64,000 bases of DNA from Verrucomicrobiales bacterium (GTDB lineage Bacteria; Verrucomicrobiota; Verrucomicrobiia; Limisphaerales; UBA11320). The notes beneath the pieces were generated by a model. That model ran no database searches, was not told where the DNA came from, and was given only the letters and a program-made list of their open reading frames with translations. Positions 1 through 64,000 of the stretch are shown here, in pieces (the stretch's first letter is position 1; the number at the start of each line of letters is the position of its first letter). The position numbers were made by a program, and so were the translations under genes. The DNA lies in contig JAEUHE010000079.1 in NCBI GenBank assembly GCA_016793885.1, positions 36,234 through 100,233 on the forward strand, in the 5' to 3' direction.

Positions 1-828
1 TCGAACGGGGCCGGAAAGACCACCACCCTGCGTATCCTCGCCACTTTTCTGGTCCCCTCCGCCGGCAACGCCCAGGTGCTGGGTCGCGATGTCGTGGCCG
101 AGGCCGATCAGGTTCGACGCATGATCGGCTACATGCCGGACTTTTTCGGTGTCTACAAGGACATGGAAGTGACGGAGTACCTGGATTTCTTCGGCGCCTG
201 CTACAAGATCAAAACAGCGCAACGTGAAAAAACGGTGGCGGATGTGCTGGAACTGGTGGGACTCAGCGAGAAGAAGGGAGCCCTGATCGGGGCGCTGAGC
301 CGCGGAATGCAGCAGCGCCTGGGCCTGGCTCGCGTGCTGATTCACGATCCTCAGCTCCTGCTCCTGGACGAACCCGCGAGCGGCCTCGATCCCCGCGCCC
401 GGATCGAGGTCATGGCCATCCTTCAGGAGCTTCAACGGATGGGAAAAACCATCATCATCTCCTCCCACATCCTCAGCGAGCTGCAAAGCCTCTGCAACCG
501 GGTGGCGATCATCGAGAAGGGAAAGCTGATCTACAGCGGCCCCGTCCAAGGCGTGCGCAACCAGCTCGAGTCGAATCCGGTGTTCCGGGTCAAGGTGGCG
601 GCGGATCCTGAACGGGCGCTGGAGCTCTGCCAGGGTCTGGGCGCGGTTGTCGAAGCCAAGCTCGACCCCACCGGTGAGCTCCGCCTGACGCTGGCCGCCG
701 CACAAGCCGACCCGAGCGTGGTTGCCGAGGCACTCGTCAAAGGCGGCTTCCGACTGACAGGCTTGCGGGAGGAAGAGATCGGACTGGAAGAGGTCTTCCT
801 GCGGGTCACCCGTGGTGAGACACAATAA
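1..828 (+). CDS. ABC transporter ATP-binding protein, 5' partial (continues upstream of the window); ATPase with a C-terminal extension
   Basis: The window opens inside a Walker A motif (SNGAGKTTTL). It also has an ABC signature LSRGMQQRLGLA, Walker B LLLLDEPASGLD and an H-loop SSHIL. The reading frame is open from nt 1; the ORF track's first Met is at 76. Confidence 0.85.
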   Translation, partial: SNGAGKTTTLRILATFLVPSAGNAQVLGRDVVAEADQVRRMIGYMPDFFGVYKDMEVTEYLDFFGACYKIKTAQREKTVADVLELVGLSEKKGALIGALSRGMQQRLGLARVLIHDPQLLLLDEPASGLDPRARIEVMAILQELQRMGKTIIISSHILSELQSLCNRVAIIEKGKLIYSGPVQGVRNQLESNPVFRVKVAADPERALELCQGLGAVVEAKLDPTGELRLTLAAAQADPSVVAEALVKGGFRLTGLREEEIGLEEVFLRVTRGETQ

Positions 829-834
829 CCGACC

Positions 835-2454
835 ATGAATTTCCTGACCGTCGTCGAGCGAGAGCTGCGCGTCGCAGCGCGACGTCCCGGCGTCCGGCGC
901 TCACGACTGCTGTGCGCCATGGTCGGGGTGGCCGTCGTCAGCTGGTTTCTGCTGGTTCCCCAGTTCAACAATCCCCAGCAGTTCGGGCAATTCTTGTTCT
1001 ATACACTCAGCGTCGGCGCCTTCGTCATTGCCGGATTCAGCGGCTTTGCCGCAACGGCCGATTGCCTGAGCGAGGAGAAACGCGAAGGCACGTTGGGACT
1101 GCTTTTTCTCACCGAGCTTAAGGGGAGCGACGTCATCATCGGGAAGCTGGTGGCCAGCTCGCTTAGCGTGATCTACGGACTGTTGGGCATCCTGCCGGTC
1201 ATCGCCATCTCCATCCTGGCCGGCGGGGTGTCGGGCAGCGACTTCGCTCGAGTGGTGATCACCGCGCTCAACTTGCTGTTCTTGTCGCTGTGCATCGGCA
1301 TGATGTCCTCCGTGATCTACCAGCAGGGGGCGCACTCCCTGGCAGCCGCTGCGACCCTGTTTCTCTTCCTGCTCCTCGGACTGCCGTTTTGTCTGTTTAT
1401 CGCCGTGGAGCTGTTCGGAATCCGCGGCCTGAACGAGGTCCTCACCTTACCCTGTCCGGGCTACACCTGCCTGCTCACCTTTCCGGCTTCGTTGGGAAGA
1501 GCGGGCGGTGCCACGGAATTCTACTCGTCGCTGGCGGTCACTCATCTGATCGGGTGGGCGTGCCTGATTTTTGCCATGATGCGGGTGACTCGGTCCTGGC
1601 AGGACCGGATCCAGGGATCTCTGAAAGAATCCTCGGGGGAGCCGATACCGGCTCATCGCAAGCCGTCCGCGCGAGTGCGGTTCCGACAGTCGTTGATGGA
1701 CCTCAACCCCTACTTCTGGCGGGCTGCCCGACCGCATTATCGGGGGCTGATCGTGTGGGGAGTCATGCTTTTTGCCCTTGGAATCTTTGCCGGGGGATGG
1801 GTTTTTCGGCCGGACTACTTTCGCGACACCGGATCCTATTTCTTCATGGCTTTCCTGCTCAACACCATCCTCAAGCTGTGGATCGCCACCGAGGCCCCCG
1901 GGCCACTGGCATCCGACCGTCAAGGTGGGGCGCTCGAGCTGCTGCTGGTGACTTCCCTCACCGAGCAGGAGATCACCCAGGGCCAGCAACAAGCCCTCTG
2001 GAAATGGTTCGCCTGGCCCATCTACACCGTCCTGGGACTGACATCGCTGTTCATCATGTCCATTCTCTCTCCCAACTCCGGCAGCCCGAGCGAGACTTCC
2101 ATGCTAGCCTGGATGCTCCTCAGCGGGATGCTGGTCCTGGTTATGGATTGCATCACGTTGGGAAAGCTCGGCCAAGCCCGGGCGCTCCGGGCTAAGAGCG
2201 AGTCCCGTGCGGTCCTCGCATCCGTGTTTACGGTTCTGATCCTGCCTTGGCTGCTCTACTTCGCCCTCATTAGCTCCATCGGCCTGCTCTATGCCCTCGG
2301 TTTTAGAATCCGAGCGCTCGACAGCTGGGAGTTCCTGCTCGCGCTCTGGGTTTTCCTCAGCCTGGCCGTGGATTTGTTCGCCCTGCGCTATGCCAACCGC
2401 ATACTCCCGGCTCAACTGCGCCCGATTGCCAGCGCGCGGTTCGACTCCCGCTGA
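835..2454 (+). CDS. ABC-2 family transporter permease (polytopic membrane protein), paralog 1
   Basis: 539 aa with many hydrophobic segments. It carries the motif SEEKREGTLGLLFLTELKG typical of ABC-2 permeases. It starts 7 nt after the ATPase stop with an ATG. Confidence 0.7.
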   Translation: MNFLTVVERELRVAARRPGVRRSRLLCAMVGVAVVSWFLLVPQFNNPQQFGQFLFYTLSVGAFVIAGFSGFAATADCLSEEKREGTLGLLFLTELKGSDVIIGKLVASSLSVIYGLLGILPVIAISILAGGVSGSDFARVVITALNLLFLSLCIGMMSSVIYQQGAHSLAAAATLFLFLLLGLPFCLFIAVELFGIRGLNEVLTLPCPGYTCLLTFPASLGRAGGATEFYSSLAVTHLIGWACLIFAMMRVTRSWQDRIQGSLKESSGEPIPAHRKPSARVRFRQSLMDLNPYFWRAARPHYRGLIVWGVMLFALGIFAGGWVFRPDYFRDTGSYFFMAFLLNTILKLWIATEAPGPLASDRQGGALELLLVTSLTEQEITQGQQQALWKWFAWPIYTVLGLTSLFIMSILSPNSGSPSETSMLAWMLLSGMLVLVMDCITLGKLGQARALRAKSESRAVLASVFTVLILPWLLYFALISSIGLLYALGFRIRALDSWEFLLALWVFLSLAVDLFALRYANRILPAQLRPIASARFDSR

Positions 2455-2465
2455 TCCCTTGTACC

Positions 2466-4055
2466 GTGGTCGCCATCCTCGATCGTGAACTGAGAATCCG
2501 AGCGCGCCAGCGGCGCACTTTCGTTCACCGCTTTCTCATCGCGCTTGCCACCTCGGGTGTCACGGTGCTGTCCCTGGTCTTGGCCTCGCTGACCACCCGG
2601 GTGGCCAGCGTCGGCCAGGAGGTTTTCGGACTGCTGAGCTGGGTGCTGTTCGGTCTCTGTTTACTGGAGGGACTGCGCAATGCGGCCGATTCCATCAGCG
2701 AGGAAAAGCGCGAAGGCACGCTGGGTTTGCTCTTCCTGACGGATCTGAGCGCGGCAGGCATCATCCTCGGAAAAACCTCCGGCCAGCTGCTCAGCAGCCT
2801 CTACGCGCTCATGTCCGCCATCCCCGCACTGAGCATCCCGATCATGCTCGGCGGGGTGACGGGCGGAGAGTTTTGGCGAGCAGTGCTGGCGCTGTTCCTC
2901 ACTCTGCTCGCCTCCCTGTCCCTGGGGATCCTGGTCTCCGCTTGGGTGCGCGGGGTGATCGAGGCCTGGATTGGCACCGCCCTGCTCCTACTCGCGATGC
3001 TGTTTGTGCTTCCGGCGCTGATGGCTTGGCTCAGTTCAGCCACCGGCGCATCAGGAGCGAGCCCGTTCGCCATGCGCCTCTTGCGAGCGGAGTTCTACGA
3101 TCCGAGCCCCGGTCTGTATTGGCAATCGATGGGATACTACCTGCTGGTCATTGTCACCGCCCTCGGCCTGGCATGCTGGGTGCTGCCAAGAAGGTGGCAA
3201 CAAACGACGGTGGAAACGAAGCGGATGGAGAAGGAGCCCGTGACCCGGATGTCGGAAACCCTGCATCGGTTGCGGGATCACCGTCCGATGGAATGGTTCG
3301 CCCAACACCGCGACGTCGGACACCCCATACTCCTGGTCATCAGTGTGATCCTGGCCAGCGCCCTCGTTCTCTGGGCCCTCCTCTCGAGTCCGGAACGAAT
3401 TATGGCCGATTACTTCGCGATCGGGGCGTCCGCCTTTGCCTACCATCTGGTGCTCAGCACGTATCAGGTTTTGAAAGCGACCAGTCTTGGGTCGGCGCTG
3501 CGAGCCACCGGACTGCTGGAACTCATCTTCATCACACCGCTGCGGCCCCAAGAGACTGTGCTGGGGCTCGGCCGAGGACTCCTGCGTCAGGGTCTAAAGG
3601 CAACCGGCATTTTTTCGGTTGGGGAAATTCTGTGCCTGGCGATCCTCATCGGGCGGGCGGCCTGGTTCAAAGAGCTCCCTTTGGGCCCAGTGATCGCGGT
3701 TAGCGTGCTGGCGAGTCTCATCATGTGGCCTCCGATTCAAGATCTCTGGGCGGGCACTTGGCTCGGACTCTATCAGGGCCTCCAGCAGCCCAAGCCCACT
3801 CGAGCCGTGATGCTTTGCCTGGGCTGGGTGCAAGGAGCCCAGCTCATCTGCTATTACATTTGCCTGCCGCTGGGGCCGATCCTGTCCGCCATCAAAAGCT
3901 TGGTGATATTTCTGTGGTCTCGCGATCGACTGCTGTTCGAGCTTCCCCGCATTGTCCGTGCCGACACGCTTTCGATCGGAAAGGAGGGGGGCAAGCGATC
4001 CTTCAAGCCGCTGCCTTCGGTCATACCGCCACCATTGCCCCCGGCCAAAGCTTGA
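2466..4055 (+). CDS. ABC-2 family transporter permease, paralog 2 (tandem duplicate)
   Basis: 529 aa polytopic protein with a near-identical motif SEEKREGTLGLLFLTDLSAAG. GTG start. The C-terminus is proline-rich (PPPLPPAKA). Confidence 0.7.
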   Translation: MVAILDRELRIRARQRRTFVHRFLIALATSGVTVLSLVLASLTTRVASVGQEVFGLLSWVLFGLCLLEGLRNAADSISEEKREGTLGLLFLTDLSAAGIILGKTSGQLLSSLYALMSAIPALSIPIMLGGVTGGEFWRAVLALFLTLLASLSLGILVSAWVRGVIEAWIGTALLLLAMLFVLPALMAWLSSATGASGASPFAMRLLRAEFYDPSPGLYWQSMGYYLLVIVTALGLACWVLPRRWQQTTVETKRMEKEPVTRMSETLHRLRDHRPMEWFAQHRDVGHPILLVISVILASALVLWALLSSPERIMADYFAIGASAFAYHLVLSTYQVLKATSLGSALRATGLLELIFITPLRPQETVLGLGRGLLRQGLKATGIFSVGEILCLAILIGRAAWFKELPLGPVIAVSVLASLIMWPPIQDLWAGTWLGLYQGLQQPKPTRAVMLCLGWVQGAQLICYYICLPLGPILSAIKSLVIFLWSRDRLLFELPRIVRADTLSIGKEGGKRSFKPLPSVIPPPLPPAKA

Positions 4056-4103
4056 TCTGCTTTGTACGAGACGAGCCGCTTCCGCCTTGCTACCTTGAGC
4101 CCC

Positions 4104-4619
4104 GTGTCAGGTCGCATTCTCACTTTTTTGGATGATATCTACGAGGATCTCGAACTGTGGTATCCCAAACTGCGGCTCGAGGAGGCGGGGTGGACCACTC
4201 TCGCCGCCGCCCCGGAGCTTCGACGCTACTCAGGAAAGCATGGATACCCCGCGAAGGCCGATCTCTTGCTTTCCGAAGCTCGCAGCGCTGACTTCACCGG
4301 ATTGCTCATCCCCGGAGGGTTTATGCCGGACAAACTTCGTCGCGACCCCAAAGTCATCAGCCTGACACGCGAATTCCACTCCGCTGGTAAACTGGTTGCC
4401 TTCATCTGCCACGGCGGCTGGATTCCCATTTCAGCCAAGATTCTCAACGGGCGTCGCGCGACGGGATCGCTCGGGATCAAGGACGATCTGGAAAACGCCG
4501 GTGCTATCTGGGTGGATGCCCCGGTCGTTGTGGACGGAAACCTCATCTCCAGTCGGACCCCGAAGGATCTAGCTCCATTCGGTAAGGCGATGGTCGATTT
4601 CCTCGGCAGGACAAAGTAG
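4104..4619 (+). CDS. DJ-1/PfpI family protein (class I glutamine amidotransferase-like)
   Basis: Has LLIPGGF and the nucleophile-elbow Cys in AFICHGGW. The ORF track begins at TTG 4062; the GTG at 4104 gives a typical 171-aa PfpI. Confidence 0.8.
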   Translation: MSGRILTFLDDIYEDLELWYPKLRLEEAGWTTLAAAPELRRYSGKHGYPAKADLLLSEARSADFTGLLIPGGFMPDKLRRDPKVISLTREFHSAGKLVAFICHGGWIPISAKILNGRRATGSLGIKDDLENAGAIWVDAPVVVDGNLISSRTPKDLAPFGKAMVDFLGRTK

Positions 4620-4681
4620 CCAGAGCCCTACAAAGGGCGAAGCCTCACCCGGAAAAAATCACACCCGGACCGCGGTTCGGT

Positions 4682-6715
<2,034 letters not shown>

Positions 6716-6866
6716 AGCGGGGTGAAGCTAGCAGCAACTCCGGGGCGAGTTAAGAGTTATAAGTTATGAGTTATGTGAGTGTACAAGATAGAGCCGAATG
6801 GCCGACTGATGGCAGGGGAACTCTGCATGCGGGGCAATACGTAGGCTTCTCCCCTTGCCTGTACGG

Positions 6867-7084
6867 TTCCCGAACCCGAAGGGTTCACAGACATTAGCCG
6901 GGGGTGCTGGCACCCCCGGAATCGTTAACAATACGGAGCATCGCGCAGCGATGCCACCGGTTTTCGAAGCCTGCCTCACCCCCTGCTCAAGGAACCTGAT
7001 CCGTTCGTCCGTCCACTGGGGGGCTGGTAAACCGGGGGTGCGAGCACCCCGGCTAAATCTCTTTGAACCCTGCGGGTTCGAGCC
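6867..7084. repeat. Hairpin-rich intergenic repeat element, locus A: one full copy (about 6867-6975) plus an inverted partial copy (7032-7084)
   Basis: The segment cccgaacccgaagggttcacagacattagccgggggtgctggcacccccggaa... matches 10511-10625 at about 85% identity. It contains the perfect hairpin ccgggggtg-ctgg-cacccccgg and the palindrome gcatcgc-gca-gcgatgc. An inverted copy of the 5' arm lies at 7032-7084. Confidence 0.7.
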
Positions 7085-7281
7085 CTGCCGATAAAGCGAG
7101 AAACGCCGCCCTTGCTCAGCTTGTCTAGCCCCCATTTTGGAGGTAAAGATGAGGAAATGTCTCCGCACTCCATAGATCTCCCCCGCACGCAGTGCCTTCT
7201 AGCAGCAACCACCGCCGACGCGATGCGCTGATCTTTCCACACCTCAAAACAGCCATCCCAGCACGCCGGCGGTGGTTGCTG

Positions 7282-7638
7282 CTAGCCAGACTTCTTGATC
7301 TTGCGCTGCGCCTGCCAGAAGACACAGAGCGGACAGCTTTCGCCGGCTGGATAGTCAATGCCCTCCTCATGAGGGCAGCCCATGATCTCCTCGGCGATGG
7401 TCGAATGAGTGACACCGTGACTCTTGACCCACTCCACTATCTCGCGGGTGATGCCTGGATCCTCACGAACATCGATGCCGTTGAACAGCCACCGCCGCAT
7501 TGCGGACGGACGATCCTGGGGCCGCTGGAAAATGGCCGCGACGACTTTGGTAGCGAAACGATCATCCGCACCATAGAAGGCGATCGAAGCATGTGGATAC
7601 GGAGCAGCATCGGCCGCTGAGGGCTTTGGTTTGGGCAT
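7282..7638 (-). CDS. Hypothetical protein (118 aa) with a CPHEEG...CPLC cysteine pair
   Basis: The ORF has a balanced amino-acid composition. The overlapping plus-strand ORF 7192-7620 is Arg-rich and less protein-like. I recognised no family. Confidence 0.45.
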   Translation of the reverse strand: MPKPKPSAADAAPYPHASIAFYGADDRFATKVVAAIFQRPQDRPSAMRRWLFNGIDVREDPGITREIVEWVKSHGVTHSTIAEEIMGCPHEEGIDYPAGESCPLCVFWQAQRKIKKSG

Positions 7639-7674
7639 ACTTCAGTTGGTAAATCGAACCCCGCTGCCTGGCTA

Positions 7675-8973
7675 CTAAACCCACCAACCCGGTCGATAGC
7701 TGTGCTGAACATACTCGCTGGCCTCGGGAAGATTGCTCGCCACCATCTTGCGAGCGTTCCAGACCAGCTTACGGTCGGTGCGGTAGGCAACGTTGCCCAA
7801 GAGTAGGGCCTCGGTCATGGGCGCGGCAAACTCGAAGTGACCGGAAGTTTGCGAAAGGGAACGGCAGGCATCCAGCCACTCGCACAGCCGGCTCCGACGA
7901 TTTCCCGGCGAAACTTCAGCGGACAGATTCCGAGCAGGTTGCCCGGTCAGCAGCAGCCAGGCCGCACCCGGATTCACGAACAAGTCGCCCGCCGAACCGC
8001 TGAACACCAGTCCTTCCGAAGCTCCCGCGATGCGTGGATCGGTGAAGTGCTCCGGACGAGCTGTCCCATGATGCCAGGTGACCTGCACCGGCGGCAGTGG
8101 CTCCTTCAGCTCATAGGTCCACCGGGAACGCAGCCAGGACGGCGGATGCTTAAGGTGCAGGGCCGCGCCCGTGGCCTCGACCCGGGCCGGAGCCTCCAAG
8201 CCCAACCCTCGGTGAATCAGAGCAAAATAGGGGCTTCCCGCTTCCGCCAGAGTGCCACCGCCAAAAGTCCACCAATGCCGCCATCGACCGGGCAGATAAT
8301 CCGCACAATACGGCACCGGATACTGCGGTCCCAACCAAAGGTCGTAATCCAAATGACGGGGCACCGGCGGCTGCTCTGCGCTCCTCAACAGCTCGCCGTG
8401 ACTCCGGTGCGTCCACGCATGAACGCTCGTCACCGGCCCCAGTTCCCCGCTGCGAAGGACTTCAAGAACGCGGTCCTCCGTGGCCGGGCTGTTCACCGAG
8501 CCGCCCAGCTGGGTCACTCGTTTCCGACGACGGGCCAACTGCGCCAACATCCGTGCCTCGGAGACGGTGTGGGAAAGCGGATCGGCGCAAAAGACGTGCA
8601 GTCCGGCCTGCAATGACCAGGCCGCCACGATAGCGTGACTGTGATCCGGGGTGGCGATGATCACGGCATCCAACGGCTCGCGATCAATCATCCGGCGGAA
8701 GTCGGCGTAGACCGCCGCTTTGGGAAACTGTCGCGAGGCGGCGTCGAGAGCCAGGGTGTCGACATCGCACAGCGCAACGACGTTTTCCGGGATGCACTCT
8801 TCGAGGTGGCTGCGTCCGTATTCCGCAACTCCAACCACCGCGACGTTCAATCGGTCGTTGGCGGATCGGGGTCGGGGGGACGGGCGGCTGCGCCAGCCGG
8901 TCAGGCAAAGGGTTCCCGCCGTGAGGCAAGCGGACTGCAAGAATTGCCGACGAGAGCTGTGAAACTTCATCAC
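7675..8973 (-). CDS. Gfo/Idh/MocA family oxidoreductase with a twin-arginine (TAT) signal
   Basis: N-terminal SRRQFLQS TAT motif. Rossmann segment VAVVGVAEYGRSHLE with the characteristic DAVIIATPDHSHA. Confidence 0.85.
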   Translation of the reverse strand: MMKFHSSRRQFLQSACLTAGTLCLTGWRSRPSPRPRSANDRLNVAVVGVAEYGRSHLEECIPENVVALCDVDTLALDAASRQFPKAAVYADFRRMIDREPLDAVIIATPDHSHAIVAAWSLQAGLHVFCADPLSHTVSEARMLAQLARRRKRVTQLGGSVNSPATEDRVLEVLRSGELGPVTSVHAWTHRSHGELLRSAEQPPVPRHLDYDLWLGPQYPVPYCADYLPGRWRHWWTFGGGTLAEAGSPYFALIHRGLGLEAPARVEATGAALHLKHPPSWLRSRWTYELKEPLPPVQVTWHHGTARPEHFTDPRIAGASEGLVFSGSAGDLFVNPGAAWLLLTGQPARNLSAEVSPGNRRSRLCEWLDACRSLSQTSGHFEFAAPMTEALLLGNVAYRTDRKLVWNARKMVASNLPEASEYVQHSYRPGWWV

Positions 8974-9150
8974 GAATAGCTAAGGTTGAAGAGCCTCGGG
9001 TGGCTCAGTTTCTGCCGTCGCACCCTCCTGAAGTGCTTGTCTCCGAGGTCTCGAGCGGCGCCCGGGAAAGTCCTGTGCTGACCAGTCAGAGCACCGCCAA
9101 CCAGACCGATTCGGGGAGAACTCCTTTTCTCAGGACCTGTTTAGAAAGTT

Positions 9151-10455
9151 GTGTGCCACCAAAACCCTCCTCTTTTTTTCTTACCCTCCCGCCTCACACC
9201 TGCGCATGCTAGCGCAGTGCAACCAGAAGCCGTCCCCCAAGCCCCTCAGCCACCACGCCTCCGACTCCGTGTCACGTCGGCAGCGGAGAACCGCATTCGT
9301 TCAGGCCATCCGTGGCTGTTCAGCGACAGTATCCGCGAGGTCAACCGCGAGGGAGTCACCGGAGATCTGGCTGTCATTTTTGATCGGCAGGATCGCTTCC
9401 TGGCCATCGGCCTCTTCGACGCCGACTCCCCCATCCGACTCCGAGTCCTGCAAACCCTGTCCCGCGAGCCCATCGCCGCCCCCTGGTGGAAGGCCCGCCT
9501 TCAGGCGTCAGCCGATCGAAGGAAATCCTTGTTCGACGCCTCGACCAATGGCTACCGCTGCCTACACGGGGAGAACGATGGCCTGCCCGGTCTGGTCATC
9601 GACCGCTATGATCAGACGCTGGTGATGAAGATCTACACCGCCAGCTGGCTTCCTCATCTTCCGACCCTGATCCCCCTCATTCGGGAGGTTCTGCCGTCCG
9701 AACGACTGGTCTTCCGCACGAGCCGCAACATTCAGGCGGTGGCTTCGAAGGCCGGGTTCAAGGAAGGTGACTTGCTCTACGGCCCTGCCCTGCTGGGCCC
9801 CGTCCCGTTTCGGGAAACGGGCATCGCCTTCGAGGCGGATGTTATCAAAGGCCAGAAAACCGGGTTCTTTCTGGATCAACGGGAGAATCGTCGCTGGGTG
9901 GAGACCGTCGCACGTGGACGAAAAGTGCTCAACGCATTCAGTTTCAGCGGCGGCTTTTCGCTCTACGCCGCCCGCGGCGGCGCCACCGGCGTCACCAACC
10001 TGGATATCAGCGCCCACGCGCTCGCGGCCGCTGCGCGAAACTTCGAGTTGAACGCCTCGCAACCTCAGATTCGGAATTGTCCGCACGAAGCAGTCCAGGC
10101 CGACGCATTTGAATGGTTGGCGTCGTCCACCAAGTCCCACTTCGATCTGGTGATCTTGGATCCGCCATCGTTAGCCAAGCGAGAACTGGAACGACAAGGC
10201 GCCATTCAAGCCTACCGTCGACTAGCTCGGTTGGGATGGAACCAGTTGCGTCCTCATGGCATTTTGGCCGCAGCCTCCTGCTCGGGCCACGTCACGGCTG
10301 AAGAATTCTTCCAAGCGACGCGTCTGGGCATTGTGGACGCCGGTGGCCAGGCCGAAGAAATCCATCACGCCCAGCATCCTCCCGATCACCCGGCCGGCTT
10401 CCCCGAGGCCCACTACCTCAAGTGCATCGCCTTCCGCGCCGCATCACGGCGGTAG
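9151..10455 (+). CDS. Class I SAM-dependent rRNA methyltransferase, RlmI-like (PUA domain plus methyltransferase domain)
   Basis: RLRLRVTSAAENRIRSGHPWLFSD resembles the RlmI N-terminus. The SAM-binding region LNAFSFSGGFSL and VILDPPS are present. The true start may be the GTG at 9217. Confidence 0.8.
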   Translation: MCHQNPPLFFLPSRLTPAHASAVQPEAVPQAPQPPRLRLRVTSAAENRIRSGHPWLFSDSIREVNREGVTGDLAVIFDRQDRFLAIGLFDADSPIRLRVLQTLSREPIAAPWWKARLQASADRRKSLFDASTNGYRCLHGENDGLPGLVIDRYDQTLVMKIYTASWLPHLPTLIPLIREVLPSERLVFRTSRNIQAVASKAGFKEGDLLYGPALLGPVPFRETGIAFEADVIKGQKTGFFLDQRENRRWVETVARGRKVLNAFSFSGGFSLYAARGGATGVTNLDISAHALAAAARNFELNASQPQIRNCPHEAVQADAFEWLASSTKSHFDLVILDPPSLAKRELERQGAIQAYRRLARLGWNQLRPHGILAAASCSGHVTAEEFFQATRLGIVDAGGQAEEIHHAQHPPDHPAGFPEAHYLKCIAFRAASRR

Positions 10456-10510
10456 AAACCCCTGTTCAGGGACGGAGCACTCTGGTGTTCTCTCAAGTGA
10501 TCTGTAGGGA

Positions 10511-10665
10511 GCCCGAACCCGCAGGGTTCACAGATCATAGCCGGGGGTGCTGGCACCCCCGGAACTGTTAGAAATATCCAGCATCGCGCAGTGATGCCAC
10601 CGTCTCCAGAAGCCTGCGTGCCCGCGGACTCGTCCCCACCGGACGTGAGTCCGGCTTTGAACCTC
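10511..10665. repeat. Hairpin-rich intergenic repeat element, locus B (second copy of the 6867-6975 element)
   Basis: About 85% identical to locus A over about 115 bp, including the identical ccgggggtgctggcacccccgg hairpin. It lies between the convergent rlmI-like and miaA genes. Confidence 0.7.
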
Positions 10666-10812
10666 ATTTATGTTAGAGAATGACGTAGGAAACCCCGCGA
10701 CAGGCTGCTAGATATTTTTCCCGCGGAGAAAAGCCGATCCGCTCAGAGTTCCCGGGGTGGCTCCGCTCTGCGCCGTTCGACTCATCACTCCTCGCTCCTC
10801 ACTCGTCACTCC

Positions 10813-11769
10813 TCACTCGTCCCCTAACACGCGACGCCCAATCTGCTCGACCGTCGCCTCAGGTTCAACCGGTATCGGACGAGCGGCGGCATGTTTGCGA
10901 AACCAGGTTCCCTGACGCTTGGCGTACTGGCGCGTACGAATCTCGATGCGCTCCAAACACTGCTCCAGAGAAAGCAGGCCCCGCAGGTGCTGGGCGATTT
11001 CGTGATATCCGATCGCCTGCATGGCAAACGGGTTACGCTCCAATCCCGCTGCCAACGCTCGCCGCGTCTCCTCCACCCACCCGGCCTGAATCATGGCCCG
11101 CACACGCTGGTGAATGCGCGCGCGCAGATCGGCGGCCCCTCGGGTTAGATAGTAGAATCCAGGGACGGGCGGGCGCGCCATCGAGGCGTCCGTCCAGGCG
11201 GCCTGCTGCTCTGAAAACGGCTTGCCGCTGATGCGGATCACCTCCAACGCGCGGACCACCCGACGCGGGTTGCAGCGGTCGATCCGTTGATAGGCGACCG
11301 GATCCCGCTGCTGTAGCTCAAGCAGGAGGGTTTCCAGCGGAGTACGGTTGAGTTCCTCCCGGACCGCCGGGTCCGATGCCGGAGCCTCACTCACCCCCTC
11401 AAACCACGTTTTGAAATAAAGCCCGGTGCCCCCGCAGAAAATCGGGAGCCGCCCCCGGCTCTGGATCTCTTCCACCGCCTGGCCAGCAAGCTTGCGAAAC
11501 CGAGCGGCGTCGAACGAGCCCGAGAGGTCCTCGACATCGATCAAGTGATGACGGATGCGCTCGCGCTCCGCAGCAGTCGGCTTGGCAGTGCCGATATCCA
11601 GGCCCCGATACACCTGCATGGAGTCCACCGAAACAATCTCTCCACCCAAACGCTCAGCAAGCCAGAGTGCCACGGCGGACTTGCCGGTGCCAGTCGGGGC
11701 GGCCAGATAGAGAATTTCCGGCAGCTCCGATCCGGCCCTGGAAGCAGGCTTAGGATGACGTGGATCCAT
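10813..11769 (-). CDS. miaA: tRNA dimethylallyltransferase
   Basis: P-loop GPTGTGKS, then DSMQVYRGLDIGTAKP and PIFCGGTGLY, the MiaA hallmarks. Confidence 0.92.
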   Translation of the reverse strand: MDPRHPKPASRAGSELPEILYLAAPTGTGKSAVALWLAERLGGEIVSVDSMQVYRGLDIGTAKPTAAERERIRHHLIDVEDLSGSFDAARFRKLAGQAVEEIQSRGRLPIFCGGTGLYFKTWFEGVSEAPASDPAVREELNRTPLETLLLELQQRDPVAYQRIDRCNPRRVVRALEVIRISGKPFSEQQAAWTDASMARPPVPGFYYLTRGAADLRARIHQRVRAMIQAGWVEETRRALAAGLERNPFAMQAIGYHEIAQHLRGLLSLEQCLERIEIRTRQYAKRQGTWFRKHAAARPIPVEPEATVEQIGRRVLGDE

Positions 11770-11772
11770 CGT

Positions 11773-12570
11773 TCAACGCGAGGCGGAGGCCGGGGTCGGC
11801 GGCGCGACTCGGGAGAGCCGACGAGGGAGAAACCGATACAGCACCACCCCCACCGCCAAAATTCCGACGCTCAGAAGCTGCGCTGGGGTGAGGATCCCTC
11901 CGATGTAGCGCTGCGGATAGTCCCCGCGAAAGAGCTCGGTCAGTGATCGAGCGATGGGATACAGGATCAGCCACAGGGCAAAAATCTGGCCATCGAAGCG
12001 CTTGTGTCGATAGGCGTATTCCAGTCCCCCATAGACGGCGAGATTGATCAACGAGTCGTAGATCTGAGTGGGATGGACGGAGGTGCCGAAGGTGGGGTGA
12101 TCGGATGGAAAATGAATCCCCCAGGGCAGCGAGCACGCCTTGCCGTAGCAACAACCGGTCATGAGGCAGCCGATTCGACCAAATGCGCTACCCAGCGAGA
12201 TGCTGGGGGCTAACATATCCGCCAGCCTCCACAACGGTTCCCGCTTCAGCCAGCAATAGAGGATCACGGCCAAACACGAACCGATAAAGCCGCCGTAAAA
12301 CACCAGCCCGCCTTGGCGGATGTTGAGAACCGCCAGCCACGATTTGGACGCGAACTCTTCCTCCCAATAGGAGGTGACGTAAAGGGTCCTGGCTCCGATC
12401 AGGGCCCCGAGCAAGATCCACAACCCCACATCATAGGCCTTGTCCGGAGCGAAGCGATCGAGCAGACCGCGACGGCTCGCCGTCCAGAGCCCCATCAGGC
12501 ATCCGAGTCCGACGAAGACTCCGTACCAGTGAATGGTGAACGAGCCGAGTTCAAGAGCGATTTTGTGCAC
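11773..12570 (-). CDS. lgt: Prolipoprotein diacylglyceryl transferase
   Basis: Polytopic 265-aa protein with the Lgt signature HPTQIYDS. It lies 3 nt upstream of miaA. Confidence 0.92.
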   Translation of the reverse strand: MHKIALELGSFTIHWYGVFVGLGCLMGLWTASRRGLLDRFAPDKAYDVGLWILLGALIGARTLYVTSYWEEEFASKSWLAVLNIRQGGLVFYGGFIGSCLAVILYCWLKREPLWRLADMLAPSISLGSAFGRIGCLMTGCCYGKACSLPWGIHFPSDHPTFGTSVHPTQIYDSLINLAVYGGLEYAYRHKRFDGQIFALWLILYPIARSLTELFRGDYPQRYIGGILTPAQLLSVGILAVGVVLYRFLPRRLSRVAPPTPASASR

Positions 12571-12749
12571 GTGGGATTCAAACTAGGGAGAGAACGTTGG
12601 AAGTTCAATCCGAACCCGTGGCCCGGCCCGGGAACGAGTCAGCGAGTCCAGAAGTCAGCAGGAAGGCTCTCACACTGATTTCCAACCATATGTCGCGACC
12701 TTCCCACCCGATCTCCAAACCAGGCCTCACTGACTCTTTCCCCGAAGCC

Positions 12750-13757
12750 TCATCGCGTCGCGGCATACCCATGGCCGGGCTGTGGCAACGCCCCTGTCTT
12801 CGTCCCTGAAGCGGAACGGGGCTGAGGGAGCGGCGGCGGCTTAGGCACGGATGCCGACAGCTTCCGCCACACCTCACGCTCCGATTCCGACATCTTTTTC
12901 CAGCGTTCCCACGCCTGCAGCAGCCGCGCCTGCTCAGCCGGTTCCAGCTGGGCATAACGCTGCCATCCCGCGAGGCACTGTTCACGCTCCTGATGCGAGA
13001 GCTGGCGCAGCCCCTCGACGAGCCGGGCGGTCGGAACACGATTGGATTCCGCGACCGCGGCTACCACCCGTTGCTGATCCCGAACACTCATCTCGAACAT
13101 CTGTCGAGCCCCACGCCAGGCCTGTTCGCGCTCGGCTGAGCTCATGGACCTCCAATGGGCCAGCGCCTGCTCGCGGCTGGTACGCTCGGCGGGAGGAACC
13201 GAGTTGAGCAGATCCTTGCGCTGATCCTCGCTGGCGCTTTCGTAGCGGGTCAACCACCGGAAGGTGGCCTCGCGCTCACGCACGCTCCTTTGAATTTCAA
13301 CCGGGAGCAGATTCCAGAGCCGAAGCCGCTCCTCGCACAGCGGGCGATATTCCACTGGAACTTGGGTCAACCAGGCCGCTCTCACCGCCACAGGCGCATT
13401 CATCAACAGATTCATGAGGTGATGAAACTCCAGAGCACGCAGCTTGGCCTCACGATCCGCGTCGGACAGCAACCGATATTCCTGGAGCTTGTGCTGGATC
13501 ACGGCGCGACTCGCCGCCGGCCGTGCTTCCAGAAGCCGGACCTGCTCGTCGGCCGAGGCAGTCAGCAGGACACGAAAGAAGCGCACTGGAGAGTTGGTGG
13601 GAAAGGGTAAGGCCCCCGACAGCTGAGCCGTTCGGGTATCCACGACCGCTGGCGGAAGCGCTGGCGCGGCAGCCGACAACGTCGACGTGAGCGCACAGAC
13701 TCCGGCAGTCCGAACCAACCAACCTGCCCACCGAGAATATGAGGAAAGGAAAGACAT
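12750..13757 (-). CDS. Secreted repeat protein, DUF3106-like (repeated Trp/Arg-containing helical motifs)
   Basis: Signal peptide, then repeated ...ER..L..W..L..EER... units (AWRGARQMFE, CLAGWQRYAQLEPAEQARLLQAWERWKK). It sits directly downstream of the anti-sigma/ECF sigma pair. Confidence 0.55.
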   Translation of the reverse strand: MSFLSSYSRWAGWLVRTAGVCALTSTLSAAAPALPPAVVDTRTAQLSGALPFPTNSPVRFFRVLLTASADEQVRLLEARPAASRAVIQHKLQEYRLLSDADREAKLRALEFHHLMNLLMNAPVAVRAAWLTQVPVEYRPLCEERLRLWNLLPVEIQRSVREREATFRWLTRYESASEDQRKDLLNSVPPAERTSREQALAHWRSMSSAEREQAWRGARQMFEMSVRDQQRVVAAVAESNRVPTARLVEGLRQLSHQEREQCLAGWQRYAQLEPAEQARLLQAWERWKKMSESEREVWRKLSASVPKPPPLPQPRSASGTKTGALPQPGHGYAATR

Positions 13758-13771
13758 AACTTAGACGAGTT

Positions 13772-14272
13772 CTATTGAAGGGCCGCTAGCAACTCGACAT
13801 CCACGGAGCTCGGGGTCTCCACCAATAACTTCAAGGTGTCGAGTTCCTGAAGCATCTCCGGGTCCGGGATGGATGCCGCCTTAAAGACCTGCTGCACCTC
13901 CGCGGCCACCTGAGTACGCTGACGGGTCTGATACCGTTGCCATCCAGACAAACCCACCGTCAAGACGAGGGCTGCCACCGCAAACCGAGGAATCCAGGCA
14001 CGCCAGTCCCGAAGAGAGGCCGTGGCGGCCACCGGACGCCGCGAGGCCGCCTCTTGGCGATCGATCTCCCTCCAAACCTGGGACATGAAGTGGGAGGGCA
14101 CCGGCACATCCGGCAGGCTCACCACGCCCCGCGCCGCCTGCAGTTCCAACTCCACCTCAGCCCGCCGGTCCGGGTGCTGGGAACACCACCCCTCAATTTC
14201 CCCCCGCTCAGCACGGGTCAGCGGCCGACGCCATGCCGCTTCCATCAGTTCTTGGAGTTCATGTTCATTCAT
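13772..14272 (-). CDS. Putative anti-sigma factor (single-pass membrane protein)
   Basis: 166 aa. The N-terminal cytoplasmic helix has a conserved Trp (EAAWRRPLT). One transmembrane segment (FAVAALVLTVGLSGW). Immediately downstream of the ECF sigma gene. Confidence 0.55.
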   Translation of the reverse strand: MNEHELQELMEAAWRRPLTRAERGEIEGWCSQHPDRRAEVELELQAARGVVSLPDVPVPSHFMSQVWREIDRQEAASRRPVAATASLRDWRAWIPRFAVAALVLTVGLSGWQRYQTRQRTQVAAEVQQVFKAASIPDPEMLQELDTLKLLVETPSSVDVELLAALQ

Positions 14273-14336
14273 ACGGATACCTCTCGATAAAAAACCAGGC
14301 CGGAGCCAAAGTTGCGACGGATGAGTGGGAGCCCCC

Positions 14337-14966
14337 TCATTTGACCCTCCAATCCCCGGTTCGCAAATAGGGCTTGAGCCTTTGTTTCAGGGTCTCACGA
14401 CCCCGGAAAATGATAGATTTGGTGGCGGAGAGGGTGATCCCGAGAATCTGTGCCATCTGCTCGTAGGACAGTTCATCCTCCCGACACAATAGCAGGGCGG
14501 TCCGCTGGGTTTCCGGAAGGTCGCGGATCGCCTCCTCCACTTTGTCGGCCAATTCCACGGAACTCAAATGATCCGGAGCCGAAGGTGCTTTGGGGTCCGC
14601 GTACTGGGGGGCCGGTTGATCGTCCCCAGGACGGTCGGAGGTGTCCAAAGAATCGGCGGGGTGGCGTGACCTTCGGCGGATCTCGTTCAAGCACAGGTTC
14701 CGCGCAATGGTGAACAGCCAAGTGGTGAACCGGGCCGATGCCTCGTAGCGAGCAGCCGATTTCCATACCTGCACAAAGGTCTGTTGCGCAATGTCCTCCG
14801 CCTCCGCTTCGTCCCGAAGTGTGCGGGCAACGAAGTTGAGGACCGGCTGCCGGTATTTGGTTACCAGCGCCTCAAAAGCCTCCCGATCCCCCTCCCTGAC
14901 TTGAACCATCAGGGTGGCGTCCGAGTCGTAACAGTCAGCCATGACTTGCACCATCCTACCGAACAC
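14337..14966 (-). CDS. RNA polymerase sigma-70 family ECF sigma factor
   Basis: Region 2 (DIAQQTFVQVWKSAARYEASARFTTWLFTIARN) and region 4 HTH (LSYEQMAQILGITLSATKSIIFRGRETLK). A Pro-rich linker separates them. Confidence 0.85.
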   Translation of the reverse strand: MFGRMVQVMADCYDSDATLMVQVREGDREAFEALVTKYRQPVLNFVARTLRDEAEAEDIAQQTFVQVWKSAARYEASARFTTWLFTIARNLCLNEIRRRSRHPADSLDTSDRPGDDQPAPQYADPKAPSAPDHLSSVELADKVEEAIRDLPETQRTALLLCREDELSYEQMAQILGITLSATKSIIFRGRETLKQRLKPYLRTGDWRVK

Positions 14967-15112
14967 CGGACCCGAAACAAGGTTGCGGAAAGACTTTTGC
15001 GACGGCCCGGCAGCCGTAAATCCACAGAAGTCGGCTCAAGCGGCGCGAGATCCAGCCGATCAAACCGCATGTCCTTTGATGGGACACCGACCGACGCGAA
15101 CACGACTAAGAG

Positions 15113-16576
15113 ATGGAGACTACTGCTGTCATACTTGTGGTGGATGATGAGCCCGCCAACCAAAGGCTGCTCCAAGGTATCCTTCGCTCGGAGGGCTATC
15201 AGATCGAGATGGCATCCAACGGGATCGAAGGGCTAGAGCGCGCCCGTGCCATCCGTCCCGATGTCATGCTCCTCGACGTCATGATGCCGCAAATGGACGG
15301 ATTCGAGGTCTGCCATCACGTCCGACGCGACCCTTCCCTCAGTCAAATGCCCATCATCATGATCACCGCCATGGATGATCGGGACGGCCGGACGCGAGCC
15401 ATCGAGGCAGGTGCCGATGACCTGCTGACCAAACCGGTGGATCGTTTTGAAGTGCGCATGCGGGTCCGAAGCATCGCCCGGTTGAATCGCTTTCGGCGTT
15501 TCCAGGAAGAGCGCCACAAGTTTGAGAAGATTGCCGAACTGTCACGCGATGGCTATGTGCTGGTCAACGAGGCCGGACTCGTAGTCTATGGCAATCCCGA
15601 GGCACGGAGGATACTACGATTGCCGGCCGAACAGTCGGCGGGCCAGGAGCCGCGCTTTTTGGAATGCTTGCAGGCAGTCTTTGCCTCCGACCCCGAGCAC
15701 GCCAATGTTCCATGGCAATCGGCGCTGGATCCGAACCGCACGGCACCCTTCCGGGTGGTCCAGCCCGAAACGGACCAGGGCAATGCCTTCTGGCTGCAGG
15801 TAGACGTACTTCCTTCCGGCACCACCAAGCTGGACGGCGTTCTTCTCCGCCTTTCCGATGCCAGCACCCAAATGACCCTGCAGCGCGACCTGTGGAAATT
15901 CCACACCCAGCTGGCGCACAAATTTCGCACGCCACTGGTCGGGCTGGTGGGGTCACTCGACCTGCTCGCCAGCGACGGGACGCTCATGGAGAAACCCGAA
16001 TCGCGGGAGCTCCTGGAAATTTCAAAGCTGTGCGTGAGCCAACTGCAGGAGCATGTCGAAGACGTGTTGCAATTTTTGGAAGCCCCGTCCTTGGGACGGC
16101 AGGGCGAGAAATTCAAGGTCGGTGACGTTCCAGACCTCGTCCGCCATGTCGCCCAGCAAGCCAGTGTCGCGGAGGTCACCATCGACATCCCCTCCGAGCT
16201 GGAAGAGAAGGAGGTTTGCCTGTCGCAGGCAGCGCTGGAACTGTCCCTCGCCGAGCTTTTTCAGAATGCCAAAAAGTTCCATCCCCGGCAGACCCCACGG
16301 CTGGAGGTGTCGCTTCGGGCCTTGAACTCGTCGCGACTGGTGCTCCGGGTGACCGACGATGGACAGGCGTTGCCGCCAGACCGCTTAAGCAAGGTCTGGA
16401 TCCCCTACTACCAGAGCGAGAAGTTGCCCACCGGAGAAGTGGCCGGAATGGGCCTGGGTCTCTCGACGGTTGCCGCCATCATGCGAGAGCAGGGAGGCAC
16501 CTGCCGGCTGCAGAATCGCCAGGATGGCCCGGGGGTCACGGTGGAAATTCAGATGAATGTTGCGTATGACAAATAA
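15113..16576 (+). CDS. Hybrid sensor histidine kinase, receiver-first architecture (REC, PAS-like, HisKA, HATPase_c)
   Basis: REC domain (VVDDEP...LLDVMMPQMDGFE...TKP), H-box LAHKFRTPLVGLVG, and G-box GMGLGLSTVAAIMREQGGT. Confidence 0.8.
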   Translation: METTAVILVVDDEPANQRLLQGILRSEGYQIEMASNGIEGLERARAIRPDVMLLDVMMPQMDGFEVCHHVRRDPSLSQMPIIMITAMDDRDGRTRAIEAGADDLLTKPVDRFEVRMRVRSIARLNRFRRFQEERHKFEKIAELSRDGYVLVNEAGLVVYGNPEARRILRLPAEQSAGQEPRFLECLQAVFASDPEHANVPWQSALDPNRTAPFRVVQPETDQGNAFWLQVDVLPSGTTKLDGVLLRLSDASTQMTLQRDLWKFHTQLAHKFRTPLVGLVGSLDLLASDGTLMEKPESRELLEISKLCVSQLQEHVEDVLQFLEAPSLGRQGEKFKVGDVPDLVRHVAQQASVAEVTIDIPSELEEKEVCLSQAALELSLAELFQNAKKFHPRQTPRLEVSLRALNSSRLVLRVTDDGQALPPDRLSKVWIPYYQSEKLPTGEVAGMGLGLSTVAAIMREQGGTCRLQNRQDGPGVTVEIQMNVAYDK

Positions 16577-17921
16577 CGCGAGCAAAGTTTTAATTGCAGA
16601 CGACGAGCCGCCCAATCGCGAACTCCTCCGCGCCCTCCTGTCACCCCAGGGTTACGAGCTCTTCTTCGCAGTGAACGGAGCGGACGCGGTGGAGAAAGCC
16701 ATCCAAGTCCGGCCCGACCTCATCCTTCTGGACGTGATGATGCCGGAGTTGAACGGCTGGGAAGCGTGCCTCAAAATACGCAGCTATCCGGAGCTGGCAG
16801 AGATTCCTATCGTCATGATCACCGCCCTCGACGATCGGACCTCACGGCTGCGCGGCCTGGACGCGGGAGCAGACGATTTCTTGACCAAACCGTTCGATCG
16901 CGAGGAATTGACGGTCCGGGTTCGCGGGATCACGCGCATGAACCGCTACCGCCTCCTGACGCAGGAACGGGAGAAGTTCGAGCAGATCATCTATCTCGCT
17001 CCGGACGCGATTCTCATTGTCGACTGGCAGGCCAAGGTCCGGTTGGCCAACCGTGCTGCGCAGCTGCTGCTCACCGGGGCGGAGACCAAAACCCTGCCCA
17101 GCCAGACACTCATACAGCTGCTGGCACCTGGAGAAGCGACCCGTCTCAGCGACCCGCTAGGCGAACTGTTTGCCGGTGGATCAGAGCGGCTGCTGTTGGA
17201 GACAGAGTTGCTGAGTGCCGAGGGTAAACCGATCCCGGTGTCGGTGTCGGCCCGCTACTTTCCCTGGGATTCACAACCGGCGGTCCAGCTGAACATCCGC
17301 GAAAAGCCGGCCGCGGCCAATTCTCCAGATCGAGCGCGGGAAGCCGCTGGGCAGGCACGTCAACTGGCTTGTTCCTTTGCACGCGAGGTGGAACACCTGC
17401 TCCAGCCGTCCGCATCCCAAACCGCCCCGCCCACGCAACCTTCCTGGCGCAACTGCATGCAACAAATCGGACAGTTATGCCAGCAGCTCCAGGCTCTGTC
17501 GCAAGAAGCGGAGTCCAAGCCGCAGCGCTCCACACAGGGCCCCGAAACGGTGCTGCTGGCAGTCCCGTCCGAATCCTGGCGAGCCTTGGCGACCGCCGTC
17601 TTGTCGGAGGCCGGTTTCACTGTCAGATCCGCCAGCGACCCCGCCAACGCGGTGGCGATCCTGACCTCGGGGGGCCCTCGAGCGGATCTGGTGATTGTGG
17701 ATCAGGAATGGATCCCGGAATCGGAACCGCTGGTGGCAGGGGCTTCGAACCTGGCTGCTCCCAACTGGATTGTGCTAAGCCGCGAACCCCAGCCATTGCT
17801 TCCGAGCTGGCTTTCCGCCCGCGCGCCAGAAACCCTTACATTGCCCGTGTCGGGAGCACTGCTTCAGCAGACGTTGCTCAACCTCCATCCAGGCCGCGAT
17901 GAGCGGGCGAAGGCAGCCTAG
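16557..17921 (+). CDS. Response regulator (REC plus PAS-like) with a C-terminal degenerate pseudo-receiver; tandem paralog of the previous gene
   Basis: Its REC domain is about 50% identical to the upstream gene's REC (LIADDEP...LLDVMMPELNGWE...TKP). It has no HisKA or HATPase. The C-terminal segment ...LVIVDQEW... is receiver-like but lacks the acidic pocket. Its start overlaps the previous stop. Confidence 0.75.
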   Translation: MLRMTNNASKVLIADDEPPNRELLRALLSPQGYELFFAVNGADAVEKAIQVRPDLILLDVMMPELNGWEACLKIRSYPELAEIPIVMITALDDRTSRLRGLDAGADDFLTKPFDREELTVRVRGITRMNRYRLLTQEREKFEQIIYLAPDAILIVDWQAKVRLANRAAQLLLTGAETKTLPSQTLIQLLAPGEATRLSDPLGELFAGGSERLLLETELLSAEGKPIPVSVSARYFPWDSQPAVQLNIREKPAAANSPDRAREAAGQARQLACSFAREVEHLLQPSASQTAPPTQPSWRNCMQQIGQLCQQLQALSQEAESKPQRSTQGPETVLLAVPSESWRALATAVLSEAGFTVRSASDPANAVAILTSGGPRADLVIVDQEWIPESEPLVAGASNLAAPNWIVLSREPQPLLPSWLSARAPETLTLPVSGALLQQTLLNLHPGRDERAKAA

Positions 17922-17926
17922 GCCGC

Positions 17927-19447
17927 TCACCGGCTGGCGTGGATAGCGTCGGCGTGGTATTCGATGCGCACGATCTGGGTGTCCTTGTTGCTGCCCCAGG
18001 CGGTGCCGTATTCGATCAGGTACAGGCATCCGTCGGCCCCCAGCTCCATATCCATCGGGCGCTTGAAACTCATCTTGGGACAAAAGCGCTCCATGCGAAG
18101 CTTGCCGTCCGGCCCCTTGGCCACGTTCCCCTTCTCGTCGAGATACACCGCCGTGATCCAGTTGCGCGACCACTCATAGATGAAGAGCGTTCGATCAAAT
18201 TCCTCGGGCAGCTTATGGGGCGATTTTAAATTCTTGTCGAAGTAATAGACCGGCCCGGCCATCGCGGTCCGCCCGCCCCCTGCGTTCAGCACCGGGAACT
18301 TCGCCGATTGGCCCGGAGGATAGGAAATCCAAGCCGGTTGGGCGGGAGGAAGCTCCTCGATCCCGGTGTTGTTCGGAGAACGGTTGATGGGTTTGGCGGC
18401 CTCGAATCGAAAATCGTTGGTTTTCTTGACGAAGTCCCAATGCCAATAGCTGCGGTTCTCGCCGACAAAATAAGGCCAGCCAAAGAATCCGGCCGCGCGG
18501 GCCTGATTCACTTCATCGTGACCGGCCGGTCCCCGCGATTCATTGGCACCACCCGCGTCCGGTCCGACATCTCCCCAGTAAAGATAGCCCGTGCGCTGAT
18601 CCACCTGGATTCGAAATGGGTTGCGACATCCCATGACGTAGATTTCCGGCCGGGTCTTGGGAGTGCCGGGCGGGAACAGATTCCCGGAAGGGATCGTGTA
18701 GCCACCCTCCGCCTTCGGAGTGATGCGAACAATCTTGCCGCGCAGATCGTTCGCGTTCGATGCCGACTTCTGAGCGTCCCAAGGGGACCGCCCGGGACGT
18801 TCATCCACCGGCGCAAAGCCGTCGGATTCGAACGGATTGGTATTATCCCCGATCGACATGTACAGATTCCCGCTGGCGTCGAACGCGAGCGAGCCACCCA
18901 CATGACAGCACTGCTCCCGCTGCGTTGGGACGTCGATGATTGGCGTTTCCGAAGCCGGATCAAGAGCCTCTCCCCGGAGTACGAACCGCGAGACCCGGAT
19001 CAGGCCGGCTTTGCTTCCGGGCGTGGTGCTGGTGTGCTCGGGCAGCGATCGGTTCAGATAAACCCAGCCATTGGACAAGAAATTCGGATCGAGCGTCATG
19101 CCGAGCAAGCCATCCTCCAGGCCGCGGAAGACTCCGAATTTTCCGATGACCACCGTTTCCTGATTGGCCGGCTTCCACATTTTGACCAACCCGTCACGCT
19201 CCACCCAAAACACACGTCCGTCCTTGGCCACGGACAGCTCCATCGGGTCGATGATCGTATCCTGGACCTCTCCTCCCGCCGCGGGGGGGCGATCCGAATC
19301 CAAAATGACTTTACGGAAGGCCCCGTCGGATTGGGGGCCAGACGGCGCAGGTGCCGGAGCATCGGCAGCCACGCAGACCAGAGGAAAGCGCATCCCGACG
19401 GCCAAAGCCAGGGACGCGAACGTGAGGCGAACGAAAGGTTTATTCAT
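17927..19447 (-). CDS. Glucose/sorbosone dehydrogenase-like beta-propeller protein (secreted)
   Basis: Signal peptide MNKPFVRLTFASLALAVG, then GSDH-like motifs (DGRVFWVERDG, GLLGMTLDPNF, NGWVYL). The longer ORF extending to 19519 is probably an over-extension. Confidence 0.8.
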   Translation of the reverse strand: MNKPFVRLTFASLALAVGMRFPLVCVAADAPAPAPSGPQSDGAFRKVILDSDRPPAAGGEVQDTIIDPMELSVAKDGRVFWVERDGLVKMWKPANQETVVIGKFGVFRGLEDGLLGMTLDPNFLSNGWVYLNRSLPEHTSTTPGSKAGLIRVSRFVLRGEALDPASETPIIDVPTQREQCCHVGGSLAFDASGNLYMSIGDNTNPFESDGFAPVDERPGRSPWDAQKSASNANDLRGKIVRITPKAEGGYTIPSGNLFPPGTPKTRPEIYVMGCRNPFRIQVDQRTGYLYWGDVGPDAGGANESRGPAGHDEVNQARAAGFFGWPYFVGENRSYWHWDFVKKTNDFRFEAAKPINRSPNNTGIEELPPAQPAWISYPPGQSAKFPVLNAGGGRTAMAGPVYYFDKNLKSPHKLPEEFDRTLFIYEWSRNWITAVYLDEKGNVAKGPDGKLRMERFCPKMSFKRPMDMELGADGCLYLIEYGTAWGSNKDTQIVRIEYHADAIHASR

Positions 19448-19635
19448 CAAGCACAGTTTGGACTGGGGAGCAGGGAAGAAATTCAAAGCGGATGGCTGAG
19501 TCATTGACGAGGAAACCACATCAATCCCAACACTTTCTCAGTTTGGCCTTGCAGCGACTTGTTTCGTTGTTAGATTCGCCGCTCTTTCTGCCCCCGGCAG
19601 CACCGGGCAACAAACAAATCGGTACTCGATCAATC

Positions 19636-20580
19636 GTGAAAGTCTTTAGCGGTAACTCGAATCTGCCTTTGGCCCGCGCGATCGCGGCGTCCATTGGGGT
19701 CGAACTCGGCCGATCCACGGTCAACACTTTCCCCGATGGGGAGACGTTCGTGAAGATCGAAGAGAACGTGCGTGGCGAAGATGTGTTCGTGGTGCAATCG
19801 ACCAGCCCGCCCACGAATCACCATCTCATGGAGATGTTCATCATGATTGATGCGCTCCGTCGTGCCAGCGCCTCACGAATCACCGCCGTGGTGCCGTTTT
19901 ATGGCTATGCCCGGCAGGACCGGAAAGACCAGCCGCGAGTGCCGATTACAGCGAAACTCGTCGCCAACCTGATGGTGGCGGCCGGGACACACCGCGTCCT
20001 GGCCATGGATCTTCATGCCCAACAGATCCAAGGCTTTTTCGATATCCCGGTTGACCACCTGTATGCCGCGCCGGTGATTTACGAGTATCTCAAGACCCAG
20101 AATCTTAAGGACTTAGTGGTAGTGAGCCCGGATGTCGGGGGACTGAAGATGGCCTATGCTTACTCACAAGCCCTTGAGGCCGAGCTAGCTATCGTTGCCA
20201 AGCGCCGAAAAAACCCGCATGAAGTGGAATCCACGGCCATTATCGGCGACGTGGCGGGCAAGAACGTTCTCATGGTTGATGATTTGACCGAAACCGCCGG
20301 CACCCTCTCCAGTGCCACCGAACTTTTGCGCAAGAGTGGAGCCAAGGAAATCCGCGCTTGTGTCACCCATGCGCTGCTGGGCGACCTGGGAATTGAACGG
20401 TTACGAAAATCAAAGATTGACGAACTGATAACGACTGATACCGTCTCTCGCCCTCCGATAGACGGGGTTAAGATCACCACGTTATCGGTTGCTGGACTGT
20501 TAGGCGAGGCAATCAAACGAATTAACAGCAATTCGTCAGTGACCTCGCTGTTTGAGTTTAAGGGTGGGCGAACCAGCTGA
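19636..20580 (+). CDS. prs: Ribose-phosphate pyrophosphokinase
   Basis: VKVFSGNSNLPLA start region, GEDVFVVQST, ARQDRK, and the PRPP-binding loop. The GTG at 19636 gives the canonical 314-aa length. The ATG at 19492 adds 48 non-conserved residues. Confidence 0.9.
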   Translation: MKVFSGNSNLPLARAIAASIGVELGRSTVNTFPDGETFVKIEENVRGEDVFVVQSTSPPTNHHLMEMFIMIDALRRASASRITAVVPFYGYARQDRKDQPRVPITAKLVANLMVAAGTHRVLAMDLHAQQIQGFFDIPVDHLYAAPVIYEYLKTQNLKDLVVVSPDVGGLKMAYAYSQALEAELAIVAKRRKNPHEVESTAIIGDVAGKNVLMVDDLTETAGTLSSATELLRKSGAKEIRACVTHALLGDLGIERLRKSKIDELITTDTVSRPPIDGVKITTLSVAGLLGEAIKRINSNSSVTSLFEFKGGRTS

Positions 20581-20608
20581 TGCTGGCGCTCTAAATTGGA
20601 AACGCACG

Positions 20609-21343
20609 ATGAAATCTGTTCCGCTTAACGCATATCCGCGCACGGCAGCACGCCGCAGCGGGGTCAAGAAACTTCGCGAAAATGGCCGAGTTCCTGCCGT
20701 AATTTACGGTCGGATCGGACAACCGCAGAACCTGGAATTGAACACCAAGGAAATCGAGACGGTGATCCACCACTCGATCTCTGAGAACGTTCTGGTTGAC
20801 CTCGCTGTCGCTCAAGACACGGCGCGGCCCAAACGGCTCGCTCTGGTCCAGGAGGTGCAGCATCACCCCATCAACGGGGAAGTGCTCCACGTTGATTTTC
20901 ATGAAGTCGCCGAAAACGAGAAGGTGACGATCACCGTGCCTGTGGAGGCGACGGGTGAGGCCACGGGCGTCAAGAACGGCGGCGGAACGTTGGAGCATGT
21001 GCTCCACCGCCTCAAGGTTCGCGCCCTCCCGAAGGATCTTCCCGAAGTGATCCACGTGGATGTCAGCGCCCTCGAGGTCGGCAAGTCCGTCCACATCGGC
21101 GAGATCACAGCTCCGGCGGGCGTAGAGCTGCTGGGCGACAAGAAGCTGCCCGTGTTCGCGGTGGCCGCGCCAGTGACCGAAGCTCAGGAAGCCGAAGCCG
21201 CAGCTGCGGCCGGCGGAACCGGCGAAGTCGAGATGATCAAGGAAAAGAAGGAAGATGGAGCCGAAGGCGGTGCTGCTGCGAAAGCGGGAGACAAGGCTGC
21301 CGACAAGGGCGGGGACAAAAAGCCCGCCGACAAGAAGAAGTAA
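20609..21343 (+). CDS. rplY: 50S ribosomal protein L25 / general stress protein Ctc
   Basis: MKSVPLNAYPRTAARRSGVKKLRENGRVPAVIYG is a typical L25/Ctc N-terminus. The tail is long, Ala/Lys-rich and acidic. Confidence 0.88.
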   Translation: MKSVPLNAYPRTAARRSGVKKLRENGRVPAVIYGRIGQPQNLELNTKEIETVIHHSISENVLVDLAVAQDTARPKRLALVQEVQHHPINGEVLHVDFHEVAENEKVTITVPVEATGEATGVKNGGGTLEHVLHRLKVRALPKDLPEVIHVDVSALEVGKSVHIGEITAPAGVELLGDKKLPVFAVAAPVTEAQEAEAAAAAGGTGEVEMIKEKKEDGAEGGAAAKAGDKAADKGGDKKPADKKK

Positions 21344-21382
21344 TCGGCCCCGGCTTTCGACTCGGATTAACCGAGAATCGAG

Positions 21383-21973
21383 GTGGACGAGCTCTACCTT
21401 ATCGCCGGCCTTGGGAATCCAGGCCGGGACTACGAACGAACCCGTCACAACGCCGGGTTTCTTGTGGTTGAAAAGTTTTGCGAGCAATTCCGCGGTTCAT
21501 GGATTGCTGAGAAACGATTTACTGCCCGGGTGGCGCGAGTTAATCTCGATGCCCGGGCGGTGCTCTTGTGTGAGCCGCTCACGTATATGAATGTGAGCGG
21601 GGAAGCGGTAGGCAAGCTCATCAGCTACTTTCGCATCCCTTTGGATCGGTTTATCGCGGTGGTGGACGATGCAGATCTGGCTTTGGGGCAAATTCGCCTG
21701 CGACCCAGTGGCAGCAGCGGCGGTCATCACGGGCTGGATTCGATCGAAAGCCACCTCGGAACCCGAGATTACGCCCGGTTGAGGGTGGGAATCGGCCGGA
21801 CAGCGGACGGGCGCCGTGACATCGCCAACCACGTGTTGGGTAAATTCGGTGCCAATGAAGAGTCGGTATTGGGGCAAGTGCAGGATCGATGCTGTCGGCA
21901 GCTGCAGTGCTGGGTCTCCGAAGGCATCGGCAAAGCGATGAGTCAATTTAATGGGGCCGTGGGCCCCGCATGA
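21383..21973 (+). CDS. pth: Peptidyl-tRNA hydrolase
   Basis: LIAGLGNPGRDYERTRHNAGF is the Pth signature. GTG start. Confidence 0.9.
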   Translation: MDELYLIAGLGNPGRDYERTRHNAGFLVVEKFCEQFRGSWIAEKRFTARVARVNLDARAVLLCEPLTYMNVSGEAVGKLISYFRIPLDRFIAVVDDADLALGQIRLRPSGSSGGHHGLDSIESHLGTRDYARLRVGIGRTADGRRDIANHVLGKFGANEESVLGQVQDRCCRQLQCWVSEGIGKAMSQFNGAVGPA

Positions 21974-21988
21974 AAAAAAGGCAATAGA

Positions 21989-22315
21989 GTGAAAAAGTAC
22001 GAAGGTCTGTTCATCCTGAACACAGCTGGCAAAGAAGAAGGCATCAAGGAAGCCATCGACAAGATCTCTGCGGAGATCACCCAGGCGGGTGGAAAAGTGG
22101 AAACTGTCCAGAAGATGGACAAGAAGAACTTCTCCCGCGTGGCCATCAACAAGTTCACCTCGGGTTTCTATGTGAACATCATTTTCGAGGGCAAGCCGGC
22201 GATCGTTTCCCAGCTGCAATCGCGCTTCTCGCTCAACGAAGAGGTTTTTCGAGTTCTCTTCACTCACGCGGGACCTACACCGGTGACACCTCAGGTGCCA
22301 GCCCCTGTTAAGTAG
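21989..22315 (+). CDS. rpsF: 30S ribosomal protein S6
   Basis: MKKYEGLFILNTA...GFYVNIIFEG is an S6 family pattern. GTG start. Confidence 0.9.
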   Translation: MKKYEGLFILNTAGKEEGIKEAIDKISAEITQAGGKVETVQKMDKKNFSRVAINKFTSGFYVNIIFEGKPAIVSQLQSRFSLNEEVFRVLFTHAGPTPVTPQVPAPVK

Positions 22316-22344
22316 CCGAACGCGAGGCATCCCCTTCCCCACCC

Positions 22345-22842
22345 ATGGCCAATTTCAACAAAGTGATTATCGCAGGGAACCTGACCCGGGACCCTGAGCT
22401 TCGCTACACTCCGAAGGGCACCGCGACGGCGCGGATCGGAATGGCCATCAACCGCAGTTGGAAGGCGGAGACCGGCGAAACCCGCGAAGAGGTGACCTTC
22501 GTGGACGTGGATGTCTTCGGGCGTCAAGCGGAGGTCATCGCCCAGTATGTGCGCAAGGGCCGTCCGCTGCTCGTGGAAGGACGTTTGAAGCTGGACCAAT
22601 GGGAAGACAAGACGACTCACCAGAAGCAAAGCAAGCTGAAGGTGATTCTCGAAAGCTTTAGCTTCCTGGACAGCAACCGCGGTTCTGAAGGGGGAGGTGC
22701 CCCTGGTGGTGGTGCCGGCGATATGCCCCGTGAGATGGCCCGGCCGAGATCCACAGCGCCGGCCGCAGCCGCCCCGGTCGCCAGCGCCCCGATGGGTGAT
22801 GCCGACCAACCTCCTTCCGAGGAGGATGATGTTCCCTTTTGA
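22345..22842 (+). CDS. ssb: Single-stranded DNA-binding protein
   Basis: OB-fold N-terminus MANFNKVIIAGNLTRDPELRYTPKG, a Gly-rich linker, and an acidic C-terminal tip EEDDVPF. Confidence 0.92.
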   Translation: MANFNKVIIAGNLTRDPELRYTPKGTATARIGMAINRSWKAETGETREEVTFVDVDVFGRQAEVIAQYVRKGRPLLVEGRLKLDQWEDKTTHQKQSKLKVILESFSFLDSNRGSEGGGAPGGGAGDMPREMARPRSTAPAAAAPVASAPMGDADQPPSEEDDVPF

Positions 22843-22924
22843 TCCCGTGTTGATCCCTGATTGAGAAATGGCCTGGTAAACGGCCTGGCTTCCAGGCCCC
22901 CGAATTTATTAAAGAAAGACTCTT

Positions 22925-23509
22925 ATGGCAAAAGTTGAAGTGATCCTGGTTGAAAATGTAATCGGCCTCGGAGCGGAATCCGATCAAGTGAAAGTCGCAT
23001 CCGGTTACGCACGCAATTTCCTGCTTCCCAACCGGCTCGCGATCCCGGTGACGTCGGCCAACAAGCGCCGGCTCGAAGTTCTCCGCCAACGGCGCGCGGA
23101 ACGCGAAGCCCACGAGTTCAATGCGATGACGGAATTGGCCAAGAGCCTATCCAAGCTCACCGCTGTCCTCAGTGTGAAAACCGGGGATGACGGAAAGATG
23201 TTCGGATCCGTTACGGCGGGCACCATCGCCGACCAACTCAAAAACCAGTTCGATATCGCCCTCGATAAGAAAAAGATCCACCTCGCAGAACCCATCCGCA
23301 GTTTGGGTGATCATGAGGTCGAACTGAAGCTCCACGCTGAGGTCAAAACCACTCTCAAAGTGAAAGTCCAAAGCCTCACACCTCCGCCGGCCGCGACAAC
23401 CGAAGACGCTGCTGGTAAGGACAAGCAGGGAGAAGCGGGCGGAGATCGCCGCACTGAAAAGCGCGGCCGCAAGCCCGCTGAAGGCAAAAAGCCCGAAGCC
23501 AAAGCGTAA
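22925..23509 (+). CDS. rplI: 50S ribosomal protein L9 with a basic C-terminal extension
   Basis: MAKVEVILVENVIGLGAESDQVKVASGYARNFLLP is an L9 N-domain. There is no rpsR between ssb and rplI. Confidence 0.9.
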   Translation: MAKVEVILVENVIGLGAESDQVKVASGYARNFLLPNRLAIPVTSANKRRLEVLRQRRAEREAHEFNAMTELAKSLSKLTAVLSVKTGDDGKMFGSVTAGTIADQLKNQFDIALDKKKIHLAEPIRSLGDHEVELKLHAEVKTTLKVKVQSLTPPPAATTEDAAGKDKQGEAGGDRRTEKRGRKPAEGKKPEAKA

Positions 23510-23546
23510 TCCACGCTTACCAAAGAAACCCATCTATTTGATAAAA

Positions 23547-23576
23547 AGGCAGATCCGAAAGGATCTGCCTTTTTTA
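23547..23576 (+). terminator. Rho-independent terminator of the prs-rplI ribosomal cluster
   Basis: Perfect hairpin aggcagatcc-gaaa-ggatctgcct followed by TTTTTT. Confidence 0.8.
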
Positions 23577-24096
23577 ATGAATTCATAAGAATAGTCTAAA
23601 CTTCTCCTTAACTATTCCAAAAGAGGACCGATTAATTAGGTAGACTCGCAGGAGTCAAACGGAATCAGAGAATCAGGAACTTCGGTGGTTTGCGGGCAGC
23701 GAACGTGAACCAAAACCGACACGGATTCAAAATCTTCTAGGTGTGGTTACGAGAGCAGGCCTGTGACAGGGCGCTTCGGACACACAACCGAGAAACCAAT
23801 TTGCGGGAGAGGATCAGTCGGTCCGCCCCCCCCCCTCTCCACCCCAGGCTTGCTGACCTGAACTCTCCCGCATTCCCGCCTCGCGCGAGGCGGACCTGAC
23901 TAGGGGCCCCCCCTCTCCACCCCAACCCCTAGTCCCGGTCCGCCCGCGCTCTTCTTTTCTCAGGACTTCCCCCCAGACTTGCGGATTCTTCGAACTTGAG
24001 CGATTAATGACTCAATCCGTTATATCCTGGCCCACGATCACTCCGGACGTTTAGTTGAGCGTTCGGCTTGAGTGGCTGGTCCATGAGTCCCGTTGT

Positions 24097-24906
24097 ATGA
24101 AGACCCTAAGATGTTTGTCCCTGCTGACCCTCTCAGCCTCATTCTGGCTCTCCCTGCCTGCCCCCGTGAGTGCCCTGGACGAAAAGCCAGTCTCACCGTC
24201 GTCTCTGGAGATACCGCAGTTTCCGGCGGTCATGGACTTTCCCAAGATCAGCGGAGTTTTCGTTCAAGGGGGAGCGTTGTTTCGCTGGGACAACGGGGTT
24301 AAAACGTCGATTTCAGGACCCCTACGCTTCGGGGCCGACTACGAGATCAAACCCGACGGAGAGGTGCTCCGGGCCACGTCCGCACTCTGGCGTCTGACCG
24401 AAGGTCAGATCCTCTTCCACGACGGCTCGATCCTCCTGGACGACGGCACCATGTCCTACCTTGAGGATCACTATATTCAGCAGGCCGGAAAGTTGGTTAA
24501 GGTGTCAGGAGGCAAACAGACCGTGCAAGCTCCGGGCCTGCGCCTCCCCAATGGGATTATCGTGAAAGAGTATGGCCGCATGCTCATGCCCAACGGATAC
24601 CTTTCCATCCTGCAGGACGGTCAAGTCCTCCGGGCAGATGGTGAGGAACTTGCCGCGTGGGATACCATCCAGTTCCAGAACGGGGCGGTGACGCTTTTCA
24701 AGGATGGTTCCAAACTCGCGCTGGCTCCGGGGCGCCTGATGGTGATGAATGACGGCACCAAAGTATGGGGTAACGGGATGATTTCCCGACGGACACGGCT
24801 CAGCAACTGGGACGAGGTTAAGTTTCAGCTGCCCGAGGGAGCAACGGTGCGGGTGCCGCGCGTGGCCGGCGCTACCAATAAGCGCCGAGCCGAACGGGGA
24901 TATTGA
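24097..24906 (+). CDS. Secreted hypothetical protein (270 aa) with internal Gly/Asp-punctuated repeats
   Basis: Signal peptide MKTLRCLSLLTLSASFWLSLPAPVSA. Repeats include ...DGEVLRATSALWRL..., ...DGQVLRADGEELAAWD... and ...DGSKLALAPGRLMVMNDGTKVW.... I recognised no family. Confidence 0.55.
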   Translation: MKTLRCLSLLTLSASFWLSLPAPVSALDEKPVSPSSLEIPQFPAVMDFPKISGVFVQGGALFRWDNGVKTSISGPLRFGADYEIKPDGEVLRATSALWRLTEGQILFHDGSILLDDGTMSYLEDHYIQQAGKLVKVSGGKQTVQAPGLRLPNGIIVKEYGRMLMPNGYLSILQDGQVLRADGEELAAWDTIQFQNGAVTLFKDGSKLALAPGRLMVMNDGTKVWGNGMISRRTRLSNWDEVKFQLPEGATVRVPRVAGATNKRRAERGY

Positions 24907-24912
24907 GCCGCA

Positions 24913-27882
24913 TCACTTGCGGGCTTCCGGAGTCACCGTCAGCGTCAGGCTTTCGGCCCCCCGCTGCACGACCACCACCACCGGCTGGCCGATCTTAACG
25001 GCGTCGAGCGCGTAGGTGTAGTCGTAGATATTGGCGATTTTTTGTCCCGCAAACTGCGTGATGACGTCTCCCCCCTTCAAACCAGCTTTGTCAGCCGGGC
25101 TTCCGCCACGCACGCCGCTTAACTTCACTCCGCTGACCTCGGTCGCATAGTCAGGGATGGTCCCCAGGTAGGCCCGCAGATTGTCCCGGCTTCCACCCTC
25201 GGTGGCGGCCCGCGCGACCTTCACATAACCGATCGTTTCTCCAGGCTGCAGGAGGTCCTTCACCAACCGCGAGGCAAACTGAGTGATGCGTTCCAAACCC
25301 TCGTAGTTCAAGGTTTCCGGCTTGTCGGTGGGTCGATGGTAGTCCTCATGGCTGCCAGTGAAGAAGTTGAGCACCGGAATGCCCTTGGGGTAAAACGCCG
25401 TCACATCGGTAGGTAGATACGGGTCCTCCTGAAGATTGAGATTGAATCCCGCGGCCACGTTTCGTTTTTCGATCAAACGTCGCCATCCGGTGGAGGACCC
25501 GATGCCCTGTAAACTCAATCGGTTCTCCCGAAGCCTTCCGACCATGTCAAAATTGACGTAGGCAGCGATGTTTCTCAACCCGAGAGGCGGATGCTCCGCG
25601 AAATAGGAACTGCCGAGCAGTCCCATTTCCTCACCCGACCAGAATGCCACCATGAGACCACGTCGAGGCTCGCCGGCCCGGGCCGCTGTGGCCGCGGCAA
25701 TCGATGAAGCCAACTCCAGCACTGCGGCAACGCCCGAGGCATTGTCGTCGGCACCCGAATGAATCTGGTTCTCCTCGCCTTTGTGGTGGAGTGAGTTGCC
25801 ATCCCCATGGCCTAGATGATCATAGTGGGCTCCCACCATTACATACTCCGACACTCCGGTGCTGGGAGGCAGGATCGCCACGACATTTCGGTCCGTCTGC
25901 TTGATCTGTCGAACCGCGGCGGCCAGGGATAGCTTGGCCTTCGAAAGCCGGAAACCGCCCTCGGCATGAGGATTTTCGGTATCGAAACCGGTTTGCAGTT
26001 CCTTCAAGTCCTTGCCCTCGGCAGCAAACCAAGGCGCCACGACCGATGCCTTGACGGACATGGCCACAATGCCGGAGCCCGAGAGGCTGCCATCGGAGGA
26101 CAGCGAGATCAGATCTTCCGGATGAGGCGAATTGGGACCGCTGACCACCAGCAAAGCGCGGGCTCCGTGCTCCCGTGCCATCATCGCCTTGTAGCGCAGA
26201 CCTGCGTAACGGTTCAGCTCCTGGCGGCGCTTGGGCTCCACCTCCTCAGGCACATACCTCAGCACCAAAACCACCTTATTCGACACGTCCAAGCCCGCAT
26301 AGGAATCATACCCCACCCCTGGCTTACCAGGCACCACCAACCCATATCCAGCGAACACCACCTCTCCTTCCACCGCGCCGTTGGCCGTGAAACTCAGCGG
26401 CCTAAAGTCCTGTTCCACCGCGTAGGTCCGCTGGGCCCCCTCAGAACTCGTCCAGGTCATCCGTGTCTCACCGGTGACCACCTGACTGCTGGCGGTGAAT
26501 TCGAAGGGCTGAAAGCAGTTGGTGCCGCCGTCGGTCCCAGTCAAGGAAGCCTTTTGGAGCAAGCGGCTCAGATAGTCGGCGGCCAACCTCGCGCCTTCGG
26601 ATCCGGTCAAGCGGCCCGCCAAACGATCGGACGCCAGGAAGTCCACATGTTGCCGGAGATCGGACAGGCGGATCTCCGGGCTCAGCTCACGGTCGCCCGC
26701 CAACTTCGCTTCGGGAGGATGAACATGAGCCGCACCCAGGCCGGCGGCTGGGGAGGTTCCCGTTGGGGAATGGCGCCGCGGGGCCTTAGCGAGCGCTTCC
26801 AAAGCGGCATCGTGATTCCACTGGGCAAGGAAAAGCTGAGACTGCTTTTCGGGCGTCCGATTGGAGGTCCAACACAGCTGGCGGCCATTGGGAGAGAAAA
26901 CGGGCAGCCCGTCAAAGCCCTCCGAGAATGTCACCCGCACGGGTTCGCGCTCGCCCTCGCTGTCCACGAGGAAGAGCTCAAAGTTCTCAAAGCCGAGCTT
27001 GTTGGCAGTAAAGATCGCGTAGCGACCCGAGGGATGAAAATACGGAGCCCAGGACATCGCTCCAAAATCGGTCAACCGCCGCACGTCCGTGCCGTCCAAC
27101 TTCATCGTAAAAACATCAGCGTTCACCCCCGTGGAATCGAATCGACGCCAGATGATGCGTTGTCCGTCGGGGGAGAAAAACGGCCCACCGTCATACCCGG
27201 GCTGGCGGGTGAGCCGCCTCACCTCGGATCCATCGATCCTCATGAGGTAGATTTCACCAAACCAGGACGGGTCCTGCGCCAGACGCTGGCGATCCTCGGC
27301 CGACAGTCGGTCGGCGGGATAAGCGTCGCGCAAGGAGCAAAACACCACCCATTGTCCATCGGGTGAAACCGCGCCTTCGGCATCGTAGCCCTGAGAGTCC
27401 GTCAGCCGGCGCAGTCCCCCGCCCTGGCGATCCGCCAGGTATATGTCCATCTGAGCATCGTAATCCCACGAATAACGACGGGTCTTGCCGCTGGCCCGAA
27501 ACTCGAGTTCCTCCTGCTGCTTCTTGACCGCGTCGGGATCGGCGTGCGTGGAGGCGAAGAGCACCTGGTCGGTGCCGGGACGAAAGAAAGCGCAGGTGGT
27601 TTTACCCACGCCGGGAGAAACCCGATGAGTGTCACCGCTCCGGAGATCCAGCACGTAGATCTGATAAAATGGATTGGCGGGCTCCCGCTCACTCTGAAAA
27701 ACCAGCTGGGTGCCGTCGGGAGAGAAGTATCCTTCGCCACTTCTTCGGCCCTCGAAAAGCAGCTGCCGAGTCTGGCTCAAAAAAGTGGATTCCAGTTCAG
27801 AAGGGGCGGCACTGGTCGATACACACATTGAAAATGCCAGGGCAGCGCTGAGGAAGATCAGGCGGTTCGAGAGTGGCGACAT
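24913..27882 (-). CDS. Multidomain secreted protease: TolB-like beta-propeller, PA plus M28 family zinc aminopeptidase, and a C-terminal PDZ domain
   Basis: Signal peptide, then PD40/TolB repeats (YFSPDGTQLVFQSER, AVSPDGQWVVF, FFSPDGQRIIW, FSPNGRQLCWTS). M28 motifs follow: MVGAHYDHLGHG, GADDNASGVAAVLE, WSGEEMGLLGS, NFDMVG. The PDZ segment is GSPADKAGLKGGDVI. The track ORF extends to 27978; the ATG at 27882 begins the signal peptide. Confidence 0.8.
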   Translation of the reverse strand: MSPLSNRLIFLSAALAFSMCVSTSAAPSELESTFLSQTRQLLFEGRRSGEGYFSPDGTQLVFQSEREPANPFYQIYVLDLRSGDTHRVSPGVGKTTCAFFRPGTDQVLFASTHADPDAVKKQQEELEFRASGKTRRYSWDYDAQMDIYLADRQGGGLRRLTDSQGYDAEGAVSPDGQWVVFCSLRDAYPADRLSAEDRQRLAQDPSWFGEIYLMRIDGSEVRRLTRQPGYDGGPFFSPDGQRIIWRRFDSTGVNADVFTMKLDGTDVRRLTDFGAMSWAPYFHPSGRYAIFTANKLGFENFELFLVDSEGEREPVRVTFSEGFDGLPVFSPNGRQLCWTSNRTPEKQSQLFLAQWNHDAALEALAKAPRRHSPTGTSPAAGLGAAHVHPPEAKLAGDRELSPEIRLSDLRQHVDFLASDRLAGRLTGSEGARLAADYLSRLLQKASLTGTDGGTNCFQPFEFTASSQVVTGETRMTWTSSEGAQRTYAVEQDFRPLSFTANGAVEGEVVFAGYGLVVPGKPGVGYDSYAGLDVSNKVVLVLRYVPEEVEPKRRQELNRYAGLRYKAMMAREHGARALLVVSGPNSPHPEDLISLSSDGSLSGSGIVAMSVKASVVAPWFAAEGKDLKELQTGFDTENPHAEGGFRLSKAKLSLAAAVRQIKQTDRNVVAILPPSTGVSEYVMVGAHYDHLGHGDGNSLHHKGEENQIHSGADDNASGVAAVLELASSIAAATAARAGEPRRGLMVAFWSGEEMGLLGSSYFAEHPPLGLRNIAAYVNFDMVGRLRENRLSLQGIGSSTGWRRLIEKRNVAAGFNLNLQEDPYLPTDVTAFYPKGIPVLNFFTGSHEDYHRPTDKPETLNYEGLERITQFASRLVKDLLQPGETIGYVKVARAATEGGSRDNLRAYLGTIPDYATEVSGVKLSGVRGGSPADKAGLKGGDVITQFAGQKIANIYDYTYALDAVKIGQPVVVVVQRGAESLTLTVTPEARK

Positions 27883-28096
27883 ACGGTCGGAAACTACCGT
27901 GGGCCGCCGAAAAACTCGAGTGTGAATCTCAGATTGACGACCGTCCGAATTTACCGCAGCTTGCCCGGGTTGGTTCAAAAACGTGCGGTGTCGGTGTCAC
28001 GGTGACAGCTTGTCCGGACTCCAGTCAAATGATGGGCAAACAGAATTCCTGCCAGGGCAGAATCTCCCACCGGTTTTTGGGCGTTTCAGATGGGTT

Positions 28097-28525
28097 ATGA
28101 ACGAATCGAGACTGTTTGTCGGCAATCTCTCGTACCAGACAACGGACAACGACCTCCAGGATTACTTCGCCGCCGCAGGGGTTGTGACTTCCGTTAACGT
28201 CGTGATGGACAAGCTCACCGGGCGCTCTCGCGGGTTTGCATTCATCGAATTCGGCTCGGCCGAAGACGCGAACAAGGCCGTGGAGATGTTTCACCAGAAG
28301 GAGTTCCAAGGCCGGGTTCTGACCGTCAACGTGGCTCGACCACGCGAAGAACGTCCTCCCGGCGGCGGGGGTGGCGGTGGCTTCCGCGGCGGCGGTGACC
28401 GGGGCGGACGCGGCGGCGGTGGAGACCGCCCAGATCGCGGCGGTCGCGGTGGTGACCGGGGCGGCGGGGATCGCGGAGACCGTGGCGATCGGGGAGATCG
28501 CGGCGAGCGGCGATACCGCGGTTGA
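28097..28525 (+). CDS. RNA-binding protein with one RRM domain and an RGG/Gly-Arg-Asp-rich tail
   Basis: RNP2 LFVGNLSY and RNP1 RGFAFIEF. The C-terminus is a GGGDRGGRGG repeat tract. Confidence 0.85.
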   Translation: MNESRLFVGNLSYQTTDNDLQDYFAAAGVVTSVNVVMDKLTGRSRGFAFIEFGSAEDANKAVEMFHQKEFQGRVLTVNVARPREERPPGGGGGGGFRGGGDRGGRGGGGDRPDRGGRGGDRGGGDRGDRGDRGDRGERRYRG

Positions 28526-28746
28526 TAGCCCGCTCGGTTATGTCCGCGAGCTTAGGCTCGAGAGTCGTCTTGCGGTGCTGTTGGAACCAGGCTGGCTGAC
28601 CAAGTCACCTGGGCCGGCTGAGTCAGGGTGAATTAGCGGCCTTTTTGATGGAACGGATTGGCCCTGAGTCCCAAAGATGATGTATTCCTTGAGTTGAGGT
28701 TTGACACCGATCCGAACCAACCCTAGTTTCACGCAGGAAACGTTTT

Positions 28747-29238
28747 ATGTCCGAGAACACTCCTAATCCAGGTGCCGTTCCGCCCACACCGGCGGAAGCA
28801 GCGAAGGTTCAACCCAAAAAGGAAACCGTCCGCATTCCTCTTCCGACTCCGCCCCCCAAGGCGGCTGCCTCGACCATTAAGTTGCCCTCGATTCCGGCGG
28901 GAGGCCCTCCTCCTCCGACCGCGGCCACTCAAGCAGCGCCGGCTCCGGTGGCAGCTGCCCCAGCCCCCGCTGTGAGATCGGCAGCGCCGGCGGCTCCCGT
29001 GCCCCCCTCGACCGGTGCACCCAGCTCCACTTTGGCCAAGCCCGCCGGTCACCAGACCGCGGCTCCCTCTCCGGCGACCCCTGCCAAACAGGCTCCGGCA
29101 CCAAGACCCGCCGCTGCGCCAAGCGGCCGCCTCGCCACCATTGATCTCGTGCTCGGGATTGCCGCAGCCGTCGCTGCGATCGCGGCCGTGGTAAGCATTT
29201 TCTTGCTGAACCAGTTAGCTCAAACGTCGGCGATCTGA
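28747..29238 (+). CDS. Pro/Ala-rich low-complexity protein with a C-terminal transmembrane anchor (hypothetical)
   Basis: 163 aa. The body is P/A/T-rich. The C-terminal hydrophobic helix is LVLGIAAAVAAIAAVVSIFLL. Coding status is uncertain because of the low complexity. Confidence 0.45.
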   Translation: MSENTPNPGAVPPTPAEAAKVQPKKETVRIPLPTPPPKAAASTIKLPSIPAGGPPPPTAATQAAPAPVAAAPAPAVRSAAPAAPVPPSTGAPSSTLAKPAGHQTAAPSPATPAKQAPAPRPAAAPSGRLATIDLVLGIAAAVAAIAAVVSIFLLNQLAQTSAI

Positions 29239-29317
29239 TGAGAGTGCGGATCACTTCAGGCCGAGTTGGCTCCCATCTAGGGATGGCGCTGACAGAATTT
29301 TGACTATATTTTGACCA

Positions 29318-29349
29318 AAAGTTGACCGAGTCCAAAGTTGACCGAGTCC
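29318..29349 (+). promoter_or_regulatory. Perfect tandem 16-bp direct repeat (aaagttgaccgagtcc x2) about 30 nt upstream of trxA; candidate promoter or operator
   Basis: Two abutting identical 16-mers, each containing a TTGAC -35-like hexamer. A further ttgactatattttgacc lies just upstream. Confidence 0.5.
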
Positions 29350-29381
29350 GAACTTGATCTACCAAACTAAGACCTGAATTT

Positions 29382-29714
29382 ATGGCCGCAGCCAACGTAC
29401 TGACTTTCACCTCCGCCAATTTTAAACAAGAGGTTTTGAGCTCGAGCACCCCGGTTTTTGTAGATTTTTGGGCCGAGTGGTGCGGACCGTGCAAGATGCT
29501 CGCCCCAACGATCGATGAACTTGCCGGGGACTACGCCGGCCGAGTGAAGTTCGGCAAGGTCAACATCGATAACGACCAAGACTTGGCCGTTCAATACAAC
29601 ATTCAGTCCATTCCGACCGTGTTGCTCTTCCGCGATGGCCAGATTGCCGGCCAGATTGTGGGCAGCGGCCCCAAGAAGAAATTCAAAGACGCGATCGACA
29701 AGGTCGCGGTCTAG
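29382..29714 (+). CDS. trxA: Thioredoxin
   Basis: 110 aa with the active site WCGPC and a typical thioredoxin fold sequence. Confidence 0.92.
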   Translation: MAAANVLTFTSANFKQEVLSSSTPVFVDFWAEWCGPCKMLAPTIDELAGDYAGRVKFGKVNIDNDQDLAVQYNIQSIPTVLLFRDGQIAGQIVGSGPKKKFKDAIDKVAV

Positions 29715-29784
29715 CTCTCGCTCGTTTGCGGAGCAGAGTTGGCCTGCCCAGGTGTAACGCTGCTCCGCAACGCATTCCGAGGCC

Positions 29785-30786
29785 ATGATCCTCACGCCTC
29801 GACAGCTGGTCCAAAAAGCCGACTTTTACCGTCAGCTCGGTCAGATGACAGAGGTAGGACTGACGCTGCAGCTGGCGTTGGAGACTGCCCTTAAGCACGC
29901 CCAATCCGGCCAGATGAAGCGGGCTCTTACCCGCGTAATCGAATCGATCCATCAAGGCTCCAGCTTCGGCGAGGCCTTGTTAGCCCAGGGCCGGTGGATG
30001 CCCGCCTTCGACATTGCCTTGCTGGGTGCCGGAGAGCAAAGCGGCCGGTTGCCTGCGTGTTTTCTCAAGCTCGCCGGCTACTACGATGACCGCGCACGGC
30101 TTCTCCGTCGCGTGCTGGCTTCCCTCGCCTACCCTATCTTCCTCGTCCACATCGCCGCCTTGGTCTTTCCGATCGGCGCGCTCCAAAACCTTGTGACGCA
30201 GGGAGCCATCGGATATTTCCTACTGACCAAGATTCTCATCCTCGGCCCGATCTACCTCACCGCCGGAGCCATCGCCTACTACTCTCAAAGCGACCGCAGT
30301 GAGTTCGTTCGCCGACTGCTCGACCGGGTGCTCGACCTAACTCCGGTCGTCGGCTCGTCCCGCCGCAGCATGGCCCTCTCCCGCTTCTGCCTCGCGCTGG
30401 AGGCTCTGATTAATGCCGGCGTGGAAACCATCCACGCCTTCGAGCTTTCCGCCGTGGCCAGCGGGTCCTTCCGCCTTCAGAACGCCTCGCGCGATTTCCG
30501 CTCGCAGCTGGAGTCAGGCGTGCCGCCGTCGCAAATGCTGGATCAAGCCGGCATCTTCCCTACTGAGTTCCTCCAGCAGTATCATTCCGCCGAACTGAGC
30601 GGTAAGATCGATGAAACCCTGGTGCGCATGCACAAGTATTATGAAGACCAGGGAGCCCGCCAGTCCCACCTGGCGGTTGTGCTCGGCGGAGGCATCATCT
30701 TTGGGGTAGTGATCATCACCATCGCGTGGCAGGTCATCCAGTTCTGGCTGGGGTATTTCAATCAGATCAACCAGGTCATCCCCTAG
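29785..30786 (+). CDS. Type II secretion system F (GspF/PilC) family platform-like inner-membrane protein, orphan (no cognate ATPase or pseudopilins nearby)
   Basis: Two T2SSF-like repeats (LLGAGEQSGRLPACFLKLAGYYDDRARLLRRVLASLAYPIF and HSAELSGKIDETLVRMHKYYEDQ), each followed by a transmembrane segment. At 333 aa it is shorter than canonical GspF. Confidence 0.65.
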   Translation: MILTPRQLVQKADFYRQLGQMTEVGLTLQLALETALKHAQSGQMKRALTRVIESIHQGSSFGEALLAQGRWMPAFDIALLGAGEQSGRLPACFLKLAGYYDDRARLLRRVLASLAYPIFLVHIAALVFPIGALQNLVTQGAIGYFLLTKILILGPIYLTAGAIAYYSQSDRSEFVRRLLDRVLDLTPVVGSSRRSMALSRFCLALEALINAGVETIHAFELSAVASGSFRLQNASRDFRSQLESGVPPSQMLDQAGIFPTEFLQQYHSAELSGKIDETLVRMHKYYEDQGARQSHLAVVLGGGIIFGVVIITIAWQVIQFWLGYFNQINQVIP

Positions 30787-30920
30787 CAGCCTGCCGCCTG
30801 CTAGCCCGCACAAATAGTGTTGGCTCTCCCAGCCCCATCTGGTAATCACACCTCTCACATTCGAGGTTAACAACAGATATTCGCACCTGCTCCTGTGATG
30901 AGCCAACTTTACTGAGAACC

Positions 30921-33080
30921 ATGTCACCCATCCTTCTCATCCCCATCTTCGTCGTTCTCGCCGCCATCCTCACCATCGTGGCGCTGTGCATCCGCAAGAT
31001 CCAGCCAGGCCGCGCCGGCGTCGCCACCGGCTTCGGCGGCATCAAGGTGGCCTTCGACTATCTGATCCGCCTGCCCGTGCTGCAAAGCTACCACGTGGTG
31101 GATATCTCCGTGAAAAAGCTGGAGATCTCCCGCAAGGGAAAAGATGGCCTGGTCTGCAAGGACAACATCCGGGCCGACATCTCGGTCGCCTTTTACATCC
31201 GCGTGGAAGCCACCGAGGAAAGCGTTCGCAAGGTGGCTCAGATGCTCACCCCGGAGCGCGTGTCGGATGTCAACCAGCTGCGCGAGCTCTTCGAGGCCAA
31301 GTTCTCCGAAGCCCTCAAAACCGCCGGCAAGCAGATGCAGTTCCATGAGCTGTTTACCGAACGAATCAAATTCCGCGACCAGATTCAGAACACCATCGGC
31401 AAGGATCTGGATGGCTTCATCCTGCAGGATGTCGCGATCGACTATCTGGAGCAGACTCCGCTGGACCAACACGATCCCAGCAATGTGCTCGACTCCGAGG
31501 GCATCAAGAAAATTACCGAAATCACCCAACGGGAAAGGGTCGTCGCCAACGAATTCTCGCAGCGCGCAGCGGTGCAGATCGAACGCGAGAATGCGGACGC
31601 CGACATCGCCAAGCGCGAACAGAAGCGCCGCAACGAGGAAGATACGGCCAAGCAGACCCGCGCAATCACGGAAATCAAGGCCAACGAAGAGGCCGAAGCG
31701 CGAAAGGTCATCGAGGGCCGCAGAATGGAGGTGGAGCGCAAGCGGCTGGAGGCAGATGAGGCAATCCGGCTCCGCACCGAGGACATGAACCGCTCCGTGC
31801 AGGAACGTGAGTTTACCGTGAAGAAGGAGAAACAACGGCTCGAGCAGGAATCCATCCAAGAGGGTGAGGAAGCGCGAGTTCGTCGAGAGCGCTCGGTGTC
31901 GCTTTCGGAGATGGATAAGGAGATCAAGATCGCAGAGGCGGCAGTCGATGTGGAACGCAAGCGCGCCGTGGTCGTCGCCGAGCAAAAGGCGGTTGTCCAG
32001 CAGCAGGAGGAAAAGACCAACATCGAGGCTCGGATGACCGCCGAGCGGGTTCGGGAGGTCACCCTCATCGAGGCGGAGATGATAGCCAAGAAAGACCAGG
32101 TCGAGAAGGTGGTTGCCTCGGAAGCTCAGCGGGAGGCGGGACGCAACTTGGCGGAAGCCGAAAAGATCAAGCTGGTCATGGCCGCCGAGGGGGCGCGCGA
32201 GGCCGCCCTGCGGGACGCCGAGCGCATGCTGACCATGGCGGATGCCGAGGCCAAGTCGTCCGAGAAGCACCGCCAAGCCATGGAACAGAACGCCGAGGGG
32301 GTCGCGGCGCAAGAAGCCGCGAAAGGACTGGCGGAGGCCCGAGTGATCACGGCGCGAGCCGGCGCTCGCAAATCCGAGGCGGTCGCCCTCCGCGAAATCG
32401 GCCTGGCCGAGGCCGAGGTCACCAAGGCCAAGGGTGATGTCAGCGCGGAGGTCACCCAAACGCAGGCGGCGGCCGAAGCGGATGGCACGCGGAACCGGGA
32501 AAACGCCACCGCCACCGGAATCGAGGCCAAGATGCGAGCCGAGGCCAAGGGCATTGAGGAGAAAGCCAAGGCCATGAAGCTCCTCCATGAAGCCGGTCAA
32601 CAACACGAGGAGTTCCGGCTCCGACTCGCCAAGGAACGGGACATCGAACTGGCCGCCCTCACCACTCAGCGGGAGATCGCCCAGGCTCACTCCACTCTGG
32701 TCGGCGAGGCTCTCAAGAGCGCCAAAATCGACATCGTGGGCGGGGAGAATGACTTCTTTGAGAAGGTGGTTCGCGCCGTCGGCAACGGCAAGGCGGTGGA
32801 CCGGCTGGTCCACAACAGCAACACGCTGACCGAGATCAAAAACACGTTCTTTAACGGCGACGCCGAACACTTCAAGGCGCAGCTCCGGCGCTGGGTGCAG
32901 GATTTCGGGATCAAGACCGAGGATCTGAAAAATCTCACGCTCTCGGCGCTGCTCGGAAGGATGCTCGCTTCAACCCAGGACGCCGACTTGAAGTCGGTGC
33001 TGAAATCCAGCTTGAACGCCGCGAAAGAAGCCGGGATCGCTTCCGCTCCCGCGAGTCAAGTCATGGGTGAACCGAGCTAA
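30921..33080 (+). CDS. SPFH/Band-7 domain flotillin-like protein (N-terminal transmembrane helix, SPFH domain, long Ala/Glu-rich coiled coil)
   Basis: N-terminal transmembrane helix ILLIPIFVVLAAILTIVALCI. The SPFH core runs from about GFGGIKVAF to AIDYLEQT. About 330 aa of EA-rich heptad repeats (flotillin repeats) follow, then a C-terminal globular region. Confidence 0.85.
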   Translation: MSPILLIPIFVVLAAILTIVALCIRKIQPGRAGVATGFGGIKVAFDYLIRLPVLQSYHVVDISVKKLEISRKGKDGLVCKDNIRADISVAFYIRVEATEESVRKVAQMLTPERVSDVNQLRELFEAKFSEALKTAGKQMQFHELFTERIKFRDQIQNTIGKDLDGFILQDVAIDYLEQTPLDQHDPSNVLDSEGIKKITEITQRERVVANEFSQRAAVQIERENADADIAKREQKRRNEEDTAKQTRAITEIKANEEAEARKVIEGRRMEVERKRLEADEAIRLRTEDMNRSVQEREFTVKKEKQRLEQESIQEGEEARVRRERSVSLSEMDKEIKIAEAAVDVERKRAVVVAEQKAVVQQQEEKTNIEARMTAERVREVTLIEAEMIAKKDQVEKVVASEAQREAGRNLAEAEKIKLVMAAEGAREAALRDAERMLTMADAEAKSSEKHRQAMEQNAEGVAAQEAAKGLAEARVITARAGARKSEAVALREIGLAEAEVTKAKGDVSAEVTQTQAAAEADGTRNRENATATGIEAKMRAEAKGIEEKAKAMKLLHEAGQQHEEFRLRLAKERDIELAALTTQREIAQAHSTLVGEALKSAKIDIVGGENDFFEKVVRAVGNGKAVDRLVHNSNTLTEIKNTFFNGDAEHFKAQLRRWVQDFGIKTEDLKNLTLSALLGRMLASTQDADLKSVLKSSLNAAKEAGIASAPASQVMGEPS

Positions 33081-33091
33081 CGCCTGTCAAC

Positions 33092-36000
33092 ATGGCCGAG
33101 GCTCCACCAGGCTCCTCTCCTGATACCCGGGAAGGCGCTCCGCCCCCACCATCAGGGGCGGCCGCCTCCAACGCCTCATTGGCGGGAGCCACTTACGACC
33201 TGATCCGAACCAGGCTCCAGGCCGAAGGAGCACGTCTCCGCGAGCGGATGACCGCCCTGGATGAACGCCGCCAGGAGGTCTTCGGATCCATCGAGTTTAA
33301 GCTCCTGCGGGCTGACCGCATCGTCACGGCTCATAACTGCCTGCCGAAGGACATGGTCCAGCTGGGGGAAAAACGCTTCCTGTTCGGGTTCAATGTTCAG
33401 TTCGGACTCAAGCGAGAGATGGACCTGTCCGACGTGTTCGCCATCTATGAGCATGACAGCGAAACCGGCGCCTGGAAAGAATCGCCGCTGGACGTACTGC
33501 GCGATAAGAATTTCCTGGTCGATTTCAAGCGGCTCTACAACGTCTACGAGAAAAGTTCATTTCAGAAGTTCTCGCTGGTCGAAGGCAGGCTCTATCTCAT
33601 CTTTTCCACCGGCCCTGGCATCGACGACATTGCGGCGTTCAAATGGGAATACAACGACGGTGCGCCGCGTTACCTGGACGGCCGAGCCGAGGCCGAGTTT
33701 CGCCGGATCGGCTTCCCCCCTCCGCACGAGTTCAAGTGGCTGCTACCGGACCGCAACTCGTTCCGCTACGGGAACCATCCGCATGTGTCCATCGAGGACC
33801 GGGTGTTCGTCGAGTGCATCGGGGGCGACCTGACCATCAAGATCGAGGATAGCACCGTCAGCGGCGAAGGCATCTACTCGGAGCCGGTTGACGACAAGCA
33901 CCAGAAGCTGGATGACGCCGAGATCGCCTACGCGATCGTCGATCACCTGATCCTCCTCAAAGTCCGCCCCTACAAGGAGAACACCGCACGGTTCTTCATT
34001 TTTAACGAGAAGACTGAGCAGGCTGTCCGCGTCGATTCCATAGGCCAGTCCTGCGTGTTCCTACCGGAGGGTCATGGGCTGATCTTCCCTGATGGCTACT
34101 ATCTGGCCACCGGGGAACTCAAGCAGTTCGCCATCGATGAGCCATCGCTGGTATTCGAGCGCGTCATCCATGCGCCAAATGGAGAGGACTCGCTTTTCGT
34201 GTTCTTCGAACGGAACTCGGGATCGTACGCGCTCTTCCCCTACCGGCTCATCCAGCAGCGCGTCGAGGAGCGAATCACCTGCAACGGCTACTCGCTTTTC
34301 CCCAATGGAAATCTGGTGCTTTTCCGCGCCGATCGCGAGCCGCAAAAACACCACACCGTCCAGCTCCGCCAAACCCCTTTCCATAAACCGGGCTTCGAAC
34401 CTCCCGGCAATCGGGACGCCTTTCTCTACCAGGTCGGAAACAAGGAGGTGGTCCGATGCCTCGCCGAGTGCAACGAGGTGCTGACGTTGGTCCGCAAGGA
34501 AAGTCCCTACGCCGCGCTCTACGACGACCTGGTCAAGCGCTGCCGAAGCATTCTGGACACATACGCCTGGCTCAACCACGCCGAGGGCTCCGGCCTCAAT
34601 GAGGCGTTATTGAAGACTGCCGAGATCGCCGACAAGGCGGTGGCGGAGTTTGACAAAGTCCGCCGATTGCAGCGCGAGGCGGCCGATCGTCTCAAGGATG
34701 CGACGAAACGCTCTCAGGATTGTTTTCAGGACATTCGGCGCGGTTCGTTCCGCACGCTCAACGAGTTCGTGCGCAGCCTCTCGGCGCTTCGGCAACTGCG
34801 CGGAGAACTCATCACGCTCAAGGAAGTTCGCTACATCTCGATCCCGTCCATCGAGGCCCTTGAAAAATCTGTTGCCGAGCAGCTGGTCCAACTTTCCGGA
34901 ACCTGCGTCCAGTTCCTGCTGCGCCCCGAGTCCTTGGATCCCTATCGAAAGCAGGCGGAGGAGCAGCGTGCCGCCGTCGAGAAGGTCGCCAAAGCAGCCG
35001 AAGGCCGAAAAATCGAGAAAGCTGTGTCGGATGCCGGCGCGGAGCTGGAGATGCTGATTGAAGTGGTGAACGGCCTCCGGATCGAAGACGCCACCGAAAC
35101 CACGCGGATCATCGACGGCATCACCTCCGTCTACTCCACGCTCAACCAGATTCGGGCCGCGCTCAAAAAGAAGCTCAGCTCGCTCGTCTCCACCGAAAGC
35201 ACCGCCCAGTTCACCGCCCAGGTCAAGCTGCTGAGCCAGGCGGCGGCAAGCTATCTCGATCTCTGCGACTCTCCGGCCAAATGCGACGATTACCTCAACC
35301 GCCTCTCGGTGCAGATTGAGGAACTGGAAGGCGCGTTCGCCGACTTTGAAGAGTTCACTGTCCAGCTGACGGAGCGGAGGACGGAGATCTACGAGGCGTT
35401 CGAACAGCGAAAGATCGCCTTGGTGGAGCAGCGCAGCCGGAAGGCCTCGGCGCTGATGAGCGCCGCCGAACGAATTCTGAAGGTGATTCAGAACCGGCTC
35501 GCGAGCTTCAAATCCCTCGAGGACATCAACGCCTACGTCGCGTCCGACCAGATGGTCGCCAAGGTACGCGACCTGACGGCCCAGCTGCTCGCCCTGGAGG
35601 ATGCCGTCAAAGCCGATGATCTTCAGGGCCGGCTCAAGAGCATCCAACAGGAGGCGGTGCGCCAGCTCAAGGATCGTCAGGAGCTGTTTGCGGAGGGACC
35701 AGGAATCATCAAGCTGGGACGCCACAGTTTCAACATCAACACCCAGCCTTTGGACCTGACGGTGGTGATGCAGGACGACGCCCCCCATCTCCATCTCACC
35801 AGCACGAAATATTTCGAGCCTATCCTGGACGCCGCCTTTCTGGCCACCCGGGAAGCCTGGGGCCAGGAGGCCATCTCGGAGAGCCCCGAGGTGTACCGAG
35901 CCGAGTTCCTGGCCTGGCAGCTCGCCAAGACTCTGGTCGAACCCGGGCCTCAGCTTCCCGAGGCATCAAGGGACCCCGCCAACACCCTCGAAGCCATCCT

Positions 36001-38551
36001 GCAGGAATCATCCGCGCAACGGCTGGCCCGCGTTCAGGCAGGCATGGCTTCACGCTATCAGGACGGGTATACCAAGGGGGTGCATGACCTTGATGCGGCG
36101 CGCATCTTCGAGGCCTGGATTACTACCCACCACGCCCTGCAGCTCGCTCGCTACTCTCCCACGGCACGCGGTTGCGCACTGGTTTACTGGACCCGATTTT
36201 GCGGGGATCAGGAGCGGGTGCTTTGGATGGCCAAGCTCCGGGGCTTCGCCGAGCGAAATCGAGTCTTTCCTGGCGACGCCGTGCAACAGGGCTACATCGG
36301 CGAGCTGCGCACCTCGGTAGCCGGATTTCTCCACCAACATGGCCTCTTCCCGCGCGGGACCGAGTCCGAGGCCGGGGAGTATTTGTTTCATCAGCTCCTG
36401 GAGGGGGAACGCTTGGTCTCCAGCCAAGAGGCGGAGTCGCTGCTCACCGTGTTCCGACAACATCTCGCCGCCAAAGGCAGCGAGGAGACGTTCTTGAAGG
36501 CCCGCCTTGCCCTGAAGGACCACCCTGGCAGCGAACTCGAGCTGGTGCGGGACTGGGTGCGTGGCTTCCTGCTCGACAAACCGCAGGCCCGACCGTTCCT
36601 GGAGGAAGTCGCGGCCTTCCTCTTCGCCGGCGACACCGTCCAGCGTCAGCCCGTCCAGGCCCCCGCCCAAACGATGCTGGAGGGGATGCAAGGTCAGCAC
36701 CCCCGGGTTCAAACCAGCCGTTACACGTTTGACTATCACGACTTCACCGCGCGACTCCATCGCCACGAGCGCGACTTCGTGCCGCGCTTTCAGGCCTACC
36801 ATCAGATCAAACAGGGCCTGCTGGAGCGCGAGCGCAAACGGCTGCGACTGGGCGAATTCAAGCCGAGGGTCCTGAGTTCCTTCGTCCGGAACCAACTGGT
36901 CGACCATGTCTACTTGCCGCGAGTCGGCGACAATCTCGCCAAACAGATAGGCGCCGCCGGCGATGCCAAGCGAACCGATCTCATGGGCCTACTGCTGCTC
37001 ATCTCGCCTCCGGGCTATGGCAAGACCACTCTCATGGAGTATGTGGCCGCCCGACTCGGAATCGTCTTCGTCAAGATCAACGGCCCCGCCATCGGCCACG
37101 CCGTCACGTCGCTGGATCCGGAGGAGGCCCCCAACGCCGCCGCTCGGGAGGAAATCCACAAGCTCAACCTGGCCCTGGAAATGGGCGACAACGTGCTCAT
37201 CTGCGTCGATGACATCCAGCACTGCAATCCGGAGTTCCTGCAGAAATTCATCTCGCTTTGCGACGGCCAGCGGAAGATCGAAGGGGTGTGGCGGGGCCAA
37301 CCTCGAACCTACGATTTGCGCGGGCGAAAGGTGGTGGTGGTCATGGCCGGCAACCCTTACACGGAGAGCGGACAGAAGTTCAAGATTCCCGACATGCTTG
37401 CCAACCGGGCCGACACCTACAACCTGGGCGACATCATTGGGGGCAGCGCGGAAGCGTTCAAAGCCAGTTACCTCGAAAACGCCATTACTTCCAACGCCGT
37501 GCTGGCGCCGCTGACTAACAAGAGCCAGAAGGACATTCGCTCCTTCATCCACCTGGCCGAAACCGGGGAGCGTCCTGCCGATGGGTTCGAGGCCAACTAC
37601 TCCACTCAGGAGCTGGATGAGATCGTCGCCACGCTCAAGCAGCTGATCCGGATCCGGGAGATCATCCTGCTCGTCAACCAAGAGTACATCCGCTCAGCGG
37701 CGCAAACCGATGACTATCGAACCGAGCCGCCGTTCCGCCTGCAGGGGTCGTATCGGAACATGAACCGGCTGGCCGAGAAGGTGGTGCCCATGATGAACGA
37801 CGAGGAGGTGCTCCGTCTGGTCACCGATCATTATCAGGGGGAGTCCCAAACTCTGACGACCGGCGCGGAGTCCAATTTGCTGAAGTTCCGCCAAATGATC
37901 GGGATTCAAACCCCGGACGAGAAGAAGCGTTGGGAGGATATCTGTGCGACCTTCCGACGAAACCTCATTGGAAAAGGAGGCTCGGACCAGGATCCGGTGA
38001 ACCGCGTGGTACAGCAGCTCTCGGCCGTCCATACAGGCTTGGAGTCGATTCAGAGCACGCTGGCCGGGCACCTCGCCCAGAAGGCAATCCCGCCCCAGAT
38101 CTCCATCGACCTTGGTCCGCTGAACGACAACCTGGGAGCCTTGCAGTCAACCCTGCGCGCGCAGGCTGGCTCGGCGGCGGCGCCCGCCGCGCTGGGCACA
38201 CAGCTGAGTGACGGGCTTCGGGCTTTGCGCGAGGATCTCAGCCGCGCCATCACCGCCGTCCACACCGGAGCCATGGCCGAGAAAGTGAGCAGCCTCTCCC
38301 ACGAGATGGAGATGATCCACAGCACCCTGGCGACCCTGAAAGACATCTCCGCTCAGCAGCGAGATCATGTTCGCAAGATCGACGAGATGCTGGTCGCTCG
38401 AGCCAAGGACGGAACCGTGGAACTGCCACTCACTCAGGAAATGTTGAACAACGAGCGGGTGTTCTTGGAGAAAATCCAGCAGGCGCTGGCCGAAGCCCAA
38501 AACCAGCCGACCGCCCCTGCCCCTCCCCCACTGCCTGGAAACCAAACATGA
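33092..38551 (+). CDS. Giant (1819 aa) multidomain protein: N-terminal beta-rich domain, long coiled coils, and an embedded MoxR/AAA_5-type AAA+ ATPase domain
   Basis: Walker A LLLISPPGYGKTTL (about nt 37003), Walker B VLICVDDIQHCNPE, sensor-1 VVVVMAGNPYT, and an IPDMLANRAD Arg motif. Coiled coil spans about aa 470-830. It starts 12 nt after the flotillin stop. Confidence 0.8.
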   Translation: MAEAPPGSSPDTREGAPPPPSGAAASNASLAGATYDLIRTRLQAEGARLRERMTALDERRQEVFGSIEFKLLRADRIVTAHNCLPKDMVQLGEKRFLFGFNVQFGLKREMDLSDVFAIYEHDSETGAWKESPLDVLRDKNFLVDFKRLYNVYEKSSFQKFSLVEGRLYLIFSTGPGIDDIAAFKWEYNDGAPRYLDGRAEAEFRRIGFPPPHEFKWLLPDRNSFRYGNHPHVSIEDRVFVECIGGDLTIKIEDSTVSGEGIYSEPVDDKHQKLDDAEIAYAIVDHLILLKVRPYKENTARFFIFNEKTEQAVRVDSIGQSCVFLPEGHGLIFPDGYYLATGELKQFAIDEPSLVFERVIHAPNGEDSLFVFFERNSGSYALFPYRLIQQRVEERITCNGYSLFPNGNLVLFRADREPQKHHTVQLRQTPFHKPGFEPPGNRDAFLYQVGNKEVVRCLAECNEVLTLVRKESPYAALYDDLVKRCRSILDTYAWLNHAEGSGLNEALLKTAEIADKAVAEFDKVRRLQREAADRLKDATKRSQDCFQDIRRGSFRTLNEFVRSLSALRQLRGELITLKEVRYISIPSIEALEKSVAEQLVQLSGTCVQFLLRPESLDPYRKQAEEQRAAVEKVAKAAEGRKIEKAVSDAGAELEMLIEVVNGLRIEDATETTRIIDGITSVYSTLNQIRAALKKKLSSLVSTESTAQFTAQVKLLSQAAASYLDLCDSPAKCDDYLNRLSVQIEELEGAFADFEEFTVQLTERRTEIYEAFEQRKIALVEQRSRKASALMSAAERILKVIQNRLASFKSLEDINAYVASDQMVAKVRDLTAQLLALEDAVKADDLQGRLKSIQQEAVRQLKDRQELFAEGPGIIKLGRHSFNINTQPLDLTVVMQDDAPHLHLTSTKYFEPILDAAFLATREAWGQEAISESPEVYRAEFLAWQLAKTLVEPGPQLPEASRDPANTLEAILQESSAQRLARVQAGMASRYQDGYTKGVHDLDAARIFEAWITTHHALQLARYSPTARGCALVYWTRFCGDQERVLWMAKLRGFAERNRVFPGDAVQQGYIGELRTSVAGFLHQHGLFPRGTESEAGEYLFHQLLEGERLVSSQEAESLLTVFRQHLAAKGSEETFLKARLALKDHPGSELELVRDWVRGFLLDKPQARPFLEEVAAFLFAGDTVQRQPVQAPAQTMLEGMQGQHPRVQTSRYTFDYHDFTARLHRHERDFVPRFQAYHQIKQGLLERERKRLRLGEFKPRVLSSFVRNQLVDHVYLPRVGDNLAKQIGAAGDAKRTDLMGLLLLISPPGYGKTTLMEYVAARLGIVFVKINGPAIGHAVTSLDPEEAPNAAAREEIHKLNLALEMGDNVLICVDDIQHCNPEFLQKFISLCDGQRKIEGVWRGQPRTYDLRGRKVVVVMAGNPYTESGQKFKIPDMLANRADTYNLGDIIGGSAEAFKASYLENAITSNAVLAPLTNKSQKDIRSFIHLAETGERPADGFEANYSTQELDEIVATLKQLIRIREIILLVNQEYIRSAAQTDDYRTEPPFRLQGSYRNMNRLAEKVVPMMNDEEVLRLVTDHYQGESQTLTTGAESNLLKFRQMIGIQTPDEKKRWEDICATFRRNLIGKGGSDQDPVNRVVQQLSAVHTGLESIQSTLAGHLAQKAIPPQISIDLGPLNDNLGALQSTLRAQAGSAAAPAALGTQLSDGLRALREDLSRAITAVHTGAMAEKVSSLSHEMEMIHSTLATLKDISAQQRDHVRKIDEMLVARAKDGTVELPLTQEMLNNERVFLEKIQQALAEAQNQPTAPAPPPLPGNQT

Positions 38552-39387
38552 AAACCTTCGCCCAGAAAATCCAAGAAGCCGCCCAGAAGGCGATTCGAAT
38601 GAAGCAAGCGGTCGAAGGCGCTCCGCTGAAAGTGGCGGAATTCCGCCACGCGCTGCAACAGACGACCCATGAGCTGCAAGGGATCGGCCAAGATGTCCAG
38701 TCCACGATCTCCGGGCTCAAGCTCACGGATCCCAGCGGCCTGCCCGAGGCAGTGCATCAGATCACTGCCGCCGCCCCGGTGTTGCGGGAGGCGGGGTATG
38801 AGGTTTCCGGATTCGAGATGGAATTGGGTCCGATCCACCGGTTGGTCCTCCTGCTCGACCGAGCTCAGGCCGTCCCCTTGCCCCTGCTCAGCAGTCTCGT
38901 TCAGCGGCATGCCGGCGAGGCCATTCTTCAGGGACTGCTGGAGGCGGTGCTCGAAGCGGAAACAATGGTGGTGGGCCTCGAGTTGCCAAAGCTCTCGTAT
39001 CGCCGCCTGCGCATCCATCTCGGTGCGATCCCGACGATTCGCCTCATCTGGGAAGCCCATGAAAACGCCAAAGCGGCCTCTCGGTTCGTGGCCGGCCACG
39101 AATCCGGCGTGCTTCCCTCTTCCATGACCGGCTCAGTGCAGACGACCACTCCCAATATTCCCACCTACGGACAGTCTTCCTTCTTCGAGCGTCGGCCGAC
39201 AGCCGCGCCCTCCAGTCCACCGCCGCTGCCCAACGCCGGGGTTCCACCTCACCCTGAGCATCCGGCCCCCGCTGCCACCCCGGCAGCAATCCCGCCCCCG
39301 CAGCCGCATAGCTACTCCAAGGATTGGGGACGTGGCGCTCTCGATCGTTTCAAAAAGATGCCCAACCTGGGATCCGACAATGGTTAA
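38548..39387 (+). CDS. Hypothetical protein (279 aa) with a Pro-rich C-terminus; translationally coupled to the giant ATPase (ATGA overlap)
   Basis: Its start overlaps the upstream stop by 4 nt. The N-terminal part is helical and the C-terminus is PSSPPPLPNAGVPPHPEHPAP. I recognised no family. Confidence 0.55.
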   Translation: MKTFAQKIQEAAQKAIRMKQAVEGAPLKVAEFRHALQQTTHELQGIGQDVQSTISGLKLTDPSGLPEAVHQITAAAPVLREAGYEVSGFEMELGPIHRLVLLLDRAQAVPLPLLSSLVQRHAGEAILQGLLEAVLEAETMVVGLELPKLSYRRLRIHLGAIPTIRLIWEAHENAKAASRFVAGHESGVLPSSMTGSVQTTTPNIPTYGQSSFFERRPTAAPSSPPPLPNAGVPPHPEHPAPAATPAAIPPPQPHSYSKDWGRGALDRFKKMPNLGSDNG

Positions 39388-39519
39388 TCACCCATAAAGA
39401 TGATCATTTTTCACCACCCTCTCCCGATTATTTCATACGTACGTTAGGAATAATCGGGCATGGATCGTGGGCTAACCGGGGGAGGATGAGGGCTGGGCGG
39501 ACGGTATCAAGTCCCGTGG

Positions 39520-40575
39520 CTACGTCCGATGTACCGGGTTACTGCCTGACGAGTTCAGGGGCTGGAACCGAAGATCCAGATGCGCGCCGAAGGCGTTGGC
39601 GTGGGTCACCAACTGAGGCACGCCTTGGATCACGTCTAACGCCGGTTTGTGAACGTGACCCGCACAAACCCCCAACAGCGTCTTCGCTGCAAACACCTCG
39701 CGATGAAACGCCAGGGTGGCACTCGAGTGCCCGCCCTCCGGCCAGCGAGGCCGCCGTTCAAGTTCATATCCTTTATCGGAAGACGCCCCCCAATCCGGAT
39801 GGCCGCAACCGAACCCCACCGAACGCCCCGGAGCATACAAGGGGATATGAACCAACAAAACCATCGGCTGTCCGCGACGGACCTCAGTCCTCCAGAACCG
39901 CAATTGCGCAGGCGTAATCTGGTAGTCCGAGTTATCAATGCTCACGAACCGAACCCCCTGAACTTCGACTGAGCTGGCCATCGGATCCCGACCTTGGTAG
40001 AGCGGCAGCAGGCGCTTTTGGATCCAGGTGGCTCGTAACGACTCGATGGATCCCTCCATTCCCTCGTAGTGCCAGTCGTGATTGCCCGCGACGTACACAT
40101 AAGGCAGCCCGGCGAAGCGCAACCGGTCCAACACCCATTCAATCGCGGCCTCCGAGGGAAAACTAAAGAGATCTCCGACAATCGCAACGAGATCGGCCTT
40201 GATTAGCTGCGCCTGGCGCAACGAAGCCTCGAAGCATTCCTGGGGATGCGTGGCCTGGCCGGTCAAAAAATGCAGTGGCCGATTGTAAGCGCCAGCCATT
40301 CGGCCGCTGAACGAGCGGAACGGGATCCCTCGAACGTCGTCCAGGAACAAATGGGTATCGGCCAACATCAGCACGCGAAGCGGCCGAGAAATCAGCGGGG
40401 AATAAAAACTGGCGTTCTGGCCCTCCAGCGCGAAGGTCCCTCGGGGCTGGGCTCCCGGAAATCGCGGGACAGTGCGACCCGCAGCTCCCTCCGGATAGGC
40501 CGCGGCTTGAGCTCCCAGAGCCACGCCGGCCGTGGCGGAAACCGACAGCGAACGAAGGAAACCACGACGGTTCAT
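39520..40575 (-). CDS. Metallophosphoesterase (calcineurin-like) with a TAT signal
   Basis: MNRRGFLRSL TAT motif. LADTHLF, GDLFS and VAGNHDWHYEG metal-binding motifs. Confidence 0.8.
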   Translation of the reverse strand: MNRRGFLRSLSVSATAGVALGAQAAAYPEGAAGRTVPRFPGAQPRGTFALEGQNASFYSPLISRPLRVLMLADTHLFLDDVRGIPFRSFSGRMAGAYNRPLHFLTGQATHPQECFEASLRQAQLIKADLVAIVGDLFSFPSEAAIEWVLDRLRFAGLPYVYVAGNHDWHYEGMEGSIESLRATWIQKRLLPLYQGRDPMASSVEVQGVRFVSIDNSDYQITPAQLRFWRTEVRRGQPMVLLVHIPLYAPGRSVGFGCGHPDWGASSDKGYELERRPRWPEGGHSSATLAFHREVFAAKTLLGVCAGHVHKPALDVIQGVPQLVTHANAFGAHLDLRFQPLNSSGSNPVHRT

Positions 40576-40595
40576 AACTTGTTGGACGTACCCGC

Positions 40596-41585
40596 TCAGC
40601 CAGCGGAAAGCTGGCGAGCCGCCTTACGCTTGGCCAGGTAACGCTTCACCACTTCATCAGCAATCACTCCACCCAGGATCACTGTTCCAATAATCGCGAA
40701 TTCGATATTCTTCGGCAGGGCATCGACCAGGGTGATCATGGTTCGAAGCACTTGCATCAGGGCGGTTCCCAAAATCACGCCGATGATGGTCCCCTGCCCG
40801 CCTCGCAAACTGCATCCCCCCAACACGGCGGCGGCAATCGCATAGAGCTCATAAAAGTTGCCGAAGTCGGCCGGCTGTGCGGAATTAACATCGAGCACGA
40901 ACAGCAGCCCGCCGAGGCCCGAAAGGGTAGCGCAGATCACATACGCCAGAATGATCATCCGTTCCGTGCGAATGCCGCTGTACTTGGCGGCGTCCTCGTT
41001 GCGTCCCAACGCCAGCAAATATCGGCCGTAGATGGTCTGATTGAGCAGAATGGCGGCCAGGATGGCGACTACCAGGAGGATGATGCAGGGAAAAGGAATG
41101 GCGAAGTTATCCAAGCCGGGGATGGCGATTTTCTCGGTAGCCAGCCAGCGTAACCCTTTAAAGTCATTTCCAAACCCCATGGTTTGGTCCCGGGTGATCC
41201 CGCGGGCGATCCCGCGGTAGATGAGAAGCCCGCACAGCGTGACGACAAAGGGCTGGATTCGAAGACGGGTGATCAGCCACCCATGCACAAACCCGATCGC
41301 GACGGAGACTCCAATGGCGATGCCCAGGGCAGCCCCGAGCGGCACCTTGATTTCAGTCAACAGCCACGGCAGGCCCACTCCGACCAGGCAGACGACAGAC
41401 CCGATGGAGAGATCGATGCCGCTGGTGATGATCACAAACGCGACCCCGATGCTCAGGATCCCGAACAGCGCGGTTCGGCGAAACAGGTTCTCGATGTTGT
41501 AGGGGGTAAGAAATTGCGGGCTCATCAGGTGTGTGGCCACGCACACCACCAGCAGCAGTCCAAAAATACCCAATAGCTTCTTCAT
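40596..41585 (-). CDS. Sugar ABC transporter permease (RbsC/monosaccharide CUT2 family)
   Basis: 329-aa polytopic protein with conserved GIDLSIGS and the permease EAA-like region. Its start overlaps the ATPase stop by 4 nt. Confidence 0.88.
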   Translation of the reverse strand: MKKLLGIFGLLLVVCVATHLMSPQFLTPYNIENLFRRTALFGILSIGVAFVIITSGIDLSIGSVVCLVGVGLPWLLTEIKVPLGAALGIAIGVSVAIGFVHGWLITRLRIQPFVVTLCGLLIYRGIARGITRDQTMGFGNDFKGLRWLATEKIAIPGLDNFAIPFPCIILLVVAILAAILLNQTIYGRYLLALGRNEDAAKYSGIRTERMIILAYVICATLSGLGGLLFVLDVNSAQPADFGNFYELYAIAAAVLGGCSLRGGQGTIIGVILGTALMQVLRTMITLVDALPKNIEFAIIGTVILGGVIADEVVKRYLAKRKAARQLSAG

Positions 41586-43141
41586 GACAAATCTCCCACC
41601 TGACCCGTCGCCAACCTCATCACGGCCTCTTCACTGAGCTGATGCCGCCGCAGTTCACCCGCGATGCGCCCCTCGTGCATGACCAGAGTTCGATCCGATA
41701 GCCCCAGAACCTCCTCCATCTCGCTCGAGACGAAGAGAATCGCCACCCCCTGCTCCACCAACTCTTCCATGATCCGATAAATCTCCGCCTTGGCCCCGAC
41801 ATCGATGCCCCGCGTGGGCTCATCCAAAAGCAGCACTCTAGGCTCCAGCGCCAGCCACTTGCCCAGAACAACCTTTTGTTGGTTGCCTCCCGAGAGAAAA
41901 CGGACCTCCTGCCGGTCATTCGGTGTCTTGATCCTCAGCCGCTGAATCATGTCGACGGACAGCTGGACTTCGTAGGATTTCGGCAACCGTCCCCACCGCT
42001 GCTGCCGTCGCAGACTGGCCAGGCTGAGGTTTTCCCGCACCGCCATCTCGAGCACCAGCCCCTGCTGCTTACGATCCTCGGGCACCAAGGCCAAGCCGCC
42101 ATCGATGGCATCCAGCGGCGTCTTGATGCAGCGCGCCTGACCGGAGATGGAAATCTGACCGGAGACAGCCGGCGTGATTCCAAAAAGAGTCTGTAAAACC
42201 TCAGTCCGACCGGCTCCCACCAAACCTGCCAGGCCGACCATCTCTCCAGCGAACAACCGAAAGCTGATGGGCTGGTCCGGATGCGCCGGAGTTCGGAGTT
42301 CCTGCACGTCCAGCAATGGAGCCTGCCGCTCAGCCTGATGCGTAGACTTCGCCGCGGCGGCGGATTGGCCGCGGCGATAGAACTGTGAAACATCCCGCCC
42401 GACCATCAAGCGCACCAAATTGTCATGCGTGATCTCCCCGGCGGACAGTTCCCCGGCATTCTCGCCGTCACGGAGCACCACCACGCGATGCGACAACTCG
42501 CGCACTTCACCCAATCGATGGCTGATGTAGAGGATACTCACCCCGCGCGAGCTCAGATCACGAATCACGTTCTTGAGCTGCTCCGCTTCGTGCTGGCTTA
42601 AGCTGGAAGTCGGCTCATCCATGATCAGCAGCTGCGCATTGACCGAAAGGGCTTTGGCGATCTCTACCATCTGCTGGTGCCCGATGGTCAGGTCGCTGAC
42701 GAGGGTCCGGGGATCCACCTTCAGTCCGACCCGATCCAGGAAACCGACCGCTTCACGGCGGATTCGGGCATGGTCGATGAAGCCTCCGCGGAGAGGTTCC
42801 CGGCCGAGGAAAATATTGGCTCCGACCTCCAGGTTGTCGGCCAGGTTCAGCTCCTGATGAATCAGGGCGATGCCTAGCTCCAAGGCAGCTTCGACCGAGT
42901 CGATCACCACTCGACGTCCTTGCAGCACGAGTTCCCCTTCATCCGGCGGCTGAACTCCGGCCAGGATCTTCATCAGGGTGCTCTTGCCCGCACCGTTCTC
43001 CCCCACCACCGAAACCACCTCACCACGCCCAATGGAAAGACTCACGCCCCGAAGTGCCTTCACCCCGGGGAATTGCTTAACCATCCCTCGGGCTTCGAGG
43101 AACGGGGCTGCCGACTCAGTTGGAGAAGTAGGGGCGACCAT
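41582..43141 (-). CDS. Sugar ABC transporter ATP-binding protein with two ABC domains (RbsA/MglA-like)
   Basis: Two Walker A motifs (GENGAGKST and GLVGAGRTE), two signature motifs (LSIGHQQMVEIAK and LSGGNQQKVVL), and two Walker B motifs. The ATG at 43141 is the likely start; the track's 43201 start adds 20 residues. Confidence 0.9.
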   Translation of the reverse strand: MVAPTSPTESAAPFLEARGMVKQFPGVKALRGVSLSIGRGEVVSVVGENGAGKSTLMKILAGVQPPDEGELVLQGRRVVIDSVEAALELGIALIHQELNLADNLEVGANIFLGREPLRGGFIDHARIRREAVGFLDRVGLKVDPRTLVSDLTIGHQQMVEIAKALSVNAQLLIMDEPTSSLSQHEAEQLKNVIRDLSSRGVSILYISHRLGEVRELSHRVVVLRDGENAGELSAGEITHDNLVRLMVGRDVSQFYRRGQSAAAAKSTHQAERQAPLLDVQELRTPAHPDQPISFRLFAGEMVGLAGLVGAGRTEVLQTLFGITPAVSGQISISGQARCIKTPLDAIDGGLALVPEDRKQQGLVLEMAVRENLSLASLRRQQRWGRLPKSYEVQLSVDMIQRLRIKTPNDRQEVRFLSGGNQQKVVLGKWLALEPRVLLLDEPTRGIDVGAKAEIYRIMEELVEQGVAILFVSSEMEEVLGLSDRTLVMHEGRIAGELRRHQLSEEAVMRLATGQVGDLS

Positions 43142-43267
43142 GGATCCAGCAAAAATGGCAACCTTCGGGAAGTGCAACCCACCCAGGCCGGAGTTCGACA
43201 TGCAAGTCGAACCTTACGGACACCAGCGGACTCTGGGGCTGCACCGCCGAAAGAAATCCGGGCTGCG

Positions 43268-44311
43268 TTATTTCTTGGTCATCTCCTTCAGCTCCTTCCA
43301 AAACTCCGCCACGTTGTCCTTGCGGATGTGACGAGCCGGGATGTCGATGAACTTGCTCGCTGGAATCACAGCTTGGTTTCCCAGGGCCAGCTCCTTGAGG
43401 ATCTCAACGGAACGATAGCCATACAGGTAGGGGTTCTGAACCACAGTCCCATAGACGTTTCCCTTTTGAATTCCATCAAGGGTCTCATCGGCCTCATCGA
43501 AGGCGATCAGCTTGATCTTGCCGAGCTTGCCGGCTCGGTCGAGAGCTTCGATGAGCAAGGGAGGATTGTACCCAAACAGCCCGATCATTCCGTCGAGATC
43601 CGGGTAGCGCGCCATCGCGTCCTCGGCGTTCGCTTTGCCTTTGGCCCGATCGAATTGGTCCGTCAAGGTACCCAACACGGTGAACCCGTTGCCCTGGATG
43701 ACATCGCCGGGCGGATCGTAGCGTGTAGGATCCTCCGATCGACCCATGATTTCATCAATCACACCCTGGCGGCGGCGCTTGGCGTTGTCCTGCTCCAGCC
43801 GACCGATAAAGATCATGAGTTTACCGCCGTTGGGCAAAGCCTCCTTCACCAACTGGCCGCACATCCGCCCGGCTTTGTAGTTGTCCATGCCGATGTAGAG
43901 CAGCCGGTTGGAGTCAGGCGCGTCGGAGTCGTGCGTGATAACTTTGGTGTTGGCGGCGGCCTTGTTCAAGATCTCGGTCTGATTGACCGGGTCGATCGGG
44001 CTTACCGCAATCCCGTCCACCCCTCGGGTGATGAGATCCTCGATCGTGCGTTTCTGATCCTCGATTCCAGCGGGAAAGTGGACACTCGCTTCCACGTCCA
44101 GCTTCTGCGCCGCATGGTTGACCCCCGTTTCAGCGATGGTCCAGAACGCCGCCACGCCGTTGCTGATAAAGGCGACTCGCGGCTTCTTGCCGGGCTTCTT
44201 GCCGGCATCGGATTGTCCAGCAGACCCTGGAGGAGTGGACGGCTGACATGCGGTCAGCATCAGCAAAGCAATGCCGACAAGATTCCATAGATGACGTGGA
44301 CGGTGGCTCAT
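43268..44311 (-). CDS. Sugar ABC transporter periplasmic substrate-binding protein (RbsB-like, lipoprotein)
   Basis: Signal plus lipobox-like LLMLTAC, then a Peripla_BP-type sequence (RVAFISNGVAAFW, VDGIAVSPID). Confidence 0.88.
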   Translation of the reverse strand: MSHRPRHLWNLVGIALLMLTACQPSTPPGSAGQSDAGKKPGKKPRVAFISNGVAAFWTIAETGVNHAAQKLDVEASVHFPAGIEDQKRTIEDLITRGVDGIAVSPIDPVNQTEILNKAAANTKVITHDSDAPDSNRLLYIGMDNYKAGRMCGQLVKEALPNGGKLMIFIGRLEQDNAKRRRQGVIDEIMGRSEDPTRYDPPGDVIQGNGFTVLGTLTDQFDRAKGKANAEDAMARYPDLDGMIGLFGYNPPLLIEALDRAGKLGKIKLIAFDEADETLDGIQKGNVYGTVVQNPYLYGYRSVEILKELALGNQAVIPASKFIDIPARHIRKDNVAEFWKELKEMTKK

Positions 44312-45141
44312 AGGCGGAAAGTTAATATCGGAAATGGGGACCGGGTCAAGGCAAGCAACAACCGAGTTCAGGCCGAGACGGAACCGAGGATCTCAGGTTT
44401 CCGAAAAAAAATCTCGGAATTCTGTAATATTGGAGGCTCGCCAGCGTAGTACTTAAGAACAGGTGCGCGGTGTCCACCCGCAAATCGGGTCTTGGATCAG
44501 CAAGCCTGGGGCAAGAAACGGCACGATGCGGTTGATTTTCTGTCGCTTTTCGCATGCGACAGGCTGAGGAGATGGGGACCCGCCCGTGCGCACGGGCGGG
44601 TATGAGGCACAGGGGGTGTCAGTGGCTTCAGGGCTGCTGGCACCCTCCATCATTTCGGGGACAACCTCACGCTCACCTCATCGCGAGTAGCACCCTTCCC
44701 GAAGTGTCCACAATCCAGACAATCCCCCTCACAACCGGGCAAGAATTACCCCATTCGGGAGTCACCAACCCAGCGATTACGACTCGGTAGGATGCGGGTT
44801 AGATTAAGATTCACGTCGGCAGGCAACGAGACACTGCCGGGCACCGTCGTGAGTGCTGGTCTGAATCGTTAAGAAGTCGACATCGGTTCGAAGAAGAGAA
44901 CACGATTTTGCTAATTTTTAGCAAAACCCTGTTGCATCCCGACCGTGAAAAGACTATCTAAAGATTGGTTTGGGCAGCTGAACGTTTCTTCAGCGGGGTT
45001 CTCCACCCCCACCTCCTTGGCGTCGGTTGCCCATTCCATCTATTTCGTCAGCTTCATGAAAAACTTGAGAACCAGTTTTTCAATGAGACCATTGCCTCGC
45101 AGCCACTCATCCATTGTCCCTCTCTTGGCGCGGGCTTGGAG

Positions 45142-45915
45142 TCATCGTTTGCGGAAGACTATCAAGTGTTGAGACGGAAGATCCCGCAAGGTTTCAACCC
45201 ACTCGAGCGGATGCAACGCCATCTCGGCGCGCACTTGCGCCTCGGACATTTTGTGGACTTCCTTGATGGGAACGAGCGGATCTTCTTTACGAAACTCGAC
45301 GAACGCCAATCGTCCTCCGGTCTTAAGGGCACGACACATCGCCACCGTCATCTCATAGGGATGGGAGAATTCGTGATACACGTCCACCATGATGATGAAG
45401 TCCAGGGACGCGGGGGGCAGCTTAGGATCAAGGATCTCCCCCAATACCGGAATCACATTAGTGATCCCCGCCCGACTTAGCTTATTGGTCAGCAGCACCA
45501 GCATCTCCGGCTGAATATCCACCGCGAAGATGCGTCCACCTGGTGAAACAAGCCCAGCCATGCGCCGAGTGAGATAGCCCGTCCCCGCACCGATATCCGC
45601 CACCTGATCTCCAGGCTTGAGCTTAAGCAAGGGAAGCAGCCGACTCGTCTTTTCTTCGGCTTCTCGGCTCGGCCGCTCCAGCCAATCGGCCGCCTGATGC
45701 CCCATGACGTAGGCGATTTCGCGCCCCATGAAGAACTTGCCGATTCCATTCGGATCATGCTCCTCCCGATACGTATAAAGCGGCTGCGGAACGACCGCTG
45801 GAGGCGGGGTGGCCCCCTCCGCAGCCTCGGCCCACTGAATCTCCCCCCAGCACGCCACGACCAGCGCCCAACAGCGAATACCACTCCAAAACAGTTTTTT
45901 TTTCATGGGTTCCAT
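45142..45915 (-). CDS. Class I SAM-dependent methyltransferase with an N-terminal signal peptide
   Basis: SAM motif I VADIGAGTGYLT, motif II GGRIFAVDIQ, and post I/II motifs. Hydrophobic N-terminus MKKKLFWSGIRCWALVVA. Confidence 0.75.
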   Translation of the reverse strand: MEPMKKKLFWSGIRCWALVVACWGEIQWAEAAEGATPPPAVVPQPLYTYREEHDPNGIGKFFMGREIAYVMGHQAADWLERPSREAEEKTSRLLPLLKLKPGDQVADIGAGTGYLTRRMAGLVSPGGRIFAVDIQPEMLVLLTNKLSRAGITNVIPVLGEILDPKLPPASLDFIIMVDVYHEFSHPYEMTVAMCRALKTGGRLAFVEFRKEDPLVPIKEVHKMSEAQVRAEMALHPLEWVETLRDLPSQHLIVFRKR

Positions 45916-47000
45916 TCCTCCAATGCGGTTCTGACTTGTTCGAGTCCGGCCTTCACCGTCTCGCATGGGCCGCCAAGACCGATCCGAAAATGATCCGGAT
46001 GACCAAAAAATGTCCCCGGCACCACCGAAGTCTGGTAACGGTCACGCAAGAAACGACAGAACTCGGTGGCATCACCCGTCTTGAGCCGCGGAAAAACAAT
46101 GGTGCCATACCCCGGCGCGCAGACCTCCAAACGGGGATGCGGCTGAAGGATTGAACGAAAGGCCGCCTGGTTCACTTGAAGGTGCTCCAGAGTGCGTCGG
46201 CGCAAGTCTGGCATTCGACGAAACGCGATCACGCTCAGTCGTTCGGACAGGTGCGACGGGATGACGCCAAACAAGTCGTTCAACCGCCACATTTTCCGAG
46301 CCAGGGCGGGCTCGGCGAGCGCCCACCCACAGCGCAGCCCGTTGAGACCATAGACCTTGGTCAGGCTGTTGGTGGTGACGAACTCGGGACCCAGGTGAAA
46401 GGCCGATGGCGGCGGGGTTGGCCCCATCGCCTCCAGATAGACCTCATCCACGAGCACTCGCGCGCCCACCTGGCGCGCCAGCTCTCCGATTCGACGGAGA
46501 AGCGACTCAGGCATCCAGGCACTGGACGGATTGTGCAGCTGAGTGAGCACAATCAGCTTGGTGCGACTGGACATCACCGCGGCCAGGTCGTCGGGATCGG
46601 GAAGAAACCGGGTTTCTCGACCACGAGGAAAGCGTTTGATCCTTGCGCCCAGATAACCCGCCAGGGACAGGAGCAGTTCGTAGGTAGGATCCTCGACCAG
46701 CACTTCGTCGCCTGGCTCCACCAAGCTGGCCATGGCCAAGTGGTTAACCATCGAAGTCCCCTCCGCACAGACCACGTTTTCAGGAGCGACTCCGGAGTGC
46801 TGAGCCACCGCGCGGACCAGCGGCTCATAACCGTAGAAGCTCGGGCCATTGACCTCGAGATCCTCCAGGGTGCCCCCCAAGAAAGACAAAGGGCAGAACA
46901 TCATCCCGCTGGTCAGGAGGCCGAAGCGAGCCGGGGTCTGCGTCTTCACCCACTCCATGTAGGCGGAGGATCGAGTGCGCTCGGGGTTCGCAGGGTGCAT
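45903..47000 (-). CDS. Pyridoxal-phosphate-dependent aminotransferase (class I/II fold)
   Basis: PLP-Lys context TNSLTKVYGLNGLRCGW, the aspartate motif VLVDEVY, and an overall fold-type-I pattern. Confidence 0.85.
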   Translation of the reverse strand: MHPANPERTRSSAYMEWVKTQTPARFGLLTSGMMFCPLSFLGGTLEDLEVNGPSFYGYEPLVRAVAQHSGVAPENVVCAEGTSMVNHLAMASLVEPGDEVLVEDPTYELLLSLAGYLGARIKRFPRGRETRFLPDPDDLAAVMSSRTKLIVLTQLHNPSSAWMPESLLRRIGELARQVGARVLVDEVYLEAMGPTPPPSAFHLGPEFVTTNSLTKVYGLNGLRCGWALAEPALARKMWRLNDLFGVIPSHLSERLSVIAFRRMPDLRRRTLEHLQVNQAAFRSILQPHPRLEVCAPGYGTIVFPRLKTGDATEFCRFLRDRYQTSVVPGTFFGHPDHFRIGLGGPCETVKAGLEQVRTALEEWNP

Positions 47001-47131
47001 GTTGTGAGAGAGCCTAGCGGAGGCAGGACGTTTTCCCAGCCGTATGTTTTGGGAAGGCGGCCTGATTCTTTACTCTAAAAAATGGTTCGCGTTTCTCAGC
47101 GGACTGTTATGAACTCGCCTGAGTAAAGCCT

Positions 47132-48490
47132 ATGAAGATTCATGTGCCCGCTCTATCCAAGATTCTCGCTCTGACCTCGTTGCTAGCCTCGTCCGCCCTT
47201 GCGCCGCACGCGCGAGCCGCCGTGGCCACACCGCCGGCCGGTTTCACCAGCCTCTACAACGGCAAGGACCTCACCGGTTGGCGTGGAGGTGACACCTATG
47301 ACCACCGCAAGCTAACCAGCCTGCCCACCGCCGACCTCATCAAGCAGGTTTCCTCCTGGACCCGGTCCATGATGGCCGTGAATAAGGACACCGGCAAACC
47401 CCACTGGACCGCCCAGGGGGAGGAGTTGGTCAACGATGGTTTCGGAGCCTACGCGACGACCGAGAAGGACTACGGCGACTTCGAACTCCTGATCGACTAC
47501 AAGACCGTCCCCAAAGCGGACTCGGGCATCTACCTGCGCGGCGTGCCCCAGGTGCAGATCTGGGATTCCACGGAACCAGACCCGCAGCAAAAACTTGGTC
47601 GTGCAAAAGGATCGGGGGGTCTCTGGAACAACAGCCCAGGCGCTCCCGGCAAGGATCCCTTGGAACTGGCCGACAAGCCATTTGGCGAATGGAACACTTT
47701 CCGTATTCTCATGGTTGGATCCCGAGTGAGCATCTGGCTGAACTCCAAGAAAGTGGTCGATTTCGCAAACCTGGAGAACTATTACGACCGCAAGACGCCC
47801 ATCCCGGCCAAAGGCCCGATCCAACTCCAAACCCACGGCGGCGAGATTCGCTGGCGGAACATCTTCATCCGGGAGATTCCGGGCGCCGAGGCCAACCAGA
47901 TTCTGTCGAACCACGGCAACGCCGGCTTCGAATCCAAGTTCAACGGCAAGGACCTCACCGGTTGGGCCGGTCCGCTGAACAACTACGAAGTGGTGGATGG
48001 AACGATCGGCTGCAAACCCAAGCAAGGCGGCACGATCTATGTTAAAGAGGAGCTCACCGACTTCGTGGCTCGCGTGGAATTCAAGTTGCCTCCTGGCGGA
48101 AACAACGGCCTCGCGATCCGCTATCCCGGAGAGGGCGACACGGCCTATGTAGGCATGTGCGAACTCCAGGTGCTCGATGACGGTGCCGAGATGTACAAGA
48201 AGCTCGACGCGCGACAATACCACGGCTCCGCTTATGGCATGATCGCCGCCCATCGGGGTTACCAGCGCCCGGTAGGCGAGTGGAATTTCCAAGAGGTCAC
48301 GGTCAAAGGTTCGACTATCAAGGTGGAACTGAACGGCACGGTGATTCTCGACGGCGATCTGTCCCAAGTGAAGGATATCATGGCCAACTCCCCGCACCCC
48401 GGTAAGGACCGGACTTCAGGATACTTCGGCTTCGCCGGCCATGGGGACGCGGTGACCTTCCGGAACATCTCCTTAAAGTCGCTCAAGTAA
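47132..48490 (+). CDS. Secreted protein with two tandem DUF1080 (3-keto-disaccharide hydrolase-like) domains
   Basis: Signal peptide, then two units each with NGKDLTGW...W...G at the start and IRWRNIFI / VTFRNISL at the end. Confidence 0.8.
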   Translation: MKIHVPALSKILALTSLLASSALAPHARAAVATPPAGFTSLYNGKDLTGWRGGDTYDHRKLTSLPTADLIKQVSSWTRSMMAVNKDTGKPHWTAQGEELVNDGFGAYATTEKDYGDFELLIDYKTVPKADSGIYLRGVPQVQIWDSTEPDPQQKLGRAKGSGGLWNNSPGAPGKDPLELADKPFGEWNTFRILMVGSRVSIWLNSKKVVDFANLENYYDRKTPIPAKGPIQLQTHGGEIRWRNIFIREIPGAEANQILSNHGNAGFESKFNGKDLTGWAGPLNNYEVVDGTIGCKPKQGGTIYVKEELTDFVARVEFKLPPGGNNGLAIRYPGEGDTAYVGMCELQVLDDGAEMYKKLDARQYHGSAYGMIAAHRGYQRPVGEWNFQEVTVKGSTIKVELNGTVILDGDLSQVKDIMANSPHPGKDRTSGYFGFAGHGDAVTFRNISLKSLK

Positions 48491-48508
48491 GCTTCAAGAA
48501 ACCGATTC

Positions 48509-48566
48509 AAAAAACAACCCCTGGCGCGGCCTTCTGAGAAGCCAACTGCGCCAGGGGTTTTTGTTT
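48509..48566. terminator. Bidirectional rho-independent terminator between convergent genes
   Basis: A-run, then stem cccctggcgc ... gcgccagggg, then TTTTTGTTT. Confidence 0.7.
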
Positions 48567-48609
48567 CCGTCGTTAAGGTCGGCGAAAAGTGAGCGCGACC
48601 GCAGCCGCG

Positions 48610-49455
48610 TCAGAAACTGTAGGGCTGCATAAAGCAGGGATCGCACCGTTGCAGACACCCTTTGATGGATTGCAGCGCTTGGGCATGAATTTGACAGATG
48701 CGGGATTCGGTCAGCCCAAACGCCGCGGCGATCTCCGCCAGCCGCAGCTCTTCAAAATAATAGAGCGCCAACACTTTGCGCTGCATCTCGGGGAGCTGAT
48801 GAAGCTCCCGGGCGATCAACTCCGCTAACTCACGTCGGAAGGCCCCTTCGACCGGATCCTCCGCCCGAATGTCCGCCAAACTCTCGTATTGAGACAAGGA
48901 GTCGTCGGTCTCGGACTGCAGATCGGCATCCAGGTTAATGATCGTCGCCGGACGAATCTCCTCGGCCCAGCGCTGATACTCCTTCAAAGATAACTTCAGG
49001 CCTTTCGCCAACTCCTCTTCCGTGGCCGGACGACCCTTCTTTTGCTCAATGGTCTTCGCAACCGCCTGAACCTTCCTGGCTTTGGTATGGATCGATCGGG
49101 GGACCCAGTCCATCCGCCGCAATTCATCAAGAATGGATCCGCGTATACGCACTCGAGCGTAAGTCTCAAAACTCGTGCCCGCTCGCGGGTTGTAGGCTCG
49201 AATGGCGTTGAGCAACCCAGCCAAACCGGCGCTGTAGAGATCATCTCCATCCACGTGGGTAGGCAGGCCCAGGCTCAGGCGGGAAACAACGCTCCGAACC
49301 ATCCCTAGGTTCTCCTCCACCATCTGAGCTTCCTCAGGTGTTCCGGGTTTCGGCCAGGGCCCGGTAAACGGCGTGGCCGCCGCGGACTTCTTCCTTGATT
49401 TGGTTGTCCGCGAAGAGGGCTTTTCTTCGAGACAAATGACGGAATTTTTACTCAT
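48610..49455 (-). CDS. Sigma-70 family RNA polymerase sigma factor, FliA/WhiG-like (group 3)
   Basis: Region 2 YARVRIRGSILDELRRMDWVPRS and region 4 LALYYFEELRLAEIAAAFGLTESRICQIHAQAL. An unusual Cys-containing C-terminal tail (CLQRCDPCF). The ATG at 49455 is preferred over the longer 49578 start. Confidence 0.8.
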   Translation of the reverse strand: MSKNSVICLEEKPSSRTTKSRKKSAAATPFTGPWPKPGTPEEAQMVEENLGMVRSVVSRLSLGLPTHVDGDDLYSAGLAGLLNAIRAYNPRAGTSFETYARVRIRGSILDELRRMDWVPRSIHTKARKVQAVAKTIEQKKGRPATEEELAKGLKLSLKEYQRWAEEIRPATIINLDADLQSETDDSLSQYESLADIRAEDPVEGAFRRELAELIARELHQLPEMQRKVLALYYFEELRLAEIAAAFGLTESRICQIHAQALQSIKGCLQRCDPCFMQPYSF

Positions 49456-49955
49456 ACGACTTCCTGAATTCGCTTCCTTACAAACCGCAGGCACGAACGG
49501 TCGTCCATGACCGTGGGATCTCGTGGACGGCGACAATCGCCGTGGGTTCCTCTCACTGAAAGGGCGGGCTCGGGACAATCCGGGGGAGTCAGTTCGCGGG
49601 ACGGTTCCTCGCTTGGATCAGGCCGCTTTTCGTTCAGCGCAGTCGTCCTTAAGCAGGGTGTTTGCCATACTTGGGACACCCACCGAGACAGCTGCCTGAT
49701 TCTCGGTTCGAATCCCGGAACGGGACAATGTTGCGCCGGATCAGGACGATCCGTTCTCAACGCAGACCGAAATGAACCCCCGACGGCGCGGGGGCTGACG
49801 AAGCCAGCGAGGGCCGTCCCACAACAGGACGAAGTCCGGACACTCCTGGACAGTCCGGCAATTGGCTTCGTGTCCCGGCCTCAGACAGACACTCCCTAAA
49901 TCCAGACACAAACCCGATTGCCTTCCACACCAGGGATCCTCTACAAGATGCAGCT

Positions 49956-51170
49956 ATGAATTGGCACCCCTCCTCAGCCTGCCTGCTCCTCAGCCTGCTC
50001 GTCTGTGTTCAAGCCGAGGACACTTCGAAAACCACGGCCAGGGGTTCGGGAGCGAGACCGGAACCAGCCCATGCGCGCCGTTGGCCCGGAGTGGTCTACT
50101 GGCAGGATCGTATTCCGGACGAGCCGTGGTCTGTGCACGTCGTTAAGATTGACCGCGCGCAACCGGATCTAAAGCTCGTCACCGGCTTGGCTCGAAACAC
50201 GGTGGTCGGCCTGGCAACTCTGGGGAGCATGATTCGATCGGTTCCCAAGGACTGGGGAAAACCCATCGCCGGGATCAACGGTGATTTTTACGAGGTCGAC
50301 CGCGGTTCGTTCGCCGGAGATCCGCGCGGAATCCAGATCCTCAACGGCGAACTGGTCAGCGGCCCTGGAGATCAGATGGCATTCTGGATCGATGCAGCCG
50401 GCCAGCCCCACGTCCAGACCATTGTCTCGCGGTTCAGCCTCACCTGGCCCGACGGATCCAAATCCCCCCTCAAGATCAACGAGCAACGCGGCATGAAGGA
50501 GGTCGTGCTCTATACTCCTCGTCTGGGCACCAGCACCAGGGCTCCAGGAGGCCGGGAGGTAGTTTTGGAGGCCGAAGGCGAAGGACCATGGCTGCCCCTC
50601 GCGGCCGCCAAGGACTACCGAGCCAGGATTATCAGCATCAACGACAACGGTGACACCCCCCTTCAGCCAGGCAAACTCGTCTTGTCGTTCGGACAGAAAG
50701 TGACCCGGTCGGCCGGACTGGCGGTCGGAGCGACAGTGTTACTCTCCACCTCCACGGAGCCGGAGTTGACCGGGGTCCAGATGGCTATCGGAGGTGGGAA
50801 TCACATGGTGCAGGGCGGCAAGGCCCAGACGTTCGATATGCCCGCGGGGGGAGCCTACAAGTATCGGTCGGTCGTGGAACGTCACCCACGCTCGGCCGTG
50901 GGATTCAACGCCACCCATCTCTTTCTGGTGCAGGTGGACGGACGCCAGCCGGAGCTTTCGGTCGGAATGACGCTTGAGGAGCTGGGAAGATACATGCAAC
51001 GACTCGGATGCCAAGAAGCCATCAATCTGGATGGCGGAGCCTCCTCGACGCTCTGGCTGGACGGAAAAGTGGTGAACAGCCCATCCAGCGGCGGCGAGCG
51101 CGACATCGGCAACTCGCTCATCCTGCTCCGGAAACCTGCCCCGCTCCCGGAGAGCCGAGTCGGCCCCTAG
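49956..51170 (+). CDS. Phosphodiester glycosidase family protein (DUF2233/NAGPA-like), secreted
   Basis: Signal peptide. C-terminal conserved block AVGFNATHLFLVQVDGRQ...INLDGGASSTLWLDGKVVN typical of the NAGPA/uncovering-enzyme domain. Confidence 0.75.
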   Translation: MNWHPSSACLLLSLLVCVQAEDTSKTTARGSGARPEPAHARRWPGVVYWQDRIPDEPWSVHVVKIDRAQPDLKLVTGLARNTVVGLATLGSMIRSVPKDWGKPIAGINGDFYEVDRGSFAGDPRGIQILNGELVSGPGDQMAFWIDAAGQPHVQTIVSRFSLTWPDGSKSPLKINEQRGMKEVVLYTPRLGTSTRAPGGREVVLEAEGEGPWLPLAAAKDYRARIISINDNGDTPLQPGKLVLSFGQKVTRSAGLAVGATVLLSTSTEPELTGVQMAIGGGNHMVQGGKAQTFDMPAGGAYKYRSVVERHPRSAVGFNATHLFLVQVDGRQPELSVGMTLEELGRYMQRLGCQEAINLDGGASSTLWLDGKVVNSPSSGGERDIGNSLILLRKPAPLPESRVGP

Positions 51171-53863
51171 CAGGCCGTCGGACTCGGACCTTCGAGGGGA
51201 ATCAACCGTTTTCGAGGAGCGTCCCACTCCATGCGCTGCATGCGATGGCCCCGAGCCACCTCATCCAGAAACGCGGCGACTAGCCGCTGAAGATCCTTTT
51301 TCTCCTGCTCAAGCCACCAGGCCAGGATGGGAAGGGTGAGCAGCACCAGCCAAATCCAGGGAAAATCGGTCTGCATGACTCCGATGACCAGCAGCTCGAT
51401 GGCGAGAAAACTGGCAAGCAGAAGTTTGGCCGGAAGAGACATCAGCGGGCGGAGCCGACAACGCACCAAGCCCGGCAGTATGCCCTCGGAAACCGTGGTG
51501 ATCTGACACTGGCTCCAACGGTTTCCATAAATTTCCACATCATAATCGTTCCAGCCTTGATCCGTCTTGCTCTGCCATCCCTGCTGATCCAGACAGCGCA
51601 GCACGGTTGCCAGAAACGTGTGACGATCGATTCCAGCATCGGACCAGTAGCAGGCTTGATCCAACGATGTCGTCCGGGGCAACCGTTCCAAAGCTTCGTG
51701 CTGGGTCCAGCTCTCCGGAGGCGAATTGGGAACGCCGATACGACCTCGATACCGGGCAAACCCGCGAACAATCGGCTGCAGAAAGAAGAGGAGCCCAACC
51801 AAAGGCTTGGACCAAAGCCGCGACTTATCCACCGGCAACTCCGCCTGCGCCCCCGCCAGCACACAAACACCGAAGGTCAGCAGAATCGCCGCACACGCCA
51901 GGGGAAGCACCGGAGGGAACGCAACCGAGAGCACCAGCAGAGGCAAAGTAACCCCAAAATGATATTCGATGCTGATGAAGAATCCCAACACCGCCGCAGG
52001 CTGGGCCTCATACAGCGTTTGGAACAAACCCGTGCCGAACGGCCCCCGATAGATCATCGCGGGCCGGAACAGGATTCCCAGTTTCGCCGGCGCATAGATC
52101 CGCCCACGCCAGATGCTCGCCCCGATGGAATTGAAATTCTCCGGGTGCTTGCGAACAAGCAGCGCTTCCGCCTCTCCATAACCACGCTGTTGCTTGAGAT
52201 ACGCGCCCAGCGTGGAACGACGATAGTGCCAGACAAATCCGGCGGAGCTAAAACCGATGCGATATCCCCTCTGCTGCAAGCGCCAGCAGACGTCGACATC
52301 GTCGCCCGCCAGGCGAAAAATGGGATCGAAGCCCAAAATCTCTTCCAACGCCCACTTGTAGAACACCATGTTGCACCCGGGAATGTGCTCAGCCAGAGTG
52401 TCGTCCAACATCACGTGCGCCGGCCCACCAGGGGAGGCCATCACCGCAGCAGCGACTGGGGAATCGTCCGGAGGCAGCAGATTATGTCCGCCCATGCCTA
52501 CGAAACCGTCCGCCAGCAGGTCCCCCACAATATAGTGAAGCCAGTCCTCATCCACGCGGCAATCGGCATCGGTGAACGCCACGATCTCTCCACGGGCAAC
52601 TCGAATCCCCGTATTTCGAGCGAAGGAGAGTCCCTGGTTGATATGCCGCTCATACCGCACGGTCTTGTAAAGCTGGGCAATCAGCGGCGTGCTGTCGGTC
52701 GATCCGTCGTCCACCAGAATGATCTCCACATTCGGGTAGTTCAAGGTGAGCAGCGAATCCAGGCAGGCTTTGAGCGTTTTGGCTCCGTTGTAACACGCGA
52801 CCACCACCGACACGAGCGGGTAGCGAGGCAAGGGAAAGTAAGGGGCCTTGAGGAACCCCTCGCGCACCGCCTCATACGAGGGCCGCGGTTCCCGATCCGC
52901 CGCCGTCAGTCCAAAGTTCCACCCCTCCACCTGCCGTCCGTCCTTGTACCAGTCGTCGGTAAAGCTGAAGAGGATGGTTCCCGCCAATCCCGAGCGAAAC
53001 ACCAGCTCGATCTGCCAGGCGAGGATGCGACACTTGGCGGCTTCGCCCTCCCGCAGCGAATCGATCCCGAATTCTCCAATGATCAGCGGCTTGGAATCCG
53101 CGATCATCTGCAGTCGGGCGAGGTAATTCTGAAACGGCTGGGGATGGTGAAGATAAACGTTGTAACAAAGAAAATCCAACTGACGCGGCCGCAAAAACTC
53201 CGTCGGGGGATAGTTCGCGAACGTGCAGAGGCAGTCCGGATCGATCGCCTTGGCCTCCGCGATCAGCAGATCAATGAAATCCTCCACCGCCCGCGCCCCG
53301 CTCCAGCGAACGATGTCCGCGGGAACCTCGTTCACCAGGCTAAAGGCGAAAACCGCCGGATGCCCCGCACAATGCTCCACGGCTTGACGAACCGCCGCAC
53401 ACGCTTCCTGCTGCGGCAGCGGATGGTCCAAGAAACACAGATGCTTGCTCCAAGGAATATCGACCAGCAGCTTGAGTTGAAACTCGTCCGCCAAGTCCAG
53501 CAGCCAACGAGGCGGAACATGATAAACTCGGATCAGGTTCGCGTTGAGGCGGCGAATCAACGCGAAATCCTGGCGCGTTCGCTCAGGGTCGGCAAAGGGC
53601 TCTCCTGCGGAGTTGGGAGCGAAGGGGCCATAGGTCACACCACGGGGATGGAATTTCCCGGCATCCAGCCGAAAAGACTTTCCATCCACCCTCACCCGAT
53701 GGGCTAAACTGTGGTTGCCACCCATGAGTCTCAGACTGCACTGGAAAAATGATTCATGAACAAGAAAGGGCTTCATAGCAGACAACCCTTCCAGGAGCAA
53801 GTCGCTGTCACACAGGTCCATCGTCCATGGATTCGGGGGTGATTGGAAACGGGTGAGATCCAA
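51167..53863 (-). CDS. Fusion protein: N-terminal clan GH-A TIM-barrel glycoside hydrolase-like domain, family 2 glycosyltransferase, and a C-terminal polytopic membrane domain
   Basis: The GH-A acid/base LVNEV and nucleophile IIGEFG are present. GT2 motifs are VSVVVACYNGAKTL, ILVDDGSTDST, FTDADC and a QxxRW-like region. About 8 hydrophobic helices lie at the C-terminus. Confidence 0.75.
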   Translation of the reverse strand: MDLTRFQSPPNPWTMDLCDSDLLLEGLSAMKPFLVHESFFQCSLRLMGGNHSLAHRVRVDGKSFRLDAGKFHPRGVTYGPFAPNSAGEPFADPERTRQDFALIRRLNANLIRVYHVPPRWLLDLADEFQLKLLVDIPWSKHLCFLDHPLPQQEACAAVRQAVEHCAGHPAVFAFSLVNEVPADIVRWSGARAVEDFIDLLIAEAKAIDPDCLCTFANYPPTEFLRPRQLDFLCYNVYLHHPQPFQNYLARLQMIADSKPLIIGEFGIDSLREGEAAKCRILAWQIELVFRSGLAGTILFSFTDDWYKDGRQVEGWNFGLTAADREPRPSYEAVREGFLKAPYFPLPRYPLVSVVVACYNGAKTLKACLDSLLTLNYPNVEIILVDDGSTDSTPLIAQLYKTVRYERHINQGLSFARNTGIRVARGEIVAFTDADCRVDEDWLHYIVGDLLADGFVGMGGHNLLPPDDSPVAAAVMASPGGPAHVMLDDTLAEHIPGCNMVFYKWALEEILGFDPIFRLAGDDVDVCWRLQQRGYRIGFSSAGFVWHYRRSTLGAYLKQQRGYGEAEALLVRKHPENFNSIGASIWRGRIYAPAKLGILFRPAMIYRGPFGTGLFQTLYEAQPAAVLGFFISIEYHFGVTLPLLVLSVAFPPVLPLACAAILLTFGVCVLAGAQAELPVDKSRLWSKPLVGLLFFLQPIVRGFARYRGRIGVPNSPPESWTQHEALERLPRTTSLDQACYWSDAGIDRHTFLATVLRCLDQQGWQSKTDQGWNDYDVEIYGNRWSQCQITTVSEGILPGLVRCRLRPLMSLPAKLLLASFLAIELLVIGVMQTDFPWIWLVLLTLPILAWWLEQEKKDLQRLVAAFLDEVARGHRMQRMEWDAPRKRLIPLEGPSPTAC

Positions 53864-53932
53864 AGCCTGCTCCGCGTGACGAGGCAGGTCGAAACCCCTT
53901 GCAAATCCGGAGCTCTTCAGGATCCTGGCCGA

Positions 53933-54421
53933 ATGTCACAGCCAGCGCACTTGATCCATCTCGGGCCGGCGGAAGGCCAATCATTCTCCGCAGTAGGGGA
54001 CGTTTACCGCATCCTCGCGTCCGGAGACCAGACTGGAGGCTCCCACGTGCTGGTCGAGGCCAAGGTGCCCCCCGGGGGCGGACCTCCGCCGCATATTCAT
54101 CATCGAGAGGATGAATCTTTTTACGTCGTGGAAGGCGAAATCACCTTCCAGATCGACGGCAAACGCGTGGTGGCAGGTCCGGGAAGCTTCCTCCAAGGCC
54201 CGCGCGGTATCCCACACGCCTTCAGGAACGAGACGGCTAAACCGGCACGAATGCTGATCTTAGTGGTTCCGCCAGGATTCGACAAATTCATCGAGGAGTT
54301 CGCTCATCCCTTGGCCTCCTTCGATTCGCCCGCCGTGCCAGTCAGTCCTGAAGAGATCGCCAAACTTGCCGCCGCGGCTCCCAAATATGGCATCGAACTG
54401 CTCCCCCCGCCTCAAAACTAA
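53933..54421 (+). CDS. Cupin domain protein
   Basis: Cupin motifs PPHIHHREDESFYVVEGE and PRGIPHAF. The ATG at 53933 is preferred. Confidence 0.7.
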   Translation: MSQPAHLIHLGPAEGQSFSAVGDVYRILASGDQTGGSHVLVEAKVPPGGGPPPHIHHREDESFYVVEGEITFQIDGKRVVAGPGSFLQGPRGIPHAFRNETAKPARMLILVVPPGFDKFIEEFAHPLASFDSPAVPVSPEEIAKLAAAAPKYGIELLPPPQN

Positions 54422-54462
54422 GTTGACGCACCCGCCTTCACCGCTAGGATGCGCGGCGCTGA

Positions 54463-55545
<1,083 letters not shown>

Positions 55546-55565
55546 GCCAAACTGACGTTTTCACC

Positions 55566-55599
55566 GGGCGAGGGGCATCAACACCCCTCGCCCTTTTTT
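55566..55599 (+). terminator. Rho-independent terminator after gap
   Basis: gggcgagggg-catcaaca-cccctcgccc followed by TTTTTT. Confidence 0.75.
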
Positions 55600-55753
55600 G
55601 TTGGATCGGTCGGCTGCCAGTGCCTGGAGCGATACGGCCGCAAAGTAAGGAGTTCCGCCGTCAGGCGGTTCCCCAGACAACCATCCCAAGCGCAGGGGTA
55701 GACCTCGATCAACTCAGTCCGTTCGGTTCACTCAACCGCTTCTCACAAACCTG

Positions 55754-56377
55754 ATGTTTACTGGAATCATCGAAGAACTCGGCCAAATCGCCTGGATCCG
55801 CCCGGGATCCTCAGGAATCAAACTGGGGATTCGTGCCCGCAAAACCGCGAAAGGGGTCAAACTGGGCGACAGCATCGCGGTCAACGGTTGCTGCCTCACG
55901 GTGGCTCGCGTTCAGCGTCAGACCCGAGGAACCGTTTGGACTTTCGATCTGCTGCAGGAAACTTGGGATCGCACCAATCTCAAAGACGCGGTCGCGGGAC
56001 AAGGCGTCAACCTCGAACGTTCCATGGCTGCGAACGGCCGCTTCGGCGGACACTTTGTCACGGGTCACATTGATGGGGTGGGCCGGATCACGAGATGGGA
56101 GCGCAAAGGTGCGGACCACGTGCTCGAGGTGGAAGCTCCCGCGTCCATCCGACCCTACCTCGTCGAAAAAGGTTCGGTTGCGGTGGACGGAATCAGCCTG
56201 ACCGTCGCCGCGGTCTCTCCACAGGGGTTTCGCATCTGGATTATTCCACACACCTTCGATGTCACTTCCTTGCGGGAGCGCAGCGTGGGATCGCCCGTGA
56301 ACCTGGAAGCCGACCTCCTGGGCAAATATATCGCACGCTTTATCGAAGCCCGTGACGCAAACTCCTCTAATCGTTGA
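55754..56377 (+). CDS. ribE: Riboflavin synthase (alpha subunit)
   Basis: MFTGIIEELG N-terminus and a two-lumazine-binding-repeat architecture, 207 aa. Confidence 0.9.
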   Translation: MFTGIIEELGQIAWIRPGSSGIKLGIRARKTAKGVKLGDSIAVNGCCLTVARVQRQTRGTVWTFDLLQETWDRTNLKDAVAGQGVNLERSMAANGRFGGHFVTGHIDGVGRITRWERKGADHVLEVEAPASIRPYLVEKGSVAVDGISLTVAAVSPQGFRIWIIPHTFDVTSLRERSVGSPVNLEADLLGKYIARFIEARDANSSNR

Positions 56378-56559
56378 GTATCGGGAAACGTGCCAAATGC
56401 CTTAAGTTTCTTTCGGCATTTGACGATGGAAGGGATGGCGTCGGGCAGTGTGTGTTTCTGTTCTCATGTGGCTTTCCTGTTTGAAAGCCCACCGACGCTC
56501 CTTTTCCTCCGCCTTTGCAAACCCGAAGGCGGAGGAAAGGGTTTTCCCCGGGTTAAAGC

Positions 56560-57318
56560 CTAAGCCGTCCGATTGAAAGCAACTGCATCGGCATACTTCA
56601 CGCCGGAGCCTCCAAAGATATCGAGCGCGGAGCCGATGGTTAGGTGGACCTTCCCCTGCCCCAAGCGCGAGACGGTAGCCAGATCTTCAATCGAGTTCGC
56701 ACCACCGGCATACGTGAGGGGGATGGTGGTCCAGTCGCCCAAAAGTCGAACGAGTTCGAGGTCAATTCCACGACAGAGCCCCTCGACGTCGGCGGCATGA
56801 ATCAAGAACTCAGCGCAGGATCCCGACAGCTCTAGCAGCAACTCACGCGACAGAGTTTGGTCGGTGAAGGTCTGCCACCGATCGGTGACCACCCAGTATT
56901 TCGAATCGCGCATCCGGCAGCTCAGGTCGAGCACCAACCGTTCGCGGCCGACTCGCTTCACCAAGGATCGAAGTCGCTCTCGATCGATCCGTCCCTGCCG
57001 GAACACCCACGAGGTTACGATCACATGCGAAGCGCCGCTGTCCAGCCAGGCGAGGCAGTTCTCCTCCTGTATGCCGCCTCCCACCTGAAGTCCGCCGGGG
57101 TAGGCGGCTAATGCCTCACGAGCGGGGGCTTCGTTGCCCGCGCCAAGCATGATGACATGCCCACCGGTCAACCCGTCGCGGCGGTACAGATCGGCATACC
57201 AAGAAGCCGGCCGGTCGGACACAAAGTTGGTGCGCAACTGGGCGGCAGCATCGGTCAGCGTGCCGCCGACGATCTGCTTCACCTTGCCTTCGTGCAAGTC
57301 AATGCAGGGACGAAACAT
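56560..57318 (-). CDS. hisA: 1-(5-phosphoribosyl)-5-[(5-phosphoribosylamino)methylideneamino]imidazole-4-carboxamide isomerase, His6-type HisA
   Basis: MFRPCIDLHEGKVKQIVGGTLTD matches the His6/HisA N-terminus. The C-terminus has a (beta-alpha)8 phosphate-binding GG motif. Confidence 0.8.
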   Translation of the reverse strand: MFRPCIDLHEGKVKQIVGGTLTDAAAQLRTNFVSDRPASWYADLYRRDGLTGGHVIMLGAGNEAPAREALAAYPGGLQVGGGIQEENCLAWLDSGASHVIVTSWVFRQGRIDRERLRSLVKRVGRERLVLDLSCRMRDSKYWVVTDRWQTFTDQTLSRELLLELSGSCAEFLIHAADVEGLCRGIDLELVRLLGDWTTIPLTYAGGANSIEDLATVSRLGQGKVHLTIGSALDIFGGSGVKYADAVAFNRTA

Positions 57319-57415
57319 AGTCCCATGTTCCTCGGGGCCCAGCCAAAAAGTCGAGCGGAGAGTTGTCACCTACTTTTTGCTTCTCCGGCCGCGCTTCCGG
57401 GGGCATCTTTCGGAC

Positions 57416-58294
57416 ATGGCACTCTCAGGAGATGAGCTCAGAATGTTGGTCCGGATGGCACTGAAGGAAGATGTCGGCACTGGGGACGTCACAACTGCGG
57501 CGTTAGTGCCCCCCAAGGCCACCACCTCCGCCATCATGGTGGCACGCGAACCCTTGACCGTCTGCGGGTTGGAGATGGCGGAATTGACGTTCCGAGAACT
57601 GGGGCCAGGAATCCAGATCGTGCGCTGTTCTACCGATGGCGAGGCGGTAGAGAAAGGTCGAACCTTGCTCAAGATCAGCGGCCCCACCGCCCCGATCTTG
57701 ACGGCCGAACGGGTGGCCCTGAATTTCGTCCAACGGCTATCGGGAGTTGCCACCCTGACCGCGCGATACGTGCAGGCGGCAGCTGGCACCAAAGCGCAAA
57801 TCCTGGATACCAGGAAGACCACACCAGGCCTGCGGCGGCTGGAGAAATATGCCGTCTCCTGCGGCGGGGGGAAAAATCACCGCATGGGACTCTATGACAT
57901 GATCCTCATCAAGGACAACCATGTGGCAGCCCTGAAGACCGAATCGGACAAGCCGATCCGTTTGGCCATTCGACGGGCTCGGGAGTCGGACCCCTACATG
58001 AAGATAGAAGTGGAGGCCGATACGCTCGACCAAGTGCAGCAAGCCGTAGAGGGCGGAGCCAACATCATCCTGTTGGACAATATGGACACCGAAACCATCC
58101 GTGCCGCCATCCGACTCACTCAAGGTCGCGCCAAGACCGAGGCAAGCGGGGGCGTGAACCTGGAAACCGTGCGCGCCATCGCCGAAACGGGGGTCGACTT
58201 CATCTCGGTTGGTGCCCTGACGCACTCCGCCCGAAGCATGGACATCGCGCTCGATTTCATCGAAGGGGCGCATGGGGCGAATATCGAAGTTTGA
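57416..58294 (+). CDS. nadC: Nicotinate-nucleotide pyrophosphorylase (carboxylating)
   Basis: ALKEDVGTGDVTT, LDTRKTTPGLR and ILLDNM quinolinate phosphoribosyltransferase motifs. 292 aa from the ATG at 57416. Confidence 0.88.
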   Translation: MALSGDELRMLVRMALKEDVGTGDVTTAALVPPKATTSAIMVAREPLTVCGLEMAELTFRELGPGIQIVRCSTDGEAVEKGRTLLKISGPTAPILTAERVALNFVQRLSGVATLTARYVQAAAGTKAQILDTRKTTPGLRRLEKYAVSCGGGKNHRMGLYDMILIKDNHVAALKTESDKPIRLAIRRARESDPYMKIEVEADTLDQVQQAVEGGANIILLDNMDTETIRAAIRLTQGRAKTEASGGVNLETVRAIAETGVDFISVGALTHSARSMDIALDFIEGAHGANIEV

Positions 58295-58357
58295 ATCGCT
58301 GCGATTTCCTTGCCAAAACGCTTGGCTATGACAGGTTAGCTGTCACAATAAACGACT

Positions 58358-58696
58358 ATGGAAAAGCCTAAGATTATCGCCTATCTCAAACCTTCGTGTG
58401 GCTGGAGCATGGGTGTGCGTGCCATTCTCAAAAAGCATGAGCTTCCCTACGAGGATCGAGACATCATCAATGACCCTTCGCAGCGGCAGGAAATGATCGA
58501 AAAGAGCGGCCAAATGCTCAGTCCTTGTGTGGAAATCAACGGCAAGATGCTGCCGGACATCAGCGGCGAGGAAGTGGAGGCATACCTGCTGGCGCACAAA
58601 CTGGTGCAGCCCAACGATCGCAAGCCGGAGGCTCCGATCAATCAGCCTTGCGCTCACGAGATACCGGCCCCTTCGGCCCTGAACTTCAAAAGGTAA
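58358..58696 (+). CDS. Glutaredoxin-like thioredoxin-fold protein with a monothiol CxxS motif (SCGWS)
   Basis: KIIAYLKPSCGWSMGVRAIL...DIINDP...EINGKML resembles a Grx/NrdH fold, but with CGWS rather than CPYC. Confidence 0.6.
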   Translation: MEKPKIIAYLKPSCGWSMGVRAILKKHELPYEDRDIINDPSQRQEMIEKSGQMLSPCVEINGKMLPDISGEEVEAYLLAHKLVQPNDRKPEAPINQPCAHEIPAPSALNFKR

Positions 58697-58712
58697 TCCC
58701 GAGAAAACAAAG

Positions 58713-58800
58713 TGGCGGAGAGAGTGGGATTTGAACCCACGGTAGTGTTACCTACGCACGCTTTCCAGGCGTGTGCCTTAAACCACTCAGCCATCTCTCC
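58713..58800 (-). tRNA. tRNA-Ser (anticodon GGA), long variable arm; CCA encoded
   Basis: The reverse complement reads GGAGAGATGGCTGAGTGG...CACGC-CTGGAAA-GCGTG...GGTTCAAATCCCACTCTCTCCGCCA. It has a 7-bp acceptor stem, a TPsiC loop GGTTCAAATCC, and anticodon loop CTGGAAA. Confidence 0.9.
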
Positions 58801-58866
58801 ACCGAGGAGCGGATAATCTGCCGGACCGACGGGTCGCCTGCAAGTATTTTGGAGAGAATCCTGACA

Positions 58867-59059
58867 GGCGAACACGGAGTGCGGCAGTCCTCTGCCCCCT
58901 TGGTCTTCCTCAGCGGAGCTGGGATCCCCCTCCGGGGGTCGTGAAAAGCTGTAGAGGGCTACAGCACTCCAAGACGCTCCGCGAGGACGCTAACCCCTAT
59001 GGAGTGCGGCAGCCCTCTGCCGCTTTCGTCCACCTAGCGGAGCTGGGATCCCCCTCCCA
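58867..59059. repeat. Two imperfect ~60-bp direct repeats (period 135 bp) adjacent to tRNA-Ser
   Basis: ggagtgcggcag(t/c)cctctgcc ... agcggagctgggatccccctcc occurs at 58867-58934 and again at 59002-59059. Confidence 0.6.
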
Positions 59060-59128
59060 CCTCCACGGCCGCCTTCTACGAATTTAGGTTGAATCTGCCT
59101 GCTCAAGCTTCCAAACTCACTGCCTCTC

Positions 59129-59851
59129 ATGGGTGCTCAATGGAAACAAGCCGGTCGTGAAGCCAATGCCCAAAAAAAGGGGCAGATGGTGGTCAAATTG
59201 GTACGTGAAATCATGGTCGCTGCCAAATTGGGTGGCGCCGACCCCGATCTGAACGCACGGCTCGCGGCGGCGGTCGAGAAGGCCCGGAAAAGCTCGGTCA
59301 CACGCGACACCATCGAACGCGCGATCAAGAAAGGTGCGGGGCTAACCGAAGAGAAAGTAATCTTCGAACAGGTTACCTACGAAGGGTTTGCACCCCACAA
59401 AGTTCCAGTCGTCGTGGAATGCCTGACCGACAACCGCAACCGAACTGCCCCCGAGATTCGCAACCTCTTTAAGGCCGGATCCCTCGGTCAGCCCGGCAGT
59501 GTCGCCTTCTTCTTCAACCATTGCGGGGTAGTGGAAGGCAACCATCCCGATGCCCAACGAGACGCCGAGGGAGATGCCATCGAGTGCGGCGCCCAAGAGA
59601 TCGAACCGCTCGAGGCGGAGGAGACCCCGGAAGGCACCAAAGGGGCCCGCTTTATTGCGGCCATCAAAGATCTGGATTCGGTGTCCAAGGCGCTCAAAGC
59701 CGCAGGCTGGAAAGTCACCGCCTCTGAAATCCGTTACGTGGCCAAGAACTTTACGGAACTGAGCGACACGGCCCGCAAGGAGGTCATCGAATTCTTAAAC
59801 GAACTCGACGATCACGACGACGTCCAGCACGTCTACGCGGCCATGAAATAG
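59129..59851 (+). CDS. yebC: YebC/PmpR family DNA-binding transcriptional regulator
   Basis: N-terminus KWANIKHRK-like (WKQAGREANAQKKGQMVVKLVREI) and the three-domain YebC pattern, 240 aa. Confidence 0.9.
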   Translation: MGAQWKQAGREANAQKKGQMVVKLVREIMVAAKLGGADPDLNARLAAAVEKARKSSVTRDTIERAIKKGAGLTEEKVIFEQVTYEGFAPHKVPVVVECLTDNRNRTAPEIRNLFKAGSLGQPGSVAFFFNHCGVVEGNHPDAQRDAEGDAIECGAQEIEPLEAEETPEGTKGARFIAAIKDLDSVSKALKAAGWKVTASEIRYVAKNFTELSDTARKEVIEFLNELDDHDDVQHVYAAMK

Positions 59852-60037
59852 GGAGCAGAAGCGCGAGTGCGCTCCCGCGCTGCGGTCAGCTCTCGATGAA
59901 GTCTTTGCTCTCCGCGCTCTCCGCGCCTCCGCGAGAGATTCCGGCGGAACGTCAGTTCTCCGCAACAGCGGAGCCCGACCAGGTTCATGGCCCCGATTCA
60001 CGTCCGCTCTTCGGAGGTGGCCCCTCTCCACGATCAC

Positions 60038-60934
60038 CTATCGGTTGGTTCCGTGGTTCACTGAGTCCGTCAACCAACGGTGCAGTCCGGCCAGATCATC
60101 AGCTCCGAGGAGGTCAACCCCCGCTCTCTGCAACACCTTCCATCCGCGAGGATCATTGCCCGTGGCCCAGAAGCGGAGACGGCGATTCTGGGCGTGAGCC
60201 TTCGCCACCACCGCCTGCAGCTTCACCCAGTCCGCCGTTGAAATCTCCCCTTCCCCACGCCACGTAAAGTGAGAAACCCAATTGTCGCTGACCCAGGGGA
60301 AGAGATGCGGAGATGGGTTGGTTTCCAGATCCTTAAGCCGCCCATCGATTCCACACCACCGACGCTTCTGCTGCTCCACCAGCCGGATGGGCCGATCCCC
60401 TGAAAGCACCACGGTCACCGCCCCGGTGCGGGTGCTGTCAGCGGTAAACGACGTCAACATCCCGCGATAGCGACGCAGAAGGCGATCCAGCACCGGATAC
60501 ACCTTCTCCGCATCCTCCTTGATGTCGATCAGCAACGTGAAGGGCGCCTTTTCCGGGTAGACCCTGCCACCGTTCCGACGGACCCGGGCGCGCAAGGGAT
60601 CCAAGTACAACCCCTCCAATGTGCGATCCGGCCGCACATCCTGGCGATCATGTGCGACCAGCAGCTTGCCTTCCACGAGATAGATATCCGCCTCTACATT
60701 GCAAAAGCCCAGCGCCAGGGCGTCCTGGAGCGGACGAGCCTGCTCGTAATCATTGTGGGAATGCGCCTGGATCAAGGGCTGAGGAGATCCTGCGAGCTTG
60801 ACGGCTTCCGCAGCAGGGGCGGCCGGCAACCCGAACCCCGACAGGGTCAAGAACGCGCCCACGATGACCATGAGACCGAGGTTGAAAGGAGTCAGGCAAC
60901 GGCGCGTCGTCATGAGCCTGGGGGAAAAGTGCAT
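60038..60934 (-). CDS. PI-PLC X-domain-like / GDPD-superfamily phosphodiesterase, secreted (298 aa)
   Basis: Signal-like N-terminus and the catalytic-His motif LIQAHSHNDYEQ (SHNxY of PI-PLC X-box). The track's 673-aa ORF is an antisense read-through across rlmN; the ATG at 60934 gives the real gene. Confidence 0.65.
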   Translation of the reverse strand: MHFSPRLMTTRRCLTPFNLGLMVIVGAFLTLSGFGLPAAPAAEAVKLAGSPQPLIQAHSHNDYEQARPLQDALALGFCNVEADIYLVEGKLLVAHDRQDVRPDRTLEGLYLDPLRARVRRNGGRVYPEKAPFTLLIDIKEDAEKVYPVLDRLLRRYRGMLTSFTADSTRTGAVTVVLSGDRPIRLVEQQKRRWCGIDGRLKDLETNPSPHLFPWVSDNWVSHFTWRGEGEISTADWVKLQAVVAKAHAQNRRLRFWATGNDPRGWKVLQRAGVDLLGADDLAGLHRWLTDSVNHGTNR

Positions 60935-61066
60935 AACGGAGGCTGATTCGCCGCTCGCGATTTGAAAAGCCGAAACCAGCCAAAGCGCACCCCCTCGTCC
61001 CACCACACTTTGCTTCTTCACAGCGCCGCACAGAAGGCTACACTCTAGTCCTTCGAGCCGACGACG

Positions 61067-62218
61067 ATGACGACGACCAAAAAGCCAGACATCCGATCCC
61101 AGACCCGCGACGAGCTTGTGGCCCAGTTTGCCGAATGGGGCCAGGCGGCGTATCGCGTCGACCAGCTCCTCACCTGGCTTTACCCGCGCCGGGCCGATTC
61201 CTGGGAAGCCATGACGAACCTGCCCAAAGCGCTGCGCGAAAAGCTGGGGGCCACTTACTCGCTCCACCTCCCTGCGCTGGTCACCAAGCAGGGTTCTCGG
61301 GACACCACTCAGAAGTTTCTTTGGCGCCTCCAGGACGGCTCGTTCATCGAGAGCGTGCTGATCCCGGCCTCCCCCGCCCTCTACGGCGAGCAAAGCGACC
61401 GACATACCCTTTGCATCTCCACCCAAGTCGGCTGTGCTTACGGCTGCAAGTTCTGTGCGAGCGGGCTGGAGGGGTGGAAACGGAATCTGGGTCCGGAGGA
61501 AATCTTGGGGCAAGTGCTCGCGATTGAACGTTGGCATCAGGAACAGAAACCTGAGGATCAGCGGGCCACCTCGACGGCCGACGATCGGCTGGTGAGCAAC
61601 ATTGTGGTCATGGGCATGGGCGAACCGCTGGCGAACTACGACTCCCTGATGCGCGCCCTCGGAATCCTCAACTCCCCCTGGGGAGGAGGAATTGGCGCCC
61701 GTAAAATCACCATCTCGACCAGCGGCCTGGCACCTCAGATTCGCAAACTCGCCGATGATCCGCTGCAGTTCCGGCTGGCCATCTCGTTGCACGGGGCCAC
61801 GGATGAAGTGCGACAGCAGATCATGCCGGTCAATCGCAAGTACCCGTTGAAAGAACTCACCGCCGCCGGAGAATATTACCAGCAAAAGAAGGGGCGGATG
61901 ATCACCTTCGAGTATATTTTGATCGCCGGCATCAACGATCACATCAGCCAGGTCAAACCCTTGGCCACTCTGGCCAAAAAGCTTCATGCGAAGGTGAACC
62001 TGATCCCCTATAACAAGGTGGAAGGACTCCCTTGGGAACGGCCAAGCGAGAAGGTCCAAGAGTCATTTCTGGCTCACTTGGAGCAGGAACGCGTCACAGC
62101 GACCTTGCGCCGGGAAAAAGGCCACGATATCGACGCCGCCTGCGGACAACTCCGACTGCGCACCGAGCGGGCAACGGTGCCCAGTGCCAGTGCCACCCCG
62201 GAACTCCCCGCTCGTTAA
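61067..62218 (+). CDS. rlmN: Dual-specificity 23S rRNA/tRNA (adenine-C2)-methyltransferase, radical SAM
   Basis: Radical-SAM cluster motif CAYGCKFCAS and conserved RlmN blocks (GMGEPLAN, ISTSG). Confidence 0.92.
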   Translation: MTTTKKPDIRSQTRDELVAQFAEWGQAAYRVDQLLTWLYPRRADSWEAMTNLPKALREKLGATYSLHLPALVTKQGSRDTTQKFLWRLQDGSFIESVLIPASPALYGEQSDRHTLCISTQVGCAYGCKFCASGLEGWKRNLGPEEILGQVLAIERWHQEQKPEDQRATSTADDRLVSNIVVMGMGEPLANYDSLMRALGILNSPWGGGIGARKITISTSGLAPQIRKLADDPLQFRLAISLHGATDEVRQQIMPVNRKYPLKELTAAGEYYQQKKGRMITFEYILIAGINDHISQVKPLATLAKKLHAKVNLIPYNKVEGLPWERPSEKVQESFLAHLEQERVTATLRREKGHDIDAACGQLRLRTERATVPSASATPELPAR

Positions 62219-62277
62219 CCTCCGCGAAACCGGACTTCACTATTTGCAGCCGGCCAGAACTCTGGCTCAATAGACAC

Positions 62278-62898
62278 ATGATTGCGTTGCTTGATTACGG
62301 TTCTGGCAACCTGAGAAGCGTCGAGAAGGCGTTGCTTAAGGTGGGAGCCGACGTGCGTCTCATCACGCGTCCCGAAGGCATGAAGGACGCGCGCGCCATC
62401 GTGCTGCCCGGCGTCGGCGCCTTCGATGACTGCCTCAGCGCCATGCAGCGCCAGGATCTCCAAGCCGGGGTGGTCGAGTTCATCCGCACCGGCCGTCCCT
62501 TTCTCGGCATCTGCGTGGGCTATCAAGCCTTGTTCGAACGGAGCGAGGAATTCAACAGCTGCGCCTTGGGACTTCGAGTGTTCGACGGCAGCGTGGTACG
62601 ATTTTCCTCCAAGACCGGAGTGAAAATCCCTCAGATCGGCTGGAACCAGATCGAAATTCAAAACCCGGATTGCCCGCTCTATCGCGGGATTCCCAACCAG
62701 AGCTATGTCTACTTCGTACATAGTTTCTTCCCCCAGCCGAAAGACCCCTCGATCGTCGCCACCACCACCAGCTATGGGGAAAACTTCACTTCCTCAGTAT
62801 GGCGCGACAACGTCTTCGCGACGCAGTTCCATCCGGAAAAAAGCCAAACCGTCGGGCTCAAACTGCTGCAGAACTTTGTGACTCTCGCAGGAGGCTAA
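62278..62898 (+). CDS. hisH: Imidazole glycerol phosphate synthase, glutamine amidotransferase subunit
   Basis: MIALLDYGSGNLRSV start, catalytic Cys in GICVGYQAL, His/Glu in QFHPEKS. The track's upstream extension to 62032 overlaps rlmN and is rejected. Confidence 0.9.
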   Translation: MIALLDYGSGNLRSVEKALLKVGADVRLITRPEGMKDARAIVLPGVGAFDDCLSAMQRQDLQAGVVEFIRTGRPFLGICVGYQALFERSEEFNSCALGLRVFDGSVVRFSSKTGVKIPQIGWNQIEIQNPDCPLYRGIPNQSYVYFVHSFFPQPKDPSIVATTTSYGENFTSSVWRDNVFATQFHPEKSQTVGLKLLQNFVTLAGG

Positions 62899-62905
62899 TG
62901 CCCCA

Positions 62906-64000
62906 TTAAAGCTTCCGCACCGCCTGCCGAAGCTCCTCCAACTCGACTTCGAATCCTCCCGACAAAATCGGAAAACGACACCAGGTCTTGGGATCGAGGT
63001 TCTCGTCGTCAAGATGGAACGAGGGCGCATATCGCTCGCGCTTCCACTGATTGCGACACCACAACCGGAAAAACCGTTCCACCCAGACTCCCAGCTGCAT
63101 CGGAGTATACTGGGGAAATTGGAGGCGCATGTTGCGGAAAACATCCACGGGCGTGTGCTTGTCCCGAATCGCCGCCCGCTCAATCGCGTCCAGAAGCGGA
63201 TAAGGCATCAGGTCCGCCTCATCGGTCTGCAGCGACGAAGGCGGACGGAGTTCCGCGGTGGGAGCCTGCACGTTGACCACCGACAGTGCCGAAATCGGAT
63301 GCAGCCCGGTGGGCCCCTGCTTCTCGAGCCAAACAAGCCACTCGCGTAGAAACGCTTTATCGATCCCCGCAATAGGACTCACCCCGCCGCTGGTATCACC
63401 GTCCATCGTGGCATAACCGACCGCCGCTTCCGACCGATTGCTGGTGGAAAGCAGGAGTGCCCCCTTAAGGTTGGCCAGCAACCATACCCCGGGCGACCGC
63501 ACCCGAGCCTGGATGTTCTGCAGGGCCAGATCGTCCCGATCCCAGACCAACTCCCGCTTCAGGGCGGTGGAAACCAACTTGAGATAGCTCTCGTGGATTT
63601 CAGCCACTTCGAGCTCCAAGTGATCTGCTCCGACCGCGCTGGCCACGGTTCGCGCCGCCTCCCGGGTCACCGGACCGCTGTGACGGGTCGCCTGATAGAC
63701 AGTCGTCAGCAAACGCCGAACAATCGACTTCACGTCCGGGCATTCCGCGAGCCCCGGAATGAACGCGAGTTTGGCCACAAAGCCAGCCAGCCCTAGCTCA
63801 CGGACCCCAAACTCCACCATGAGAGAGATGAGGCAGGTGATGGCCGAGGAATCCGCCCCTCCGCTCAAGGACACCACAAACCCATGCGATCGACTCTTGC
63901 GCATGTAGTCGAAGAGCGCCAACGGCACGGCTCGGGCGAACTCCTCTTCCTTAATACACGAGGAGTGCTCCCAAGGTTCGGTTTGAGGTCGGGCCAGCTG
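62906..64000 (-). CDS. nadE: Glutamine-dependent NAD+ synthetase, C-terminal synthetase domain (N-terminal part lies beyond the window)
   Basis: PP-loop VVSLSGGADSS and NadE synthetase motifs. The reading frame continues to the window edge; the N-terminal CN-hydrolase domain is expected upstream on the minus strand. Confidence 0.85.
   Translation of the reverse strand, partial: QLARPQTEPWEHSSCIKEEEFARAVPLALFDYMRKSRSHGFVVSLSGGADSSAITCLISLMVEFGVRELGLAGFVAKLAFIPGLAECPDVKSIVRRLLTTVYQATRHSGPVTREAARTVASAVGADHLELEVAEIHESYLKLVSTALKRELVWDRDDLALQNIQARVRSPGVWLLANLKGALLLSTSNRSEAAVGYATMDGDTSGGVSPIAGIDKAFLREWLVWLEKQGPTGLHPISALSVVNVQAPTAELRPPSSLQTDEADLMPYPLLDAIERAAIRDKHTPVDVFRNMRLQFPQYTPMQLGVWVERFFRLWCRNQWKRERYAPSFHLDDENLDPKTWCRFPILSGGFEVELEELRQAVRKL

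Follow-up and report, generated by a model that had tools for sequence, protein, structure and literature searches.

The window, by which we mean the whole 64,000-nucleotide (64-kb) stretch of DNA analysed here, carries four consecutive plus-strand open reading frames at 29785-30786 (333 amino acids), 30921-33080 (719 amino acids), 33092-38551 (1819 amino acids) and 38548-39387 (279 amino acids). These frames, their close spacing and the ATPase motifs of the largest product are as the initial annotation had described them, including the ATGA overlap of 4 nt between the giant gene and the 279-residue frame; the packing between the flotillin and giant genes is indeed tight, with a measured gap of 11 nt rather than the 12 nt first given, and 134 nt separate the GspF-like gene from the flotillin gene. 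Judged by gene order across genomes, the interval is made up of two unrelated units, orf163-trxA-short T2SSF and flotillin-giant-p279, with the following features.

28747-29238, plus strand: orf163, first gene of orf163-trxA-T2SSF, encoding a 163-residue Pro/Ala-rich protein with a C-terminal membrane anchor (from its translation)
29382-29714, plus strand: trxA, thioredoxin, conserved partner of the GspF-like gene (Pfam Thioredoxin, E 1.4e-33)
29785-30786, plus strand: short T2SSF/GspF/PilC-like polytopic protein, 333 residues (Pfam T2SSF in two stretches, E 2.7e-34)
30921-33080, plus strand: YqiK-type flotillin with an N-terminal anchor, an SPFH region, an Ala/Glu-rich coiled coil and a family-specific C-terminal domain (YqiK homology)
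33092-38551, plus strand: giant ATPase of the DUF3686 + DUF7902 + AAA+ family, 1819 residues (Pfam)
33302-34372, plus strand: predicted β-propeller, the DUF3686 core, giant residues 71-427 (AlphaFold2, Foldseek)
34421-35689, plus strand: predicted long α-helical, coiled-coil-like region including DUF7902, giant residues 444-866 (AlphaFold2, Pfam)
35705-36637, plus strand: predicted small β domain (872-910) followed by an all-α domain, giant residues 872-1182 (AlphaFold2)
36959-37771, plus strand: single AAA+ module with its lid, giant residues 1290-1560 (16-sequence alignment, Pfam)
38548-39387, plus strand: p279, a clade-specific protein with N-terminal helices, an α/β core (residues 60-172), a proline-rich disordered linker and a C-terminal motif
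39337-39369, plus strand: C-terminal peptide ALDRFKKMPNL of p279, a candidate docking or membrane-binding motif (alignment)

The flotillin identity proposed for the 719-residue protein is borne out by its homology to E. coli YqiK (BLASTP E 7e-37, 31% over 437 residues; hhalign E 1.2e-42). Its hydrophobic N-terminus spans residues 3-24; in the alignment with YqiK, the SPFH region falls on residues 11-200, and the match runs on to residue 442, which places the coiled-coil 'flotillin' region within it. The family profile additionally matches the helical region of QmcA (8z5g, E 1.4e-4), and databases list the homologues under the names flotillin or YqiK. No Pfam family, Band_7 included, is matched by the window protein; a Band_7 match was found in 3 of 25 orthologues, with a best E of 1.6e-10.

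The giant does not count as an unknown protein, as full-length matches place it in Pfam DUF3686 (PF12458; 536.7 bits against a cut-off of 25, E 4.5e-161, profile positions 2-447 of 448) and DUF7902 (PF25472; 91.1 bits against a cut-off of 26, E 5.3e-26, residues 614-695). Its family is large, with at least 2255 homologues among the scored candidates, 827 representatives at 50% identity and at least 582 matches in species-representative genomes; the nearest homologues are all from Verrucomicrobiota (63-80% identity), and similarity follows taxonomy. In an AlphaFold2 model of residues 1-1200, residues 71-427 form about 28 β-strands with pLDDT mostly between 75 and 90, although the blade number and other details are uncertain given the shallow alignment used (62-68% identity). 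A Foldseek search of this region against the PDB returned β-propellers as the best domain-sized matches, namely Sec12 (4h5i, E 9.5e-7), the DCAF1 WD40 domain and a prolyl-oligopeptidase propeller. Further along, the small β and all-α domains (residues 872-1182) contain invariant positions such as G992, G996, H998, D999 and D1001.

The AAA+ motifs were compared across 16 diverse giant homologues of 31-48% identity. The Walker A (SPPGYGKTT, residues 1305-1313), Walker B (VDD, D1373/D1374) and sensor-1 (GNPY, N1421) motifs that had been read from the sequence are present and invariant in all 16. Two further invariant residues, R1439 and R1555, are candidates for the arginine finger and sensor-2, respectively, as assigned from motif position. 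The invariance of the catalytic residues counts in favour of a catalytically competent ATPase. The earlier label 'MoxR-type' is weakly backed, since AAA_5 (E 2.3e-7, 31.3 bits, cut-off 22) scores barely ahead of AAA (3.8e-6) and RuvB_N (2.6e-5), and the best NCBIfam and PDB matches are RuvB and Rix7. For the PDB sequences the E values are about 1e-4, and only the P-loop is matched. Comparing the giant-family profile with the PDB did not yield a clade assignment either, as the matches to Rix7, NVL and RuvB were confined to the P-loop region. Of those recurrent neighbours that were scanned, a part of the full set, none was a VWA gene. The giant shows neither a protease domain nor a transmembrane segment, and no aromatic pore-loop motif is evident in its AAA+ module, so a threading mechanism would lack support from the sequence.

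Gene order ties the giant closely to the flotillin, in agreement with the link claimed in the initial annotation: the flotillin gene lies directly upstream of the giant gene in 61 of the 64 loci, which span six phyla, the exceptions being three loci in which the giant has no adjacent flotillin (L019, L020 and L052). Upstream of the flotillin, 54 of 59 loci carry a YqiJ-like gene, whose homology to the E. coli protein has a probability of 96.4% by hhalign. The usual order of the module is a YqiJ/NfeD-like membrane protein, a YqiK-type flotillin and a β-propeller/coiled-coil/AAA+ ATPase (DUF3686). Cultured bacteria with the module include Roseibacillus, Rubritalea, Hymenobacter, Flavobacterium and Leeuwenhoekiella. 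The YqiJ-like gene is missing only in the verrucomicrobial clade of the window (L001, L002, L003, L005 and L006), and no NfeD/YqiJ-like gene was found in the 64-kb window. The statement that the established partner NfeD is absent is thus right for the window and its clade and wrong across the family, where a YqiJ/NfeD-like protein is the usual third partner.

Many Bacteroidota loci add to the module genes for an HTH regulator, a CesT/Tir-like chaperone (CesT_Tir_1) and PspA. The PspA gene shares the operon in 16 of 32 Bacteroidota loci and in 2 of 14 Planctomycetota loci, lying downstream of the giant in the latter two, and a PLD-like gene is linked to the module in four loci. The window contains no PLD gene, and searching it by tblastn with all members of the PspA and CesT clusters gave no match at E values up to 0.01. 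With PspA, CesT, YqiJ and PLD all missing from the window, the proposed client of the ATPase would be encoded elsewhere or be a different one.

The third gene of the unit, p279, belongs with the flotillin and the giant within the clade of the window, as had been claimed. Its homologue lies on the opposite strand in L006 and L007, so the translational coupling seen here is not universal. The fold of p279 has no match in the PDB. Its C-terminal motif is strongly conserved, with A264-P272 invariant in 11 homologues and the variants ALARFKKMPDL and ALDRFKRMP occurring in L001, L005 and L003. The p279 gene occurs exactly where the YqiJ-like gene is absent. This mutual exclusivity of p279 and the NfeD-like partner points to a replaceable adaptor position; the locus comparison shows p279 present, and the YqiJ-like gene lost, in the clade of the window. 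On this gene-order evidence, flotillin-giant-p279 (30921-39387) is a local, clade-specific version of a widespread module.

The initial annotation knew of no such module, a statement that is out of date, as the association of a flotillin with a β-propeller/coiled-coil AAA+ protein has been published from comparative genomics (Ravi et al. 2024, mSystems, PMC11237479). The same gene order was described there in Dokdonia donghaensis, around ANH61663.1, and interpreted as serving 'sub-membrane dynamics'; PLD-containing and abbreviated operon versions, the latter without the CesT/Tir-PspA dyad, are also mentioned (PMC11237479). That study gives neither the Pfam identity (DUF3686) nor an experiment, and does not mention p279 (PMC11237479). 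The flavobacterial loci L063, L066, L070, L072 and L077 have the order of those operons, namely an HTH gene on the minus strand, CesT_Tir, PspA, YqiJ-like, flotillin and giant. The window shares with them a flotillin directly preceding the β-propeller/coiled-coil/AAA+ gene, and differs from the full operon in lacking both the CesT/Tir-PspA dyad and YqiJ/YuaF and in having the additional 279-residue protein. We found no paper on DUF3686 (PF12458) in the literature, and no experimental work on any family member or on the flotillin-giant pair.

Defence systems often employ large NTPases equipped with repeat-domain sensors, and the module could in principle be an anti-phage or conflict system that senses infection through the β-propeller, switches through the AAA+ module and damages or seals the membrane. 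The PLD-family gene in four loci and the name of PspA, 'phage shock', would fit such a role. A search of PADLOC-DB v2 returned a weak LmuB match in the giant (residues 590-892, E 6.9e-8) and mad8 (E 0.069), and nothing for the flotillin, p279 or the GspF-like protein. We rejected the LmuB match, which is weak and lies inside the predicted helical region, as a sign of defence, and the module proteins have no other PADLOC match that would suggest such a system. The taxonomic pattern of similarity noted above argues against it, as do the flanking genes, which where identified are mainly for metabolism and transport (malic enzyme, a CoaBC-type flavoprotein, MFS and ABC transporters). The 64-kb window has an even GC content, which gives no hint of an island, and it showed no nuclease, toxin or other effector typical of such systems. 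We consider a defence function improbable.

A role in DNA repair is still less probable. According to this explanation, the giant would be an SMC/Rad50- or RuvB-like repair ATPase, as its database labels say (the NCBI product name is 'DNA repair ATPase' and Pfam describes DUF3686 as an 'ATPase involved in DNA repair'), and its adjacency to a flotillin would be incidental. RuvB is matched weakly in the P-loop (E about 1e-3 to 1e-5) and the SMC-like LmuB, also weakly, in the helical region, which could be taken in favour of this explanation; however, the RuvB and Rix7 matches are limited to the neighbourhood of the P-loop, and the LmuB match, falling in a predicted helical region, is probably compositional. 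No DNA-binding or nuclease domain was detected in the giant, and in 61 of the 64 loci, drawn from six phyla, its conserved neighbours are genes for membrane proteins (flotillin, YqiJ-like) and for PspA and no repair genes. No paper supporting the label was found, and we regard the name 'DNA repair ATPase' as doubtful for this protein.

The GspF-like gene upstream has different company. As the initial annotation had claimed, its 333-residue product contains two T2SSF repeats (Pfam T2SSF, E 2.7e-34); it has three hydrophobic segments and in both respects resembles the platform proteins GspF/PilC of type II secretion systems and type IV pili. It matches residues 64-380 of E. coli GspF (E 6e-13), compared to which it is about 60 residues shorter at the N-terminus, and it scores 117 bits, far below the NCBIfam equivalog cut-off of 424. 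An exact look-up of its sequence returned no record. The absence of GspE, secretin and pseudopilins from the window was confirmed, with no tblastn match in the 64-kb window to E. coli GspE, GspD, GspG or GspO and no hit in a prepilin motif scan of the same DNA. In contrast to type II secretion and type IV pilus systems, the protein thus has no GspE/PilB, secretin or pilin gene within 64 kb, and its partner is trxA.

Nine metagenome loci carry short GspF-like genes that are 38-42% identical, one of them 95% identical, and trxA lies immediately upstream in all seven that have upstream DNA. An orf163 homologue is found upstream of trxA in six metagenome loci; orf163 itself has no Pfam match. By this conservation, orf163-trxA-short T2SSF (28747-30786) constitutes a conserved trio. 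None of the nine loci matched the flotillin, the giant or p279, and a GspF-like gene stands beside the flotillin in 0 of 80 genome loci, being absent also in the two closest relatives. A GspF-like match in L037 was rejected as evidence of linkage.

Counted across genomes, the flotillin and the giant are co-conserved, p279 joins them in its own clade and the GspF-like gene does not, its conserved upstream neighbour being trxA; at the level of synteny the T2SSF-like gene therefore goes with trxA, separately, and falls outside the four-gene system into which the initial annotation had placed it. Consensus promoter and terminator scans of the intergenic regions gave nothing, terminator-like sites being fewer than in shuffled sequences. 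The view that an orphan GspF-like platform, the flotillin, the giant ATPase and the proline-rich protein act together could draw on the shared strand, the short spacings (134 nt, 11 nt and a 4-nt overlap) and the failure to detect a terminator-like site between the genes, but it is already contradicted by synteny, both in the genome loci and two closest relatives and in the trxA-linked metagenome loci, the L037 gene being about 6 kb off and behind divergently oriented genes, and it is very improbable indeed.

Taken as a whole, the explanation that we favour, namely two units of which the flotillin unit is a clade version of a widespread module with a role in membrane remodelling, has a probability of roughly 0.6. 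The part concerning identity and membership is very probable, and the mechanistic part is tentative.

Several known systems resemble the flotillin unit in part. The window flotillin is homologous to YqiK, the gene upstream of the flotillin has YqiJ homology in most loci of the family, and the module family retains the NfeD-then-SPFH order of E. coli yqiJ-yqiK and B. subtilis yuaF-yuaG (floT), an order described for operons of NfeD-like and flotillin (SPFH2) genes (PMC2636767). In contrast to the window, no giant ATPase follows yqiK in E. coli; the window flotillin is longer (719 versus 553 residues), and the window carries no YqiJ-like gene.

As an analogy only, the closest functional parallel is HflK/C-FtsH, in which an SPFH scaffold is likewise partnered with an AAA+ ATPase at the membrane. 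Eukaryotic pairs of SPFH and AAA+ proteins include prohibitin/m-AAA and SLP2/YME1L. FtsH is an AAA+ protease anchored in the membrane and HflK/C is oriented towards the periplasm, whereas the giant has no protease domain or transmembrane segment and its flotillin scaffold would be cytoplasmic; any sequence relationship ends at the AAA+ P-loop.

A likeness to ESCRT-III/Vps4 and PspA/Vipp1 comes from the co-encoding of PspA, a member of the ESCRT-III superfamily, in part of the module loci. Here the differences are that the giant has no recognised MIT domain or Vps4 homology and that the window has no PspA gene. The recycling of a membrane-bound polymer by an AAA+ ATPase, following the Vps4 paradigm, was suggested previously (PMC11237479), and B. 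subtilis YdjI is needed for membrane localisation of PspA according to Scholz 2021, as that work is cited in PMC10936438.

For the flotillin unit, we infer that the likely function is ATP-driven remodelling at a flotillin scaffold during membrane stress or repair. In such a scheme, the flotillin would form an oligomeric scaffold of the SPFH type at the cytoplasmic face of the inner membrane, and the giant would oligomerise via its single AAA+ module, its long helical arm extending the β-propeller as a client-binding platform. ATP hydrolysis could then remodel or disassemble a membrane-bound assembly at the flotillin patch, in a setting of envelope stress or membrane repair, with polymers of the PspA/ESCRT-III kind, damaged membrane proteins or even the flotillin scaffold as candidate clients. 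As an adaptor, p279 may bind one partner through its folded core and another partner, or the membrane, through the ALDRFKKMP peptide on its flexible proline-rich tether.

Somewhat more speculative is a wider proposal, in which flotillin-DUF3686 would be an ATP-driven membrane-maintenance machine of at least six phyla, comparable to HflKC-FtsH or ESCRT-III-Vps4, with NfeD/YqiJ replaced in one clade by a docking protein, p279. In that proposal p279 is soluble, and the giant's β-propeller is one example of a site where it might dock via the invariant ALDRFKKMP peptide.

The module is widely conserved, already known in silico and experimentally uncharacterised, and the window carries a clade-specific variant of it. 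The value of the window is limited by the association having been published in silico; new here are the tie between the module and Pfam DUF3686, the doubt cast on the 'DNA repair ATPase' label, the counts of gene-order conservation, the exclusivity of the NfeD-like and 279-residue proteins, and the finding that the short T2SSF gene goes with trxA and not with the module. Bacterial flotillins are often described as organising membrane microdomains, by a mechanism that is still debated, and a dedicated giant AAA+ partner conserved beside a YqiK-type flotillin in hundreds of species offers a concrete handle on that mechanism; the pairing predicts that flotillin scaffolds are sites of an energy-consuming step and are linked to membrane repair of the PspA type.

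The window derives from a Verrucomicrobiales metagenome-assembled genome, and the NCBI entry of its giant ATPase, at 100% identity, lies on a 147-kb contig. The four plus-strand ORFs that the initial annotation had placed between 29785 and 39387, and interpreted as a single membrane system, are present as described:

29785–30786, plus strand: ORF, GspF-like protein, 333 aa
30921–33080, plus strand: ORF, flotillin, 719 aa
33092–38551, plus strand: ORF, giant ATPase, 1819 aa
38548–39387, plus strand: ORF, p279, 279 aa

The GspF-like and flotillin genes are separated by 134 nt, the flotillin and giant genes are closely packed with a measured gap of 11 nt rather than the 12 nt first given, and the giant and p279 genes share the expected ATGA overlap. 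GC content is even over the window (~0.56–0.63), so the region bears no mark of an island. Long antisense ORFs cover the flotillin and giant genes, reaching 648 aa in the window (30924–32870, 34607–35794 and 36050–36907, all minus strand) and 2086 aa in the related loci L003 (9824–16084, minus) and L075 (7952–14032, minus), where a longest-ORF gene caller chose them above the real genes; none of them matched a family, and they are probably compositional shadows of the codon composition of those genes. Further upstream, a minus-strand gene (24913–27978) encodes a 1021-aa protein in which PD40 β-propeller repeats are combined with M28 peptidase and PDZ domains, opposite a probably spurious 466-aa ORF (25966–27366, plus) with no Pfam match. 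It is followed by a gene for a 180-aa RNA-recognition-motif protein (27983–28525, plus; RRM_1, E = 1.7e-21), the like of which is also found in the unrelated locus L025, far away from the module. On the 3′ side of p279, the minus-strand genes at 39520–43201 encode a calcineurin-like metallophosphoesterase and a sugar-type ABC transporter with its BPD_transp_2 permease and duplicated ABC ATPase; these genes are unrelated to the module and set its 3′ boundary.

The 719-aa protein has no match of its own in Pfam, NCBIfam or PDB sequences, with neither the Band_7 nor the Flot model of Pfam matching it, and is labelled 'hypothetical' at NCBI, where close homologues are named 'flotillin family protein'. 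BLASTP aligned it to E. coli YqiK (E = 7e-37, 31% identity over 437 residues), beginning at its membrane anchor and taking in the SPFH domain, and a family profile of 25 sequences matched YqiK in hhalign (E = 1.2e-42) and touched QmcA (8z5g). This homology backs the original flotillin call and, at the sequence level, identifies the protein as a YqiK-type flotillin. Only three of the 25 orthologues reached Band_7 (best E = 1.6e-10), an annotation gap through which the Pfam Band_7 and Flot models miss this flotillin subfamily.

We analysed gene neighbourhoods by tblastn, ORF clustering and profile searches in 80 loci, which according to their record titles come from Verrucomicrobiota, Planctomycetota, Bacteroidota, Desulfobacterota, Clostridia and Kiritimatiellota. 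The giant was directly preceded by a same-strand flotillin in 61 of the 64 loci with enough upstream DNA. The initial proposal was right in that flotillin and the giant AAA+ protein, with a coupled small protein, form a functional unit. In the three exceptions (L019, Desulfobacteraceae; L020, Cytophagaceae; L052, Bacteroidia), no flotillin lies within 7–10 kb upstream of the giant, and it may be encoded elsewhere in the genome. Directly upstream of flotillin, 54 of 59 loci carry a ~220-aa polytopic protein homologous to E. coli YqiJ (hhalign probability 96.4%; the Pfam YqiJ_N match is sub-threshold), the NfeD-like partner of YqiK (PMC2636767). The reported absence of an NfeD partner thus holds for the window and fails for the family. 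The Bacteroidota operon is often longer at its upstream end, with a divergent HTH gene, a CesT_Tir_1 chaperone (E = 1.1e-56) and PspA (E = 2.5e-40), the last found in 16 of 32 Bacteroidota loci; PspA also lies just 3′ of the giant in two Planctomycetota loci, and a PLD-family gene occurs in four loci. No homologue of YqiJ, PspA, CesT or PLD was found in the 64-kb window. We put the probability that the identity and membership of the module are as stated here at roughly 0.9. That it is instead a defence system is improbable, as PADLOC gave no support, its conservation tracks taxonomy and it is set mainly amid metabolic and transport genes.

The giant is not an orphan: it carries a full-length match to Pfam DUF3686 (aa 49–491, E = 4.5e-161), along with matches to DUF7902 (aa 614–695) and an AAA module (aa 1301–1427). 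The family has at least 2255 homologues among scored candidates and at least 582 matches in one-genome-per-species contigs; its N-terminal 661 residues gave 827 representatives at 50% identity. An AlphaFold2 model of residues 1–1200, built from a shallow alignment (mean pLDDT 77), begins with an N-terminal helix, followed by an all-β region of ~28 strands (71–427), very long helices (444–866), a small β domain (872–910) and an all-α domain (933–1182); its top domain-sized PDB matches in Foldseek were the β-propellers of Sec12, the DCAF1 WD40 domain and prolyl-oligopeptidase. The ATPase motifs first noted are present, and Walker A (SPPGYGKTT), Walker B (D1373/D1374) and sensor-1 (N1421) are invariant over 16 homologues of 31–48% identity, as are R1439 and R1555, whose positions relative to the motifs suggest an arginine finger and sensor-2, respectively. 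The 'MoxR-type' designation is weakly supported at best, because AAA_5, generic AAA and RuvB_N score similarly and the PDB matches, to RuvB, Rix7 and NVL (E ~1e-3 to 1e-4), are limited to the P-loop region. NCBI names the product 'DNA repair ATPase', and the only signals pointing that way are P-loop-level RuvB similarity and an SMC-like LmuB match in the helical region; however, DNA-related domains are lacking and the gene neighbourhood contradicts such a role, making a true DNA-repair ATPase very unlikely, and the name appears to be an unsupported legacy label. A literature search on DUF3686 (PF12458) found no paper.

The 333-aa GspF-like protein does contain two T2SSF repeats (Pfam E = 2.7e-34), aligns to residues 64–380 of E. 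coli GspF and scores far under the NCBIfam GspF and PilC equivalog cut-offs; in agreement with the initial annotation, searches of the 64-kb window revealed no GspE, secretin or pseudopilin, and they found no prepilin peptidase either. Its gene was found in only one sampled locus, L037, ~6 kb from flotillin and behind opposite-strand genes. Source gene calls for the two closest relatives (giants 68–69% identical) give flotillin (723–724 aa), the giant and a 265–280-aa protein, with different genes upstream. Searching metagenomes with the GspF-like protein yielded nine loci, whose proteins are 38–42% identical to that of the window (95% in L093). Thioredoxin (trxA) lies immediately upstream in all seven with upstream DNA, six of which also carry a homologue of orf163, and none of the nine contains flotillin, the giant or p279. 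Because these loci keep trxA and lack the module genes, the interval holds two units, orf163–trxA–T2SSF and flotillin–giant–p279. The former is a conserved trio of a Pro/Ala-rich, C-terminally anchored protein, thioredoxin and a short T2SSF protein (window 28747–30786; metagenome loci L087–L093), with a GspG-like match ~6 kb upstream in L090 and L091. Synteny contradicts a four-gene system that includes the GspF-like protein and leaves it almost no likelihood.

No family match was found for p279. Its model has low-confidence N-terminal helices, a confident α/β core (aa 60–172, pLDDT ~90, order H-H-E-E-H-H-E-E-H) and a disordered, proline-rich linker carrying a conserved SFFERRP, followed by an invariant C-terminal ALDRFKKMP motif, which reads ALDRFKKMPxL in the close clade and has DDKWxxFPDxSF in its place in L006 and L007. 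Among the sampled loci, a p279 profile found homologues only directly downstream on the same strand in L001, L002, L003 and L005, and downstream on the opposite strand in L006 and L007; judging by position and size, the downstream 265–280-aa genes of L083 and L084 are probably p279 as well. In the marine or soil verrucomicrobial loci L006 and L007, the p279 homologue is followed by a PLD-family gene, a 703–818-aa gene with no Pfam match and then a planctomycete-type PSCyt/DUF1553 and DUF1501 pair (L006 16607–23312; L007 9259–14876). The loci without a YqiJ-like gene are exactly L001, L002, L003, L005 and L006, all p279 carriers (L007, with too little DNA upstream of flotillin, was left out of this comparison); p279 and the YqiJ/NfeD-like gene exclude each other in the loci sampled.

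Given its homology to YqiK, the flotillin is expected to build an SPFH scaffold that is anchored in the membrane on its cytoplasmic side. Single AAA+ modules of the giant's superfamily normally act as ring oligomers, a β-propeller is a typical protein-binding platform, and PspA is an ESCRT-III-superfamily membrane-repair protein. The giant combines one AAA+ module that has intact catalytic residues with a long helical spacer and, at its end, a β-propeller. Several observations point to ATP-driven remodelling of a membrane-associated assembly in envelope stress or repair: the giant is constantly linked at the gene level to flotillin and to an NfeD-like protein, it is frequently linked to PspA and a CesT-type chaperone, and, according to the passage of PMC10936438 that cites Scholz 2021, localisation of PspA to the B. 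subtilis membrane requires an SPFH protein. The closest analogies of the flotillin–giant pair, as analogies only, are HflK/C–FtsH and ESCRT-III–Vps4. The window's clade lacks the NfeD-like partner, and there p279 may act as an adaptor that binds through two sites, the folded core and the tethered C-terminal peptide. We propose this mechanism, remodelling at a flotillin scaffold with p279 as adaptor, only tentatively.

The module is not undescribed, as first supposed: the core association of flotillin with a β-propeller AAA+ protein was published by Ravi et al. 2024 (PMC11237479; preprint 2020), who describe operons combining CesT/Tir-PspA, a YqiJ/YuaF-type membrane protein and sometimes a PLD hydrolase, with abbreviated versions 'more widely distributed'. 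The gene order in their table row for Dokdonia donghaensis is the same as in the flavobacterial loci analysed here. That paper makes no mention of p279, contains no experiments and does not tie the ATPase to Pfam DUF3686, a term absent from its supplement; our search found no further literature on flotillin-associated β-propeller AAA+ proteins. The module of the window is a clade-specific variant of this computationally described system, to which it adds only the substitution of p279 for YqiJ and the link to DUF3686, and the module overall is well worth experimental study.
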